Assembly (NCBI GenBank): GCA_964495575.1 | Contig: CAZBVS010000001.1 | Span: forward strand, 1-61,046 | Source of the DNA: an uncultured Candidatus Saccharibacteria bacterium | GTDB lineage: Bacteria > Patescibacteriota > Minisyncoccia > UBA6257 > GWB1-50-10 | Reading direction: 5' to 3' | Length of the DNA: 61,046 nt | In this document: positions 1 to 61,046 of the stretch, in pieces | Layout: each line of letters opens with the position of its first letter | Numbering within the stretch: position 1 is the first letter of the stretch | The notes under the pieces: generated by a model | Told to the model about the DNA's origin: nothing | The model's input: only the letters and a program-made list of their open reading frames with translations | Databases searched by the model: none | Position numbers and translations under genes: made by a program

Positions 1-782
1 TTACTTTCAGAACTGTATTTAAAGTAAGTTCCATTTTTCCACACCAAACTCAACCCCCTTTCAGGGTTTATCATAAAGGTTAATTCTTTACTTTTTGTAT
101 TAAATTTCCATACCCTTGATCTATAAAACTCCGCTGTTTTTTCAGTGATTAATATTTTATTATCAGGAACATATTTAATATCAACATCATTAAAATCAAA
201 GTTTTGTAATAACACTTCATAATTTTTCTCTCCACTATTTTTTAATTCTTCAAAATCAAAAGAAACCAAGCTATTACCCTGATTAGTAGAAACTACTGCA
301 AAAACCTTATCCCCTGACCACGTTATATTTTGAATATAAGAAGGTAATGGGCGCCACACCCTGTCTTCAGTATCAAAAACCCCCCAGCTTGGAGATTTGG
401 GGTCACCAAACGAAATCAACACCTTATCGTTCGTATAATTTTTACGTATTCTATTTATTCCATTAAATTCTCTTCCTGATACTTCTGGATCAGGACCCGG
501 CTTAGCAGAAAATATTTTTCCAGTAGGGGTTATATATAATACCTCGCTAGTAGTAGAGTCCTCCCAAAAATCAAATACATTTTTATCTTCATCAGAAAGT
601 CTTGTTATTGTAAGACCTTCTTCTTGGGTTTGAGATGTGCTCGTGCTTGTTTTTAATTTCCCGTCATTAATATCCGGTGGTGATACAGGCTCTTTATCTG
701 AGGGTTTTAATATTAAAATTAAAACCACCGCAAAAATTACCAACACAGAGATAATAATTATTATTTTTGTTCTTTTTTTCAT
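1..782 (-). CDS. hypothetical membrane-anchored protein; N-terminal 260 codons, C-terminus lies beyond the window edge
   Basis: Not in the ORF track because there is no stop in the window. ATG at 782-780. My hand translation (MKKRTKIIIIISVLVIFAVVLILILKPSDKEPVS...VWKNGTYFKYSSES) stays open to nt 1. One N-terminal hydrophobic helix, then a beta-strand-rich W/G-containing region. Sits 17 nt downstream of the previous gene in the same orientation. Confidence 0.6.
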   Translation of the reverse strand, partial: MKKRTKIIIIISVLVIFAVVLILILKPSDKEPVSPPDINDGKLKTSTSTSQTQEEGLTITRLSDEDKNVFDFWEDSTTSEVLYITPTGKIFSAKPGPDPEVSGREFNGINRIRKNYTNDKVLISFGDPKSPSWGVFDTEDRVWRPLPSYIQNITWSGDKVFAVVSTNQGNSLVSFDFEELKNSGEKNYEVLLQNFDFNDVDIKYVPDNKILITEKTAEFYRSRVWKFNTKSKELTFMINPERGLSLVWKNGTYFKYSSES

Positions 783-798
783 GAATACTATTTAATTA

Positions 799-1842
799 TT
801 ATTGGCACGTATTTAATCCATCCAGATCAGCATATTTCCAACTATCCGTATGTATGTCAGTTTTCCAGGCATAAGGAACACATTTTACTCCATCATCCCC
901 TCCCGGATTTCCAGGGTCACCATTCATAGGGTAATATGGTGCTTTGTAATAAACACCCCCATTCTGGATTGTTATTTCATCCCATTCATCCCATTCGTCT
1001 TCACAGGTGTTACAAACAGGCACACTAATTGTTTCTTTTGTAACTCCCTCACAAATAACTTGACCTTCCGCAGTGCAACTGGGATTAATTCCTTCTGGAC
1101 AATTTACTACTATATTATCTGCTTGAGTTCCGCAATCATGAACCATTGTTCCTGTTCGGTTGTGTTTTACACACTTTGGGTCCATATTTTCTTTTATTGT
1201 TTGATTTTCTTCATTATAGCAATAAGGTTGAGTTTCTTCTCCTTCTCCCACAACAAACTTTTCTCCATTTACCGGACAATTAGACACAGTTTCTTCCGAA
1301 CAAACATTTGATTCGACACAACAACTCCACTCCCCTTCCACATTTTGTTCCGGGTTTTCTCCTTCTTCACAAGGCTCAAGGTTTGGGTATTGAGCACAGG
1401 ATGCGCCTGTTATATTAGTACTACCCTTTTCAAAACTTGAAACCCCTTTTATTTTCTCCCCATCCTGAGTTGCATACTGAGGGTTACTTAGCTTAGTTAA
1501 CTGAGGGTTCACCGTATTTAATATTACATAAGCCCCCAACAAAAGAACCAAACCGGAAATAGCGGAGACGATAATATCTTTTCCTTTATTTTTTTTATTT
1601 ATTGCTCCAGAAACAGCGTACATTATTCCTCCAATTACAATCACAAGAACTGCAGCTATACCCCCCAACACAATTGCCGTCTTGTAAAATTTATTAATTG
1701 TTCCTGAAATATCGTTCCCTGAAAGATTTTCATAACCAGTGATTTTTATAGGTTCATTACCAACGTCAGCCGCGTTTACCACAGCAAACATTACAAAGAA
1801 AAACAAAATTATAAATAACAGTGTAGATATTTTTTTAATCAT
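799..1842 (-). CDS. VirB2/TrbC-like T4SS pilin module fused to a large Cys-rich, acidic extracellular domain
   Basis: Signal peptide (...FAVVNA), then two hydrophobic helices split by a basic loop (GGIAAVLVIVIGGIMYAVSGAINKKNKGKDIIVSAISGLVLLLGAYVILNTV). This pattern matches the three small pilin-like ORFs at 56947-58191. About 220 further residues contain about 16 Cys. Overlaps the upstream gene by 8 nt. Confidence 0.65.
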   Translation of the reverse strand: MIKKISTLLFIILFFFVMFAVVNAADVGNEPIKITGYENLSGNDISGTINKFYKTAIVLGGIAAVLVIVIGGIMYAVSGAINKKNKGKDIIVSAISGLVLLLGAYVILNTVNPQLTKLSNPQYATQDGEKIKGVSSFEKGSTNITGASCAQYPNLEPCEEGENPEQNVEGEWSCCVESNVCSEETVSNCPVNGEKFVVGEGEETQPYCYNEENQTIKENMDPKCVKHNRTGTMVHDCGTQADNIVVNCPEGINPSCTAEGQVICEGVTKETISVPVCNTCEDEWDEWDEITIQNGGVYYKAPYYPMNGDPGNPGGDDGVKCVPYAWKTDIHTDSWKYADLDGLNTCQ

Positions 1843-2521
1843 TGATTTCTAATCTTAAATTTGTTTTAGCTGATTCCATTGGGTTGTTTAAATTAGAAAC
1901 CCAACCCGTGACTATAGTTTTAGTATTTATCAAAGATTTTGAATTTCCTATTTTTAAATTTAAAATATTACCCCTTTCAACATATTCTTTAGCGTTTATT
2001 ACCTTCCAAACAAAATTTAAATCATTTAAATTATTAACATTTAAAAAGTATGGAATAGATCTAATTGTTTTTTCTTCTCCTAAATTAATAGACTTATTTG
2101 GAGATGGGTAATCAACCACTATTTCATATGAAGAAATCGGAATTTTAATAGATTTTTCTAGAACTTTTTCTCCTTCTTCAATTCTTAATTTTATAAAATA
2201 TTCTTCTCCTACTTGCTTATTTATTTCAAAATTAATTTTATTTTCTCCCGCCCCTCTTTTTATTAAATTATTATTGTTATACCAAAAAAAATTTAAATTA
2301 GAATAATCTTTTATTTTATTATTTTCTAAAACAGTAGCCGAAACATTTATTTTTGAGTTTGGGGTAGCCTTAGGCTTACCTTGATAATTTGAAGGATAAA
2401 AGTTGTCAGCTTCCCAGGTAATAATTACCTCAGATCCATTTTCTGCTTTTACAATATTAACTCCTACCCCTACTAAAGTAGTTATTACCAAACTTATTAA
2501 TATTAATTTATATATTTTCAT
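1835..2521 (-). CDS. secreted hypothetical protein of the T4SS-like operon
   Basis: N-terminal signal or anchor (LILISLVITTLVGVGVNIVKA), beta-rich N/K/E composition. Translationally coupled to the downstream pilin-fusion gene. Confidence 0.6.
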   Translation of the reverse strand: MKIYKLILISLVITTLVGVGVNIVKAENGSEVIITWEADNFYPSNYQGKPKATPNSKINVSATVLENNKIKDYSNLNFFWYNNNNLIKRGAGENKINFEINKQVGEEYFIKLRIEEGEKVLEKSIKIPISSYEIVVDYPSPNKSINLGEEKTIRSIPYFLNVNNLNDLNFVWKVINAKEYVERGNILNLKIGNSKSLINTKTIVTGWVSNLNNPMESAKTNLRLEIND

Positions 2522-2548
2522 ACTATTTTCTATTATAAAATATTTTTA

Positions 2549-2923
2549 TTAACCATTCTTTTCTTCGTTTTTTTCTTCATCTTCTTCATCTTCTTCATCC
2601 TCATCTTCTTTTTCAGAATCTATATCTATTTCCATATTATGTATTACTACTTCTATTATAAACGAAGTTGTAACAGTGGGTATAATTGGTAAAAAGTTTG
2701 ATATCTGTTTCATTATCTGTCTTTTTAAACCCCAAGGTGTTTTTTCTCCCCCCTTTTTACCCAACCACCAGCTTGTTACAAAGCTTGATACGGATTGTAG
2801 TGGGGTTGCTAATAAATATCCCAACCCAGTCATATCAAGAAGTGCTGCCACCCCGTCTACGCTTAACCACAACAACACACCAATTACTATCTCAGAGGCG
2901 CTAAACTTTTTATATTCACTCAT
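2549..2923 (-). CDS. small membrane protein with poly-acidic C-terminal tail (T4SS-like operon)
   Basis: Hydrophobic segments (IVIGVLLWLSV..., LPIIPTVTTSFIIEVVI) followed by DSEKEDEDEEDEEDEEKNEEKNG. Start overlaps the virB4 stop by 8 nt. Confidence 0.55.
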   Translation of the reverse strand: MSEYKKFSASEIVIGVLLWLSVDGVAALLDMTGLGYLLATPLQSVSSFVTSWWLGKKGGEKTPWGLKRQIMKQISNFLPIIPTVTTSFIIEVVIHNMEIDIDSEKEDEDEEDEEDEEKNEEKNG

Positions 2924-4664
2924 TTTTTCGAAGTTCTAATAACTGCTCTGGGTCGGTTGTTATAATCTTATCCTCTGTGTAAGACGGAATTATCTTTATT
3001 GCCACGTGCTTTAATCCTACAAAGAACAATCCTTCTCCCACCTCCGCCTCCATCAAAAACTGTCTCTCGCTCCTCGTAAGATCAAATGTGTCCGCCAACA
3101 CTTTAATACTTGAAGGAGATTGTTTCATAAGAAGCTGCAGAGCGGAGTTAGTAACAATAGGTTTTCCATACTTTGAATCCATAAAATCTTCAACGTTTTG
3201 AGTTATAGTTGTGAGTCCTAAGTAATATTTCCTGGCTCTTTTAGCTAATCTAAACAAGAATGAGGCGCTATCTTCATATTCCATCATCCACCAAGCTTCA
3301 TCTATAATCAATAATCTTCTTTTTAGATTTGCTCTAATAAGACTCCATACAAAATTCAAAACTATATACATTGCAATAGGCCTCAACTCTTCTTCCAAGT
3401 CTCTTATTGAAAACACAATAAACCTATTTGTCATATCTACATCTGTAGGAGAGTTTGTAAAGCCTGAATAAGAACCACTTACATATTTTTCAAGTCTTTG
3501 AGCAAGTTTACTCCCTCCCTCAGTGTTATCTAATACTGTTTGAAAATCTTCTAATATAGGTGGATCAATATCTTTTTTACCGAAGTTTTCTGCGGTAATA
3601 TCCCGAGCAGCGTAAGTTTCAATAAGAGCTCTATCAATTAATGATTCTTCTTCAGGTTCAATATCACCTAACATTAACTTAATTAATCCAGTTAAATTTA
3701 GAATATGTGATTTAAATACATTAGCCGGATCTTCATCTTCTGGAATTACTGGTATATCAAAAGGATTTATATTATGAGGTGAGGTTAGTGATATTTTAAA
3801 GAAACTACCCCCTACAGCATCAGCTAGCGATTGATATTCTTCCTCCGGGTCTATTACCATTACATCCGTGCCCATCATCAATGTTCTTAATATCTCTAGC
3901 TTAGTAGCGTATGATTTTCCAGCTCCAGACTTAGCAAACACAACCGAGTTAGCATTTTCTAAATCAAAACGATCAAATATTACCAAACCGTTATTATGTA
4001 AATTAACTCCGTACATAATCCCTTCGTCTGAGGTTAGATCAGGTGAAACAAAAGGGAATAAAGAAGATGTTGGACCCGTATTTAAAGGCGTGTGAATCTT
4101 TAATTTATCTTCCCCTAACGGAAGAGTTGTTTTGAACCCTTCCACCTGCCTAAACAAGGCAGGTTTTATATATACCAACTTTGATTCAAGGGTTGAGGTA
4201 ATATCATTTTCAAGAGTGTTCAACTTCTCAATATCAGAGCCATAGATTGTTACATATACTCCAACTTTAAACATTTTTTCTGTTCCTTGCTGAAGAGTAT
4301 TTCTTAGGTTTTCAATATCACGATAAGCTGTTTCTAACTTTGGATTACTTACCAATCCCTTCTCCTCTTCTTCAGATATCTGAGCTTGAATTTCACCCAC
4401 CTTCTTTCTTAATTTTTTCAACGTAGTGGCCGTATCCATAGGATGAATGAATATTGATATATCCATCATCTCAGCCATATTAATAATTGGTGAAAACCAT
4501 CCTGTTGATAGATATCGGGGGTAAGTATAAACAAAGAATGTTTTTACATAATAATTATCAAGCTTTAAATAATTAGAGTTCTCTTTCATTCCAGCAGGAG
4601 CCACAATGTTAGCAATGTTTTCTTCTGATGGATTATATGATTTTGGAATTTTTATTTTAGACAT
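2916..4664 (-). CDS. virB4: VirB4/TrbE-family type IV secretion ATPase
   Basis: Walker A AKSGAGKSYATK, Walker B LLIIDEAWWMM, and the N-terminal motif YLKLDNYYVKTFFVYTYPRYLSTGWFSP typical of Gram-positive-type VirB4 proteins. Confidence 0.85.
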   Translation of the reverse strand: MSKIKIPKSYNPSEENIANIVAPAGMKENSNYLKLDNYYVKTFFVYTYPRYLSTGWFSPIINMAEMMDISIFIHPMDTATTLKKLRKKVGEIQAQISEEEEKGLVSNPKLETAYRDIENLRNTLQQGTEKMFKVGVYVTIYGSDIEKLNTLENDITSTLESKLVYIKPALFRQVEGFKTTLPLGEDKLKIHTPLNTGPTSSLFPFVSPDLTSDEGIMYGVNLHNNGLVIFDRFDLENANSVVFAKSGAGKSYATKLEILRTLMMGTDVMVIDPEEEYQSLADAVGGSFFKISLTSPHNINPFDIPVIPEDEDPANVFKSHILNLTGLIKLMLGDIEPEEESLIDRALIETYAARDITAENFGKKDIDPPILEDFQTVLDNTEGGSKLAQRLEKYVSGSYSGFTNSPTDVDMTNRFIVFSIRDLEEELRPIAMYIVLNFVWSLIRANLKRRLLIIDEAWWMMEYEDSASFLFRLAKRARKYYLGLTTITQNVEDFMDSKYGKPIVTNSALQLLMKQSPSSIKVLADTFDLTRSERQFLMEAEVGEGLFFVGLKHVAIKIIPSYTEDKIITTDPEQLLELRKNE

Positions 4665-4665
4665 A

Positions 4666-5307
4666 TTATTTTCTTTCTTTTTCTATAAACTGAGGATTAT
4701 ATAAATTGTATAATAACTCTGTTAATTCCTCGTCTTTTAATATTTTAACCCTTAACCCCACCTGTTCTAAACCTGACCGAACCTCATCTACTCTGTAATC
4801 TAATTGTTGTATTTTTTTTGCCTCAGACTCTTCTTTGTCTGTTTCTTCTTTAGTGTTTTTCCCAGTTAGAGAATTTATTATTCCTCCTAACCCCTTCTTT
4901 GTTTTTTCTACTACCTTAATAGGTTTATAAGGTACCACCACAAAGAAATTTTTAGTTATAATAGGGTTTTCTTCTACAAAAGATTCTATAAACTTGGCGT
5001 ATTCTTCTATCTGAACTTTTAATAACTCTTTTTTCTCTATATCTATTCTTTCTCTTATCTTTTCTAAATAAGAGTTTATATTTATTTTTCTAGAGTGAAT
5101 AAATATCTGGACCGGGAAATCCAAACCATTCAAAAAATTTTGAAAAGATCCTAATATTATTTCCTGCTCTTCTTCAGATTTTAAACTAAAGTTTATGCCA
5201 TTTACTATAAGTGCTTTTCTTAAAGCACCATTTTTCATGTAAATAACTCCGTTTTCCACCCTATCTACATCTACAAATTTTTGTGTTGCTTTTGTTTTTT
5301 CCGCCAT
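4666..5307 (-). CDS. T4SS-associated protein resembling the extreme N-terminal domain of Gram-positive VirB4-type ATPases (possible split VirB4)
   Basis: FVDVDRVENGVIYMKNGALRKALIVNGINFSLKSEEEQEIILGSFQNFLNGLDFPVQIFIHSRKI resembles, from memory, the N-terminus of Tn916-Orf16/TcpF-type ATPases. Its stop lies 1 nt before the virB4 start. Confidence 0.45.
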   Translation of the reverse strand: MAEKTKATQKFVDVDRVENGVIYMKNGALRKALIVNGINFSLKSEEEQEIILGSFQNFLNGLDFPVQIFIHSRKININSYLEKIRERIDIEKKELLKVQIEEYAKFIESFVEENPIITKNFFVVVPYKPIKVVEKTKKGLGGIINSLTGKNTKEETDKEESEAKKIQQLDYRVDEVRSGLEQVGLRVKILKDEELTELLYNLYNPQFIEKERK

Positions 5308-5343
5308 GTTTTTATTTTAATGTATACTTCATTTAATTCCTAA

Positions 5344-5850
5344 TTATTCTGAATAATCAACCCTCTTTGCTTTCTCCACTTCTCCTGTTAGATGTCTCAC
5401 CGTTTGGTAACGTTCTTGCTGGTCATTTTTTTCTTTATTTTTCTTTAGAAAAGGAATATTTCCGGTAGTTATATTTCTAACCGCTGATTTTATCTTTCCT
5501 TGCAACCCCATATTTTTTCTAACCGCCTTTATTTTTTCTACCGAAGAAGTGTCCAAGGTTGTAGTTTCAATATCCCTTTTCCAAACGTATTTTTTTGGTT
5601 TTTGCCAGAAATTAAGAGCGTGTAGTATTACTTTTGGTAATGGTTGTCCGTTAATTTTTACAAACGCCAAGCTCACTCCCAAACCTCCCGCAAAAATTAG
5701 TATTAAAAATGAGAAAAGAGGAGGAAGCGTATAAAAAGCAAGCACGCTTAATCCTCCAGCCCCCGCAATATACAAAAACTGAGTCAAAGTTAAAGGACCG
5801 ATTATTTTTGCTTTTTTGTCTATAAATTGTGGTACCTGAAACTGAGCCAT
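5344..5850 (-). CDS. PrgI-family (VirB3-like) T4SS membrane protein
   Basis: MAQFQVPQFIDKKAKIIGPLTLTQFLYIAGAGGLSVLAFY... followed by a second hydrophobic helix, the pattern of PrgI/VirB3 analogues. Located upstream of virB4, as in Gram-positive T4SS loci. Confidence 0.6.
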   Translation of the reverse strand: MAQFQVPQFIDKKAKIIGPLTLTQFLYIAGAGGLSVLAFYTLPPLFSFLILIFAGGLGVSLAFVKINGQPLPKVILHALNFWQKPKKYVWKRDIETTTLDTSSVEKIKAVRKNMGLQGKIKSAVRNITTGNIPFLKKNKEKNDQQERYQTVRHLTGEVEKAKRVDYSE

Positions 5851-5855
5851 ATGAT

Positions 5856-6737
5856 TTAATTTAGATTACTTAAATCAATAGTGTTACCTGAAACACTTGG
5901 GTTATTTTTCTTCTTATCTTTATCAATCTTTTTATTTTGCTTCTCAGGCTTACTTGCCGCTTCTTTTTGTTTTTGTGCTTCACCACTCTTATCAGGCTGC
6001 TTCCTAGGCTTATTTTTTTGATTAGCGATGTTTATAAAGCTTTTATCATTATCAGAAGAAGCAGGAGTTCTATACTCACTATAATGAACCGTTCTTTTCT
6101 GATCCTTTTTAGGTGTTTGAACCTTTGCAGAAGGACCATCTTTTTCTTGCTTTTCAAAGAAGTCTCCAAATGAAAATGAGAAATCTTTTTTCTGTTTTGG
6201 TCTCTCTTCCTCTCTTTTTTCTTCTTGGTGAATTACAAAAGGGGTCTCTTTATTTTTTTCTTCAGTTTTTTGACTTTCTTCTTTTTGAAATTCTGATTTA
6301 ATAAACTCTTTATCACCTTTTTGTTCCGGCTTTTCTTTGTGTGATATTTCGATGTTTCCAATTTTCTGATCCGTCTTGTGTTTTATGTTGGCTATGTTTG
6401 TATCCGTTTCTGCTACTGGTGAGTAAATCTCATTAAGTTCATCTAAGAACTGAGAGAATATTTTTTTATCTACCTTATCTGAAATTTGTTCAGCAACTTT
6501 TTTATCTATCTCTGTCTCCTTTAAGATTTTTTCATCTAGCTCTTCTTTATGTATAAACCCATATAGCACAAAAGAAACAAGCTTAAACAACTTCTCTGTT
6601 TTTATTTCATTAAGGTGGTGTTCTTTTGCTATCTGTAACAGAGTTTTTCCATACGCCGGAGAATACAAAGCCTTCCGAAGTTCCATCGGCATATTGTCCC
6701 ACCTTCTATCTATTTTGGCTTTTGGATAAGTAATCAT
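5856..6737 (-). CDS. hypothetical protein with structured N-terminal domain and K/E/Q-rich disordered tail
   Basis: Long ORF in operon register; the C-terminal two thirds is low-complexity charged sequence (KQKKDFSF..., KPRKQPDKSGEAQKQKEAASKPEKQNKK). Confidence 0.55.
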   Translation of the reverse strand: MITYPKAKIDRRWDNMPMELRKALYSPAYGKTLLQIAKEHHLNEIKTEKLFKLVSFVLYGFIHKEELDEKILKETEIDKKVAEQISDKVDKKIFSQFLDELNEIYSPVAETDTNIANIKHKTDQKIGNIEISHKEKPEQKGDKEFIKSEFQKEESQKTEEKNKETPFVIHQEEKREEERPKQKKDFSFSFGDFFEKQEKDGPSAKVQTPKKDQKRTVHYSEYRTPASSDNDKSFINIANQKNKPRKQPDKSGEAQKQKEAASKPEKQNKKIDKDKKKNNPSVSGNTIDLSNLN

Positions 6738-6768
6738 ATTGTTTTATTTATGAATGACGAGCCTTTCT

Positions 6769-8748
6769 CTATTTATCTTTAGTTTCCCCTTCTTTGTCTT
6801 TACCACTTTTTTCTTCAGAAGATCCCGACTTGTCCTCTCCAGAGGACCCCTCTTCCGATCCTTCTTTATAATATGTTCCTCCACCACCTTCAAAGTTAGC
6901 GATTACATTCTTAAACCTCTTTAGCCCTTTTTCATCTCCCAATGTTGTAAGAGCTGCTTTGTATTCTGCTTCGAAATTATCTCTTCCTTTGGAGTCTAGC
7001 TTAGGCTCAATGCTGGACACAAGACCTTTATTTGTTTTAGCTATAGCTTTAGCAATCATTTGTGACGCTTCTTCTAATTTATCCTTTCCAATGCCTAACT
7101 TTTCCTTGCCGCTGAATATATCTTTGAGGGGTATGTCCTTCAAATCTTTTTTAAGTAATTTTCCGTAGAATTTTTCAGCCTCTTCATAAAATGTATCCGT
7201 ATCATCATTTTTTAACGCCTCCATCATTTCTAGTGTCATACCCAACTGTTTCTCAATCTTTTTGAAGGCTCCCTTTTCTCCATAATTCTCAAACAATCTT
7301 TTGTTATCCTCGGTAAGATGTTCTTTAGCATTAATTTTATTGATCTTTCCGTCTTTAGACAGACTTTTTAGAAGCTCTTTCTTCTCGGGTCCGGAAGCTC
7401 CTGGTAATTTGGCCAACTTTCTTTCTGTGCTCCAGCCTTTCATTTTCTTTTGGTACTCACTTGCCACCCCTTTCTTACCCTTGTCTTCAAGTGCGGTTAG
7501 CTGTCCCGCCACCCATGAAGCCGCTTTTCTACTAAACTTACCCGTTCGATTACCAGCCATCTCCCTTGCTTTACCAGCCAATGATTTATCACTTTCCTTA
7601 CCTTTCCTCCTTACTGGATAAGTCACAGCCCTCATAGCGTTTCTCTTAGCAAAGCTTGATGCCTTGCCCTTTGCCCAGCCCTTTGCCCAGCCTCCTGCAG
7701 ATTTAGCGATTCCAATTGCTCCTTTTGCTCCGTTGATTCCCATCTTGTCCGCGGCGTATAATCCGGCGAACATTAAAGCTGCAAGGACAATCATTTGAAT
7801 TCCCTGGTTTAATATTGCTCCTAAAGCAGCGTTTGAACTTGCAAAGTTAGCAGCGGCTGAATTAGCAAAATCTGCGTTTTTTATATTCTCTGCTCCCACT
7901 AACGTGAGGTAAATAAAGAATGACACTGCCGGAGCAAAGAAGGTCCATTTCAAAAAACTTTGCCACCAGTTTTGAAACTGGCTTTGTAGTTGGGGGATTA
8001 CCCATGCCAGCCATACTATCGGAGCAAGAACAAGCAAGAAAGTTAATACAACATAGCGAGCTAACAGCATAAAGGCTAAAGCCCCGAACACAATGGTTGT
8101 TAATCCGGTGAGTACTATGGTAAATATTATGTTTGTGACTCCTATAAGCAACGCGGAGCCCACCCCAATGCTCCCTTGGTTGTCTGGATCTACAGCAGGT
8201 ACTTCATTATCACTTGTTCCAATAACAAGTTTTTGAGGATTAAAAGCTCCCGCTATTGCTCCTGAAATTTGATACCCTCCGTTGCCTGGGTTTAAGAAGA
8301 ATTTAGTTAACGTATTTGAGAAACCGATTATGGGTGTAGCAATAGCCAAGCTAAAGTTAACAATTAAAGCCGCCGCAATAAGTTTAGGTAATAGTTTCTT
8401 CACCCCATACTGTTTGAACTGTACTATTGTGGCAAAACCTATAATGATTATTGCCAACACAAAACCCAAGTTTGCTAAATCACGAGTTATTTTCCAACCT
8501 TCTGAAATTAAGGTATTTGAATCATTTAAATTGTTTATATTATATTGCAGCATTACATCTGCTAAACTAGCCATCCAGTTTAGCAATGTACCTATAAAGA
8601 ACCTAAATATCTGAGCTATTACGTTTGTTATGGTAGAAGCAATATTTGCCGCCAAACCTGCGTTAGCAACTAACGGCAATGAAAACACTAATAAAGATAT
8701 TCCTAGTATCTTTAAAAGTTTTTTTCTTTTTTTAATAAAACTTTTCAT
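6769..8748 (-). CDS. TrbL/VirB6-like polytopic T4SS channel protein with long hydrophilic C-terminal domain
   Basis: Signal-like N-terminus, at least 6 long hydrophobic segments across residues about 20-340, then a roughly 300-aa K/E-rich soluble tail. Size, topology and position match VirB6/TrbL components. Confidence 0.6.
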   Translation of the reverse strand: MKSFIKKRKKLLKILGISLLVFSLPLVANAGLAANIASTITNVIAQIFRFFIGTLLNWMASLADVMLQYNINNLNDSNTLISEGWKITRDLANLGFVLAIIIIGFATIVQFKQYGVKKLLPKLIAAALIVNFSLAIATPIIGFSNTLTKFFLNPGNGGYQISGAIAGAFNPQKLVIGTSDNEVPAVDPDNQGSIGVGSALLIGVTNIIFTIVLTGLTTIVFGALAFMLLARYVVLTFLLVLAPIVWLAWVIPQLQSQFQNWWQSFLKWTFFAPAVSFFIYLTLVGAENIKNADFANSAAANFASSNAALGAILNQGIQMIVLAALMFAGLYAADKMGINGAKGAIGIAKSAGGWAKGWAKGKASSFAKRNAMRAVTYPVRRKGKESDKSLAGKAREMAGNRTGKFSRKAASWVAGQLTALEDKGKKGVASEYQKKMKGWSTERKLAKLPGASGPEKKELLKSLSKDGKINKINAKEHLTEDNKRLFENYGEKGAFKKIEKQLGMTLEMMEALKNDDTDTFYEEAEKFYGKLLKKDLKDIPLKDIFSGKEKLGIGKDKLEEASQMIAKAIAKTNKGLVSSIEPKLDSKGRDNFEAEYKAALTTLGDEKGLKRFKNVIANFEGGGGTYYKEGSEEGSSGEDKSGSSEEKSGKDKEGETKDK

Positions 8749-8757
8749 TATTTGTTC

Positions 8758-10518
8758 CTAATCATTTAATAATCCGTTACAACTTGATAATTTTAAATCT
8801 ATAGTCTCTTCCCTTTCTTCTACCCGAGCTTTTATTGTTTCAACATCCGAAGATATATTTCTTACCTCTTCTATCAAATCATAGAAATCACTTTGATATT
8901 TTTGTAATCTAAATGACTCTCCACTTTCTATAGTGGAGGTAACGTGTGAAACGTCGTAATCGTACCTGTTATCTATTTCTACTAATACTGAATTCCAGTC
9001 ATTCATATATAAATCGATAGAGTTAAATTTATTCCTAATCAAGGCTTTATCACTCTCTATGTTACTAAGGTATAACTCGGCCTTTTCTAATTTACTTTCC
9101 GCAGCAATTATTTCTTCTGAAGAAGCTTCCCCATCATTTTCTAAGCTCTCTAAAACCTCCTCTCTACATGATATCAATCCTTCTGTGGTAGTGGTCATAG
9201 AAAACGCTTCTTCGTTAACCTCTTTTGCTTCATGGAGGGTAGTGCTGGCAGAGGTTAGACTGATGCTGTCATTGCTATAATTTGCATGTTTAGTTTCTAG
9301 CTCACTCCGTAATTCTTGAAGATTTTCTACTTTTTGGTCTACAAAATCTTCTGTAGAGGTTGTGTTTATTAAATCCCTGTTTCTTTCAAAGTCATCAATT
9401 GCCCCCTCTAATTTTTCTGTTTGTTCCTCCTTAGCCATCTTATCTTTCAAGGCACCCTTTACTTCATCTGCAGCATTAGCAGCAGATTTTGCTGCATAAC
9501 AAGCAGCTCTTTCTCCTCCTTCTAGCTCACTACACTTTGCACTTTTATCCCCACTGGTTAGGTAGGTTAATCCATTTACTGTCTCTCTTGTTAACCTATT
9601 TATCCCTGCATTTATGATGGCGGCAATATAAGAACCGACCCCTTCTGTATTAAGTAAGGCATCTATATCAGATCCGAGAGCTTTAGTTGTAATTGATTTA
9701 GAAATTTGACTTGGGGTTACAATCTCAGTATTAGAACATTTCCAGTCTGATCCCAGTGGTGAATCCTCTCTTCCGTTCCATGAGTAACCATCAGGTGTTT
9801 CTGTGTAATTAAACTCTTCATGACCGGAAGTCACAGAAAAACCTTGATTATAAGTTTCATTTCCTGATGCTACCGCTCCATCATTTTTAGCAACCCATTC
9901 CGTACAACGTTTTGAGTTTAAGAAGCCTCCCGAATTTGAAACCTCTAGCTTACTTACGGTCTCTTTCTCTTCCTGTTTATTCATTACCTCTTGCTGAGTT
10001 AAAAATTTTATTCCCTGAGGGTTGTTTTGAGGTTTTAAGCTTTCTTGATAAGCTATCCACCCACCGTCTTGAAAGTTATCACCGAAAGCTTCTATATTTT
10101 CTACAATATCATCAAGAGTACACTGGACTCTCTCTCTAAAAACAGGCTGTTGCATATCAAACTTTAATTGAAATCTTAGGTCTTCATAACACAACTCTGA
10201 AGCTCCTAACTCTATAGCGGTATCTCCCACTGCTGCCTGAAACGAGTCTTCTAAAACACCGTCGAAGTTTTTAATAAATTTTGGGTCTCCATTGCCTTGA
10301 ATATACTCTATAATTCTATTGGTAGCCATGCTTAATAAGCGGTGTTTTAATGTCTGTAAAATAGTTTGAAGTACATTATCTACAATCCACGTACCTACTT
10401 CAGCTAGATCAATATTGAGATCAACTATCCCTAAAACAGCGTGAGCTCTTAGTGGATAAACCATTCCACTAAAAAGTATTAAAACTAAAAATAAAATTGA
10501 TATATTGGTTTTAAACAT
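8758..10518 (-). CDS. secreted hypothetical protein with Cys-containing N-domain and acidic coiled-coil C-terminal half
   Basis: Signal peptide MFKTNISILFLVLILFSGMVYPLRAHA. The C-terminal half is heptad-like and E/S/L-rich. Overlaps the upstream gene by 1 nt. Confidence 0.6.
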   Translation of the reverse strand: MFKTNISILFLVLILFSGMVYPLRAHAVLGIVDLNIDLAEVGTWIVDNVLQTILQTLKHRLLSMATNRIIEYIQGNGDPKFIKNFDGVLEDSFQAAVGDTAIELGASELCYEDLRFQLKFDMQQPVFRERVQCTLDDIVENIEAFGDNFQDGGWIAYQESLKPQNNPQGIKFLTQQEVMNKQEEKETVSKLEVSNSGGFLNSKRCTEWVAKNDGAVASGNETYNQGFSVTSGHEEFNYTETPDGYSWNGREDSPLGSDWKCSNTEIVTPSQISKSITTKALGSDIDALLNTEGVGSYIAAIINAGINRLTRETVNGLTYLTSGDKSAKCSELEGGERAACYAAKSAANAADEVKGALKDKMAKEEQTEKLEGAIDDFERNRDLINTTSTEDFVDQKVENLQELRSELETKHANYSNDSISLTSASTTLHEAKEVNEEAFSMTTTTEGLISCREEVLESLENDGEASSEEIIAAESKLEKAELYLSNIESDKALIRNKFNSIDLYMNDWNSVLVEIDNRYDYDVSHVTSTIESGESFRLQKYQSDFYDLIEEVRNISSDVETIKARVEEREETIDLKLSSCNGLLND

Positions 10519-11321
10519 TAAGTCTGTACATTATTTTTTAATTCCTCATATCTTTCGTTGATAATAGAGTGTAATTTACCACTTTCCTGAAGTATTATAG
10601 GTAAGTCTTGTATAGCTAGGTAAGCTTTCAAGGGATCATCCTCTCTATTTTTCATTGTTTTGTACATAGTCAATTTTTTTTGCCAAAGATTTAACATTTG
10701 AAGATGGTAGCTTGCCCAGTTTTCTGGAACCTCTATTTTTAATAAATCATCTATATGCTGGGGGACTGTATTAATAAATTTATCTAGTATTTCAGAATTA
10801 TTATCTTCTAGAAAACCTCTTAAAGCAGAAACTGAATTTTCGTTTTTTAATTCTTCAAAATTATTCCATAGAGTTTGATCTAGTTCTTCTATATATTCTA
10901 TTTCTCTTTCATCTGAAGTATTATCAACAACTTTTATATCCTTTTCTTTAAACTGAGGGTAATCAACCGTCTTATCTATATTTTCCAACCCTTCGATAGC
11001 GTTTTCTTGAGACTCAATTCCTCCACCCTCATCAACACTTTCTAATAATTTTATTGCATAAGAATCTACAAACCCCTTTGTTAAATTATCATTATCTTCA
11101 TCCCCTTCTTCGTTCTGGTCGTCTGTGTTTTTTTCAGGTAACCTTAAAAAGGAGCCATCATTTCCCTGCTTATAGCTGAGACTGGCATTTTGATCCTCCG
11201 GGTTAAAATTTTTATCCGGATCACCACTTTTTTTACTCTGATTATCTGATAATAAACCAACACTAATTACCACACCCAATAATAAAATTATTAGACCAAG
11301 TGTTTTTCTTGTGTTTAACAT
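10518..11321 (-). CDS. membrane-anchored hypothetical protein; first gene of the T4SS-like operon
   Basis: N-terminal anchor LGLIILLLGVVISVGLL followed by an acidic soluble domain. Preceded by an AT-rich divergent intergenic region. Confidence 0.55.
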   Translation of the reverse strand: MLNTRKTLGLIILLLGVVISVGLLSDNQSKKSGDPDKNFNPEDQNASLSYKQGNDGSFLRLPEKNTDDQNEEGDEDNDNLTKGFVDSYAIKLLESVDEGGGIESQENAIEGLENIDKTVDYPQFKEKDIKVVDNTSDEREIEYIEELDQTLWNNFEELKNENSVSALRGFLEDNNSEILDKFINTVPQHIDDLLKIEVPENWASYHLQMLNLWQKKLTMYKTMKNREDDPLKAYLAIQDLPIILQESGKLHSIINERYEELKNNVQT

Positions 11322-11389
11322 AAAATTTATTTGATTTATTATTATTATACATTATTTATATAGTATTTTTAATCAACACCATTATTTTT

Positions 11390-12031
11390 ATGAAGGCTTT
11401 AAATAAAATAGTGAGCTCAAAAACAGGGTTAATTTTATTAACCATTTTTTTAACTATTTTCAGTTCTATAAAAATTTATCCTGATAGCTTAATATTATCT
11501 AACATATTTTCAACCTTGTTAGCCCTTCTATTCTTTTTATTTGTTCCTGTTTTAATAATCAAAAAGGTGCTTAAAAAAGATTTATTAAGTTTTGGCTTTA
11601 ATTTTCCTAAAAAAACAAAAAAAGCCATTTTTTTGATTTTAATTTTCTTTTTAATATTCATCCCTATTCTTTTTTACTTAAGTAATCAGCTTAATTTTCA
11701 ATCTTATTATCTCAACCAACGAGGATTAAGTGCTGACAACTTTCTTATCTTAGGTGTTATTTTATCAGCAATATACTTTTTTTCTGAAGAATTTTTGTTT
11801 AGAGGCTTTCTTTTCTTCTTTTTATATAAAAAAATAGGCCCCCATACTTTTTGGGTGTTAAGCTTATTATTTGCCTTTCTGCATATAACCAAACCTATTC
11901 CTGAAATAATCGTTTCATTTTTTATAAGTATTACTTTGTGTTATTTATCATATAAAACCAAATCATTTCTACCGGCTTTTATCCTCCATTTTCTAATGGC
12001 TGTATTTACAAACTTTCTAATTCTTTTTTAA
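11390..12031 (+). CDS. CPBP-family (CAAX/Abi) intramembrane glutamic endopeptidase
   Basis: Polytopic protein with the motifs SEEFLFRGFLF (EExxxR), FAFLH and ILHFLMAVFTN. Confidence 0.75.
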   Translation: MKALNKIVSSKTGLILLTIFLTIFSSIKIYPDSLILSNIFSTLLALLFFLFVPVLIIKKVLKKDLLSFGFNFPKKTKKAIFLILIFFLIFIPILFYLSNQLNFQSYYLNQRGLSADNFLILGVILSAIYFFSEEFLFRGFLFFFLYKKIGPHTFWVLSLLFAFLHITKPIPEIIVSFFISITLCYLSYKTKSFLPAFILHFLMAVFTNFLILF

Positions 12032-12770
12032 TTTTTTTAATATCTCCAACATCAAGTCGCTGAGGCCTTATTTTTTTTGAGGCTCCTATTCTCTCTAAAA
12101 TTTGAGAGATTTTATCTTTATCTACCCCCAAACTAATATTTAAATTGTTCAAAACTGTTTTCCGCGGATGCTTAAAGATTACTCTCATGGTCTTATAGTA
12201 ACCGTCATCAACTGTATCTTTAAAAGGAATAATCTCTATTACCGCACTATCAACCTTAGGAACAGGCTTGAAACATTTTTTAGGGATGTAATCAACAATA
12301 TTAATTTTTCCCCAGACCTGAACACTAGCCGCGAGCCTATTCATCTTAGGTGGTCTAGAGGTAACTCTTTGAGCTACCTCTTTTTGAATAGTTAAAACTA
12401 TTTTTTCAGGTTTATTTTTTAACCCGCCTAAAACTCTAAATAGTTGACCGGTTATGTAATAAGGGATGTTTCCTATCACCTTGTACTCTCCTATTCTATC
12501 TGTAAGATTGGGCAAAATCTTTAATACATCCCCTTCCTTTATTTTTACATCCCCTTTAAAATCCTCTTCTAATTTTTTTGCTAGTTTTTTATCTTTCTCT
12601 ATCCCCACCAACTCAATACTTTCATCAACTGATATTAATTCCTTAGTCAAAGCCCCTTTTCCGGGTCCAATCTCAATAACGAAACCACCTTCAGATATCT
12701 CCAAGGCTTTTATAATAATCTCAACTTTATTTTTATCCTTTAAAAAATGTTGTCCTAAATATTTGCTCAT
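12006..12770 (-). CDS. rsmA: 16S rRNA (adenine1518/1519-N6)-dimethyltransferase RsmA/KsgA
   Basis: LGQHFLKDKNKVEIIIKAL...VIEIGPGKGALTKEL SAM-binding motif and NIPYYITG. Confidence 0.9.
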   Translation of the reverse strand: MSKYLGQHFLKDKNKVEIIIKALEISEGGFVIEIGPGKGALTKELISVDESIELVGIEKDKKLAKKLEEDFKGDVKIKEGDVLKILPNLTDRIGEYKVIGNIPYYITGQLFRVLGGLKNKPEKIVLTIQKEVAQRVTSRPPKMNRLAASVQVWGKINIVDYIPKKCFKPVPKVDSAVIEIIPFKDTVDDGYYKTMRVIFKHPRKTVLNNLNISLGVDKDKISQILERIGASKKIRPQRLDVGDIKKIKKELESL

Positions 12771-12806
12771 ATCCTAATTGTATCGTATTATTCAACTGTT
12801 ACATAA

Positions 12807-12879
12807 CTCCCCATAGTTTAACGGGATAAAACAGAGGATTCCTAATCCTCCGATCTGGGTTCAAGTCCTGGTGGGGAGA
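12807..12879 (+). tRNA. tRNA-Arg(CCT)
   Basis: Hand-folded cloverleaf of 73 nt: acceptor ctcccca/tggggag, D stem gttt/aaac, anticodon stem gagga/tcctc with loop ttCCTaa, T loop ttcaagt. Confidence 0.85.
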
Positions 12880-12887
12880 CAAAAAAG

Positions 12888-12970
12888 GGAGGGGTCGGAT
12901 AACGGCTATTCCACCACACTCGAAATGTGGCGCCCTTACGGGCTTGTGGGTTCAAATCCCACCCCCTCCG
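12888..12970 (+). tRNA. tRNA-Ser(CGA), type II with long variable arm
   Basis: Acceptor ggagggg/cccctcc, anticodon stem ccaca/tgtgg with loop ctCGAaa, variable arm cgcccttacgggc, T arm gtggg-ttcaaat-cccac. Confidence 0.85.
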
Positions 12971-12993
12971 CAAACTTTGGTATAATAAAAGTA

Positions 12994-13998
12994 ATGAACA
13001 TTTTTAATAAAGAAAACCAAATCACTAAGATTATCAACAAGGTTATGCCCGCCGTGGTTTCCGTAGTTGTTTCTGAAAACAACCATGAGGACAAGGTTTT
13101 TAACCTAAACGACCTCCCTTTAAAAAATAATGACGAAAATGACAGTGGAGGCTCAGGCTTTATTGTGAAAAAAGACGGCATAATCTTAACTAACCGGCAC
13201 GTGGTCACCAAAAACTCAGATTACCACGTTATCTTAAGCTCCGGTAAAAAACATAAAGCAGAAATTCTCGCTCGTGACCCTCTAAACGACCTAGCTTTGC
13301 TTAAAATAAAATCTGAAAAAGAACTCCCCACTATTCCACTAGGTGATTCAACTAATACGCAACTTGGACAAAAAGTATTAGCGCTAGGTAATATTATGGG
13401 ACTTTTCAAAAACACTGTCTCCCAAGGAATCATCTCTGGTCTTTCCCGATCGATCACCGCTCAAATAGAAAAAGATTCTGAGCCATCAGAGATGCGAGGT
13501 CTTATCCAAACAGATGCTGCAATTAATCCTGGTAACTCTGGCGGCCCCTTAATTAACATGTCAGGAGAAGCTATTGGCATCAATGTAGCTATGATTGCCG
13601 GCTTAGAAAACGTTGGTTTTGCTCTTCCCGTAAACATAGTTAAGAAAGACTTAAGGGAGATTCATGAATCAGGCCACATCACTAAACCATTCCTAGGAGT
13701 AAGATACTTAACAATAAACAAAGATTTAAGTAAAAAAATAAATCTCCCCGTTGATTACGGCGCTTTAGTTATCAAGGGTCACTCATTTGATAAAGCAGTA
13801 ATAAAAAACAGCCCTGCTGATAAAGCAGGTATAAAGAATAAGGATATAATCCTTGAATGGAATGGTCAGAAAATAACCTCAGAAAATAATATAAAAGATC
13901 ACCTTTCAAACTCTGAGGTGGGTGACAAGATAAACCTTAAAGTTCTAAGGGATAATCAAAAGATTGAGACCTCGCTTAAATTGACTGAGAGAAAATAA
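12994..13998 (+). CDS. HtrA/DegP-family trypsin-like serine protease with PDZ domain
   Basis: Catalytic His (LTNRHVV), Asp (DLALLKI) and Ser (GNSGGPLIN), plus a C-terminal PDZ-like region. Start moved to ATG 12994 because the ORF-track start at 12871 runs through two tRNA genes. A tataat box lies at 12981-12986. Confidence 0.85.
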   Translation: MNIFNKENQITKIINKVMPAVVSVVVSENNHEDKVFNLNDLPLKNNDENDSGGSGFIVKKDGIILTNRHVVTKNSDYHVILSSGKKHKAEILARDPLNDLALLKIKSEKELPTIPLGDSTNTQLGQKVLALGNIMGLFKNTVSQGIISGLSRSITAQIEKDSEPSEMRGLIQTDAAINPGNSGGPLINMSGEAIGINVAMIAGLENVGFALPVNIVKKDLREIHESGHITKPFLGVRYLTINKDLSKKINLPVDYGALVIKGHSFDKAVIKNSPADKAGIKNKDIILEWNGQKITSENNIKDHLSNSEVGDKINLKVLRDNQKIETSLKLTERK

Positions 13999-14000
13999 AC

Positions 14001-16445
14001 TTAAACAACAAAATTAATAAGTTTATTTTCTACAAAAACCACCCTTTTTATATCTTTGCCTCCAACATATTTTGATACTTTTCTTAAGTTTAAGGCTAAC
14101 TCTTTAGCCTTTTCTTTTTTAATTCCCTTTTCTGCCTCTAGTGTACCTCTTACTTTTCCATTAACCTGAACAACAAGATTAAACTTTTCTTCTTTTGCAA
14201 TATCAGAATCAAATTCAGGCCAACTGCTTTTATGAATTGAAGAGCTATTACCCAGCCTATTCCACAGTTCTTCTGTTACATGAGGAGCAAACGGAGCCAG
14301 CATTTTTATAAATATCTCTGATGTTTCCCGTGAAACATCAGTGTCTTCTATCTTGTTTAATAACTTCATCAAAGCACTGATTGCAGTATTATACTTCAAA
14401 CTTTCTATATCCTCTGTTACTTTCTTGATTGTTTGGTGAAGAATCTTTTTAGTTTCTTCACTATCCTTTCCATCTTTATGGTCATCAAACTTTTTCCATA
14501 CTCTGTCCAAAAACCTTGTAATTCCTTTTACTCCAGAATCTCTAAAGTCTCCTCCGTCCTCAAAAGGAGCTAAGAACATTAAATATGTTCTTAAAACATC
14601 AGCTCCATAGTTATTGATATAATCATCGGGGTTTACAACATTTCCCTTAGACTTACTCATCTTCGATCCTTCTTTTATTAATAATCCATGAGCCCTGAAC
14701 TTTGTGAAAGGTTCATCAAAATCAATATACCCCCAATCATTAAATGTCTTCGTCACAAAACGAGTGTATAAAAGGTGTAATACTGCGTGCTCTGCCCCCC
14801 CAATATACATATCCACCGGGAGCCATTTTTTAATCCTCTCTTTATCTAAAGCCTCCTCTTTATTATCCAAACCAATGTATCTGAAATAATACCAAGCTGA
14901 ATCTAAAAAGTTATCCGACACATCAGTTTCTCTTCTTGCTTCCTTCCCACACTTTGGACAGGCTGTTTTGTAAAAATCCTCATGTTGTTCTAAAGGAGCT
15001 TTTGAGGTTCCTGTAGGTTTAAAATCTTCTATGTAAGGAAGTTTCACCGGAAGCTCTTCTTCAGGTACCGCAAACCATCCTGGGTTTGCTTTTTCTCCTT
15101 TTGTTAGCTTGCCCTCAAACTCACCCTCCTCAATTTTTTTCTTACAAGACTCACAGAACACAAGAGGAATAGGTGGCCCCCAGTATCTTTGTCGTGAAAT
15201 GAGCCAGTCTCTTAATCTATAGTTTGTTTCCATTCTTCCCGCAACTTTTTTAGTAATCTTCTTTCTTGCTTCCTCCGATGGAACACCATTCATCTCCCCG
15301 GAGTTTATTAAAACTCCTTCTCCTTCGTATAATTCTTCTCCTTCCTCTTCTTTAGGTTTAATAACCTCAACCACAGGAATATCATGTTCTTTAGCAAACT
15401 CATAGTCACGTTCATCATGAGCAGGCACAGCCATAATAGCCCCTGTCCCGTATGATGAAAGAACATAGTCTGCTATATATATTGGTATTTCTTTATCGTT
15501 AACCGGATTAACAGCTTTTACTCCTTTAATTAAAACCCCCGTCTTTCCTTTCTCTTCTGCCACCCGTTCCTGCTCTGTTTTTCTTTTTGCTTCTTCTACA
15601 TACCTCTCAATATCTGAAACGTTTTCCGCCTTGTTCTTTAACTTTTTCACCAAATCATGTTCAGGAGCTAAGACCATATATGTTGCCCCATACAAAGTGT
15701 CAGGCCGGGTTGTAAACACCTCTATCTTTTCATCAAAATCTTTAATATTAAACTCAATACTTGCCCCATAGCTTCTTCCTATCCAGTTTTCTTGAGCGAT
15801 CTTTACTTTCTCTGACCAATCAATGTCTTCCAAGCTGTCTAATAATTCATCGGCATAATCTGTTATTTTGAAAAACCATTGAGAAAGTTTTTTTCTCTCA
15901 ATTTTTGAGTCACACCTCTCACATTCTCCTGAGATAACTTGTTCATCGGCCAACACGGTCTTACAGCTTGGACACCAGTTTACAGGTGACTCCTTCTTAT
16001 ATGCCAAGCCATGATCAAACATCTCTTTGAAAACCCACTGGGTCCACCTGTAATATTCTGGATCAAACGTTTCTAATCTTTCGTCCCAGGAAAATCCGTT
16101 TCCAATCATCTTTAACTGTTCGTAGAAATGTTTTTCTGATTTCTCTATCTGATCTTTCGGGTGGGTTCCAACCTTCATTGCATAATTTTCTGAATGAATT
16201 CCAAACCCATCAAGACCGATAGGTTCAAAGACATCCTTTCCTCTCATTCTTTGATATCTTCCATATATATCAGAACCCGTAAAAGCATACATATTCCCCA
16301 CATGAAGTCCTTCTGCAGAAGGGTAAGGGAACATCATTAAGTTATAGAATGGTTCATCAGAATTATCTAAATCTGGTTCATATATTCCATCTTTATACCA
16401 TCTCTCCTGCCATTTATTTTCAATTTCTTTAAAGTTGTATTCCAT
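14001..16445 (-). CDS. leuS: leucine--tRNA ligase
   Basis: HVGN (HIGH) and KMSKSKGN motifs, CP1 editing-domain length, characteristic N-terminus IENKWQERW. Confidence 0.95.
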   Translation of the reverse strand: MEYNFKEIENKWQERWYKDGIYEPDLDNSDEPFYNLMMFPYPSAEGLHVGNMYAFTGSDIYGRYQRMRGKDVFEPIGLDGFGIHSENYAMKVGTHPKDQIEKSEKHFYEQLKMIGNGFSWDERLETFDPEYYRWTQWVFKEMFDHGLAYKKESPVNWCPSCKTVLADEQVISGECERCDSKIERKKLSQWFFKITDYADELLDSLEDIDWSEKVKIAQENWIGRSYGASIEFNIKDFDEKIEVFTTRPDTLYGATYMVLAPEHDLVKKLKNKAENVSDIERYVEEAKRKTEQERVAEEKGKTGVLIKGVKAVNPVNDKEIPIYIADYVLSSYGTGAIMAVPAHDERDYEFAKEHDIPVVEVIKPKEEEGEELYEGEGVLINSGEMNGVPSEEARKKITKKVAGRMETNYRLRDWLISRQRYWGPPIPLVFCESCKKKIEEGEFEGKLTKGEKANPGWFAVPEEELPVKLPYIEDFKPTGTSKAPLEQHEDFYKTACPKCGKEARRETDVSDNFLDSAWYYFRYIGLDNKEEALDKERIKKWLPVDMYIGGAEHAVLHLLYTRFVTKTFNDWGYIDFDEPFTKFRAHGLLIKEGSKMSKSKGNVVNPDDYINNYGADVLRTYLMFLAPFEDGGDFRDSGVKGITRFLDRVWKKFDDHKDGKDSEETKKILHQTIKKVTEDIESLKYNTAISALMKLLNKIEDTDVSRETSEIFIKMLAPFAPHVTEELWNRLGNSSSIHKSSWPEFDSDIAKEEKFNLVVQVNGKVRGTLEAEKGIKKEKAKELALNLRKVSKYVGGKDIKRVVFVENKLINFVV

Positions 16446-16535
16446 AATTTTGTATATAAAGTTTATTACTCATTAATACTTAGTATTCATTATTATAAAA
16501 ACAGTATCAACCCTTTCCCTCACTTTTTAATTTTA

Positions 16536-16566
16536 AAAAGGTCTCGGATAAAATCCGAGACCTTTT
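16536..16566. terminator. bidirectional intrinsic terminator-like hairpin
   Basis: ggtctcgga-taaaa-tccgagacc flanked by an A-run and a T-run, between tatD and leuS. Confidence 0.6.
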
Positions 16567-16586
16567 AGCATTATCAAATTTATGTA

Positions 16587-17429
16587 TTAAATATCAATAT
16601 TAAAAACCTTTTTATTATTCTCCAACACACACTCTTTAAGTTTATCTAAACCGACTCCTCTTAACTTACTTACTCTTTCATATACCTCCTTAACAAATCT
16701 CGGTTCATTTCTCTCTCCTCTATGAGATAACGGAGAAACATACGGGGCATCTGTTTCAAGCAGTAATTTATCAACCGGTACCATCCCCAACTGCTCATCG
16801 TAGTCTCTTGTAAAGGTTATTACCCCTCCAAACGTAAAGTAGCAGCCAAGATTAATAAACTTTTCTGCCATCTCTTGATTACCAGCAAAAAAATGTATTA
16901 CTACATCTTCTAAACCTTCTTCTTCAGATAAGATTTCATGAAGATCATGATAGGCGTCCATGGAATCTTTTGAGGGGCGACAATGAATAACTAAAGGCAT
17001 ATTAACCTCCTTAGCTAACTTAACCTGTTTTTTAAAAACTTGTCTTTGTTTATCTTTTATATTCTCTGATTTGCCTTCCAACCTGAAATAGTCTAGACCA
17101 CATTCTCCAATCCCCACCACCTTTTTAGATAAGGCTAAATTTTTATAAAAATCATAATCAAAGTCTTCCACTTCAATTTTAGCTTCCAGCTCATTTTTAT
17201 CCAAATACTTTGATTCGTAAGTATGGATAGGGTGAAGCCCGACCGTTGCATAAACGGGGTTTTCAATAAATTTATTTGCTAAAGAAACTGCCCCTTCAGA
17301 TGTTTTCTTGTTCGTTCCCCCATTTATAAAACCAACGCCTTCTTCAAGCGTTTTTTTAACAATCTCTTCTCTATCTTTCTCATATACAGCAAACTGCATA
17401 TGAGTATGTGAGTCAAAATACTCTATCAT
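16587..17429 (-). CDS. tatD: TatD-family metal-dependent hydrolase/DNase
   Basis: DSHTHM, GECGLDY, VIHCR and ETDAPY motifs. Confidence 0.85.
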   Translation of the reverse strand: MIEYFDSHTHMQFAVYEKDREEIVKKTLEEGVGFINGGTNKKTSEGAVSLANKFIENPVYATVGLHPIHTYESKYLDKNELEAKIEVEDFDYDFYKNLALSKKVVGIGECGLDYFRLEGKSENIKDKQRQVFKKQVKLAKEVNMPLVIHCRPSKDSMDAYHDLHEILSEEEGLEDVVIHFFAGNQEMAEKFINLGCYFTFGGVITFTRDYDEQLGMVPVDKLLLETDAPYVSPLSHRGERNEPRFVKEVYERVSKLRGVGLDKLKECVLENNKKVFNIDI

Positions 17430-18463
17430 ATATCAAGTTTAGACCTAGCCTGAGAAGCTTTTTGCTCTGCTAAATAATTTAATGTTTCCTGAGCTAACAA
17501 AGCTACTGGAACAGCTAAGATTATTCCTATCAACCCTGCTGCTTGGCCCCCAGCAAGTAAAGCAACTAATACAATAACTGGATGTATCTTCATTGATTTT
17601 TTAAACATAACCGGAATCAACACGTTATTTTCTAACTGTTGAACCACAAAGAAAAACACAATTACATAGATTCCTAACGTAAACGACTCCGCTACAGCAA
17701 TTAGGAAGGCTGCAATACCACTTAAAATTGGCCCAATCACCGGAGCTAACTCAAACACAGCCGCTAAAACCCCTAAAATCAAGGCGTATTTTACTCCCAT
17801 CAGCCATAAGCCTATAGTCACCACTGTTCCTACAATAACAGATAACCCTAACTGAGCTACAGCCCAAAACCTAATTTTTTCTTTAAACTTTCTAAAGACT
17901 CTCAACACTGACCCCTCGTATACCCTTGGCAACACCATCTCAATCATTCTCTCCGGGCCATGTTTTTCAGCGGAGAGGTAAAAAGCAATAATTAGGGTTG
18001 TTATTCCAAACACTAAATTATTAAACACAGTCGAGATAGTTCCGGTAATTGAGATATTGCTTGCTCTTAAGTATCCCAGTATCTGATTAAGATTACTACT
18101 CACCCCTTCAATTACAGTCTCTGGTATCCCAAACCCAAAGAAGTTAGCTACCACATCATTTATCTGAGTCAAGAATGATTGAGCCTGAGAAATAATTGGA
18201 GGAATCATAAAGTACACCACTGCAGAAAAAACAAACACTACCACAAAAAAGGTTATTAACACTCCTAATATTCTATTCACGCCTCGTTTTTCAAGCCAAC
18301 CTATTGCAGGCTCAATAGCTAAAGATATAACTATTGCGATAAACAATATCCCTATTGCCTCCTTTGCGATGTATAACAAGGCAATAATTCCAAAGAAAAC
18401 TAAAATACGCCAGAGCGTATTCCAACTTATTTCTAAATCAAATTTTTTAGATTTTTTACTCAT
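17426..18463 (-). CDS. AI-2E (PerM/UPF0118) family transporter
   Basis: Polytopic protein with the C-terminal signature QQLENNVLIPVMFKKSMKIHPVIVLVALLAGGQAAGLIGIILAVPVA. Confidence 0.75.
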   Translation of the reverse strand: MSKKSKKFDLEISWNTLWRILVFFGIIALLYIAKEAIGILFIAIVISLAIEPAIGWLEKRGVNRILGVLITFFVVVFVFSAVVYFMIPPIISQAQSFLTQINDVVANFFGFGIPETVIEGVSSNLNQILGYLRASNISITGTISTVFNNLVFGITTLIIAFYLSAEKHGPERMIEMVLPRVYEGSVLRVFRKFKEKIRFWAVAQLGLSVIVGTVVTIGLWLMGVKYALILGVLAAVFELAPVIGPILSGIAAFLIAVAESFTLGIYVIVFFFVVQQLENNVLIPVMFKKSMKIHPVIVLVALLAGGQAAGLIGIILAVPVALLAQETLNYLAEQKASQARSKLDI

Positions 18464-18465
18464 CG

Positions 18466-19737
18466 TTATATCTTCAGTATATCAAGAAAACTCTTATTTT
18501 TGAAAGGGCCTATTACAGCTAAGTTAAGTTTTGAGTTATGAAACAAGTCTTTTGCTACAGATTGAATATCTTCTGAGCTTACCGCTTGAATTTTAGCAGC
18601 TAACTCATCAGGGGAAGTTAAGCCAAGATTTTTAACTCTTTGATTGATATAAAAACCAGCTAATCTATTAGAAGTTTCTAGCCCTAGATACATATTTCCT
18701 ATTATATTTCTTTTTGCCTTACCCAACTCTTTTTCATCAACAGCCTTTTCTTTCATTTTTTTAAACTCATTTAAAACTGCTTTTATCACACTCTCTGTCT
18801 TGTCGGTGCTTACCCCCGCTTTTGCTTGTATCACTCCACAGTTAGTATCAAGGCTGGTGTTTGAGTGTATATAGTACGCTGCCCCCATCTCGTCCCTTAT
18901 CTTTTTAAAAAGTCGAGAACTCATATTTCCTCCTAGTATGTTTGATAATACCCAGAGAGCAAATTTTCTTTCATCATGAGTATCAAAAGCTCTAAAGCCT
19001 AATATCAAATGAGCCTGATCAGAGTCTTTATATCTTACAAACTCTGCCGGTTTCTCTTGATCTTCTGTTACCTCAGGTAACTCAGGTGTGTCACCTTCCT
19101 TCTCTTTTCCAAATATCTTTTCAATCTTCTTTTTTAAATTTTTTTCACTATAACCGCCAGCTATTGCTAAAATTGTATTACTTGGTTTGTAATGTTTATT
19201 TCTGTACTGAACAAAATTATCTCTTTCTATATTTTTTATCACCTCCTTTCTTCCTGCTATTGACCAACCGGCAGGTTGATCTCCGTATAATACTTTAAGG
19301 AAATCATCCGATACTTTTCTCATTGGCATGTCTTCATACATGTTAATTTCCTCAATGATTACCCCTCTTTCCTTTTCCATTTCATCAGCTGGTAATGTAG
19401 AGTTTAGATAAAGATCAGACACAACTTCTAAAACCTTATCAAAATGTTTATTCTGAACCTTGGCATAATAAGCCGTTCTTTCTTGTCCGGTAAATGCATT
19501 ATACGAGGCCCCTAATCCATCTAGCTCTGTAGCGATTGCACTTGGCCCCGGTCTATTTTCCGTTCCTTTAAATGTCATATGTTCTAGAAAATGAGAAAGC
19601 CCCGATATTTCCTTGGTTTCATATTTTGAACCAACTTTAACTGCCACCATGACAGTGGTGGCAGGACTTTCCTTGCGAGGAACAAAAATTACTTCCATTC
19701 CGTTTTCTAGCTTGTATGATGTAAAATCTTTAGCCAT
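18466..19737 (-). CDS. M16-family (pitrilysin/insulinase-like) zinc peptidase
   Basis: Inverted zinc motif HFLEHMTFKGT near the N-terminus; two-domain length. Confidence 0.8.
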   Translation of the reverse strand: MAKDFTSYKLENGMEVIFVPRKESPATTVMVAVKVGSKYETKEISGLSHFLEHMTFKGTENRPGPSAIATELDGLGASYNAFTGQERTAYYAKVQNKHFDKVLEVVSDLYLNSTLPADEMEKERGVIIEEINMYEDMPMRKVSDDFLKVLYGDQPAGWSIAGRKEVIKNIERDNFVQYRNKHYKPSNTILAIAGGYSEKNLKKKIEKIFGKEKEGDTPELPEVTEDQEKPAEFVRYKDSDQAHLILGFRAFDTHDERKFALWVLSNILGGNMSSRLFKKIRDEMGAAYYIHSNTSLDTNCGVIQAKAGVSTDKTESVIKAVLNEFKKMKEKAVDEKELGKAKRNIIGNMYLGLETSNRLAGFYINQRVKNLGLTSPDELAAKIQAVSSEDIQSVAKDLFHNSKLNLAVIGPFKNKSFLDILKI

Positions 19738-21037
19738 TTAATTTTTTTGTTAAATAATTTTCCAGTTCTTTTATTTTTACCCGGTCTTGTTTCATGGTGT
19801 CTCTATCTCTAACTGTAACAGCGTTATCCTCAAGGGAATCAAAGTCATAAGTAATACAGAATGGTGTTCCTATCTCATCTTGGTAACGATACCTTTTACC
19901 AATATTTCCTCTCGCATCCCAGTCTGTCATCCACTTTTCTTTCAAGCTATCATATACTTCTTTTGCTTTTTCAACTAACTCAGGTTTGTTAGCCAAAAGA
20001 GGAAACACCGCCACTTTATACGGGGCTAGCTTTGGATGAAGCTTTAAGACTGTTCGATTATTTTCCTCATCTTCTTCGTATGCATCAATCAAGAAAAATA
20101 AAGCTGCTCTATCAATACCACCTGATGTTTCAATTATCCAAGGTAGGTATTTATCATGGGTTTCCGGGTCAGTGTACCTAAAATCTTCCCCAGAATGTTC
20201 CATATGTTGTTTAATATCCCAATCACCTCTATGATGAATTCCTTCAAACTCTTTCCAGTCTCCGTCTAAGTTGTACTCAATATCCCACGCATCTTGAGCA
20301 TAATGAGCTCGTTCATCTTCTTCGTGCTGTCGAAATCTCAAGTTTTCTTCATTAATTCCCAAGTTCTTATACCACTCCATTCTCTGTTTTTTCCAGTACC
20401 CGTACCATTTTTTAGATTCTTTCTCTTTTGGTTCTATATAAAACTGAAGTTCCATCTGTTCAAACTCTCGAGAGCGGAAGGTGAACTGGCCTGGTGTAAT
20501 CTCATTTCTAAATGCTTTTCCAACCTGGGCTATCCCGAAAGGAACCTGAACACGGGTTGAATCCAGTACATTTTTAAAGTTTGTATGAACCCCCTGAGTT
20601 ATCTCTCCTCGTAAAAAGCTAGTCTTCTTCTTTCCTTCTACAGAACCCAGTTTGGTTTCCACCATAAGATTAAACTCTTTTGGTTCTGTCATCTCCCCTC
20701 CACACTCAGGACACTCTTCGATATTTTTTCCAGCCTCTTCTAAGGTATCCGCTCTAAATCTTTTATGACATTTTTTACACTCCACTAAAGGATCAGAAAA
20801 TGAATCAAGATGACCGGAAGCTTCCCAAACATCTCTTTTCATGATGATGGACCCATCAAGACCAACCACATCATCTCGTTTCTGAACCATTGTTTTCCAG
20901 AACTCATCCTTAATATTTTTTTTCAGCTCAACTCCTAATGGACCATAATCCCATGTTCCAGCAAGACCCCCGTATATACTAGAGCCTTGGTATATAAAGC
21001 CTCGTCTTTTAGCTAACGATGAAATTTTTTCTAACAT
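19730..21037 (-). CDS. glyQS: glycine--tRNA ligase (dimeric GlyQS type)
   Basis: AKRRGFIYQGSSIYGGLAGTWDYGPLGVELKKNI, plus a Cys cluster CKKCHKRF...CPECG. Confidence 0.9.
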   Translation of the reverse strand: MLEKISSLAKRRGFIYQGSSIYGGLAGTWDYGPLGVELKKNIKDEFWKTMVQKRDDVVGLDGSIIMKRDVWEASGHLDSFSDPLVECKKCHKRFRADTLEEAGKNIEECPECGGEMTEPKEFNLMVETKLGSVEGKKKTSFLRGEITQGVHTNFKNVLDSTRVQVPFGIAQVGKAFRNEITPGQFTFRSREFEQMELQFYIEPKEKESKKWYGYWKKQRMEWYKNLGINEENLRFRQHEEDERAHYAQDAWDIEYNLDGDWKEFEGIHHRGDWDIKQHMEHSGEDFRYTDPETHDKYLPWIIETSGGIDRAALFFLIDAYEEDEENNRTVLKLHPKLAPYKVAVFPLLANKPELVEKAKEVYDSLKEKWMTDWDARGNIGKRYRYQDEIGTPFCITYDFDSLEDNAVTVRDRDTMKQDRVKIKELENYLTKKLNG

Positions 21038-21062
21038 ACTTATTTTAATTTATTGATTACTC

Positions 21063-22805
21063 CTATCGTATCACTATTCCTTGGGACATTTCAACCGAAC
21101 TATCATTTACCAGATTTGTGTTTAAAAACGTATCTGACGCCTGAAGCTTTTTGTTTGTGAAGGTGTCTACCGCTTCTAATCTAGTGTTGGCTAACAAGGA
21201 TTGAAACTGTCCCACATCCCTATTATCAGGCACCGCCTTTATTTGAAATATTCCTTCTACCGGAGATGTAATGACTCCCTGAGTGGCTTTTATATTATCT
21301 ATTCTCCAAACCACCTCCCCTTTATCTTTGTCATAACTAGGAACAGTATCAATGTTGCTTTTAACCTCTCCTGTCCAAGAAACTCCGTCTGGTAAATTAG
21401 CCGAGACCACCACATCTTTTATATCAGTGGAGTAGTTTCTAATAACCCAGTGTACAGTATATTTTGTAGGCTCCCCTACTTTTGGAGGTATTGTGCCCTC
21501 ATTTACAATTCCCGAAGGAGCATCTCTATAAAAACCTTGAGCATCAACCATCACCATTCCTTGAACCTTTGTTTTCAAAACTCTTCCTGCGGTTGTTTTG
21601 TTAGCCGAAAGATAATATGGCACAGAAGGCGATTCAAACTTTCCGTTCACCCTTAAATCAAAGTTTTTATCTCCTAATCTTTGGATAGGGAAGGCGTTCT
21701 TCAGACTTATATTAAGCTCCACCGTTCCTGACTCCCCGGGATTCAGAGTCTCTAGCTCTGGGTTAGTTGTTTTATCCCAAATAAGAGTATTATTTAAAGA
21801 ATCTAGTCTTGCATTAGAGGTTAATGTAGAAAAATCAAAAAGATCACCCATTAACTCCGCCCTTATCTCAGAGTCGTTCAGGGTAATCCCTGTCCCATTT
21901 TTATAACTTAGTTGATAATGCAGGTTATCCCCTATCTTAGCCACATAATTTTCATTACCTGATATCTTAATATTAAATCCAACGGGTGATTCTTCTATCT
22001 CTAACTGAGACTCTTTTTCTGACACTAAATACGATTTACCTAAAAAATTAGACAACATAGATACCTTAAAAACAGATTCTTCGGAATTAGATAAAGACCC
22101 TTTTATCACAAGACTTCCTTCGCCGTTCCCCTTTAGGGTCCCTATATTCCAATAATTATTAAAAGAAGAAGGAGCAAGATTAGAGGACATGTAATTAAAG
22201 TTATCTGGATAATCTACCTCTAATCCAAGATCAGAAAAATTAAAATCAGTTTTATTTTTATAATTAACTTTAACATCAAAGGTTGACCCTGCTAATATTT
22301 GCTCTGGTTTTTCAATATCAATGGATATTGCTGATTTATCAATTTTTATTTTTTTACTAAACTCCTTTTCAAAACTAGTTTTTCCAATACTATACGAAAG
22401 AGTTCCTGTAATCTTATATTCTTCTCCTGGTTCTCCTGTAGGAAGAATTCTATAAGTTCTTTTGCTTAAACCTTTTTCCCCGACCGTTCCTATCGTATCT
22501 CGTATCACTGATTGTTGGTCATTGTATTCTAAGCTTCTAAACCCTTCCTTAAAATCAAGCATTATCTTAACATCCTTTAAAAAACTTTGAGTTTGATTGT
22601 TAACCCCAACCTCAATTTCAAAAGGTACACTTCTTATCACCTCATCTTCTATAGAATCTATCTCAACCTCTATTTCATAGTCTGATGAGCTATAACTAAA
22701 GAAGAAAATCCCTACTCCTGCTACAATAGCAAGAGCTACTAACCCCATAATGATTGTAAGTTGTCTTAGGAAAGAAAGTCCCTTATCTTCTTTTTTCTTT
22801 GTCAT
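21063..22805 (-). CDS. membrane-anchored surface protein with repeated beta-sandwich-like modules
   Basis: N-terminal anchor IIMGLVALAIVAGVGIFFF, then several modules of about 100 aa with recurring patterns (F.VKVNYKN.T, LHYQLSYKNGTG, V.WVIRNYS). Family assignment is not secure. Confidence 0.5.
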   Translation of the reverse strand: MTKKKEDKGLSFLRQLTIIMGLVALAIVAGVGIFFFSYSSSDYEIEVEIDSIEDEVIRSVPFEIEVGVNNQTQSFLKDVKIMLDFKEGFRSLEYNDQQSVIRDTIGTVGEKGLSKRTYRILPTGEPGEEYKITGTLSYSIGKTSFEKEFSKKIKIDKSAISIDIEKPEQILAGSTFDVKVNYKNKTDFNFSDLGLEVDYPDNFNYMSSNLAPSSFNNYWNIGTLKGNGEGSLVIKGSLSNSEESVFKVSMLSNFLGKSYLVSEKESQLEIEESPVGFNIKISGNENYVAKIGDNLHYQLSYKNGTGITLNDSEIRAELMGDLFDFSTLTSNARLDSLNNTLIWDKTTNPELETLNPGESGTVELNISLKNAFPIQRLGDKNFDLRVNGKFESPSVPYYLSANKTTAGRVLKTKVQGMVMVDAQGFYRDAPSGIVNEGTIPPKVGEPTKYTVHWVIRNYSTDIKDVVVSANLPDGVSWTGEVKSNIDTVPSYDKDKGEVVWRIDNIKATQGVITSPVEGIFQIKAVPDNRDVGQFQSLLANTRLEAVDTFTNKKLQASDTFLNTNLVNDSSVEMSQGIVIR

Positions 22806-23343
22806 AGGTTTTTATTAAAAATTTATCTTCATTATTTATTTTACCCTCACATTTTTCACAAACATAGTCTTGTTCAGAAACTACAAAATATTTAACATCT
22901 TTTTTATCACAGATCATACACTTTGCAAGAGTAGGGTCATACCCAAGAATTTTTAACAGCTCTTTATCATTAAATCGAGCCTTCTTAAAACTTGATATGA
23001 GATAATACCACAACCTGTTATCCACCATATTAAACGGTGTGATCTCATCAATCAATGAAACCGTTTTCAGACCTTGAGATATATAATCCTCACTTTCTCT
23101 AACCTTCTCAAATCTATCTTTAGTTAATGCATCCGCTATCAAGAAATTATTCTTATTTATCAATCTTACAGTTGATAAATTCAAAACATCCAGGTGAGGA
23201 GAAAGTTTAGAAGTAGTTTTTCCACCGCTTATTGCTTTCACCTTTAATCTCCCTAAATCTTTCGTGTATAGACTAATCTGTTTATTCTTGTTAGCCCATG
23301 TTTTGGTTTTAAGGACTAGTGCCTCGGTTATGTGCTCGTTCAT
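22783..23343 (-). CDS. recO: DNA repair protein RecO (short form)
   Basis: N-terminal OB-fold pattern EALVLKTKTWANKNKQISLYTKDLGRLKVKA and C-terminal zinc finger CMICDKK...CEKC. Confidence 0.65.
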   Translation of the reverse strand: MNEHITEALVLKTKTWANKNKQISLYTKDLGRLKVKAISGGKTTSKLSPHLDVLNLSTVRLINKNNFLIADALTKDRFEKVRESEDYISQGLKTVSLIDEITPFNMVDNRLWYYLISSFKKARFNDKELLKILGYDPTLAKCMICDKKDVKYFVVSEQDYVCEKCEGKINNEDKFLIKTYDKEKRR

Positions 23344-23382
23344 TGCTTTATAATTGTATATTTTATTCTACCAAATACAAAT

Positions 23383-23410
23383 AAAAACACCGGCCTTAGA
23401 AAGACCGGTG
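23383..23410 (-). terminator. intrinsic terminator after the DoxX gene
   Basis: On the minus strand, caccgg-loop-ccggtg followed by tttttatttg. Confidence 0.55.
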
Positions 23411-23430
23411 AAATCATTCTTTATTAAGAA

Positions 23431-23832
23431 CTAGTATATCAACAACCTTAAAATACCATCTACACTAAAAGACCCTCCGCCCATAGTTATAAGAATGAAC
23501 ATTCCTGCCAAAAGAAGAAGTTCAAACTCGACTCCTCCTACGAAGTCTTCATCTTTCTTAACTGTTGCTAACAAGGCCATTATCTCGACAAAAAATAGAA
23601 CAGCCACTAACTGAGTCAAAAGACCAAACAAGATAAACAATCCTCCTACAAACTCCAGAAAAGCTGTTACAACATTCCAAAAGTTTTTAGACTCAAGATC
23701 AACTTCGTTCAAATCATTGTTATTTTTGATGTTTTTAACCTTAGGCCATCCATGGCTAATCATTATTAATCCAAGAACAACCCTCAGGGCTATAAGCGCC
23801 CAATCACTGAACACTAACAGAAATTGAATCAT
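23431..23832 (-). CDS. DoxX-family membrane protein
   Basis: ALRVVLGLIMISHGWPKV and four hydrophobic helices. Confidence 0.7.
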   Translation of the reverse strand: MIQFLLVFSDWALIALRVVLGLIMISHGWPKVKNIKNNNDLNEVDLESKNFWNVVTAFLEFVGGLFILFGLLTQLVAVLFFVEIMALLATVKKDEDFVGGVEFELLLLAGMFILITMGGGSFSVDGILRLLIY

Positions 23833-23834
23833 GT

Positions 23835-25172
23835 TTACATTTTATTTACAGCTTCTTTGAATGACTGGTATGAGGTAGAAATAATTAACTTATCACCTGA
23901 CCATCCGTAATTAAATGATGCGTTGCCACTTCCCAAAGATAGGTATCTACTTGTTACATCACCAACTCCACCATCCTTCCAAGAGGTCTCAGCCCCAACT
24001 TCGTTTAAGAAGAAATTCTTAACTGTTGCAACACTATCCTCAATTACTGATACCTTTGATTTTACATCATCTAAGTTAGCAGAACTTTTTGCTTGAAGAA
24101 TCATTCCCATCCAGGTTCCTGAATCGTCTGTGTAAGTGTAAACTGTTGGGTCAGCTTGAAACTTATCTTTAACTTCTGTAAATACTTCCGGGCCGAAAAC
24201 ACCAAGCAACTCATCCGCTTGAATTATGTTTTCATCCTCATCTGTTAACACAATCTCTCTGAAAAGAGGCACCTCGGTTGATGAAATCTTTAAAGCATTC
24301 TTAACACTATCAAGACTAACCGTTGATACTACTTTTTCTACTGTAGAATCAGCCGGGCTTGCAAATAAGGTTTGATGAGAGTTTGCCGGAATCTCACTCG
24401 TTCCCTCGTCTGCTGTTTCTTCCTCCTCTTCTACGTCTTGAGACTCATCTTCAGTGTCAGTTTCGGTAGTAGTTGTGTTATCTGTTTGCTCTTCGTCTGC
24501 TGGGGTTGCTTCCTCATCTGCTGAAGGGACTGTAGGAACATCAACTTCTCCTCCTTCTTCACCATCTTCTGTGGTTGTAGCGGTTGCAGCCGGTTGATTA
24601 TTTTCATCTGCCGGAGCTCCTTCATTGCTAGATAGCATTGGTAAAACAAAGAAATATACAGCAGCCAGAATTCCTAATACAATAATGGCTACTAATATTC
24701 CGATGAATAACTTTTTATTACCCTTGCCCTTATCAACTTTCTTTTCTGGACCGATAGGGGTGACATCACTCCCGCCTTCCTGAGGAGGTTCTGCTCCTCC
24801 TCCTTGATTCATCGGCTGAGGTGGAAAATCATTACCACCTTCATCTCCTTGGTTCTGTTGATTGTTCACAGGAGGAAACTGTTCTCCTTCTGAGTTTTCA
24901 AAAGGTTTATTATTAAAAGATTTGTTTTGACCTTGGTTACCACCTTGATTATTTTGCTGAGGCAGGTTCTGAGGTGGTGTATTGTTTTGTTGTTGATTCT
25001 GTCCTGACTCATCAGGTGCGTAAGATTTTGGTTCACCTCCGCCCTGTTCTTGAATAGAGTTCTTATCTGAGTTCATAGTTCTTAATTTAATTTTTTTAAA
25101 GCGAGAAGGCCCTTCTGTTTTATTTTTATTATAGACCGACTCATTATTTTGACCTTGATTTTTTTGTTTCAT
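23835..25172 (-). CDS. hypothetical single-pass membrane protein with Q/N/G/P-rich cytoplasmic and D/E/T-rich external low-complexity regions
   Basis: QQQNNTPPQNLPQQNNQGGNQGQN tract, transmembrane helix LFIGILVAIIVLGILAAVYFFVLP, then TTTETDTEDESQDVEEEEE, then a structured C-terminal domain of about 180 aa. Confidence 0.55.
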   Translation of the reverse strand: MKQKNQGQNNESVYNKNKTEGPSRFKKIKLRTMNSDKNSIQEQGGGEPKSYAPDESGQNQQQNNTPPQNLPQQNNQGGNQGQNKSFNNKPFENSEGEQFPPVNNQQNQGDEGGNDFPPQPMNQGGGAEPPQEGGSDVTPIGPEKKVDKGKGNKKLFIGILVAIIVLGILAAVYFFVLPMLSSNEGAPADENNQPAATATTTEDGEEGGEVDVPTVPSADEEATPADEEQTDNTTTTETDTEDESQDVEEEEETADEGTSEIPANSHQTLFASPADSTVEKVVSTVSLDSVKNALKISSTEVPLFREIVLTDEDENIIQADELLGVFGPEVFTEVKDKFQADPTVYTYTDDSGTWMGMILQAKSSANLDDVKSKVSVIEDSVATVKNFFLNEVGAETSWKDGGVGDVTSRYLSLGSGNASFNYGWSGDKLIISTSYQSFKEAVNKM

Positions 25173-25270
25173 GTTTATTTACAGACGATTAATCATTAAA
25201 GATAAACCGTCTTTGTATAAATTATACCTTGTTGTTAATAATTTTAAAACAAATTTTATTGTTTATAAAC

Positions 25271-25297
25271 AAAAACACCGCATATTAATGCGGTGTT
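25271..25297 (-). terminator. intrinsic terminator after pnp
   Basis: Stem aacaccgcat/atgcggtgtt with a 4-nt loop, followed on the minus strand by tttttgtttat. Confidence 0.7.
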
Positions 25298-25317
25298 CTC
25301 TGTATATCTTTACTAAA

Positions 25318-27345
25318 CTATTTCTTAACCTCTTCTAAAGATAACCCTATCTTACCGTTCTCAACCTTTTTAACTTTTGCTTTCACAACGTCTCCTTTTT
25401 CTACAACATCAGTTACATTTTCAGTATATCCATCTGCTAACTCAGAGACGTGAATCATTCCATCCTTCCCGCCTCCTAAATCAACGATAGCTCCGAAATC
25501 AAGAGTTTTAATTATCTCTCCTTCGATAACATCGCCTGGCTTATACTCCTTGGTAACTTTTTTTACCATGTCCAAAGCTTTTTCAGCCGCTTCTTTATCA
25601 GGACTTGAGATAAATATTGATCCATCATCATCTATATCAATGGTAGTATCATGTCCTACTGTTTCTGTAATGTTGTTTATTGTCTTTCCTCCTGGACCGA
25701 TAACCAAACCTATCTGATCTTCTTTAACTTTATGAGTCAGAATCGCAGGAGCATATTTAGACAACTTTTTTCTAGGAGATTTAATAACCTTATTCATTGA
25801 ATCAAGAATTTCAAGACGTGCTTTCCTTGCTTGAGGAAGTGCCTCCTTAAACATTTTTGTGGTTAATCCATCAACCTTTACATCCATCTGAATAGCATTT
25901 ATTCCTTCTTCTGTTCCTGCTACCTTTAAGTCCATTCCTCCATAATGATCTTCGGGTCCTTGAATATCGGTCAATATTTTGTACTCTTCGGTTTCCTCAT
26001 CATACATAAGACCCATTGCTATTCCAGCTACATGATCTTTTATTGGCACCCCGGCGTCCATCAAAGACAAAGAGGTTGCACATACAGTAGCCATAGAAGA
26101 AGAACCATTAGAAGATAATGTTTCTGCCACTACTCTTATAGTGTATGGGAAGTCTTCCTTTTCAGGAATAAATGGTTCAATTGCTTTCTTAGCTAAAGCA
26201 CCATGACCGATCTCTCTTCTCCCGGGAGAATGAGCTCTACCTGCTTGCCCCACAGAAAAATCAGGGAAGTTGTAATGGAGTAAGAATCTTTTTGTTCCTG
26301 ACATCTCAATAGTTTCTACTAACTGTTCTGATCCTGGAGGGGCGGTGGTGGTTACAGCAAGAAGCTGAGTATCACCTCTCATAAACAAACCAGAACCATG
26401 AGTTCTTTCGAACAAACTAACCTCAGAAGATAACGGCCTTACTTCATTCATGTCTCTCCCGTCTATTCTCTTTTCTTCATCAATTGCTTTTCTTACTACA
26501 TACTTATTAACCTTTTTCTTCATAAAGTAGTGAGCGGCTTTCTTCTCTTCGTCTAATTCATTTTCTTCAATATATTCATCAAGCTCATCAAAGATGCTGT
26601 CTATATCATTTTCTTCAAAAGCCTTATCCATGTTCTCTGCCATAATTTTCTCAATTTTCTTTTTCAGCTCCTCAGAAACACCTTCAAACTCAATTTCCTG
26701 CTTTTCTTTCCCTATCTTATCTATTATTCCTTTCTGGAATTTTACTAACCTGTTTATCTCCTTCAAGCCTTGATCAAAGTATTTGATAACTTCTTCTTCT
26801 TTAGTCTCGTCTCCTCCGTACTCAATCATATTTACCTTTCCATCTATTCCGGCAAACAAAGAGTTTTCCACCGGCTTAGATGCTGCAACAGGCCCGTCCC
26901 ACGGAATATCAGAAATCCCTAAGGCCAATGAAGCAGACATAAGGCCTATTATATCCGGGTCATGTTCTTCGTCATATGCCAGAACAGTTATTACTATCTG
27001 AATAGAGTTTCTTAACCGGCTATCAAACAACGGTCTTATTGTTCTATCAATTAACCGAGCAGTTAACGTTGCTTCTGTAGAAGGTCTTCCCTCACGCCTT
27101 ACAAAACGGCTACCCAGTATTTTTCCAACTGCGTAATATCTCTCTTCATAATCTACCGTAAGAGGGAAGAAAGGTAGATCACTTGGCTCATCGTCCATTG
27201 TTGCTGTAGCTAAAACAACTGTTTCTCCATAAGTTCCGAGAACAGCTCCGTCAGCTTGCTTAGCTACTTCAGAGACTTCAAAAGTAGCTTTCTCACCATT
27301 TATTTTTGTCTCAAATTTCTGTCTATTTATTTTTTGTTTTTTCAT
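25318..27345 (-). CDS. pnp: polyribonucleotide nucleotidyltransferase (PNPase)
   Basis: Two RNase PH domains plus KH and S1 (GDVIEGEIIKTLDFGAIVDL); typical N-terminus GETVVLATA. Confidence 0.95.
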   Translation of the reverse strand: MKKQKINRQKFETKINGEKATFEVSEVAKQADGAVLGTYGETVVLATATMDDEPSDLPFFPLTVDYEERYYAVGKILGSRFVRREGRPSTEATLTARLIDRTIRPLFDSRLRNSIQIVITVLAYDEEHDPDIIGLMSASLALGISDIPWDGPVAASKPVENSLFAGIDGKVNMIEYGGDETKEEEVIKYFDQGLKEINRLVKFQKGIIDKIGKEKQEIEFEGVSEELKKKIEKIMAENMDKAFEENDIDSIFDELDEYIEENELDEEKKAAHYFMKKKVNKYVVRKAIDEEKRIDGRDMNEVRPLSSEVSLFERTHGSGLFMRGDTQLLAVTTTAPPGSEQLVETIEMSGTKRFLLHYNFPDFSVGQAGRAHSPGRREIGHGALAKKAIEPFIPEKEDFPYTIRVVAETLSSNGSSSMATVCATSLSLMDAGVPIKDHVAGIAMGLMYDEETEEYKILTDIQGPEDHYGGMDLKVAGTEEGINAIQMDVKVDGLTTKMFKEALPQARKARLEILDSMNKVIKSPRKKLSKYAPAILTHKVKEDQIGLVIGPGGKTINNITETVGHDTTIDIDDDGSIFISSPDKEAAEKALDMVKKVTKEYKPGDVIEGEIIKTLDFGAIVDLGGGKDGMIHVSELADGYTENVTDVVEKGDVVKAKVKKVENGKIGLSLEEVKK

Positions 27346-27420
27346 AATTTATTTTTATTAATTTATACGACTAATTAGCTCTCTATTTAATAGAGAGAAT
27401 ATGAACTATTTAAAGGGTTT

Positions 27421-27470
27421 TAGACACATCCGAATAACTCGAAATATTTCGGGACATTCGGATGTATCTA
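27421..27470 (-). promoter_or_regulatory. long imperfect hairpin in the pnp 5' leader
   Basis: tagacacatccgaat...attcggatgtatcta encloses the inner palindrome cgaaatatttcg. Lies 75-125 nt upstream of the pnp start. Confidence 0.45.
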
Positions 27471-27491
27471 TAATTGCCATTCTTTAAATAG

Positions 27492-28016
27492 TTATTTTTT
27501 ATTACCTTTTTTAGGGATATTCATCAGAAGCTTGCTGAACTTCTCAATTTTCAAGAAACGATCAGCCGACTCTATTAAGTCTGATGAGGCAGTTTTAGTG
27601 AAAGCACCCACCTCTACTTGTTTACCCAACCCCCATTTTAGGTACTCAACAAGAGGTATAAAGTCACCGTCTCCAGTTACTATAATCACTGAATCAAGCG
27701 TTCGTGAGATGCGGATTGCATCTACCGCCATTCCTACATCCCAGTCAGCTTTCTTAGCTCCGCCAGGAAAAGTTTGTAAATCTTTTACTCTTAGCTCAAA
27801 CCCCGCCTTTTTCAAAGCTTCAAAAAAGTCTTTTTCTCCTAAAGCAGTCTCACTTTTAACAACATAGGCTACTGCACGTACTAAAATACGATCACCTACT
27901 AATTTCTTCAGGAGTTTTTTAAAATTAACTCTTGCGTTATATATGTTTTTTGCTGAATGATAAAGGTTCTGTACATCAACAAAAACGCCTACTCTTTGAT
28001 CTTTCTGCTGTATCAT
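27492..28016 (-). CDS. NYN-domain (LabA/DUF88-like) putative ribonuclease
   Basis: VGVFVDVQNLYHSA..., KADWDVGMAVDAI and IIVTGDGDFIPLVEYLK motifs. Lies 2 nt downstream of rpsO. Confidence 0.75.
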   Translation of the reverse strand: MIQQKDQRVGVFVDVQNLYHSAKNIYNARVNFKKLLKKLVGDRILVRAVAYVVKSETALGEKDFFEALKKAGFELRVKDLQTFPGGAKKADWDVGMAVDAIRISRTLDSVIIVTGDGDFIPLVEYLKWGLGKQVEVGAFTKTASSDLIESADRFLKIEKFSKLLMNIPKKGNKK

Positions 28017-28018
28017 AA

Positions 28019-28291
28019 TTATCTCCTCTCAATTCCTAGCTCCTTGGTCAACTTTTTATAATTTTCTTCATTCTCTTGTTTTAGGTAGTTAAGGAGCCTT
28101 CTTCTTTTTCCGACCATTTTCAAAAGACCTCTTCTTGAGTGGTGGTCCTTTTTATGTTTTTTCAAATGATCAGCTAACTTTGAAATCCGTTTGGTTAGCA
28201 AACCAATCTGAACCTCAGCTGATCCAGTATCTTTTTTATGTTTTTGAGTTTTTTTAATAGTAGACTGTTTCTGTCTTTTAGATAAAGCCAT
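28019..28291 (-). CDS. rpsO: 30S ribosomal protein S15
   Basis: [14 protein letters not shown]...[48 protein letters not shown]. Start set at ATG 28291; the ORF-track extension covers a promoter-like region. Confidence 0.9.
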
Positions 28292-28334
28292 ATATAATGT
28301 AATTTTAATATTTATTTTACTTTTTCTAATTCCA

Positions 28335-28363
28335 ACTATATCTTCTATTCTTGAATTAATCAA
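28335..28363 (-). promoter_or_regulatory. candidate rpsO promoter (TTGATT-17-TATAGT)
   Basis: Read on the minus strand; the -10 box ends about 44 nt upstream of the rpsO ATG. Confidence 0.45.
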
Positions 28364-28390
28364 GTCTCTTAGTAAATTTTTAGTTATTTA

Positions 28391-28554
28391 AAATAAAAAA
28401 GGGATGGCGAACCGCCATCCCCGCAATAAGACTCATTTGGCCTGAAACTGTCCCTGAAGAACAGCGGAGGAAAACCTCTTCGCCATAATATCCTCCATTT
28501 TTATGATTACGCCCTTGAGAAAGGGCTTGTTTCGTACAAAGTATTAAATAACTA
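28391..28554 (-). ncRNA. candidate small RNA / micro-ORF transcript of about 160 nt ending in a strong intrinsic terminator
   Basis: Bounded by a promoter (28561-28589) and the terminator ggggatggcg-gtt-cgccatccc+TTTTTT (28391-28422). Contains hairpins gcccttTCTCaagggc, ggagga...tcctcc and ctgttc...gggacag. A 17-codon ORF (MAKRFSSAVLQGQFQAK, 28433-28486) follows a GGAGG box with a 5-nt spacer. Confidence 0.4.
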
Positions 28555-28560
28555 TCCTCT

Positions 28561-28589
28561 AAATTAGCACCCAGCTCTTATTTAGTCAA
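28561..28589 (-). promoter_or_regulatory. candidate promoter (TTGACT-17-TAATTT)
   Basis: Read on the minus strand, immediately downstream of the recombinase gene stop. Confidence 0.45.
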
Positions 28590-28597
28590 GGACTAAC

Positions 28598-29428
28598 TTA
28601 ACTTTTTAACCTTTCTTTGTATGCTTTAGTTACAGATATATCACTATGACCAAGTATCTCTTTAGCTTTTCCTAGATCTGTTCTTTTAAATAAGGAAGCA
28701 GCAAAGGAGTCCCTTAACGTCTGAGGGGTTATATTTGATATTCCAGCTTTCCTACCAAATCTATTAAGCAGCCTTTGAACCGAACGAGGACTTATTCTCC
28801 CTAGCACTCTTCCTTTTTTAGTTAAAGAAACAAACAAAGCACTTTCTTGATCATCTCTCTGTTTTAAGTAATCTTTTATTTTCTTCACCGCTAATTTTGA
28901 TAAATGAATTTTTCTCTCTTTATTGTTTTTGTCTTTTATAACAAGTATTCCCGAATCTAAATCAATTTTCTTATCTAATCTACATAACTCAGATACCTTA
29001 ATTCTAGTAGATATCAGAGTTTCAAAAATTGCTCTGTTTCTTTTTTCCCTTAATCCTTGATTTCTTAAATCTCTTAGCTTTTTTATTTCTTCCTTGCTTA
29101 ATACCTCCAGTGTCTCTTTTTGATGTTTAAACAATCGTACTTCTTCAAGGTTTAAAACCTTATCCTTTTTATTTTTAATAAACTTTAAAAAACTTCTTAA
29201 GCCTATTAAATAGTAGTTCTGGGTTGTTTTTTTAATTTTTCTTCCTTTTAGCACATTTTTGTATCTTTTAATCTTTCTTAGACTAATATCTTCCAATCTT
29301 TTTACTTTCATAGAGCTTAAGAAATTATTAACGTACCGTTTATAGTTTTTAATTGTTGTTTTATCTAACCCCTGGGTTTTTAAGTAACGTAAGTACTCTT
29401 TTTTAAGATTTTTTATATTTTCCATCAA
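28598..29428 (-). CDS. tyrosine site-specific recombinase (XerC/XerD-like integrase family)
   Basis: N-terminal SAM-like domain, catalytic region RIKVSELCRL, TPQTLRDSFA, LGHSDISVTKAY. The first conserved His reads Gln. Confidence 0.8.
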   Translation of the reverse strand: MMENIKNLKKEYLRYLKTQGLDKTTIKNYKRYVNNFLSSMKVKRLEDISLRKIKRYKNVLKGRKIKKTTQNYYLIGLRSFLKFIKNKKDKVLNLEEVRLFKHQKETLEVLSKEEIKKLRDLRNQGLREKRNRAIFETLISTRIKVSELCRLDKKIDLDSGILVIKDKNNKERKIHLSKLAVKKIKDYLKQRDDQESALFVSLTKKGRVLGRISPRSVQRLLNRFGRKAGISNITPQTLRDSFAASLFKRTDLGKAKEILGHSDISVTKAYKERLKS

Positions 29429-29511
29429 CTAAATTATACCTTAAAACCTGTCGCAAAACATGTGTAAAAAACTTGTATTGGGTTTTAATATGGTATAATG
29501 TTTACATTGAT

Positions 29512-30555
29512 ATGGATATCGAAGATATATACTCCCTGACCAGGGACATGTTAAAAAAAGCCAATTTTTGGCTGAGTTTGCTTATTTTATCAATCTTAGT
29601 GGTAAACGGGTTTCTTGTAAGCTCAATTAATGACAGCGACCCTTATAACAGTCGTTGGAGTTTTGGAGGACCGGTAAAAACAAGTTTAGATACCGCTACC
29701 TCTCTTGATTTTCAAACAACTACATTTGAAAGCTCAGCATCACAAAATGAAGAAGGTGGTGCTTCTTTTGTATATTTAGAAGACGGTTCAGCCGTGGGAG
29801 CTTCTCATACATACTCAAACGTTATCCCTACTCGACAAGGTCTTATGAAATACAAGGTGGGTAAAGGAGACACCTTGTCTGAGATAGCGGCTCAGTTTGG
29901 GGTTACCTTAGACACAATAAAATGGGCTAACCTAGATGTAGGATCCATGATCTCTCCTGGTGATGAACTAACGATTCTTCCTGTTTCTGGGATTCTTTAT
30001 GAAGTACAGCCCGAAGACACTCTAGAAAGTGTAGCTGCTAAATACAGAATAAATCCCGAACTTATCAAAAAATACAACCCCGAATACCAAAAACTTTTTG
30101 AGTCTCCAAGGCAGATGGTGATTCTTCCATACGCAAAACCACTTAATAAGTGGTCTTATGTTAACCAATATCAAGAAAATCTTCCTAATCTTGATAACTA
30201 CTTTACTCTTCCTGCTCGTGGATGGAACTGGGGTGAACTTCATTATTACAACGCTATTGATATTGCTGCTGACTGTGGTAAATCTGTCTATGCCGCCGCA
30301 GAAGGTCTTGTGATAGAAGAATCTGATAATAATCGTTGGAATGAAGGGTATGGAAACTACCTCTTTATAGAACACCCTAACGGTACCAAGACAAAATACG
30401 CCCACACCTTAGAAAACTTAGTTTCCGAAGGAGAATATGTACTTCAAGGAGAGGAAATAGCTTTGATAGGTAACACAGGTAATACAGACGGACCAACCGG
30501 TTGCCATCTTCACTTTGAGGTATACGGCGCCCGAAACCCATTTGCTGTGAAATAA
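29512..30555 (+). CDS. LysM-domain M23-family metallopeptidase (peptidoglycan hydrolase)
   Basis: N-terminal anchor FWLSLLILSILVVNGFLV, two LysM repeats (YKVGKGDTLSEIAAQFGV, YEVQPEDTLESVAAKYRI), M23 motifs NAIDIAA and HLHFEV. Start set at ATG 29512, downstream of the tataat at 29494-29499. Confidence 0.85.
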   Translation: MDIEDIYSLTRDMLKKANFWLSLLILSILVVNGFLVSSINDSDPYNSRWSFGGPVKTSLDTATSLDFQTTTFESSASQNEEGGASFVYLEDGSAVGASHTYSNVIPTRQGLMKYKVGKGDTLSEIAAQFGVTLDTIKWANLDVGSMISPGDELTILPVSGILYEVQPEDTLESVAAKYRINPELIKKYNPEYQKLFESPRQMVILPYAKPLNKWSYVNQYQENLPNLDNYFTLPARGWNWGELHYYNAIDIAADCGKSVYAAAEGLVIEESDNNRWNEGYGNYLFIEHPNGTKTKYAHTLENLVSEGEYVLQGEEIALIGNTGNTDGPTGCHLHFEVYGARNPFAVK

Positions 30556-30583
30556 TAAATCTGATTTAAAATAAAAAAATAAA

Positions 30584-30610
30584 AACCAGCTGAGACAGCT
30601 GGTTTATTTT
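30584..30610 (+). terminator. intrinsic terminator after the M23 peptidase gene
   Basis: aaccagctg-aga-cagctggtt followed by tatttt. Confidence 0.7.
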
Positions 30611-30617
30611 ATATAAT

Positions 30618-30753
30618 TGGTGGAGCTGGCAGGACTTTAACCTGCACCCCTTGCCTGAAAAAGCAAGTATTCTTTCAATCAGGGTTCCTTTACGTTATAC
30701 AAACTTCTACGTTTGTATAACCGGGAACGGCTGACGACTTGAACTACAGCTCC
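30618..30753 (-). ncRNA. 136-nt tRNA-like RNA with encoded CCA, non-canonical (not assignable to any tRNA or to tmRNA)
   Basis: The minus strand reads GGAGCUG...GCAGG-UUAAAGU-CCUGC-CAGCUCC-A-CCA. It has a 7-bp acceptor closure, a T-arm-like hairpin and a terminal ACCA. Two internal arms are present: GUUCC/GGAAC capped by a perfect 10-bp hairpin UUAUACAAAC/GUUUGUAUAA, and CUUGC/GCAAG. No standard D arm or 7-nt anticodon loop can be drawn. Confidence 0.45.
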
Positions 30754-30794
30754 TTATTTTTAATGTACACCTAATTTTAAAGGTACAGTTTTCC

Positions 30795-30880
30795 AAGATA
30801 AAAACCCGCAAAATACGGGTTTCTTTATACATCCTTCAAAAAAGAAAAAGCGGCCGATGGGTTTTGTGAAGAATGTACTA
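30795..30880 (-). ncRNA. candidate small RNA of about 85 nt (promoter-to-terminator unit)
   Basis: Starts about 7 nt after the TAGAAT -10 box and ends at hairpin aaacccg-7nt-cgggttt (30802-30822) followed by ttttat on the minus strand. Confidence 0.35.
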
Positions 30881-30886
30881 GTTACT

Positions 30887-30914
30887 ATTCTATTGATCTA
30901 AAATAATTTGTCAA
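30887..30914 (-). promoter_or_regulatory. strong promoter-like element (TTGACA-16-TAGAAT)
   Basis: Read on the minus strand, between the dksA-like terminator and the candidate sRNA. Confidence 0.5.
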
Positions 30915-30931
30915 ATAATTTATCAACAAAT

Positions 30932-30960
30932 AAAAAAATAACCGGCTAGAAAGCCGGTTA
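30932..30960 (-). terminator. intrinsic terminator after the DksA/TraR-like gene
   Basis: taaccggc-6nt-gccggtta followed on the minus strand by a run of 7 T. Confidence 0.7.
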
Positions 30961-30968
30961 TTTAACTT

Positions 30969-31307
30969 TTACTTACCCTTTTTACACTTCTTGCATAATA
31001 CTGAAGCGGGATTAGCTTCCAGCACCTCTTCTTCTATCTCCTGCTCACATTCTTCGCATACTCCGTATGTACCAGCCTTTATTTTCTCTAAAGCTCTATT
31101 TATATCCTCCAGTCTTTCTTCTAGATTCATCTTTACATCAATGTAGTTAGCAAACTCCTCGCTTTCATCTGTTTCTTCATCCCCAGAATCAACGTCATCT
31201 CCAAAATCAAGATTCTTCTTTAAACTTTCTAATCTCTCTTGAACTTCTTCTCTTTCTTCTGATAAATCTTTTTTATACTCCTCTATTTTTTCTTTTGATA
31301 AAGACAT
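30969..31307 (-). CDS. DksA/TraR-family C4 zinc-finger protein
   Basis: Acidic coiled-coil N-terminus and C-terminal CEECEQEI...LCKKC. Confidence 0.75.
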   Translation of the reverse strand: MSLSKEKIEEYKKDLSEEREEVQERLESLKKNLDFGDDVDSGDEETDESEEFANYIDVKMNLEERLEDINRALEKIKAGTYGVCEECEQEIEEEVLEANPASVLCKKCKKGK

Positions 31308-31371
31308 GTTTTTATTTATGTTATTTCTTTATAAATTCTATCACATCTAGGACATCCAGCAAACATATTTC

Positions 31372-31400
31372 TTGCGCTCTATTTAATTACTTCATATAGT
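31372..31400 (+). promoter_or_regulatory. candidate tsaD promoter (TTGCGC-17-TATAGT), -10 box 8 nt from the ATG
   Basis: Hexamers and spacing read directly; there is no SD between the -10 box and the start. Confidence 0.4.
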
Positions 31401-31408
31401 ATAAAGGT

Positions 31409-32446
31409 ATGAAAATATTATCCATAGAAACCTCTTGTGATGAAACTGGTATTTCTTTAGTTAATATTGAAGGAAGTCTTTCATCACTCAAAATAAATAT
31501 ATTAAAAGAATTAGTCGCTACTCAAATAAAGGTTCATCGAGAATATGGCGGCGTAGTTCCTGGTTTAGCAAGAAGAGAACACGAAAAAAACTTACCTATC
31601 TTGTTTGATAAGATAGGTTCTTCAAAATTAAACCCAGACCTTCTTTCTGTTACCGTAGGCCCCGGCCTTGATCCTTGTCTTTGGAGCGGTATAAACTATA
31701 CACAAAAGATTCATAAAGAATGTTTTTCTGATATTCCGCTTATTGGTACAAATCATCTTGAAGGACATCTTTTCAGCTTTGTTTTGGACGATGAATTCAG
31801 AGTGAAAGAAAACAAATATTCGGTAAAAAATATTGATGATAATTTTCCGGCAATAGGGTTAGTGGTAAGTGGAGGGCACACCATAATTATTCACATGCGA
31901 TCTTTAACAGACTGGGAAATTTTAGGCCAAACAAGAGATGATGCTGTAGGGGAAGCTTTTGATAAAGTTGCTAGACTCATTGACCTCCCCTACCCTGGAG
32001 GTCCTAAAATCGAAAAGCTATCCAAGGAACACAACGGAGAAAAACTTGATTTTCCTGAACCAATGATTCATTCCAAAAACTATGACTTTAGCTACTCCGG
32101 TCTCAAAACACACATCCTCTACCACCTAAGAGATAACCCAGATGAGAACAAAGCTGCCATAGCTTACTCCTTCCAGGAATCGGCCTTTGCCCCGCTTGTG
32201 AAAAAAGCAAAAAGAGCTGTCCGAGAATATGATGCCAACTCAATCCTTCTCTCCGGCGGCGTGGCCGCAAACAACACCCTAAAGAACAAACTTAAAGATT
32301 TATCCAACAAACTAAATATTACTTTCAGATCAGCCCCTATTAAATACAACACCGACAACGGAACAATAATTGCCATAGCTTCATATATAAACCAACTCAC
32401 AGACAAAGAATATAAACTAGAAGCCCAACCAAACCTAGGTCTATAA
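31409..32446 (+). CDS. tsaD: tRNA N6-adenosine threonylcarbamoyltransferase TsaD
   Basis: MKILSIETSCDETGISLV, HLEGH, VVSGGHT and LSGGVAAN motifs. Confidence 0.9.
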   Translation: MKILSIETSCDETGISLVNIEGSLSSLKINILKELVATQIKVHREYGGVVPGLARREHEKNLPILFDKIGSSKLNPDLLSVTVGPGLDPCLWSGINYTQKIHKECFSDIPLIGTNHLEGHLFSFVLDDEFRVKENKYSVKNIDDNFPAIGLVVSGGHTIIIHMRSLTDWEILGQTRDDAVGEAFDKVARLIDLPYPGGPKIEKLSKEHNGEKLDFPEPMIHSKNYDFSYSGLKTHILYHLRDNPDENKAAIAYSFQESAFAPLVKKAKRAVREYDANSILLSGGVAANNTLKNKLKDLSNKLNITFRSAPIKYNTDNGTIIAIASYINQLTDKEYKLEAQPNLGL

Positions 32447-32449
32447 TCC

Positions 32450-32478
32450 TTGACACAAGTTTAACGCTAATGTATAAT
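32450..32478 (+). promoter_or_regulatory. consensus sigma70-type promoter (TTGACA-17-TATAAT)
   Basis: Perfect hexamers with 17-nt spacing, starting 4 nt after the tsaD stop. Followed by an 8-bp 5'-UTR hairpin (32504-32527) and SD AAGGAGG (32537-32543). Confidence 0.7.
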
Positions 32479-32549
32479 TAAAGCAGAAACTTGAAAAAAG
32501 GGAAATCCTAACCCTTGAATTAGGATTAATCTAAATAAGGAGGTATGCT

Positions 32550-33155
32550 ATGAATTCCATAGTAAGCCGTGATCTTTCCGTACATCAAGAACACGAACTC
32601 CTGCTCAAGCTTGAACAGGCAGGTCTTAACAGCAAAATGGCTCAAAAAGTTATTGAGTCAAAGAACAACAGGGTTGCTAAGGAGATGATCGAAGTTATAT
32701 CAGATGAGTTAAGTTCGGTCATCACCGTTGAAATAGAGACTAAATCCCTTCTCGATCTAAGAGAAGAGTATGGTACCGGTGAAGGTGGCTTTTACGACAA
32801 CGACTGGTGGCTCAACGAAGAGTTCGCTGAAAGTGTTCCCGAGCCGGGAATCTATGAGGTGAACGTCGAGAAACAGCTTGTCAACATGACTTACGACGAG
32901 CAGGTTGAAGCCATACCTGAAGGATGGGATTTTCCTCATCCGGCAGTTATTGCCCAAGTGATTCTAAAACACCACAAAGAAACTGGAGAAAATCTCTTGA
33001 AAGATTGGTGGACTCTCGCCTCTTTGACTGGTTCGGACGGCCGTCGTGTCCGCGTCGGCTACTTCGATTCCTGCGGTCTCAGCGTTCGCTACGTCCGGGA
33101 CGATATCCGCGTTTCCTATATCGGTGTTGTCACCGCTCGAAAAACAGACAAATAA
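32550..33155 (+). CDS. orphan hypothetical protein encoded by a compositionally foreign (GC-rich) gene
   Basis: 201-aa ORF with a strong SD 6 nt upstream. My hand count gives 37/60 G+C at 33001-33060, versus 15/60 at 31441-31500 in neighbouring tsaD. I recognise no family motif. Confidence 0.7.
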   Translation: MNSIVSRDLSVHQEHELLLKLEQAGLNSKMAQKVIESKNNRVAKEMIEVISDELSSVITVEIETKSLLDLREEYGTGEGGFYDNDWWLNEEFAESVPEPGIYEVNVEKQLVNMTYDEQVEAIPEGWDFPHPAVIAQVILKHHKETGENLLKDWWTLASLTGSDGRRVRVGYFDSCGLSVRYVRDDIRVSYIGVVTARKTDK

Positions 33156-33175
33156 ATTAATTTCAAGGCATATTC

Positions 33176-33208
33176 AAAGCGCTCATATTCCCATATGAGC
33201 GCTTTTTT
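33176..33208 (+). terminator. intrinsic terminator of the GC-rich cassette
   Basis: 13-bp stem aaagcgctcatat/atatgagcgcttt with loop tccc, followed by a T-run. Confidence 0.8.
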
Positions 33209-33211
33209 CAT

Positions 33212-33239
33212 TTGAGAAAATCAGCCATCTTGATAGAAT
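33212..33239 (+). promoter_or_regulatory. candidate valS promoter (TTGAGA-16-TAGAAT), -10 box 7 nt from the ATG
   Basis: Hexamers read directly. This geometry predicts a leaderless or near-leaderless valS mRNA. Confidence 0.4.
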
Positions 33240-33246
33240 AAGACAT

Positions 33247-35421
33247 ATGGAAAAACGTTTTAATCACAACGAAGAAGAAGAGAAAATATACAAGGCCTGG
33301 GAAGAAGCCGGATATTTTTCACCTGAAGGATGTATAAAAGCAGACGTTACCGATAAAGAGGCAGAACCTTTCTCTATGGTTCTCCCTCCTCCTAACGTAA
33401 CCGGGGATCTTCACATGGGTCATGCTGCTATGCTTGTCATCGAAGACATCATGACTAGATATCACAGAATGAATGGCTACCGCACTCTTTGGCTACCCGG
33501 CACAGACCATGCCGCAATTGCTACACAATCAAAAGTAGAATCAAAAATATTTGAAGAACAGAACAAAACCCGTCATGATCTTGGCCGGGATGAGTTTTTA
33601 GAAAAAGTTAATAAGTTTGCCAAGGAAAGCCATGACACAATAATTAACCAGGTAAGAGCCATGGGAGCATCCTTAGACTGGGACAGAGAAGCCTTTACCT
33701 TAGACAAACCAAGAGAGAAGGCAGTAAGGACTGCCTTCAAGAGAATGTATGACGACGGTCTCATATACAGAGGAGACAGAATTGTAAACTGGTGTCCACG
33801 CTGTGGCTCTACCCTTTCTGATGACGAGGTAGAATACAAAGAACGCAATACCAAACTCTATGAATTTAAATACGATAAAAGTTTTCCGTTAACTATTGCC
33901 ACTACTCGTCCTGAAACAAAGTTAGGCGACACAGCCGTGGCTGTTCATCCTGATGATAAACGGTATAAAAAGTACGTAGGTAAAGAATATGATGTAGACT
34001 TCGCTGGTCAAGACCTTCATATAAAGGTAGTGGCTGATCGTAATGTTGATCCTGAATTCGGAACAGGAGCTGTTGGAATTACCCCAGCCCACAGTCATGT
34101 TGACTGGGAAATAGCCGAAAAAAACGATATCCCTAAAATCCAGATTATCGGCGAGGACGGTAAGATGACAGATAAGGCCGGAGACTTCGCTGGCCAGACC
34201 GTTAAGGAGGCTAGAAAAGGAGTTGTAAAATGGCTCAAGGAAAATGATTTAATAACGAAAGAAGAAGATGCTCCTCAAAACTTAAGTATCTGCTATCGAT
34301 GTGATACGCCCGTAGAACCACTTCCAAAGCTTCAGTGGTTCATTGATGTGAATAAAGAGTTTAAAATGAAGCATTCTAAGATAGAAGGAGTAAACAAAGG
34401 AGACAAAACAAGCTTAAAGAAGCTCATGATTACTGTCGTAGAAAATTCCCAGATTGACATCATTCCAGAAAGATTTAAAAAAGTATATTATCATTGGATT
34501 GAAAACTTGAGAGACTGGTGTATATCAAGACAAATCTGGTACGGTCATCGTATTCCTGTTTGGTACAAAGATGACGAAACATATGTCGGTCTTGAAAAAC
34601 CAAAAGAGGAAGGTTGGAAACAGGACCCGGACACTCTAGATACCTGGTTTTCATCAGGCCTGTGGACATTTTCAACCTTAGGTTGGCCTGAAAAAACGGA
34701 AGATCTAAAAACTTACCACCCTACCTCAGTACTAGAAACAGGGTATGATATTCTTTTCTTCTGGGTAGCAAGAATGATTCTTATGAGTACCTATCTTTTA
34801 GGAGAAATACCGTTTGAAGATGTATATCTTCATGGATTAGTTCGTGACGAACAAGGCAGGAAGATGAGTAAGTCCTTAGGCAACGGTATTGATCCTTTAG
34901 AAATGATTGAAAAATATGGAGCAGATGCCACAAGACTCTCATTAATCATAGGAGTTGGTCCAGGAAGTGATATCAATCTTTCTGAAGACAAAGTAAAGGC
35001 ATACCGAAACTTCAGTACTAAAATTTGGAATGTTGCCCGATTCCTTAATATGTCTAAGCCAGAAAATTATAACCAGGAAGAAGCCAAACAGTTTTTAACT
35101 AAAGATGATAAAAAGGTAATTGAAGAAATAAATAAATTCAAAGAAGAGATTACCAAACATTATGAGAAGTATGAGTTTAATCTTGCTGGTGAAAAAACAT
35201 ATGATTATCTCTGGAACGAGTTGGCTAACAAACATCTTGAAAACAATAAAGACCGATTGAAAGGAGATGATCAAGAAAAAGCCAAAGCCGCTTATTATCT
35301 CTTAGAAAAGGTATTGTTTGAGTGCCTTAAAATGCTTCATCCATTTATGCCTTTTGTTACTGAGGCAGTGTATCAAAAGTTAGAGTTGGGAGACAAGATG
35401 TTAATGGTTGAAAGTTGGTAA
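33247..35421 (+). CDS. valS: valine--tRNA ligase (compact form)
   Basis: PPPNVTGDLHMGHA (HIGH) and KMSKSLGN, with the CP1 editing domain. At 724 aa it has only a short C-terminal extension. Confidence 0.9.
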   Translation: MEKRFNHNEEEEKIYKAWEEAGYFSPEGCIKADVTDKEAEPFSMVLPPPNVTGDLHMGHAAMLVIEDIMTRYHRMNGYRTLWLPGTDHAAIATQSKVESKIFEEQNKTRHDLGRDEFLEKVNKFAKESHDTIINQVRAMGASLDWDREAFTLDKPREKAVRTAFKRMYDDGLIYRGDRIVNWCPRCGSTLSDDEVEYKERNTKLYEFKYDKSFPLTIATTRPETKLGDTAVAVHPDDKRYKKYVGKEYDVDFAGQDLHIKVVADRNVDPEFGTGAVGITPAHSHVDWEIAEKNDIPKIQIIGEDGKMTDKAGDFAGQTVKEARKGVVKWLKENDLITKEEDAPQNLSICYRCDTPVEPLPKLQWFIDVNKEFKMKHSKIEGVNKGDKTSLKKLMITVVENSQIDIIPERFKKVYYHWIENLRDWCISRQIWYGHRIPVWYKDDETYVGLEKPKEEGWKQDPDTLDTWFSSGLWTFSTLGWPEKTEDLKTYHPTSVLETGYDILFFWVARMILMSTYLLGEIPFEDVYLHGLVRDEQGRKMSKSLGNGIDPLEMIEKYGADATRLSLIIGVGPGSDINLSEDKVKAYRNFSTKIWNVARFLNMSKPENYNQEEAKQFLTKDDKKVIEEINKFKEEITKHYEKYEFNLAGEKTYDYLWNELANKHLENNKDRLKGDDQEKAKAAYYLLEKVLFECLKMLHPFMPFVTEAVYQKLELGDKMLMVESW

Positions 35422-35450
35422 CAATTATTTAATAAATTATAATTATATAT

Positions 35451-36143
35451 ATGAATGCTTTTACATTAACAGCGGTTGTATTCCTTACGCTTCTACCTGG
35501 CTTAGCCTGGCTTTTTTTCTTTCTTCATGAAGATATTCATCCTGAACCCAAAAGGTTGATTGCCTACACCTTTGGGTTTGGTGTTTTAGCCAGTATCCCG
35601 GTATTTGCTTTTCAGATTGTAGGCCAGTCTCTTATCGCTAAGATATCGGCCGGTTTACCACTTACCATATTATTTCTAGCTTTAGTAGAAGAGATATTTA
35701 AGTTTATAGCTGCTTACTGGGCAGTAGGTAAAAGCCCTGAAATGGATGAACCCATTGATGCCATGGTATATATGATTGTAGCTGCCCTAGGTTTAGCCAC
35801 CATTGAAAACTTTTTTATAATCGCCGGTTTCTTAAAAACAGGTGGTTATCAAATATTTTCAGACTTAACAAGCGTTGTCGTTTTAAGATTCGTTGGAGCT
35901 ACTCTTTTACACGCTCTTTCCTCAGGCCTTCTTGGTTTTTACTGGGCTAAAGGAAAGATGAGAAAGGAAATAAAAAAATATATTTTTGTAGGTCTTTGTG
36001 TGGCTACCCTAGTTCACTTTGTGTTTAACTATCTTATTCTAATATTTCAAAACTTAGATCTTCTTCTTTACCCAAGTTTGTTTTTGATAGGATCAGCCTT
36101 TTTCCTTTTTAAAGATTTTCAGAAATTGAGATTAAAATCGTAA
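35451..36143 (+). CDS. PrsW-family intramembrane metalloprotease
   Basis: Polytopic protein with LVEEIFKFIAA (EExxK) and His-containing helices LLHALSSG and HFVFN. Confidence 0.65.
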   Translation: MNAFTLTAVVFLTLLPGLAWLFFFLHEDIHPEPKRLIAYTFGFGVLASIPVFAFQIVGQSLIAKISAGLPLTILFLALVEEIFKFIAAYWAVGKSPEMDEPIDAMVYMIVAALGLATIENFFIIAGFLKTGGYQIFSDLTSVVVLRFVGATLLHALSSGLLGFYWAKGKMRKEIKKYIFVGLCVATLVHFVFNYLILIFQNLDLLLYPSLFLIGSAFFLFKDFQKLRLKS

Positions 36144-36200
36144 AAAATAATTTATTTTGTTATAATAATCAAAGTAATCAAAGATTAATAAAAATAAATT

Positions 36201-36665
36201 ATGTCAAAAGATAAAGATAAAAAAATAAAAGAAGACGAAGAAGCCTTTGCAAAAATGGCGAAGGCTAAAGAAGAGTCGGAAGAAATAGAGGTTGATAGTG
36301 ATGAAGAAAAATCAAACGAAGTATTTGAGGGAGAGGGGCAGTTAACTGTAGATGTATATCAGGACGGCGATGAAATATTTATTGAATCTACAGTAGCCGG
36401 AGTTGACCCGTCAGAGTTAGATATAAACATTACAAGCGAGTCAGTTACCATCCGAGGTGAAAGAGAACGACAGAGGGAGATAGATGATCAAGATTATTTT
36501 TACCAAGAATGTTTTTGGGGAACTTTTTCTCGTTCTGTTATTCTTCCTGAAGAAGTTGATCCTGAAAAATCTGAGGCAAAAATAACAGACAACGGAATAC
36601 TCACAATTCGTTTACCAAAATTAAAAAGAAAGAAACCAAAGAAAGTTGATGTAAAAACCGAGTAA
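36201..36665 (+). CDS. Hsp20/alpha-crystallin small heat-shock protein
   Basis: GQLTVDVYQDGDEIFIESTVAGVDPSELDINITSESVTIRGER...FSRSVILPEEVD...NGILTIRLPK. Confidence 0.85.
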   Translation: MSKDKDKKIKEDEEAFAKMAKAKEESEEIEVDSDEEKSNEVFEGEGQLTVDVYQDGDEIFIESTVAGVDPSELDINITSESVTIRGERERQREIDDQDYFYQECFWGTFSRSVILPEEVDPEKSEAKITDNGILTIRLPKLKRKKPKKVDVKTE

Positions 36666-36671
36666 ATATTT

Positions 36672-36691
36672 AAAGCCCCGAACGGGGTTTT
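36672..36691 (+). terminator. intrinsic terminator after hsp20
   Basis: aaagcccc-gaac-ggggtttt. Confidence 0.55.
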
Positions 36692-36711
36692 AAATATTTA
36701 TTAATAACTTT

Positions 36712-37074
36712 ATGAGCCTAAATACAAAATTTATCATCAGTCTTGCTGTCCTTGTTTTAGTTTTGGGATCAATAAGGCTAGTCATTGATTTACCGAAAAT
36801 TTTTGAAAAGAATTCTGAAACTAATCGACCGGCCGAGAAATCTAAAGTAGACGACACAATTAATAACATTCATGAAGAGGTAAAAAGAACCAAGCCTGAC
36901 GAAAGCTCATCCGATTGTCCGGATGCTTGGTATATAAATAAGATGCCTACCTATGGAGAAGAAAGAACCTCCAATGAATATTTAATGAAAGATGGAAAGC
37001 GTTATGATATGTCTGAATTTGATGAAAGTTGGTTAAGAGATTATTGTAATATGGAACCCCAAATTCTTTATTAA
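36712..37074 (+). CDS. small membrane-anchored hypothetical protein
   Basis: N-terminal anchor FIISLAVLVLVLGSIRLVI; the soluble domain contains 2 Cys. Confidence 0.5.
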   Translation: MSLNTKFIISLAVLVLVLGSIRLVIDLPKIFEKNSETNRPAEKSKVDDTINNIHEEVKRTKPDESSSDCPDAWYINKMPTYGEERTSNEYLMKDGKRYDMSEFDESWLRDYCNMEPQILY

Positions 37075-37097
37075 ATTAATAAAATTAAAAAATAATT

Positions 37098-37661
37098 ATG
37101 AAAAAAATAACTTCTTTAATTCTAATTGCTGCCTTTATAATCATTGGCTATTTTTTATTTCAAAAAGTATCTCAAAACAAGATTAATCAGAACGCTTCTA
37201 TCTTTACTTACAATAGCACTACCACAAATAGTAATTTTTCTTTCCAACATCCTGAAAATTGGGGGAGCCCTCAGATTCAAAAATTAGGAACGGTAGAAAA
37301 GATAATATTTAATAAAGGACTTGTTATTCAATCCGGCAATACAAAGAATCAACAAACTGGAGAAATGATGAGTGTAGAAGAGGCTGCTCAAAATGATGTT
37401 GAGAATAATCCTGGAGATCCTTTAATAACTTCAACAACAATAGCCGGCGTTACCGGTAAACAAGTTGAACTTGAAATACCAAAAGGTCACATTGGTAAGC
37501 TTCAAGACGGAAGCCCAATTCCTCCGAAATCAATTGAAATTACAGATATATTTTTCAGTGAAGATAGCAGCACCAGTACTCCTGTAATATTTTTGCGTTT
37601 TTCTCAAAATGCTAAAGAGTATTTAGACCTGATAAAAGAGAGTTTTGAGTTTGGTAACTAA
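37098..37661 (+). CDS. membrane-anchored hypothetical protein
   Basis: Anchor ITSLILIAAFIIIGYFLF; no recognisable motif. Confidence 0.5.
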   Translation: MKKITSLILIAAFIIIGYFLFQKVSQNKINQNASIFTYNSTTTNSNFSFQHPENWGSPQIQKLGTVEKIIFNKGLVIQSGNTKNQQTGEMMSVEEAAQNDVENNPGDPLITSTTIAGVTGKQVELEIPKGHIGKLQDGSPIPPKSIEITDIFFSEDSSTSTPVIFLRFSQNAKEYLDLIKESFEFGN

Positions 37662-37672
37662 TTTAGCAATAT

Positions 37673-37704
37673 AAAAACACCCGCCTTTAAGGCGGGTGTT
37701 TTTA
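37673..37704. terminator. bidirectional intrinsic terminator between convergent genes
   Basis: cacccgcctt/aaggcgggtg stem flanked by aaaaa and ttttt. Confidence 0.8.
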
Positions 37705-37718
37705 TAATTAGTCTTAGC

Positions 37719-38255
37719 TTAATTTTCTTTCTTGTACCTTTCTACCGCTTTTTCAATTTCTTCGTATGCTTTTTCTTTATCACCCCATTTCTTTATTTCT
37801 ACCTCTTTTCCTTCTAAGTGTTTATACGCTTCGAAGAAATGAGCAGCTTCTTCCAAAAAATGAGGATTGTATGACTGAAGGTCTTTTAGATTTTTAACAT
37901 TTTCCATTCTTGTATTATCAACCTGAACACTAAATATTTTTAGATCTCTTTCCCCTTCATCAAACATCTCCATCATTCCTATAGGTCTGGCCCTTACCAC
38001 GCAACTTGTGAAGGTTGGATCACCTCCTATAACTAATATATCAAGATGATCTCCGTCCTCTGCTCTAGTCTGAGGTATGAAGCCATAATCTGCTGGATAA
38101 TGAAGAGGAGAGTGTAATACTCTGTCCAACTTAAAAACATCTAAATCTTCATCGTACTCATATTTATTATGAGTCCCTTTTGGTATTTCTATCACCGCAT
38201 TTATTATTTTAGGAGATTTTTCTCCTAATTTTATTTTATCGAATGGACTAGACAT
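37719..38255 (-). CDS. ppa: inorganic pyrophosphatase (family I)
   Basis: EIPKGTHNKYEYD, DGDHLDILVIG and DEGERDLKIFSV. Confidence 0.9.
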   Translation of the reverse strand: MSSPFDKIKLGEKSPKIINAVIEIPKGTHNKYEYDEDLDVFKLDRVLHSPLHYPADYGFIPQTRAEDGDHLDILVIGGDPTFTSCVVRARPIGMMEMFDEGERDLKIFSVQVDNTRMENVKNLKDLQSYNPHFLEEAAHFFEAYKHLEGKEVEIKKWGDKEKAYEEIEKAVERYKKEN

Positions 38256-38264
38256 ATTTTTGCT

Positions 38265-39479
38265 TTACTCTTTTTCTTCCGACTTTTCCTCTTCCTCCGA
38301 CTCCTCGGAAGCCTCCACATTTTCTTCTTCTGTTTCTTCCTCGGTTTCTTCAACCTTCGAAACTCCTCCTTCCATCTCTTCGTCTGGGTTTGATTGAGGT
38401 CGTACATCAATTTTCCAACCAGTAAGTTTTGCAGCTAGCCTTACATTTTGCCCACCCTTTCCTATTGCTAAGCTTAATTGATCATCAGCTACTAAAGCCA
38501 TTGCTTCTCTTCTTGGTTTTACTTCTACCAACTTTACCTTGGCTGGTGACAGAGCGTTACCAATATACTCATCCATCTCCTCGCTCCATTCTACAACATC
38601 AATTTTTTCATCTCCCAATTCATTGATGACGGCCATAATTCTTGAACCTCTTTGACCTACAACAGATCCTACGGGGTCAACACCCTCTTCTTCAGAATAT
38701 ACGGCTATCTTTGTTCGGTTCCCCGGTTCTCGAGCAACCTTTTTTATTTTAACTACATCCTCTGCAATTTCAGGAACTTCTAACTCAAAGAGTTTTTTAA
38801 CAAAATCAGGATGAGACCGAGAAAGAATAATACCTGGCCTTCCTCTCTCTTCTTCTTGAACGGCTAGCACATAGAATCTCATTCTTTGACCATTTTGATA
38901 ATGCTCACCAGGGATTGATTCATTTTTAAACATAATTCCCATCGCTCTATCTAAATCAACGTATACATGACCGCGTTCATATCTTTGAACCACGCCACTT
39001 ACAATTTCTCCTTCTTTGTCCAGGTACTCTTCTCTTATTGAACTCCTCTCGGCTTCTCTTACTGCTTGTATTATAACTTGTTTGGCGGTCTGAGCTGCAA
39101 TTCTTCCAAAATCTTCATGTTCTTTTAAAGGAAATCTTACTACCCCTCCTGGCTCAACATCCTTATCTTTTTCTTTAGCATCTTCTAATAATATGTGGCG
39201 GTCAGAATTAAACCTAAATCTATCATCATCAGGGTTTTCTTCTTCTCCTGGCACCCATACATCATCTGGGCTAACTACTTTCTTTTCTAACCAAAAATTC
39301 ATCTTTCCTGATTCAGGATCAAACTTAGCTTTTACTGATTCTGATTTTTTTCGATACTCCTTTTTATATGCACTTCCAAGGGCAGATTCAATAGCTTCGA
39401 TTACATTCTCTGTTTCAATTCCACGGTCTTCAGAAATCTGATCAATAGCAGATTTAATTTTTTTAAGATCCATTTTCAT
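38265..39479 (-). CDS. nusA: transcription termination/antitermination factor NusA with acidic C-terminal tail
   Basis: NTD, S1 (GEIVSGVVQRYERGHVYVDL) and two KH domains (IGKGGQNVRLAAKLTGWKIDV); the tail is E-rich. Confidence 0.9.
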   Translation of the reverse strand: MKMDLKKIKSAIDQISEDRGIETENVIEAIESALGSAYKKEYRKKSESVKAKFDPESGKMNFWLEKKVVSPDDVWVPGEEENPDDDRFRFNSDRHILLEDAKEKDKDVEPGGVVRFPLKEHEDFGRIAAQTAKQVIIQAVREAERSSIREEYLDKEGEIVSGVVQRYERGHVYVDLDRAMGIMFKNESIPGEHYQNGQRMRFYVLAVQEEERGRPGIILSRSHPDFVKKLFELEVPEIAEDVVKIKKVAREPGNRTKIAVYSEEEGVDPVGSVVGQRGSRIMAVINELGDEKIDVVEWSEEMDEYIGNALSPAKVKLVEVKPRREAMALVADDQLSLAIGKGGQNVRLAAKLTGWKIDVRPQSNPDEEMEGGVSKVEETEEETEEENVEASEESEEEEKSEEKE

Positions 39480-39674
39480 AAATCACTTTTTATTATTTTT
39501 AAAATATTGTTATACGACTTTATTAGATTTAGTTATAACAATATGTAGGGTAAATATAAATCCGCTCATTCTAGAGCGGATAGTTTATACTACCTTGTTT
39601 TACATTCCTATAATACACCTGTAACCCGTTCTGGTCAAGGTTGTTTTAGTATTTTTTTAAGTTATTATTAAAGT

Positions 39675-39956
39675 ATGAAAACTGGAACTAAACATTTTAA
39701 TATCAAGGTTTTTGGTCGAGTTCAAAAAGTTGGGTTTCGATTTAATACCAAGAGAAAAGCAGACCGATTAAACATTAAGGGTTTTGTAAAAAATAAGTCA
39801 GATGGCTCGGTTTATATTGAGGCCGAAGGTGATCAAGAATCACTTGAAAAGTTTATAAGCTGGGTCAAAAAAGGACCTCTATTTTCAAAGGTAAAAAGAA
39901 TTGAAAAAGAAAAAGATAAAGTAAAAAATTTTGAAAAATTTAATATAAAATATTAA
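39675..39956 (+). CDS. acyP: acylphosphatase
   Basis: VFGRVQKVGFRFNTKRKADRLNIKGFVKNKSDGSVYIEAEG. The promoter-like element TTGTTT-16-TATTAT ends 6 nt before the ATG. Confidence 0.8.
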   Translation: MKTGTKHFNIKVFGRVQKVGFRFNTKRKADRLNIKGFVKNKSDGSVYIEAEGDQESLEKFISWVKKGPLFSKVKRIEKEKDKVKNFEKFNIKY

Positions 39957-39959
39957 AAA

Positions 39960-39983
39960 AGAGTGGCTTTTTAAGACCACTCT
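39960..39983. terminator. bidirectional terminator-like hairpin between convergent acyP and the Nudix-like gene
   Basis: agagtgg-loop-ccactct flanked by A-rich and T-rich runs. Confidence 0.55.
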
Positions 39984-39990
39984 ATATAAA

Positions 39991-40392
39991 TTATTTTTTT
40001 AACTCATCACGCAGAAAATCTGCGTGATTTTCTAAAACTTTATTTTTAGTTATTAATTTTTTTACCTCCCCTTCAGAAAAAATCTGCGCCTTTCTAATAG
40101 CACTGCTTATTTTCTGAAAGAGTTGAAAAAATTCTCCCCGGAAAATTAAAAATTCATGTCCGCCTAATTTTTTTCTAAAAGCTGGTTTGTGATCCCGAAT
40201 CACAAACTCAAAATCAGGCAACTCTTCCCGAAGTTCTCGATCCAAGGTTTGGACATAATATACCTCGCCTCTTTTTTTCTTGCCTCCCGGCAATTTCCAT
40301 TTATGAGGCCTTGGTTTATTAGCATCTTGAATCAGTACTATTTTTTCTTCGGGGAAACTTTTGAAATAACCAAAACATGCCCAGTCTTTCAT
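39991..40392 (-). CDS. Nudix-like hydrolase (degenerate Nudix box)
   Basis: GGKKKRGEVYYVQTLDRELREEL approximates GX5EX7REUXEEXGU with one extra residue. Confidence 0.5.
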   Translation of the reverse strand: MKDWACFGYFKSFPEEKIVLIQDANKPRPHKWKLPGGKKKRGEVYYVQTLDRELREELPDFEFVIRDHKPAFRKKLGGHEFLIFRGEFFQLFQKISSAIRKAQIFSEGEVKKLITKNKVLENHADFLRDELKK

Positions 40393-40593
40393 GTCAACCT
40401 CCTATTTAATTCTTTATTTACTATATATATAATGTATCAAAATGAAGAAAAAGTCAAGATGTAATAACCATACTTGACAAATATTTTGATATTTGGCATT
40501 TATTTAATTGCTTAGCAGAGCCCTTTACAAAACGTCAAAATTGTTATCAACAATATATGCACACCACTTTTTGTCTTAATGGTTTTTTACCTG

Positions 40594-41002
40594 TTTTTAC
40601 CAAAAATGTTTCACGCTAAACATTTAGTATCTATTATGAGATAAACATTGATTAAAAACCCCAAGAATGTTTAGCGTGAAACATTTTTGGGGTTTTTAGG
40701 GTCAACAACATAACTGAAAAACCGGTATTATGTTTCACATGAAACATTTTTGATCTAAATAACGCTTGGAATGTTTAGCGTGAAACATTAAAAACGCACA
40801 TAGACGTAAAATTGTGAAAGATGTTTCACGCTAAACACTTTTTACCAAATATGTTTCACGCTAAACATTTTTCCATATAAAAAATGTTTGTCACTTTTTT
40901 GTCAATGTTTCACACCCGTTTTTTGGCTTAGCTTCGTTAATCAAAATGTTTCACACGTTTGTCACTTTTTTGTCAAGTTTTATAAGAACATTGACAAAAA
41001 AG
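40594..41002. repeat. array of parS-like 16-bp palindromic sites plus additional direct and inverted repeats in a 0.9-kb non-coding region
   Basis: TGTTTCACGCTAAACA occurs at 40607, 40822 and 40852. Its inverse TGTTTAGCGTGAAACA occurs at 40668 and 40772. TGTTTCACATGAAACA occurs at 40731. Half-sites TGTTTCACA occur at 40906 and 40947. The 20-nt direct repeat GTTTGTCACTTTTTTGTCAA occurs at 40886 and 40957. The inverted repeat cttttttgtcaa/ttgacaaaaaag spans 40965-41002. Confidence 0.8.
40731..40746. promoter_or_regulatory. best parS-like site (15/16 match to TGTTNCACGTGAAACA)
   Basis: tgtttcacatgaaaca read directly. It differs from the ParB-binding consensus only at the central G>A. Confidence 0.6.
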
Positions 41003-41304
41003 AAAATTAAATTATTAATAAAAAACAGATTATTTTTAATACAATAAAATATATAAAAGTCAACTAATGCTTTAATCTATCTTTTTATCATTTTTAAAAA
41101 AATGACTAACGTGTTTTTTAAAATATTAAGTTCTTAAAATAAGGAATATGAATTCAATAGATCTCAACCGAAATATTTTAAGCTTTCTGCGCAGGATCAT
41201 TGATAGAATATATTATTATCAAAACCCGATGGATTTTAAGAAAAGCCGTGATATAATTAAAACCAGTGGAAACGAACTTAAAGTAATTTTTAACTAATCT
41301 AATA

Positions 41305-43440
41305 ATGGCAAAAAAGAAAAGCAAAAAGAAAAAATCTAAAAAAGATAAGAAAAATGTTTTTTCTGACATTCACCCCGAAGTTAGAAAAAATGTTTCCGTA
41401 ATAACATTTTTAGCGTTAGCAATAATTTTCATATTAGCTTCTGTAGGTCAAGCCGGTCCTTGGGGGAGTAAGTTTTTTTCATTTTTCGATAAGCTTTTTG
41501 GCTGGGGATATTATTTACTCCCCTTAGTTTCATTTTTAATAGCCTTCTCTTTTCTTCTTCCCGAAGAAAGAAAATTTTGGAAAACAACTTTAATCAGCGC
41601 ATTATTTTTTGTAATTTCTGGATTAGGATTAATTGATATTTTGTCTCCAAAAAATGGAGGATTAACCGGTGCTTTAATTGGAGTTCTTGAAAACCCATTT
41701 GGGATTCCAGTCTCAATAATAATTACCGGCGGAATTTGCCTTACTACATTTTTAATTATTCTCAACCGACCGTTACATTTCACAAGTCTCTTCAAAAAAC
41801 TTAGAGAGAAAATAAAAAACACCTCACTAAAAGAAAAAAACCAAAAGCTAGAGTTTGGTATCTCAACCCCTATGGGAGAGGATGAAGAAGAATCAAAAGG
41901 TGAACCGGAAGAAGAAAAAGAAAATACTGAAGAAAAAAAATCTGGCTCAAAAGATAAACAGAAAGAAGACGAAGAGGAGGAACCAGAAGAAGACGAAGGG
42001 GAGGAAGATTTTGAGATTGAAACAAGAGAAAGTTCAGGTGATTATAACGCTCCGCCACTTTCAATCTTTATCTCAAAAAGTAAAAAACCAACCTCTGGAG
42101 ATCTGCGGGCCAACGCAAATATAATAAGAAGAACCTTAGACAGTTTTGGAATTCAAGTTGATATGGGTGAAGTCCAGGTTGGTCCAACCGTAACTCGTTA
42201 TACACTAAAACCAGCCGAGGGAGTTAAGCTTTCTAAGATCACCGGTCTTAATTCTGACCTGGCTCTTGCTTTGGCTGCCCACCCAATAAGAATTGAAGCT
42301 CCGATCCCGGGCAAGTCATTAGTAGGGATTGAGGTTCCAAACAAAAATGCAGCAGTAGTTAGACTTGGTAGTATTCTCGCTAAGAAGAAGTTTAAAAAAA
42401 CATCCCCTCTTACATTTGTATTAGGAAGGGGAGTTAATGGCGATCCAGTATTTGCAGATATTGCTAAGATGCCTCATGTTTTAATAGCTGGAGCAACTGG
42501 TAGTGGAAAAAGTATCTGTATCCATACATTGCTTCTTTCCCTCTTATACAAAAACTCCCCGGATGATCTAAGATTGGTTATGGTAGACCCTAAAAGAGTA
42601 GAGCTTTCTGTGTATGATGATATTCCTCATCTGATTTCCCCAGTTATTACCAAGAACAAAAAAGCGGTGGGTGCACTAAAGTGGGCAATCAACGAAATGG
42701 AAAGACGTTATGAGGTTCTACTTGATGCTGGAGCTAGAGATATAAAAAGTTTTAACAAAGGTAAAGGAGATCACATGCCTTACATATTAATAGTGATTGA
42801 TGAGTTGGCTGACCTTATGGCTTCATACGGTAGAGAGGTAGAAGGAGCTATTGTCCGACTAGCGCAGATGTCCCGGGCTGTAGGGATTCATTTGGTTGTC
42901 TCTACTCAAAGGCCTTCTGTGGAAGTAATTACTGGTTTGATTAAAGCTAACATCACAACCCGTATTGCTTTGCAGGTTGCTAGCGGGGTTGATTCAAGAA
43001 CAATTCTTGACTCCAACGGAGCTGAAAAATTATTAGGCAACGGAGACCTCCTGTTTATTTCCTCAGAGTCTTCTAAGCCTCAAAGAATACAAGGTTCATA
43101 TGTAACCGAGAAAGAGATTAAAAAAACAGTTAAGTACATAAAGAAGAATAATGAGTATGAAGAAGAGGAAGTAGACATGGATGAAAAGGATGATGCCTCT
43201 CCATCCGCAATAGATTTTGACAAGATAGAAAATGAAGAAGAAAAAGACGAGTTATATGATGAAGCGGTTAAAGTTGTTAAAAAAGCTGAAAAAGGATCCG
43301 CCTCTTTATTACAACGTCGTTTAAGAATTGGTTATGCTCGAGCAGCTCGTATCTTAGACAGCATGGAGAAGGAAGGCATAGTAGGTCCTCCGAGAGGTTC
43401 AAAGGCCAGGGAAGTTTATTTAGACGGTGAAGAGGAGTAA
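41305..43440 (+). CDS. ftsK: DNA translocase FtsK/SpoIIIE
   Basis: N-terminal transmembrane helices, acidic linker, Walker A GATGSGKS, Walker B ILIVIDELADL, C-terminal gamma winged helix SASLLQRRLRIGYARAARILDSMEKEGIVG. Confidence 0.9.
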   Translation: MAKKKSKKKKSKKDKKNVFSDIHPEVRKNVSVITFLALAIIFILASVGQAGPWGSKFFSFFDKLFGWGYYLLPLVSFLIAFSFLLPEERKFWKTTLISALFFVISGLGLIDILSPKNGGLTGALIGVLENPFGIPVSIIITGGICLTTFLIILNRPLHFTSLFKKLREKIKNTSLKEKNQKLEFGISTPMGEDEEESKGEPEEEKENTEEKKSGSKDKQKEDEEEEPEEDEGEEDFEIETRESSGDYNAPPLSIFISKSKKPTSGDLRANANIIRRTLDSFGIQVDMGEVQVGPTVTRYTLKPAEGVKLSKITGLNSDLALALAAHPIRIEAPIPGKSLVGIEVPNKNAAVVRLGSILAKKKFKKTSPLTFVLGRGVNGDPVFADIAKMPHVLIAGATGSGKSICIHTLLLSLLYKNSPDDLRLVMVDPKRVELSVYDDIPHLISPVITKNKKAVGALKWAINEMERRYEVLLDAGARDIKSFNKGKGDHMPYILIVIDELADLMASYGREVEGAIVRLAQMSRAVGIHLVVSTQRPSVEVITGLIKANITTRIALQVASGVDSRTILDSNGAEKLLGNGDLLFISSESSKPQRIQGSYVTEKEIKKTVKYIKKNNEYEEEEVDMDEKDDASPSAIDFDKIENEEEKDELYDEAVKVVKKAEKGSASLLQRRLRIGYARAARILDSMEKEGIVGPPRGSKAREVYLDGEEE

Positions 43441-43468
43441 AATAAAAAGTAGAGAAGAAACAAAAAAA

Positions 43469-44179
43469 ATGGCTAATAATTCTCAAAAAAATTTTTCATC
43501 AATATTGATAGAAGCGATGAAGGCTCAAGGAATGAATGAATCACAGTTAGCTGATGCAACAGGCATCTCTGAAAGATTCATCAAGCTTTTGATAAAGAAT
43601 GATCTTAAAAAACTTCCTCCCGCACCTTATCTCCACGGCTATATTTTAAAAATAGCTGACGTTGTTGACATGGACGGAGAAAAAATCTGGGAAAGATATT
43701 TTAAAAATAATAACAATCTAAGGTCTTCCGGTAACACAGATCATCTACCTAAAAATAGATTCTCTGTTTCTAAAATAAACACCAAGATCTTCTTAGGTGT
43801 TATTGTAATAATTGCAGTAATCGCTTATTTCATAATCCGAAGCTTTTTGGGGGTTGATATTGCCCGAGAGTTGAACCTTGAAGGCTTCAATGAAGAGCCT
43901 GTAATTTCTGAAGAAGCCTCTTACAACATCAAAGGAAATATTAGCCCTAAGTACCAGTTGAAAATTAACCAACAATCTGTTTATCCTGAAAGTGATGGAG
44001 ACTTTTCAAAAACGATAGATCTCAGCCCAGGATTTAATACCGTAATGTTTAACATTAAAGGACCCCTAAAAAGAGAAGAAAAGATTGCTAAAGAAATATA
44101 TTACAAAACAGATAATCAAGAAAATATTGAACAAGCAACTACAACATCAGTTACCACCTCGTCTACAATTAATAACTAA
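43469..44179 (+). CDS. RodZ-like HTH-domain membrane protein
   Basis: HTH region [23 protein letters not shown], single transmembrane helix [17 protein letters not shown], beta-rich C-terminus. I prefer the start at ATG 43469 over 43427, which would overlap ftsK; the choice is uncertain. Confidence 0.6.
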
Positions 44180-44187
44180 ATAATTTA

Positions 44188-45240
44188 ATGGCAAAAAAGA
44201 AAAAGAAAAAAAAGAAGAAAAAAAAGAAAAAAAAGGATAAAGACATCGAAGAGTTAAAGGACTCCCTTCAATCTCAATATGGGGAAGGGGCCATAATGAA
44301 ATTAGGTGACCAAAAGAAGATTGACGTAGAAAGTATTCCATCTGGTTCATTTTCTCTTGATATTGCTTTAGGTGTAGGCGGCCTTCCAAAAGGAAGAGTA
44401 GTTGAGATATACGGACCTGAATCAAGTGGAAAAACAACTCTTGCTCTTCACGCTATTGCCGAGACTCAAAAGCAGGATGGTAAAGCTGCCTTTATTGATG
44501 CCGAACATGCTCTTGATCCTGAGTATGCAAAAAAGATTGGTGTTAAAGTTAACGAATTAATAATTTCTCAACCGGACAGCGGAGACGAGGCTCTAAACAT
44601 TTTAGAAGACATTGTTCGTTCTGGGGCGGTAGACGTAGTAGTTATAGACTCTGTAGCTGCCCTTACTCCTAAAGAAGAAATAGAAGGAGAGATGGGGGAT
44701 AAGCATGTTGGTTTACAGGCCCGACTTATGTCCCAAGCTCTTAGAAAGATAACCTCCGTTGCAGGCAAATCTAAAACCATTGTAATCTTTATCAATCAAA
44801 TCAGAATGAAGATTGGGGTTATGTATGGAAACCCTGAAACCACTCCTGGTGGTCGTGCTCTTAAATTCTATTCCTCAGTTCGACTTGATATTCGTAGAAA
44901 AGCTCAGATTAAGAAGAAGGATGAGGTCGTAGGCAACAGAGCAAAGGTTAAGGTAGTTAAGAATAAGGTAGCTCCTCCGTTTAAAATAGCTGAGTTTGAT
45001 ATCCTTTATGGTAAAGGTATTTCATATGAAAGCGATGTTTTAAATACCGCTTTAAAATATGGCGTAGCTAAAAGAAAAGGACCTAGCTATAGATACGACG
45101 GAGAAAGCATTGCTGTAGGTTTTGATAACGCAAGAAGAGAATTACAAAAAGACACCGAGCTTCTTGAAGAGATAATGGAAAAAACTAAGGAAGCTATAAA
45201 AGAAGCCAATGAATCAAAGGAAAAAGAAGATGATGATTAA
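44188..45240 (+). CDS. recA: recombinase RecA with N-terminal poly-lysine extension
   Basis: [19 protein letters not shown] (Walker A), [19 protein letters not shown], and L2 loop [20 protein letters not shown]. The N-terminus is [19 protein letters not shown]. Confidence 0.95.
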
Positions 45241-45248
45241 ATAAAAAT

Positions 45249-45608
45249 ATGAAATTTATCGGCAAACTTTTTATATCAGTAGTTTCTAATATTGTAGCGA
45301 TTATGGCTTCCGCCTATTTCATACAAGACTTTATTTTTGAAGGAGATTTTATAGATCTCGTTACAGCTGCTGCAGTATTTACAGTAATTAATTTACTCTT
45401 AAGACCTGTTTTAAAATTACTATTTGGTCCACTTATTGTTTTAACGTTAGGACTTTTCGTTATTGTTATAAATGCTCTCACTATATACATTCTTGACATT
45501 ATAAGTGGAAGCCTTACAATACAGGGGTACTTACCACTGATTATCGCTACTATTATATTCAGTGTTGTAAACAGCTTTATAAATATTTCAGCACGTTGGG
45601 TTAAATAA
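45249..45608 (+). CDS. DUF360/phage-holin-4-like four-helix membrane protein
   Basis: 119 aa with four hydrophobic helices; the pattern LLRPVLKLLFGPLIVLTLGLF is typical of this family, from memory. Confidence 0.5.
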   Translation: MKFIGKLFISVVSNIVAIMASAYFIQDFIFEGDFIDLVTAAAVFTVINLLLRPVLKLLFGPLIVLTLGLFVIVINALTIYILDIISGSLTIQGYLPLIIATIIFSVVNSFINISARWVK

Positions 45609-45611
45609 ATT

Positions 45612-45821
45612 ATGTTAACTATTTTACAAGTTATTGTATCCGTCGCTTTAATCGTTTTTGTTTTATTACAAGAACGAGCCAGTGGCCTTGGAGCCATGGG
45701 CGGAGGTGGTGGAGGAACCCCTTATCAAACCAGAAGGGGAATGGAAAAGTTTATATACTGGGGGACAATCGTGCTTGCCTTTGCATTTGTGGTTTTAGCT
45801 ATTCTTAATCTTGTTTATTAA
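45612..45821 (+). CDS. secG: preprotein translocase subunit SecG
   Basis: 69 aa with two helices and VLLQERASGLGAMGGGGG. Confidence 0.75.
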   Translation: MLTILQVIVSVALIVFVLLQERASGLGAMGGGGGGTPYQTRRGMEKFIYWGTIVLAFAFVVLAILNLVY

Positions 45822-45913
45822 TAAGCGTTTAAAAACAATTTTCTAATTTAGTACCATTTTTTTAATACAAGAATTTGGTAATCTTATAAATAATAAACTC
45901 TAATAATTTCTGT

Positions 45914-47554
45914 ATGAAAATTCCTAAACTTATTTTTTCCTCTTTATCAAGCTTTGAGCGTAAGCTTTTTACTGCGTTATTTGTTTTATTCTTAATAGCG
46001 GTAGCTTCTAGAGGAGTTATTGCGATTAATAAAAACAGTGATTTTGTTCCGGTAAGAGGCGGTTATTATAAAGAAGGGATTGTTGGTCAACCAACCGCTA
46101 TAAACCCAGTAATCTCTGATAAATCCGTTGATCAAGCTCTAAGTTCATTAGTCTATGCCGACATTAAAGACCTAAAGTCTAATATTGAGGTTAAGAACGG
46201 AGCAAAAACTTATATCTTAAAACTAAAAGAAGATTTAAAGTGGAGTGATAACAAACCTCTTACCAGTGATGATATTATTTTCACCATCAAAACTATTCAG
46301 AATCCTGAAATTCAGTCTCCATATTACAAAACCTGGAAAGGGATTGTGATAGAGAGAATAAGTGAGTTGCAGATTAAATTTACTCTCCCTGGACCGTATG
46401 TTTATTTCGAAGATAACATTAATAAACTACCCGTAATTCCTAAGCATATTTTTGGAGAAATTCCAGCGTCTAACATTCGACTGTCTTCGTATAATCTAGA
46501 GCCAGTATCAAGCGGCCCATATGTTTTCAAAAACTTTTCTAAAAAAAGAAATGGCTTTATAACCGAGTACCACTTTAAGATAAATAACAAGTTTGCCGGT
46601 GATAAACCATATATTAAAGATTTTTATTTCCGATTTTACAACAATAACGCTGAATTATTAAGCGATTTTAAAACAAGAAAAATAGATGGTTTTAGTATTT
46701 CTGGACTACCTGACAAAAGAGTTAAAAACCTTCCTAAAGCAGTGATTGAAAATGTTTCTATCCCTCGTTACTACGCTATCTTCTTTAACCCTAAATCAAC
46801 CTCTATCTTAAAAAATGATGAATTTCGAAAAGCTCTTTCTATCTCAATAGATCGGAAGAAACTTGCTAACGAAGTTTTATCCAATGAAACAAAAGCCTTA
46901 AATAATCTATCTGATCTTGTTGAAGAAAATTCAGTCTTACCACCTAATAAAAACAAGGCTGAAGAAATAATTTCTGATATAAAGAATGATCAAGAAGGAG
47001 ACTTAACATTTGAGATTATTGTCCCTGAAGTTGATTTTATAAAGGAAACTGCTGAATTTATAAAACAGGAGTGGGAATCAGTAGGAATTGATAATGTTCA
47101 GATTGTTTCCTTAAAGAATAATGATTTTCATGACGCGGTTATCAGAGAAAGAAACTATGAAGCTGTTGTCTTCGGAAATGTTTTAAAAAATTCTCTAGAC
47201 TTATTCCCATTTTGGCATTCCTCGGAAAGGTTTTATCCAGGATTCAATCTTTCTTTCTATTCCAACGATAAAGTAGATACTATCCTGGAAAACATTCGAC
47301 AGACAAAAGATGAAGAAAAAAGAAAAAAAGAATTTTTGGAAGCTTCTGAGATAATCCATGATGATTATCCCGCAGTATTCTTGTACTCTCTTCCTTACAC
47401 CTACGCTCACCATGAACGACTTTATGGTTTTGATTTAAGTAATGATATATCAAGTGCCAGTGATCGTTTTGAAAACGTTAATGAGTGGTATGTGACCCGA
47501 GCTAGGGTAATTAAAGAAGATAATACAGTTACTACCTCAACCTCCGCAAATTAA
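45914..47554 (+). CDS. ABC-transporter substrate-binding protein, family 5 (peptide/nickel type)
   Basis: N-terminal anchor and a size of about 545 aa. Patterns GGYYKEGIVGQPTAINPV and KWSDNKPLTSDDIIFT are typical of SBP_bac_5 proteins. Confidence 0.6.
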   Translation: MKIPKLIFSSLSSFERKLFTALFVLFLIAVASRGVIAINKNSDFVPVRGGYYKEGIVGQPTAINPVISDKSVDQALSSLVYADIKDLKSNIEVKNGAKTYILKLKEDLKWSDNKPLTSDDIIFTIKTIQNPEIQSPYYKTWKGIVIERISELQIKFTLPGPYVYFEDNINKLPVIPKHIFGEIPASNIRLSSYNLEPVSSGPYVFKNFSKKRNGFITEYHFKINNKFAGDKPYIKDFYFRFYNNNAELLSDFKTRKIDGFSISGLPDKRVKNLPKAVIENVSIPRYYAIFFNPKSTSILKNDEFRKALSISIDRKKLANEVLSNETKALNNLSDLVEENSVLPPNKNKAEEIISDIKNDQEGDLTFEIIVPEVDFIKETAEFIKQEWESVGIDNVQIVSLKNNDFHDAVIRERNYEAVVFGNVLKNSLDLFPFWHSSERFYPGFNLSFYSNDKVDTILENIRQTKDEEKRKKEFLEASEIIHDDYPAVFLYSLPYTYAHHERLYGFDLSNDISSASDRFENVNEWYVTRARVIKEDNTVTTSTSAN

Positions 47555-47561
47555 AATAAAT

Positions 47562-47646
47562 GCTCTTGTGGTGGAATTGGCAGACACGCAGCGTTCAGAT
47601 CGCTGTCCGCTTAAAGCGGGTGGAGGTTCAAATCCTTTCAAGAGCA
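47562..47646 (+). tRNA. tRNA-Leu(CAG), type II
   Basis: Acceptor gctcttg/caagagc, anticodon stem cagcg/cgctg with loop ttCAGat, variable arm ccgcttaaagcggg, T loop ttcaaat; 85 nt. Confidence 0.85.
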
Positions 47647-47696
47647 CAACTAAATTTAGTCGAAATTAATTTAAAACATTTTTAAATAAAAATAAA

Positions 47697-49499
47697 ATGT
47701 CTAAAAAACAAAAAACAAAAAAGAAAAAAAACAAAAAGGTCCATCCCAAAAATAAAATTGGGAAACCTAAAGCTATGAGAGTTACCCAGATGGAAAAGAC
47801 TAACATAAAGCCATCTATGAAAAAGAAACCTAAAGGAGAGATGGTTAGGTTCTGTGCTCTTGGTGGTCTAGAGGAGATCGGTCGTAATATGATGTTTCTT
47901 GAGTATAAAGACGAGATTCTAATTATCGATATGGGGCTTCAGTTCCCTGAAGATGAAACTCCTGGGATTGATTTCATTATCCCTAACACCAAGTATCTTG
48001 AAATGAAAAAGAAAAAGATAAAAGGAGTTATTATTACCCATGGTCATTATGATCACATTGGTGCTATTCCTTACTTACTAGATCGATTAGGAAATCCAAA
48101 GATATACACCACCGAGCTTACTAAAGAAGTGATTAAAAAAAGACAAGGAGATTTTCCAAACTCTCCTAAGCCTATTTTTGAAACAGTTAAACCCGAAGAA
48201 ACACATCAGATATCTGAAAACTTCAAGGTTGAATTTTTTGGGGTTGAACATAATATTCCAGAAGGGGTCGGTCTTCTTATCCACACCCCTATCGGAAAAG
48301 TAGTTCACCCTGGTGAATTTAAATTCGATTATGACAAAGAGGGTAATCCTAAACATCTGGATATCTGGGATAAACTAGGTGAACAAGATATCCACACTTT
48401 AATGTTAGACTCGACTGGGTCTGAGACTCCTGGTTTTTCTGTCTCGGAAAGAGTTGTTGAAGAAGAACTTGAAAAATTATTCAAAAAAGCAGAAGGTAGG
48501 ATAATTGTTAGCACCTTCTCTTCTTTATTAGACCGCCTTAAGGAAATAATAAAGATAGCAGAAAAGATGAACAAAGTTGTTGCTATCTCAGGTTACTCTA
48601 TGCAGTCCAACCTTGATATTGCTAAACGCCTTGGTTTCATAAAAACCAAGAAAGACACTCTAGTACCTTTGAAGGATATTAATAAGTATCCTGACAACAA
48701 GGTTATGATTCTCTCTACCGGAGCTCAAGGAGAAGAAAACGCTAGCTTAATGAGGATTGCTAACGGAGAACATAAACATATCTCTATCAAAGATGATGAT
48801 ACCGTAATTCTTTCCTCCTCGGTTGTCCCTGGGAACGAAAAGAGTGTTCAAGACCTCAAGGATAACCTTACCCGACAAGGAGCAAGCATCTATGATTATA
48901 AAATGCTTGATATCCACTCTTCTGGTCACGCTCCCCAAGAAGAGTTAAAAACTGTTATGAAAAAAGTAGATCCAAAGTTCTTCCTACCTATTCACGGCTT
49001 TTATTTCATGCGTAAAAGGAACGCTTTAATGGCTCAAGAAACAATAGGACTAGATCCTAAGAATACAATTTTATCTGATAACGGGTTGATTGTAGAGTTC
49101 AAGAAAGACTCCGTTGAGATCACCGGAGAGCAGGTTCCATCATCTTATGTCTTAGTGGACGGCTTAGGGGTAGGAGATATAGGAGAGGTTGTACTAAGAG
49201 ATAGACGGACTTTAGCTGAAGAAGGGATGGTTGTTCTTATTACAACAATCAGTAAGAAAAATGGAAAGGTTCTGAAAAGCCCTGATATTATATCCCGTGG
49301 CTTTGTTTATCTGAAAGATAATAAAGGGCTTCTTAATAAAGTCCGTCGAAAAATAAGAGGAATCATCGGCAGGATACCAAATCGTCAGTCTCTTGATATA
49401 GATTATGTAAAAACTCTTATCCAAGATCAGATCGGTAAGTATCTTTATAAAAGAACTAAAAGACGACCAATGATTCTTCCTGTTATTATTGAAGTTTAA
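47697..49499 (+). CDS. rnj: ribonuclease J (metallo-beta-lactamase/beta-CASP) with K-rich N-terminal extension
   Basis: HGHYDHIGAIP motif and DIHSSGHA (beta-CASP motif C region); length 600 aa. The N-terminus is MSKKQKTKKKKNKKVHPKNK. Confidence 0.9.
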   Translation: MSKKQKTKKKKNKKVHPKNKIGKPKAMRVTQMEKTNIKPSMKKKPKGEMVRFCALGGLEEIGRNMMFLEYKDEILIIDMGLQFPEDETPGIDFIIPNTKYLEMKKKKIKGVIITHGHYDHIGAIPYLLDRLGNPKIYTTELTKEVIKKRQGDFPNSPKPIFETVKPEETHQISENFKVEFFGVEHNIPEGVGLLIHTPIGKVVHPGEFKFDYDKEGNPKHLDIWDKLGEQDIHTLMLDSTGSETPGFSVSERVVEEELEKLFKKAEGRIIVSTFSSLLDRLKEIIKIAEKMNKVVAISGYSMQSNLDIAKRLGFIKTKKDTLVPLKDINKYPDNKVMILSTGAQGEENASLMRIANGEHKHISIKDDDTVILSSSVVPGNEKSVQDLKDNLTRQGASIYDYKMLDIHSSGHAPQEELKTVMKKVDPKFFLPIHGFYFMRKRNALMAQETIGLDPKNTILSDNGLIVEFKKDSVEITGEQVPSSYVLVDGLGVGDIGEVVLRDRRTLAEEGMVVLITTISKKNGKVLKSPDIISRGFVYLKDNKGLLNKVRRKIRGIIGRIPNRQSLDIDYVKTLIQDQIGKYLYKRTKRRPMILPVIIEV

Positions 49500-49508
49500 T
49501 TTTATATT

Positions 49509-49537
49509 TTGATTTTCTTGGAGATGAAGGCTAAAAT
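49509..49537 (+). promoter_or_regulatory. candidate trpS promoter (TTGATT-17-TAAAAT), -10 box 9 nt from the ATG
   Basis: Hexamers and spacing read directly. Confidence 0.4.
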
Positions 49538-49546
49538 AAAATCATC

Positions 49547-50521
49547 ATGAGTAAACCCATTTTAATATCAGGAATTCAGCCTACTGGGCGTCTTCATGTT
49601 GGAAATTATCTTGGAGCAATTAAAAATTTTAAAAAACTTCAAGATTCAGGTGATTACCAACCTTATTTTTTCGTGGCTGACCTCCATTCATTAACTACTG
49701 AATTCGATCCTAACGAAAAACGAGACCAGGTTAGAGAGATAATAAGAACTTACCTTAAAGCTGGTCTTGATCCAAAAGAATCAACTATTTTCGTTCAGTC
49801 TGAGATTCCTCCTAACGTTGAGCTAAGCTGGATTCTTTCCACAGTTACTCCTTACGGAATGCTTTCCCGAATGACTCAGTTTAAGAAGAAAAGTAAAAAT
49901 CAAAAAAACAATATTAACGCCGGCCTATTCTTCTATCCTGTATTAATGGCAGCGGATATTGTTTTATATGATGCTCAGTACGTTCCTGTAGGAGAAGATC
50001 AGATTCAACACCTCGAATTTACCAGAGAGATAGTGAGAAAATTTAATAACCGGTACGGTGATATCTTTAAAGAACCTGAAGAGCTACTGACTCATACTTC
50101 AAGGTTAATGAGCCTTACTGATCCAGAAAACAAAATGTCCAAATCTTCCCCTAAAGGATGTCTATTCCTTGATGATTCGCCTAAAGAGATAAAGAAAAAG
50201 ATTATGTCTGCCGTAACTGATTCCGGCAAAGAGATAAAGTATGACGAAAAGAATAAAAAGGCAGTTTCCAACTTGATGAATATTTACCACGCTTTTTCTG
50301 GTAAAAAGATAAAAGAAATTGAAAAAGAGTTTGAAGGAAAAGGATACGGTGATTTTAAAAAGACTTTAGCAGAACTAGTTACTAAAAAGCTGGAACCGTT
50401 CCGTGAAGAAAAATACTCGGATAAAGAAATTGAAAAAATAATTAAACAAGGGAATAAAAAAGCTTTAAAAAGAGCAGATAAGAAGATTAAAAAAGTCAAA
50501 AAAGCTCTAGGTTTGTTGTAA
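49547..50521 (+). CDS. trpS: tryptophan--tRNA ligase
   Basis: SGIQPTGRLHVGNYLGA (HIGH-type motif) and KMSKS. Confidence 0.95.
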   Translation: MSKPILISGIQPTGRLHVGNYLGAIKNFKKLQDSGDYQPYFFVADLHSLTTEFDPNEKRDQVREIIRTYLKAGLDPKESTIFVQSEIPPNVELSWILSTVTPYGMLSRMTQFKKKSKNQKNNINAGLFFYPVLMAADIVLYDAQYVPVGEDQIQHLEFTREIVRKFNNRYGDIFKEPEELLTHTSRLMSLTDPENKMSKSSPKGCLFLDDSPKEIKKKIMSAVTDSGKEIKYDEKNKKAVSNLMNIYHAFSGKKIKEIEKEFEGKGYGDFKKTLAELVTKKLEPFREEKYSDKEIEKIIKQGNKKALKRADKKIKKVKKALGLL

Positions 50522-50542
50522 ATAAAAATAAATAAAAATATT

Positions 50543-50563
50543 CCCCAGCAAATAATGCTGGGG
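50543..50563. terminator. hairpin terminator shared by trpS (+) and the convergent small RNA (-)
   Basis: ccccagca-aataa-tgctgggg. The T-run is better on the minus strand (aatattttt). Confidence 0.6.
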
Positions 50564-50580
50564 GGTCTTAATTTTTAAAA

Positions 50581-50679
50581 GAAGCCTTACGTGGCAGCAC
50601 AGGGATTCGAACCCTGCAACGACCTTGTTATTCTCGGCCGCACCTGCTGACAGCGCCAGCTTAACTGCCTTGCTTCGCT
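50581..50679 (-). ncRNA. tRNA-like small RNA with canonical T-arm, own strong promoter and terminator; not a standard tRNA
   Basis: Minus strand: GAAGCAAGGCAG...CUGCCACGUAAGGCUUC closing helix, hairpin GCUG-GCGCUGU-CAGC, arm GCGGCC-11nt-GGUCGU, and T-arm CAGGG-UUCGAAU-CCCUG (50600-50616). No anticodon arm can be drawn. Confidence 0.5.
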
Positions 50680-50685
50680 ATATTG

Positions 50686-50713
50686 ATTATATCACTTTTT
50701 TATCTCAAGTCAA
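50686..50713 (-). promoter_or_regulatory. strong promoter (TTGACT-16-TATAAT) driving the tRNA-like RNA
   Basis: Hexamers read on the minus strand; the -10 box ends about 7 nt before the RNA core. Confidence 0.6.
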
Positions 50714-50785
50714 CAGTGTGACAGATAAGCAAGTATCAAAAAAACCGGCCCTCAAAGGCCGGTTTTTTATATAGAAGCTTGCTTT

Positions 50786-51871
50786 TTATTCTACAAACTT
50801 CAAGTTTATCCTTTTGTCTTCTTTATTCACCTCTTTAATCTCAAAGGTGTAAGTCTCTTCTTTGTCAATCTTTTCTTTCATCTCTTCCTCTCCGCCAAAC
50901 TCTGTTACGTGAACCTGTCCTTGAATCTCGTCATCAAGCTTTATTACAGCCCCAAAAGGATTTAAGCTATACACCTCTCCTTCAACCCCGTCTCCTTCTT
51001 TGTATCTTTCTTCAACCTCGTCCCAAGGATCTTTTTCAAGAGCCTTTAGGGATAGTGATATCTTTCCGTCTTTTATCTCAATAATCTTTGCTTTTATTTC
51101 ATCATCCATACTTACTACCTCTTTAGGGTTGTCAATAATTCTGTGAGCAAGCTCTGAGATATGAATTAATCCTTCTACATCAGGATTATCGGTAAACTGG
51201 ATAAACACTCCGAAATCAGCTATTCCGGTTACTATTCCCCCTACTATCTGGCCTTCTTCATAATCTTTTACTAGTTCTTTAGAGCTTAGCTTGTTGGCTG
51301 CTTTTTCAGAAACAATTAGTTTGTTAGATTTTTGGTTTGCGTCAATTATCTTTACCTCAAGTTTTTCTCCAACAAGTTTTTCAAGCTCTTTTTCAATTTT
51401 CTTAGGGTCGTTGTCTTCAATATCGGGATAATTTTCAGAAGTTAACTGAGAAGCTGGTAAGAAAGCTTGCACATTTTCTATCTTAGTTAACAAACCTCCT
51501 TTGTTAGCGCTGTAAGGTTTTGTTTCGATGACTTCTTCTTTTTCGTATAGCTCATTTATCTTCAACCAGTTTTTCTGCCTTTCTGCCTCTGAAAGGGATA
51601 GCTCAACCAACCCTTCATCGTTATTTGCTTTTACAACCTTTGCTTGAATAGCATCACCCACCTCTGATTCTTTGACGACGTTCTTTGCTCCAAGTAATTC
51701 TCCACGGTAAATGATACCGGTGCCAAATTTTCCTAAATCAACCATTACCTCTCTTGAGCTCTTTTCAATGATCTTTCCTTCTACTAAATCACCCGGCTTC
51801 AAGAATGCAAAAACATCGGGGTTGTCTTTAATAAACTTTATAAATGGATTTGTATTTGGTTTTGTTGTCAT
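50786..51871 (-). CDS. rpsA: 30S ribosomal protein S1 (four S1 domains)
   Basis: Repeated S1 OB-fold signatures (GDLVEGKIIEK, GDAIQAKVVK, GQIVGGIVTGIADFGVFIQF, GDGVEGEVYSLNPFGAVIKL). Confidence 0.85.
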   Translation of the reverse strand: MTTKPNTNPFIKFIKDNPDVFAFLKPGDLVEGKIIEKSSREVMVDLGKFGTGIIYRGELLGAKNVVKESEVGDAIQAKVVKANNDEGLVELSLSEAERQKNWLKINELYEKEEVIETKPYSANKGGLLTKIENVQAFLPASQLTSENYPDIEDNDPKKIEKELEKLVGEKLEVKIIDANQKSNKLIVSEKAANKLSSKELVKDYEEGQIVGGIVTGIADFGVFIQFTDNPDVEGLIHISELAHRIIDNPKEVVSMDDEIKAKIIEIKDGKISLSLKALEKDPWDEVEERYKEGDGVEGEVYSLNPFGAVIKLDDEIQGQVHVTEFGGEEEMKEKIDKEETYTFEIKEVNKEDKRINLKFVE

Positions 51872-52125
51872 AGTTTTATATATCGAAGCCCATAGCCTCG
51901 GTGAACTACATATATAATGTGTAAATTCACTTCAAGTATTGTATACCAAACTTTTTAAAAAGCCAAATTTTTATGAATCTATATAAATTATATTCTTTTT
52001 TTCACTTGAAAATATGAGCCTATAATGTGATAATTAAGGTAAGTTAACAGGGGTGCCTCGTGCGTCAACGATGACAGCAATGTCATCGAAATTTTATGGA
52101 TACCCGTTAAAATTTTTATTTTTTT

Positions 52126-52698
52126 ATGATAATAACTTATCAAGACGACAATTATTTCAAGCTTCAATCAGGGGACGACACTATATTAGTAGATCCGACA
52201 GATCAGAGATCTTTTCGAGGAGCAAACATAGTTTTGAACACTAAAAAACCTGCTGTTACCGAAGAACCTTCCTCAGAAGAAGAGATATTTTGGGTAGATC
52301 ACAGCGGTGAATATGAGATAGGAGGAACCAGGATTAACGGATGGCAATCCTCTTCAAACGATGAAGAAAAAACAATTTACCGTGTAGATTTTGAAGGATT
52401 TCGGGTAGTTATCTTCGGGTTTTTAGAAGAAGTGCCTGAAGAAGAGCTTCAAGAACATTTAACAGACGTAGACATTGTAATATGTCCTGCCGGAGGAGAC
52501 AGCCTTGTTAAACCTAACAAAATAGCCAAGTTTATTCGTCAGATTGAACCTGGCCTTATTATCCCTTCCTTCTCTAAGGATCTGAAAAGCTTTTTAAACG
52601 AGTTTAACACCAAAGATTGCAAGGAAGAAGAAAAAATTGTTTTAAGGAAGAACGATGTTAAGAAGGGGGAGATGGAAGTACGTTGTTTAAAAAGTTAA
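52126..52698 (+). CDS. hypothetical protein (faint resemblance to MBL-fold UPF0173-type proteins; no His motif)
   Basis: The N-terminus MIITYQDDNYFKLQSGDDTILVDP resembles MBL-fold starts, but HxHxDH is absent. It follows a TATAAT at 52021 and a leader of about 100 nt containing the hairpin gatgaca-gca-tgtcatc. Confidence 0.5.
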   Translation: MIITYQDDNYFKLQSGDDTILVDPTDQRSFRGANIVLNTKKPAVTEEPSSEEEIFWVDHSGEYEIGGTRINGWQSSSNDEEKTIYRVDFEGFRVVIFGFLEEVPEEELQEHLTDVDIVICPAGGDSLVKPNKIAKFIRQIEPGLIIPSFSKDLKSFLNEFNTKDCKEEEKIVLRKNDVKKGEMEVRCLKS

Positions 52699-52699
52699 G

Positions 52700-53119
52700 A
52701 TGTCCTTTGTTGAAAAAACAAAAAATATAATAAAAGGAATAACTAGAAAGATCAGAAAAATTAGACGCTCTGATCAGAAAACAAAAAGAAACTGGTTGAT
52801 TCTAAGCACCGCTGTAGCCACGATCTTAATAATAGGGTTATGGGTCTGGTATATAAATTTTACTGTCTCTGGTATCTCTGGTATAAACAAAGAGGCTAAT
52901 GATTCTGAGGTTGGTAACATTGAATCAGAACCAAATAAATCTGGAGTTATTAATATCTTTGTTAGAGGTTTCGTAGTTATTAAAGATGCCGTAGCTCAAA
53001 GATTTAAAGGAATGTTTACGGAAGTAAATTCTTTAATTAAAAGAACAAAAGATAGTTTTAATAATGTAAAAGAATACACTCCGGAGGCTTCAAGTAGTAT
53101 TCCTTTTGAAACACAATAA
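52700..53119 (+). CDS. membrane-anchored hypothetical protein
   Basis: Basic N-terminus and transmembrane helix [21 protein letters not shown]. Tightly packed between the neighbouring genes. Confidence 0.5.
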
Positions 53120-53121
53120 AC

Positions 53122-55605
53122 ATGTCTAAGAAAAAAAAGAAAAAATCAAATAAAAAAGAAGACAAGAAGCCTGAAAGTGAGATAAGAGTTTCTAAAATCA
53201 CAGAAGAGCTTCAAGAATCATACATTGATTACGCAATGTCTGTCATTGTCTCTCGAGCCATCCCTGATATCCGGGATGGTCTCAAACCTGTCCAAAGAAG
53301 AATTCTTTGGGCAATGTGGGATGATAACTTAACTTATAAATCTAAGTTTAGAAAATCAGCTAATGTTGTTGGTCAGGTTCTTGGACGTTATCACCCTCAT
53401 GGAGACTCCGCCGTGTACGACGCTATGGCTCGAATGGCTCAGGATTTCTCTCTTCGGTACCCTCTAATAGATGGGCAAGGTAACTGGGGATCCATTGACG
53501 GAGACAGCCAGGCTGCTATGCGATATACCGAGTGTCGATTAACAAAGATATCCGGTGAACTTTTAAAAAACATTGAGAAGGATACCGTTGATTGGCAGGC
53601 TAACTACGATAACACTAGGCAGGAACCCAAGTTTCTGCCGGCTAAGCTCCCTGGTTTGCTGTTAAACGGAACTATGGGGATCGCTGTAGGTATGGCCACT
53701 AGTATTCCTCCCCATAACCTTTCTGAGATAATTGATGCTACCAAACATTTAATTAAAAACCCTGATGCAACTGTAAAAGAGTTAATGCGGTATCTTCCAG
53801 GGCCTGATTTTCCAACCGGAGGAGAGATATATGAAGCTGAAGAGCTAGAAAAAGCGTATTCTACAGGCCGAGGTTCTGTAGTTATTCGCGCTGTTACCGA
53901 TGTCGAAAAAAGAAAGAAGCACATGACGATCGTTGTAGATGAAATTCCTTACCAAGTTAACAAAGCCCGGTTGATTGAAAAAATAGCCAACCTAGTTAAG
54001 GACAAAAAGATTCAGGGGATAAAAGATGTTCGTGATGAATCAGGCCGAGATGGGATGAGGATTGCTATTGAGTTGAAACAAAGCGTAAATCCTCAAAGAA
54101 TCCTTAATCAACTTTATAAAAACACCCGACTTCAAACCAAGTTCCACTTTAATATGGTGGCTTTAGTTGATGGAATCCAGCCTCAGGTAGTTTCTTTAAA
54201 AGATATTCTCTCAGAATATATTAAGCATCGAAAGAAAACTATCACCCGAAGATTAAAGTACCGACTTAAAAAAGCAGAGGACAGAGCCCACATATTAGAA
54301 GGATTGGTGGTAGCGTTGGATGATATAGATGCTGTTATAAAAACAATTAAAAAATCTGAGAACAGGAAAAAGGCTCATAAAAACTTAGTTAAAAAATTTG
54401 ATCTTTCTAAGGTTCAAGCCGATGCTATTTTAAACATGAAGCTTCAGAGCCTTGCTTCCTTGGAAGCTAAGAAGATTAAAGATGAACTAGAAGAAAAGAA
54501 AGAACTTATCAAAGAGCTTAAAACCATCCTTAAAAGCGATCAGAAAATTCTTGATATTATTATTGAAGAGCTTGATGAAATTAAAGAAGAGTATGGTGAC
54601 GAAAGGAAAACTAAAATGGTTGAAGGTTCTCTCAAAGAATTTAAAAAAGAAGACTTTATTCCTCAGAAAGAAGCTGTCATTCTCCTTACTAATGACGGAT
54701 ACATTAAAAGAATGACTCCTAAATCCTTCCGTCTTCAAGGCAGAGGAGGCCGTGGTCTTAAGGGTCTAAACCTCAAAGAAGAAGATAAGGTATCTAAACT
54801 ATTAGTAGCAAACACGCATGATGATATTCTTTTCTTCACCGACAGTGGGAATGTTTTCAAAACCCGGGTATATGAAATACCAAAATCATCCCGAACCGCC
54901 AAAGGTAAATTGGTCCACACCTTTCTTGGTCTCTCAGATGATGATAAAATCACCGCTGTCCTAGCGTATAACAGTGAAGAAAAGGAAGATGATGAGAAAT
55001 ACTTTGTCATGGGTACCGAGAACGGAATGGTAAAGAAGACCAAAATATCAGAGTTTGAAAACGTAAGAAGTACCGGAATAATTGCAGTTGGTCTTAAGGA
55101 TGATGATACTCTTCGCTGGGTAAAACGTTCTACCGGAGATGACGATTTCTTGTTTGTAACTAAAAACGGCCAGTCAATCAGATTTAGCGAAGATGAGGTT
55201 AGAGCAATGGGTCGTACCGCTTCTGGAGTAAAGGCGGTTGATCTGAAGAATAAGGATAAGGTTACTGGTTTTGTAGTAATTGACGAAGGAAAAAACAATA
55301 AAGATCAAAAGCTATTGGTAATTACAGAAAACGGATATGGTAAGAAAACTCCTATTAAAGAATATAAAACTCAGCGTCGTGGTGGAAAAGGAGTGGCTAC
55401 TGCTAAAACAACTAAGAAAACCGGTTCTTTGGCTGCCGCAAGCTTAATCGATAAAGAAGTGGATGACGTTATAGCTTTCACTGAAAAAGGTTTAGTTATT
55501 AAAACAGAGATAAAAGATATTCGCACCAGTGGACGCTCTACTCAAGGGGTGAAAATAATGAACGTAAATGACGATGATTCCTTGGTAGGCATCTTTTGTT
55601 CATAA
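53122..55605 (+). CDS. gyrA: DNA gyrase subunit A with K-rich N-terminal extension
   Basis: [14 protein letters not shown], active-site region [11 protein letters not shown]-terminal beta-pinwheel repeats. The N-terminus is [18 protein letters not shown]. Confidence 0.95.
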
Positions 55606-55648
55606 CTTTATTTCGTTTTCTTTCGAAATTAGTTTAGAATAATTATAT

Positions 55649-56944
55649 ATGGATAAGAATAAAGTTATTATACTTGCTATACTTGGAAGTTTAGCAGCTT
55701 TAGTTTTGATTTTTGTAGTTGGGTTCTTTTTAAACAGAGGACCAGGTGAAGACTCTATTTATAATACTCAGGCTCAACTTGATGTCTGGGCTGTTTCTGA
55801 TAGAAAGGCAGCTTATGAAAAAGCTATCTCCGAGTTCAACAAAACTTACCCTAACATTACAGTTAACTACCGGCGTTTTGAAAATACCAATGAATACGAA
55901 GAAACCCTCCTTAATTCTTTAGCGGCTGGAGAAGGGCCAGATATTTTTGTCATTAAAAACAGTGATATCTTAAGGAAGGCTAACAAAACATTTCCTGTCC
56001 CGGAATCTCAGTATTCCTTATCAAATTTAAGGAATGATTTTCCTGAGGTAGTTGAACAAGACTTTTATTTCAACAACAAGATTTACGCTCTTCCAGCCTC
56101 TGTTGATACTCTTGCCATGATATATAACAAGAGTCTCTTTAACGAAGCTGCTATAGTTTATCCTGCTAAGAACTGGGAAGAGTTTAAAACTCAGACTAAA
56201 AAACTTACTAAATTCAATGATCAATCTGGCGATGTATCCCGAGCCGGAGCTGCTATAGGAGGTGCAGATAATATTAAGTATTCTTCTGATCTCCTCTCCC
56301 TTCTTATGATGCAGTCTGGGGCAGACATGGTAAGTGATAATTATGACTCAGCTACCTTTAGCTCCGAACCGGGTAGAGAAGCATTAGACTTTTATACTCA
56401 ATTTTCAAACCCTAACGCAGATTTATATACCTGGGATAGCTATCTTTCTCAAGATTTTGAATCGTTTGCCCGGGAAAACAACGCGGTTGTCTTCGGTTAT
56501 TCCACCGATTTAAAAGATTTAAAGGATAGAAATGTGTTTTTAGAGGTGGGCGTTGCCAAAGTACCTCAGATAAAAGAAAACAAAGAAATAGCTATCGCCG
56601 ATTACTTCGGTTACGCAGTTTCTCGACAAACTCGATATCCCACAATAGCTTGGGATTTTGTTAAGGTTCTAACCCTCGACTCTTCTGCTATAAGAAGTTA
56701 TCTTGATAACACGAAAAGACCTCCCGCCCTTAAATCTTTAATCCAGGAGTATAAAAATGATCAGGAACTTGGAGTTTTTGCAAAACAAGCTTTAATTGCC
56801 GAGTCCTGGAGGAAGCCTGATTTTGAGAAGACAGATAAGATTTTTGATCAGATGATAAAGGCAGTGGGAGATGAAGGAAAGGCCTCATACAGGATTTTAA
56901 GAAACGCAGAGGATGAAGTTTCTAATTTATTAAAATCTTTATAA
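55649..56944 (+). CDS. ABC-transporter substrate-binding protein, family 1 (sugar type)
   Basis: N-terminal anchor, size about 430 aa; patterns LDVWAVSD...FNKTYPNITVNY and PDIFVI are typical of SBP_bac_1. Confidence 0.6.
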   Translation: MDKNKVIILAILGSLAALVLIFVVGFFLNRGPGEDSIYNTQAQLDVWAVSDRKAAYEKAISEFNKTYPNITVNYRRFENTNEYEETLLNSLAAGEGPDIFVIKNSDILRKANKTFPVPESQYSLSNLRNDFPEVVEQDFYFNNKIYALPASVDTLAMIYNKSLFNEAAIVYPAKNWEEFKTQTKKLTKFNDQSGDVSRAGAAIGGADNIKYSSDLLSLLMMQSGADMVSDNYDSATFSSEPGREALDFYTQFSNPNADLYTWDSYLSQDFESFARENNAVVFGYSTDLKDLKDRNVFLEVGVAKVPQIKENKEIAIADYFGYAVSRQTRYPTIAWDFVKVLTLDSSAIRSYLDNTKRPPALKSLIQEYKNDQELGVFAKQALIAESWRKPDFEKTDKIFDQMIKAVGDEGKASYRILRNAEDEVSNLLKSL

Positions 56945-56946
56945 CC

Positions 56947-57378
56947 ATGAATAATGTATTAAATATTTTAATAAGCGCTTTTGTTCTTTTATTAGTTGGC
57001 TTTTTTGCTTTTTCTCCGCTAGCGTTTGCTGCTCAGAAAGGTGCCCCCGATAGCGGCTCTATAATCTGGGAGGGGGTAACCTGTAATCAGCAAGGAGAAG
57101 ACCCTTGTGATTTTTGTGACATGATTAAGGTAGTCTCTAATATTGTTAATTTTCTAACCCGGTTAGCATATATAGTGGCCGCCGCTGTAATTGTAGCCGG
57201 GGGAGTGATGATAATGGTAAGTGGGGGTAATGAAAAAAGATTCTCTAAAGGTAAGAGTTTAATTACCAACGCTGTTATAGGTATTGTTATTACCTTAACC
57301 GCTTGGATTATTGTAAATACCCTTTTCCACATCATAACCGGTGATGAACAGTTTATTTGGTCCGAAATAGTGTGTTAG
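56947..57378 (+). CDS. VirB2/TrbC-like T4SS pilin paralogue with Cys-containing N-terminal segment
   Basis: Signal peptide ...PLAFAA, Cys segment CNQQGEDPCDFCDM, then helix-basic loop-helix AAAVIVAGGVMIMVSGGNEKRFSKGKSLITNAVIGIVITLTAWIIV. The protein ends in Cys. Confidence 0.65.
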   Translation: MNNVLNILISAFVLLLVGFFAFSPLAFAAQKGAPDSGSIIWEGVTCNQQGEDPCDFCDMIKVVSNIVNFLTRLAYIVAAAVIVAGGVMIMVSGGNEKRFSKGKSLITNAVIGIVITLTAWIIVNTLFHIITGDEQFIWSEIVC

Positions 57379-57387
57379 AATAAACAT

Positions 57388-57759
57388 ATGAAGAAATTAA
57401 CCTTATTTTTAATAACCTTCTTAGCCTTTACCTTTATCCTTGGAGTGCCTCATGTCCTAGCACAACAAGAAGGCTCCCCTACGGTAGGGTTAACTAACCC
57501 TCTTGAGGAATCAGGGGCTAACACGATAGGGGATGTTTTAACCAGAATTATTGATGGTCTTCAGGTTATCGCTATCCCAATAGCCGGTATTATGGTGTTA
57601 GTAGGTGGTTTTCAGATCCTTTTTGCTGCTGGAGACCCCGAGAAATTTAAGAAAGGTAAAAAAACAATCCTATATACAGTAATAGGTTATGCTATAATAT
57701 TAGTAGCTAACGGAATGGATAAATTAATTAAGGATATTTTGACACATTCCGTAGAATAA
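57388..57759 (+). CDS. VirB2/TrbC-like T4SS pilin paralogue
   Basis: Signal peptide ...PHVLAQ, then AIPIAGIMVLVGGFQILFAAGDPEKFKKGKKTILYTVIGYAIILVANG. Confidence 0.65.
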   Translation: MKKLTLFLITFLAFTFILGVPHVLAQQEGSPTVGLTNPLEESGANTIGDVLTRIIDGLQVIAIPIAGIMVLVGGFQILFAAGDPEKFKKGKKTILYTVIGYAIILVANGMDKLIKDILTHSVE

Positions 57760-57822
57760 TTAAAAGTATTTTAATAAAAGGTCGTTTGAAAATATAGTCG
57801 AATTAACAAATTAAAATTAACA

Positions 57823-58191
57823 ATGAAAGATAAACTATATAAAGCGTTAGTATTTATTCCTATGATTGCTTTGTTGGCTACTCCAGTTTTAGGACTAGCA
57901 GCGGATCAACAACCTGGTTCAAAAATAACTTCTTTGACTCAAGTTGAGCAGTTGCTAGGTGGAATACTTGGTTGGCTTACCAGCTTTTTGTATATTGCCG
58001 CAGCTATAATGGTTATTATCGCAGGTTTCACCTATCTTGGTTCTCAAGGTGACGAAGAAAAAGTTAAAAAAGCCAAGAATATGTTAATTTACGCTGTGAT
58101 TGCTGTCGCATTAGGTCTAGTGGCTGGTGGAATTGGTTCATTAGTAGATAATATATTAAGTTCCGGCACGACCCCTAATGTAGCTCCGTAA
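57823..58191 (+). CDS. VirB2/TrbC-like T4SS pilin paralogue
   Basis: Signal peptide ...PVLGLAA, then YIAAAIMVIIAGFTYLGSQGDEEKVKKAKNMLIYAVIAVALGLVAGG. Confidence 0.65.
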   Translation: MKDKLYKALVFIPMIALLATPVLGLAADQQPGSKITSLTQVEQLLGGILGWLTSFLYIAAAIMVIIAGFTYLGSQGDEEKVKKAKNMLIYAVIAVALGLVAGGIGSLVDNILSSGTTPNVAP

Positions 58192-58212
58192 TTGTATCTT
58201 CATAAAAGAAGT

Positions 58213-58243
58213 AACCCCATCTCATAATGAGATGGGGTTTTTG
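58213..58243. terminator. bidirectional intrinsic terminator
   Basis: 11-bp stem aaccccatctc/gagatggggtt with loop ataat, followed by a T-run. Confidence 0.8.
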
Positions 58244-58252
58244 ATATTAATA

Positions 58253-58696
58253 CTACCACGTTCTAACAAGAAGGGTGTCCTTACTAGAAAGTGATTTTAA
58301 CTTAAAAACAAATTCCTCTGGAGGTCTTCTGTCTGCAACTCTAAAAGTATCTACCGTGCCATCTTTATACTTCGTAAGATGTGATTTTCCGTTGAGTGAC
58401 TGTATTCTATGCTTCATTCCATAAGTGTTAGCATCAATCCACCCACTCCACTTTTTATCGGTAACTTCTAGATAAAATCTGGAGTTCCGGTTTAGCTTCC
58501 GGTAGCCAAAATGATTGTATTTAATAAGCTTCACTTCTGGTTTTTTATTGAATCTCTCTTCAATCACTCCAGAAGCTTTATCTACAACCTTTTTTTTAGC
58601 AGATTGGAATCCACCGAAAAAGCTGAGGAGGACTATAATGAGCACAGTAAAAATCATTATTTTAACTGCCTTTTTTCTGTCAATTAGCTTACTCAT
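58253..58696 (-). CDS. membrane-anchored beta-rich protein (possible NfeD-like partner of the upstream SPFH-like gene)
   Basis: Anchor IMIFTVLIIVLLSFFGGF. Overlaps the upstream gene by 8 nt. The NfeD analogy rests on gene context only. Confidence 0.45.
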   Translation of the reverse strand: MSKLIDRKKAVKIMIFTVLIIVLLSFFGGFQSAKKKVVDKASGVIEERFNKKPEVKLIKYNHFGYRKLNRNSRFYLEVTDKKWSGWIDANTYGMKHRIQSLNGKSHLTKYKDGTVDTFRVADRRPPEEFVFKLKSLSSKDTLLVRTW

Positions 58697-59810
58697 TCTT
58701 ACCTCCTTCCATGATTAACGGGGTTCCCTTACCGACGATGGAAATGTTGCCATTTCCTTGGTCCACATCTTTCTCAGATGAGTTAAGAGCCTGCTGAGCA
58801 TCTACACCCAACTTTTTATATTTCATAGCTCTCTCCATCTTCTTGATGTGTACTAGATCAGAGGCTTTAAGGCGGTCCTTTGCTCTCTGTTCTTCTTCAA
58901 GGGCTTCCTGGGTTTGCTTATCGAAGCTTACTGTTCCTAAGGTGAAGTTATGGATGTCTACTCCATAATACTGTTCTTCGTCCGAATCAGATTCCAAATC
59001 TCCCTGGCTTCTCAAAAGAGTTCCAATCAGATTTGAAAAGTGAGAATAAAAATGAATTCTCTTTTCAAAAGGAATCTCATCTTTCAGCTCTTTCTCAGTG
59101 TTAACAGAAAAATTATCTACTTCAGTATAAGTCTCTTTATCATTCCAGAAATCATTTTCAAGCCACACCTCTTTCAAGTTTTCATATCCATCCATATCCT
59201 CAAACCATTTTTCAGCATTAACATGAACGGGTCTCTCCATTCTCAGGATAGAATTGATATAATTCTCAATTCCTCTTCTTTCGTCTCTGAAGATAGTCCA
59301 GTAGAAGCCGCCAGCGATTCTACCAATCTCAGAATCAATCTTATCGTTCAGTCCCTCTTGCATCATCTTCTTCGTGATGTATGCATATCGGGGAACATTT
59401 GAATTACCCTCTTTAATTTCAGGATTGGGGGCCCACCTTGTTTCTGAATCAATCTTTATCTTTCTGTTATCCAGAGAGATAAATTGAAACTTAATATCCA
59501 TAGGGTCCGGTTTTAGGCTGTATGTGAAATCCTTATCAAGACTATCAATCAAGGGGATCCCTATATTCCAACCTTCCTGAAAATAGTTTGTGGGTTTTCC
59601 TAATCTTAACGGGATGGAAAAGTGTAATGGTTTAACCTTGTGAAAGGCATCCATTGCAAGTGCTCCAACCATTACAGTAGCAAGTATCAAGGCTATTCCT
59701 GCTTCTATGAAGAAGCTGGAAATAACGAACACTACTAGCCAACTAGCTATAACAACAATCAAAGAAGGAAGTATAAACGTTTTTAAGTATTTCTTTTTCC
59801 TTTCTTTCAT
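58689..59810 (-). CDS. SPFH/band-7-like membrane protein (tentative)
   Basis: Two N-terminal transmembrane helices, a core PLRLGKPTNYFQEGWNIGIPLIDSL...MDIKFQFISLDNRKIKIDSETRW reminiscent of SPFH domains, and a coiled-coil C-terminus. Confidence 0.45.
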   Translation of the reverse strand: MKERKKKYLKTFILPSLIVVIASWLVVFVISSFFIEAGIALILATVMVGALAMDAFHKVKPLHFSIPLRLGKPTNYFQEGWNIGIPLIDSLDKDFTYSLKPDPMDIKFQFISLDNRKIKIDSETRWAPNPEIKEGNSNVPRYAYITKKMMQEGLNDKIDSEIGRIAGGFYWTIFRDERRGIENYINSILRMERPVHVNAEKWFEDMDGYENLKEVWLENDFWNDKETYTEVDNFSVNTEKELKDEIPFEKRIHFYSHFSNLIGTLLRSQGDLESDSDEEQYYGVDIHNFTLGTVSFDKQTQEALEEEQRAKDRLKASDLVHIKKMERAMKYKKLGVDAQQALNSSEKDVDQGNGNISIVGKGTPLIMEGGKNE

Positions 59811-59961
59811 AACAAACTCCTTTCTGTTTTATTTATTATTTTTAATATTTCTAAATATATTATATAATATATTATTATTAGAGTCAAACATTAATGTTTT
59901 ATTACTCAACCCCTTTTATTTCCGATAAATTCCTGGTATATTATCAAATAGCAAGTTAAAA

Positions 59962-60043
59962 GCCGGAGTGGTGGAACTGGGATACACGCATGATTTAGGA
60001 TCATGTGCTTTACAGCTTGTGGGTTCAAATCCCACCTCCGGCA
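59962..60043 (+). tRNA. tRNA-Leu(TAG), type II
   Basis: Acceptor gccggag/ctccggc, anticodon stem catga/tcatg with loop ttTAGga, variable arm gctttacagc, T arm gtggg-ttcaaat-cccac. Confidence 0.85.
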
Positions 60044-60092
60044 CAAATTGTTTTTTGAAAATATGAAAGTTACTTGTATACTTGTATTGGAT

Positions 60093-60164
60093 GCGTCCTT
60101 AGCTCAGTGGTAGAGCGCTTGCTCGACACGCAAGAGGTCACAGGTTCAAACCCTGTAGGACGCA
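60093..60164 (+). tRNA. tRNA-Val(GAC)
   Basis: Acceptor gcgtcct/aggacgc, D arm gctc-agtggta-gagc, anticodon stem cttgc/gcaag with loop tcGACac (position 33 reads C), T loop ttcaaac. Confidence 0.8.
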
Positions 60165-60172
60165 CACTTATT

Positions 60173-60245
60173 GGGCCGTTGGCTCAGTTGGTAGAGCGCC
60201 TCCATGGCATGGAGGAGGTCACCGGTTCAAATCCGGTACGGTCCA
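60173..60245 (+). tRNA. tRNA-Ala(GGC)
   Basis: Acceptor gggccgt/acggtcc with the G3:U70 alanine identity pair; anticodon stem cctcc/ggagg with loop atGGCat. Confidence 0.85.
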
Positions 60246-60252
60246 CAAATTT

Positions 60253-60335
60253 GGAGGGGTCGGATAACGGCTATTCCACCGGTCTTGAAAACCGGCGCCC
60301 ATACGGGCTTGAGGGTTCGAATCCCTCCCCCTCCG
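60253..60335 (+). tRNA. tRNA-Ser(TGA), type II
   Basis: Acceptor ggagggg/cccctcc, anticodon stem ccggt/accgg with loop ctTGAaa. The 5' 29 nt are identical to tRNA-Ser(CGA) at 12888. Confidence 0.85.
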
Positions 60336-60345
60336 CAAATAAAAA

Positions 60346-60370
60346 AACAGGCTTTATGCCTGTTATTTTT
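60346..60370. terminator. bidirectional terminator between convergent tRNA genes
   Basis: aacaggc-tttat-gcctgtt flanked by an A-run and a T-run. Confidence 0.7.
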
Positions 60371-60374
60371 ATTG

Positions 60375-60448
60375 TACGCCCGACAGGACTCGAACCTGTA
60401 ACCTTCAGCTCCGCAAGCTGACGCTCTATCCAGTTGAGCTACGGGCGC
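60375..60448 (-). tRNA. tRNA-Arg(GCG)
   Basis: Reverse complement: GCGCCCG-TA-GCTC-AACTGGATA-GAGC-G-TCAGC-ttGCGga-GCTGA-AGGTT-ACAGG-TTCGAGT-CCTGT-CGGGCGT-A. Pair 1:72 is G:U. Confidence 0.8.
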
Positions 60449-60451
60449 TCT

Positions 60452-60928
60452 TTAAAATTTTAAAATATCTGAGAACAACTCAATCATCGATGGTTCATAC
60501 GTTTTTTCTTCTAATTTTTCCGAAAGAACCTCTCTTGCCTTAGGGGTTATTTTGGAATCAGCCCTTAACTTAAGAACCGGGTTTATCTTAGAAGTTGTTT
60601 TAATTACTATCTGATTCAGTTCGTTTTCTCTGTTTACTATCGCATACCACTCTATATCCCCATATGAGTACGCAATATCATTACCAACCCTTACCTCCTC
60701 TTCATCTATGTAAAAGTCAACTACTCTTGGCTTTTTATTACCCAACACTATAACCATCAATCCGGCGATTAAGATAAACACCATAAAGAAAAAGTTTCTT
60801 TGCCAAAGAGCAAAAACAGCGATTAGAAGAGTTACCGTAATTATTGCTATGTACCAGCCTCTTCCTTTCTTTCGGTATTCGTACTCAGCTGCTCGCCACG
60901 TTATACTTTTTTCTTTTTCTTCTGCCAT
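60452..60928 (-). CDS. two-helix membrane protein with small C-terminal soluble domain
   Basis: Helices WYIAIITVTLLIAVFALW and FFFMVFILIAGLMVIVLG; no recognisable catalytic motif. Confidence 0.55.
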   Translation of the reverse strand: MAEEKEKSITWRAAEYEYRKKGRGWYIAIITVTLLIAVFALWQRNFFFMVFILIAGLMVIVLGNKKPRVVDFYIDEEEVRVGNDIAYSYGDIEWYAIVNRENELNQIVIKTTSKINPVLKLRADSKITPKAREVLSEKLEEKTYEPSMIELFSDILKF

Positions 60929-60949
60929 GTGTTAATTATACACCAGAGA

Positions 60950-60985
60950 GAGGAAAATAAAATTACATCTGTTTCCAGATGTAAT
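60950..60985 (-). terminator. intrinsic terminator downstream of tRNA-Glu
   Basis: attacatct-6nt-agatgtaat followed on the minus strand by tttattttcc. Confidence 0.6.
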
Positions 60986-60990
60986 CTTTG

Positions 60991-61046
60991 TGACCCCAAC
61001 CGGATTTGAACCGGTGTTACCAGGATGAAAACCTGGCGTCCTGGAC
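60991..61046 (-). tRNA. tRNA-Glu(TTC), 3' portion; the 5' end lies beyond the window
   Basis: Reverse complement: ...CCAGG-ttTTCat-CCTGG-TAAC-ACCGG-TTCAAAT-CCGGT-TGGGGTC-A. Confidence 0.75.

Follow-up and report, generated by a model that had tools for sequence, protein, structure and literature searches.

A tandem triplet of VirB2-like pilin genes headed by an orphan sugar-type binding protein gene in a Paceibacteria-type CPR bacterium

Three co-oriented genes at positions 56947-58191 of the window (the whole 61,046-nt stretch of DNA analysed here) are VirB2-like T4SS pilin genes, as judged from profile matches that make their products members of the PF18895 family. By the tree and the gene order described below, the triplet consists of three ancient, position-fixed paralogue classes and not of recent variants. 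We think it probable that the triplet is the chromosomal pilin array of a monoderm-type T4SS in a Paceibacteria-type CPR bacterium, in a minimal, three-gene form. Comparison of loci across the phylum further indicates that the conserved first gene of this pilin cassette is one that codes for a sugar-type binding protein.

The pilin genes and the secretion-system core

The first gene, PIL1 (56947..57378, + strand), codes for a class-1 pilin of 143 aa, PIL2 (57388..57759, + strand) for a class-2 pilin of 123 aa and PIL3 (57823..58191, + strand) for a class-3 pilin of 122 aa; neither PIL2 nor PIL3 contains cysteine. All three passed the gathering cut-off of PF18895 (T4SS_pilin, 26.6 bits), with scores of 33.8, 48.0 and 33.5 bits, as did the N-terminus of the protein encoded at 799-1842 (32.2 bits, residues 44-110), and these matches were confirmed on the DNA. 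PIL2 and PIL3 also scored above the cut-off of PF04956 (TrbC/VirB2, 27.9 bits), with 35.3 and 29.1 bits, whereas PIL1 (20.4 bits) and the 799-1842 fusion protein (16.6 bits) fell below it. The NCBIfam model NF045849 (Mbov_0395 pilin-like conjugal transfer protein) was passed by PIL3, with 41.4 bits against a cut-off of 40, while PIL1 and PIL2 scored below. Mutual identity within the triplet is 23-29%. BLASTP similarity is far above chance, with E values of 8e-12 for PIL1-PIL2, 1e-10 for PIL2-PIL3 and 5e-10 for PIL1 and the fusion protein, and hhalign matched a profile of classes 2 and 3 to the fusion protein with an E value of 2.4e-5. The original prediction that the three genes are VirB2-like pilin paralogues, and that the N-terminus of the 799-1842 protein is the same module, is borne out: alignment of the four modules and profile searches placed them in PF18895 and not in an unrelated family, and the similarity to the 799-1842 protein held. 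Exactly four pilin genes, the triplet and 799-1842, are present in the whole 565-kb genome, which is labelled Candidatus Paceibacterota.

The three open reading frames had been delimited exactly, and the plan proposed for them (a signal peptide and a variable segment, then two helices joined by a basic loop) could be recognised both in the sequences and in AlphaFold models. The signal peptides end in AxA-like sites (AFA↓A, VLA↓Q and LAA↓D), and the segments between the signal peptide and helix 1 are completely different among PIL1, PIL2 and PIL3. Helices were modelled at residues 56-91 and 96-131 of PIL1 (pLDDT 75) and at residues 47-78 and 84-120 of PIL2 (pLDDT 79.6, above 90 in the core). 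The loop motif expected of all members, G-[DN]-x-EK-x-x-K-[GA]-K, is exact in PIL2 and PIL3, but the loops of PIL1 (GNEKRFSKGK) and of the fusion protein (GAINKKNKGK) are one residue off; two lysines and one glycine are invariant across the four modules. Fold searches were uninformative, since a helical hairpin is too plain a fold to tell candidates apart. A sequence profile of 46 pilins run against the PDB returned only designed coiled coils and no solved conjugative pilin, and Foldseek searches of the PDB with the PIL1 and PIL2 models returned nothing at E <= 0.001. The best Foldseek probability, 0.84, was that of the PIL1 model with the Aeropyrum pernix conjugation pilus (8dfu), at a non-significant E value of 1.1. 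Pfam and NCBIfam searches with the scanned proteins returned no cyclase or tip-protein family.

The fourth pilin (799..1842, - strand) is a protein of 347 aa in which a class-1-type N-terminal module, 44% identical to PIL1 over 59 aa, is followed by a 230-aa C-terminal domain with 16 cysteines. The tree placed it inside the class-1 clade, beside its orthologue from the genome G010. Its gene is encoded with the secretion-system core. The core includes a VirB4-type ATPase (2916..4664, - strand; PF19044 TraG P-loop, 91.5 bits, AAA_10 and DUF87) and a PrgI/VirB3-like protein of the kind found in monoderm-type systems (5344..5850, - strand; PF12666 PrgI, 41.1 bits). A polytopic protein of 659 aa (6769..8748, - strand), with many hydrophobic segments and no Pfam match, is a putative VirB6-like channel component, assigned only by where it lies and by its hydrophobic profile; in one locus from another class, a homologue sits two genes ahead of the binding protein gene. 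VirB4, PrgI and the fourth pilin are on the same contig as the triplet, 46-55 kb away. The last gene of the secretion block, assigned by position and with no Pfam match (10518-11321), is 45.6 kb from PIL1, in agreement with the distance of about 46 kb initially given.

Tandem VirB2-like arrays in Patescibacteria have already been published (PMC12102498, PMC10633639), a precedent that the original prediction missed. Arrays of 2-11 VirB2-like genes, defined as pilin genes in tandem or one gene apart and with a mean identity of 25%, occur in 383 Patescibacteria assemblies, and pilin genes lie near virB4 in 1135 of 1948 assemblies (PMC12102498). The array of Southlakia epibionticum, SEML1_0014-0019, is essential (Wang et al. 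2023, PMC10633639), and in cultured Paceibacteria the pilin genes rank with the most strongly expressed genes for secreted proteins (PMC10936435). With three genes, spacers of 9 and 63 nt and the identity given above, the triplet is an array in the published sense. Like the arrays known from Patescibacteria (Quinonero-Coronel et al. 2025; Southlakia; the TM7x 'Sec-secreted array'), it is made of small tandem PF18895 genes of ~25% identity, is chromosomal and goes with a monoderm-type system with VirB4 and PrgI, and it shares with them that such arrays are not always beside virB4. However, the Southlakia array lies inside the T4SS cluster and the present triplet 46 kb from the core. In contrast to the published arrays, moreover, an orphan sugar-type binding protein gene stands at the head of the triplet, whose genes fall into three position-fixed classes, with a conserved four-cysteine signature in the first. 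We found no mention of the distance from the core, the binding-protein head or the three classes in the searchable literature.

Paralogue classes and their distinguishing features

In each of 20 order-level loci the binding protein gene is followed by pilin genes, and most of these loci show PIL1, then PIL2 and then one or more PIL3. The tree groups the pilins by array position across genera and not by genome. The class-1 clade (support 99/90) and the class-3 clade (100/97) are both linked to position; the class-2 clade has weak branch support, with 14 of the 19 rank-2 pilins in one group. A test of the position labels on the tree gave 13 changes, against 40.8 when the labels were shuffled, a value equalled in 0 of 200 shuffles. 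The pairs of duplicates from a single genome were all of class 3, except for one class-1 pair (locus L020), and none came from the present genome, where the triplet holds one copy per class. The suggestion that the genes code for major and minor pilins fits these data, in the form of three ancient classes in a fixed order. Antigenic variants, proposed at the same time, found no support in the triplet, the genes of which have orthologues by position; lineage-specific duplication concerns class 3, with the single class-1 exception.

Class 3 is most likely the bulk or major subunit, since it has no cysteine and an upstream element of its own and is the only class amplified elsewhere. Classes 1 and 2 are likely to be low-copy, specialised subunits. 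The class-3 element, AAAGGTCG (57777..57784, + strand), lies between PIL2 and PIL3, in their 63-nt spacer, and is 45 nt upstream of the PIL3 start codon. It is invariant in a five-genome alignment and occurs only once within the window. In 25 of 84 loci a pilin start is preceded by AAGGTCG at no more than 80 nt, and in 16 of 27 cases this pilin is the third. As the background is 146 matches in ~2.1 Mb of strand, about 2 would be expected in the upstream windows. We regard AAAGGTCG as a candidate regulatory or 5'-leader element of the class-3 pilin gene. Its interpretation as a promoter mark was rejected, as no -10 box lies at a fixed distance from it. A promoter scan of the region returned 24 promoter-like sites, against 21.0 +/- 5.7 in shuffled sequence, and hence no excess.

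PIL1 has four conserved cysteines: C46, C54, C57 and, at the C-terminus, C143. A C54-x-x-C57 motif is thereby formed immediately ahead of helix 1. Both CNQQGEDPCDFCDM and the C-terminal cysteine, which had been ascribed to the first paralogue, are present. In the alignment of class-1 orthologues, IW-x-G...C-N...C-x-x-C-D and W-x-x-I-x-C are conserved. The C-x-x-C motif and the tail cysteine co-vary among short pilins (27/27 vs 26/274; Fisher p 4e-24), and 47 of the 51 pilins with this signature are encoded by the first gene after the binding protein. This co-variation suggests a disulfide staple, by which class 1 would probably be closed between Cys57 and Cys143. Ectodomains of 100-350 aa are found in many class-1 pilins and in the 799-1842 protein; they reach ~1100 aa in outliers and have up to 36 cysteines in the common size range. 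The genome codes for a membrane-anchored DsbA-like protein; VKOR is absent from it. CAAX-type processing of PIL1 was considered and rejected: the C-terminus has no CAAX box, and the neighbouring Rce1-like protease is therefore not thereby linked to PIL1.

The binding protein and its locus

The gene immediately upstream of PIL1 (55649..56944, + strand) codes for a membrane-anchored, sugar-type binding protein of 431 aa (SBP_bac_1/SBP_bac_8; PF13416, 91.7 bits; PF01547, 90.2 bits; both well clear of the cut-offs). Its stop codon is 2 nt from the PIL1 start (TAAccATG), as had been noted; 9 nt separate PIL1 from PIL2 and 63 nt PIL2 from PIL3. Its nearest solved relatives bind carbohydrate (5ci5, 3e-31; the trehalose/maltose-binding protein 1eu8). 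The protein is the single PF13416 match in the genome. We call it an orphan because the genome, which is 95% complete, has 0 matches to the BPD_transp_1 permease (PF00528). This permease occurs in 2 of 31 relatives and in 32 of 151 class genomes, never near the binding-protein locus. Orthologues of the binding protein, on the other hand, were found in 141 of 151 class genomes and in 204 of 251 phylum genomes, and the protein is kept, in single copy, in genomes of 0.5-0.8 Mb. A pilin gene follows within 300 nt in 19/20 order-level, 34/39 class-level and 23/40 other-class loci, with a median gap of 2-10 nt. We found no report of a link between the binding protein and pilins in the searchable literature. 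The suggested connection of the pilins with this protein and with solute uptake is supported as a genetic link, but not as classical uptake, nor is the name 'ABC binding protein' supported in its classical sense: both would call for the BPD_transp_1 permease that the genome lacks.

The genes for an MBL-fold protein, a 139-aa membrane protein and gyrA (52126..55605, + strand) precede the binding protein gene, with gaps of 1, 2 and 43 nt. The pilin genes follow gyrA and the binding protein gene in the same orientation, as originally described, and the unit is tightly packed. This upstream block is kept in most of the 20 order-level loci, and we take its tight packing with the cassette as conserved synteny only. 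In other orders a gene of ~180 aa stands between gyrA and the binding protein; it codes for a class I SAM methyltransferase and not for a TraF/LepB-like pilin peptidase. In other classes, gyrA is usually not in the locus, and the ~290-aa gene before the binding protein is GalU and not an ABC permease. The pair of binding protein and pilin thus persists though its upstream neighbour varies between gyrA, the methyltransferase and GalU. At the other end, a strong, bidirectional intrinsic terminator (58213..58239; a 12-bp stem with 6 G-C pairs, followed on each strand by T runs) marks the end both of the pilin unit and of a convergent SPFH unit.

Possible assembly and function

The pilin precursors would be exported by Sec and cleaved after the AxA-like site. 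The mature pilin would be a membrane helical hairpin with its basic loop in the cytoplasm, to be extracted by the VirB4 machine into a heteromeric surface filament or conduit for host-cell contact. To our knowledge, filaments have not been observed in Paceibacteria, and we know of no biochemically characterised member of PF18895. The proteins resemble the TrbC/VirB2 pilins (TrbC of RP4, VirB2 of the Ti plasmid, TrhA of the H-pilus) in their signal peptide, two hydrophobic helices and short basic loop. TrbC, VirB2 and TrhA are cyclised head to tail; PIL1 may reach closure by a disulfide instead, and class 1 closed in this way would be the non-covalent-backbone counterpart of that cyclisation. 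The TrbC/VirB2 pilins belong to diderm systems, whereas the envelope here is monoderm, and neither PIL1 nor the fusion protein reaches the PF04956 cut-off. PIL3 is similar to the Mbov_0395 family of Mycoplasma integrative conjugative elements, also small VirB2-like hairpins of a wall-less or monoderm system, but the Mbov_0395 genes are single, conjugative and on mobile elements, whereas the present set is chromosomal and multi-gene. The archaeal Ced/Ted DNA-import pili (Aeropyrum pernix 8dfu) likewise combine a VirB2-like hairpin with the lack of an outer membrane; they set a precedent for import by such a system, although sequence similarity is lacking.

Tentatively, the binding protein, the stapled class-1 pilin and the plain pilins could form one device, in which a sugar-type receptor, after loss of its ABC permease, would have been recruited to the T4SS pilus or conduit and docked on class 1, either to capture a host-derived compound that enters through the secretion channel or to sense the host surface and so set off the machine; taken as a whole, we hold this to be rather unlikely. 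Class 1 would be the natural docking partner of the membrane-anchored binding protein, whose gene ends 2 nt before that of PIL1; this docking, like the subunit roles and the disulfide, is what we infer from the sequences. Binding-fold proteins that sense ligands and are tied to a T4SS, not as uptake components, are known from Agrobacterium (ChvE-VirA) and from enterococcal pheromone plasmids (PrgZ/TraC). A sensor kinase or the Opp permease mediates their action, and their genes are not known to precede pilin genes, whereas the binding protein here has no evident kinase or permease partner. It is also possible, if somewhat unlikely, that the adjacency is inherited gene order without function and that the protein serves an unrecognised transporter or sensor elsewhere. 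The MBL-fold gene and gyrA are equally tight upstream with no obvious functional link, pilins are present in 10/10 class genomes without the binding protein, no pilins follow it in 14/40 other-class loci, and the Southlakia locus has pilins, with no family-1 binding protein among the supplement rows matched. Yet the pair outlasts changes of the upstream neighbour at a median gap of a few nucleotides; the BPD_transp_1 permease is absent here, from 29/31 relatives and from 119/151 class genomes, and, where found, always lies away from the binding protein; and the latter is retained, in single copy, in very small genomes.

The pilins themselves could be read in other ways. VirB2 paralogue variation has been proposed for Bartonella and Anaplasma and suggested for Patescibacteria (PMC12102498), and the three paralogues might be interchangeable variants of one major pilin, serving antigenic variation or adaptation to host strains. 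The low identity within the array, near the 25% average reported for such arrays, the complete difference of the variable segments ahead of helix 1, and the lineage-specific tandem duplication of class 3 in relatives are in line with this. We nevertheless consider it very unlikely: each gene has position-matched orthologues in all 20 order-level loci and in most class-level loci, the tree clusters by position, the conserved cysteine signature is confined to class 1 among the three, and each class is present here in one copy. Antigenically variable VirB2 arrays, as in Bartonella and Anaplasma, would be expected to consist of strain-variable, recent copies that cluster by genome. Alternatively, the proteins would not be filament subunits at all, the VirB2-like hairpin being a membrane module that is part of the translocation channel, or else an anchor that presents extracellular Cys-rich domains, and perhaps the binding protein, at the cell surface. 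Pili are normally absent from monoderm-type secretion systems (PMC12102498, PMC12857230), the large ectodomains of class 1 and of the 799-1842 protein would not fit easily into a VirB2-type helical lattice, and the fold searches do not discriminate. Against this, the class-2 and class-3 proteins are short and carry no part that could be presented, PIL2 and PIL3 are above the cut-off of PF04956, the bona fide conjugative pilin family, and the structural neighbour of PIL1 with the highest probability is an archaeal conjugation pilus subunit; we think it quite unlikely. An array of pilins of three classes remains our preferred reading.

The T4SS and its pilin array are essential in the sole genetically tested Patescibacterium, and their function has been called completely unknown (PMC11665869). 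In the window, the complete set of parts sits on a single contig, which yields several concrete clues: a fixed set of three subunit types in place of a pool of variants, with a suggested, conserved cysteine staple in one type and a conserved upstream element in another, and the genetic tie of the pilin set to a transporter-less sugar-binding protein across the whole class and beyond. If this tie is functional, it would suggest that a ligand is captured or sensed where the bacterium meets its host. Should the binding protein and the pilins indeed be one device, the secretion system of Patescibacteria would be given a ligand and a transport direction.

Gene layout and pilin family

The genome, of which the window is contig C1, comprises 565 kb in 37 contigs, is 95% complete and has exactly four pilin genes. 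Three form the tandem triplet PIL1, PIL2 and PIL3 (56947-57378, 57388-57759 and 57823-58191, + strand; ORFs of 143, 123 and 122 aa). The fourth, for the fusion pilin (799-1842, - strand), encodes a 347-aa protein with an N-terminal pilin module and lies beside VirB4 (2916-4664) and PrgI/VirB3 (5344-5850). PIL1 follows the co-oriented gene for a 431-aa binding protein (55649-56944) by 2 nt, and spacers of 9 and 63 nt precede PIL2 and PIL3. Upstream lie, in the same orientation and with 1 to 43 nt between neighbouring genes, those for an MBL-fold protein and for a membrane protein of 139 aa, followed by gyrA (53122-55605). A 12-bp bidirectional terminator (58213-58239) ends the pilin unit, facing a convergent SPFH pair. 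This pair, an SPFH/Band_7 gene and a small overlapping partner (58253-59810, - strand), is kept as a convergent neighbour of the array in several relatives, as well as in two named public genomes. The 43-nt spacer between gyrA and the binding protein gene (55606-55648) carries TAGAAT 8 nt upstream of the ATG, with a poor -35 region and no Shine-Dalgarno-like sequence.

All four pilins score above the gathering threshold of PF18895 (Pfam T4SS_pilin), the fusion pilin through residues 44-110. PIL2 and PIL3 also score above the cut-off of PF04956 (TrbC/VirB2), and PIL3 passes NCBIfam NF045849, the pilin-like family of Mycoplasma ICEs. Pairwise BLASTP E-values among the pilins were 8e-12, 1e-10 and 5e-10, and a profile built from classes 2 and 3 (the orthologue groups of PIL2 and PIL3) aligned with the fusion pilin at an E-value of 2.4e-5. 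The PF18895, BLASTP and profile-alignment results thus uphold the original prediction, which placed the triplet in the VirB2-like pilin family, rather than in an unrelated family of small membrane proteins, and related it to the N-terminus of 799-1842. Its 2-nt spacing, CNQQGEDPCDFCDM, C-terminal Cys and 46-kb distance from the secretion-system core were likewise recovered from the sequence; the predicted loop motif is exact in PIL2 and PIL3, with PIL1 and the fusion pilin each one residue off. That the triplet and the fusion pilin are secretion-system pilin-family proteins is, in our view, very probable. A homologue 90% identical to PIL1 carries the label Candidatus Paceibacterota bacterium.

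AlphaFold models of PIL1 (pLDDT 75) and PIL2 (pLDDT 79.6; core above 90) both gave the expected hairpin. Foldseek matched neither model significantly to a PDB entry; the highest probability, 0.84 (not significant), was to the Aeropyrum pernix conjugation pilus. A sequence profile search of the PDB found no solved pilin. This lack of structural matches is uninformative rather than evidence against pilin identity.

Both VirD4-like ORFs matching the coupling protein family PF02534 (G000:C9:8950-10440 and G000:C2:42161-44518, in this genome) are on contigs other than that of the core. An Rce1-like CPBP intramembrane protease gene (11390-12031, + strand) adjoins the secretion-system block, divergent from it, and is followed by KsgA (12006-12770), whose position near virB4 matches the literature on virB4 neighbourhoods. 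The secretion-system block of the window also encodes a polytopic membrane protein of 659 aa (6769-8748); in one genome of another class (L100, G285:C10:9800-21300), the gene for its homologue lies two genes 5' of the binding protein.

Three pilin classes

Quinonero-Coronel et al. (2025; PMC12102498) described 441 arrays of 2-11 VirB2-like genes, averaging 25% identity, among 383 Patescibacteria assemblies; of 1948 assemblies, 1135 had the pilin gene close to virB4. The tandem triplet and its separation from the core are therefore of an already known kind. The pilin array of Southlakia epibionticum is essential (PMC10633639), and in cultured Paceibacteria the genes for type IV secretion pilins rank among the most strongly expressed of those encoding secreted proteins (PMC10936435).

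The original prediction offered antigenic or functional variants as one reading of the triplet. We compared pilin loci within the order, using 20 relatives that represent 13 families. In all 20 the binding protein precedes the pilins, most showing the block MBL, p139, gyrA, binding protein, PIL1, PIL2 and at least one PIL3, and best matches between loci agree with array position. When 91 pilin cores were placed in a maximum-likelihood tree, class 3 (support 100/97) and class 1 (99/90) were recovered as clades, the latter including the fusion pilin, and class 2 grouped coherently, though with weak support. On this tree the labels for array position require 13 changes, against 40.8 when shuffled (none of 200 shuffles was as low). 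Same-genome duplicates belong to class 3, the sole exception being a class-1 pair at one locus (L020). Variants are not borne out by this grouping by position; as judged from these comparisons, the triplet represents three ancient paralogue classes.

The PIL2-PIL3 spacer holds an 8-mer, AAAGGTCG (57777-57784), 45 nt upstream of PIL3, which occurs once in the window, is invariant across five genomes and recurs 25-47 nt upstream of the first class-3 gene in most related loci. AAGGTCG was found within 80 nt 5' of a pilin start at 25 of 84 loci (about two expected from the background rate), and 16 of 27 cases precede the third pilin. No Rfam family matched AAAGGTCG at gathering level. It may be a promoter-proximal site, a leader element or a processing site; no -10 box was found at a fixed distance from it.

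A cysteine signature in class 1

Two motifs are shared by the class-1 orthologues: IW-x-G...C-N...C-x-x-C-D ahead of helix 1, and a C-terminal W-x-x-I-x-C. Among 301 short pilins from 100 loci, all 27 with C-x-x-C at helix 1 have a tail Cys, as against 26 of the 274 others (Fisher p 4e-24), and 47 of 51 pilins with the Cys signature are encoded first 3' of the binding protein. Four class-1 orthologues lack both Cys57 and the terminal Cys. This co-absence suggests that PIL1 has a Cys57-Cys143 bond, together with a loop closed by Cys46 and Cys54. In the VirB2 family both termini are outside the cell. If PIL1 has this topology, the Cys57-Cys143 bond would tie its extracellular ends together, a disulfide counterpart to the cyclisation that joins the ends of TrbC, VirB2 and TrhA. 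The genome lacks VKOR, and the only candidate in it for extracytoplasmic disulfide formation is a DsbA-like protein (Thioredoxin_4; G000:C13:11480-12172) with an N-terminal membrane anchor. Pilins encoded first in the array contain 7.9 Cys on average and often bear Cys-rich ectodomains, which span 100-350 aa and, in outliers, about 1100 aa; under a quarter of the pilins at later positions have two or more Cys.

An orphan binding protein and the pilin array

The binding protein, of family 1 and sugar type with an N-terminal membrane anchor, is the sole one of its family in the genome. No BPD_transp_1 permease was found in this 95%-complete genome, nor in 29 of 31 relatives and 119 of 151 class genomes; where such permeases occur in the class, they are located away from the binding protein. 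Of the 151 class genomes, 141 carry a single-copy orthologue of the binding protein and all 151 have pilins; across the phylum, 204 of 251 genomes carry such an orthologue. The next gene downstream is a pilin that starts no more than 300 nt away in 19/20 loci at order level, in 34/39 at class level and in 23/40 from other classes (median gap 2-10 nt). The pair is kept while the gene upstream of it varies: other orders have a SAM methyltransferase in this position and other classes GalU, as against gyrA here. The block is also found in GCA_001003655.1 (Jorgensenbacteria GW2011) and GCA_042218035.1. We found no mention of a binding protein-pilin link in the literature searched.

The methyltransferase, of class I and about 180 aa, lies between gyrA and the binding protein (L022:7669-8208; 35 of 40 class-level loci) and is absent from that place in the order of the window. 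GalU (UTP-glucose-1-phosphate uridylyltransferase) is directly 5' of the binding protein and pilin array at L061:3166-4032 and 20 further other-class loci, often preceded by Hsp20; an Hsp20 gene (SEML1_0020) also abuts the Southlakia array.

A functional tie between binding protein and pilins is weakened because ten class genomes without the binding protein still have pilins, adjacency is missing at 14 of 40 other-class loci, and the Southlakia supplement rows matched by term search include no family-1 binding protein at the array (PMC10633639). It seems doubtful that binding protein and pilins form one device that captures or senses a ligand.

For the pilin array as a whole, a fuller account appears reasonably probable. 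Sec would export the pilin precursors, with cleavage of the signal, and the pilins would adopt a hairpin topology. VirB4 would then extract them into a heteromeric filament or conduit, of which class 3 may be the bulk subunit, while the class-1 disulfide would form and the binding protein might dock.
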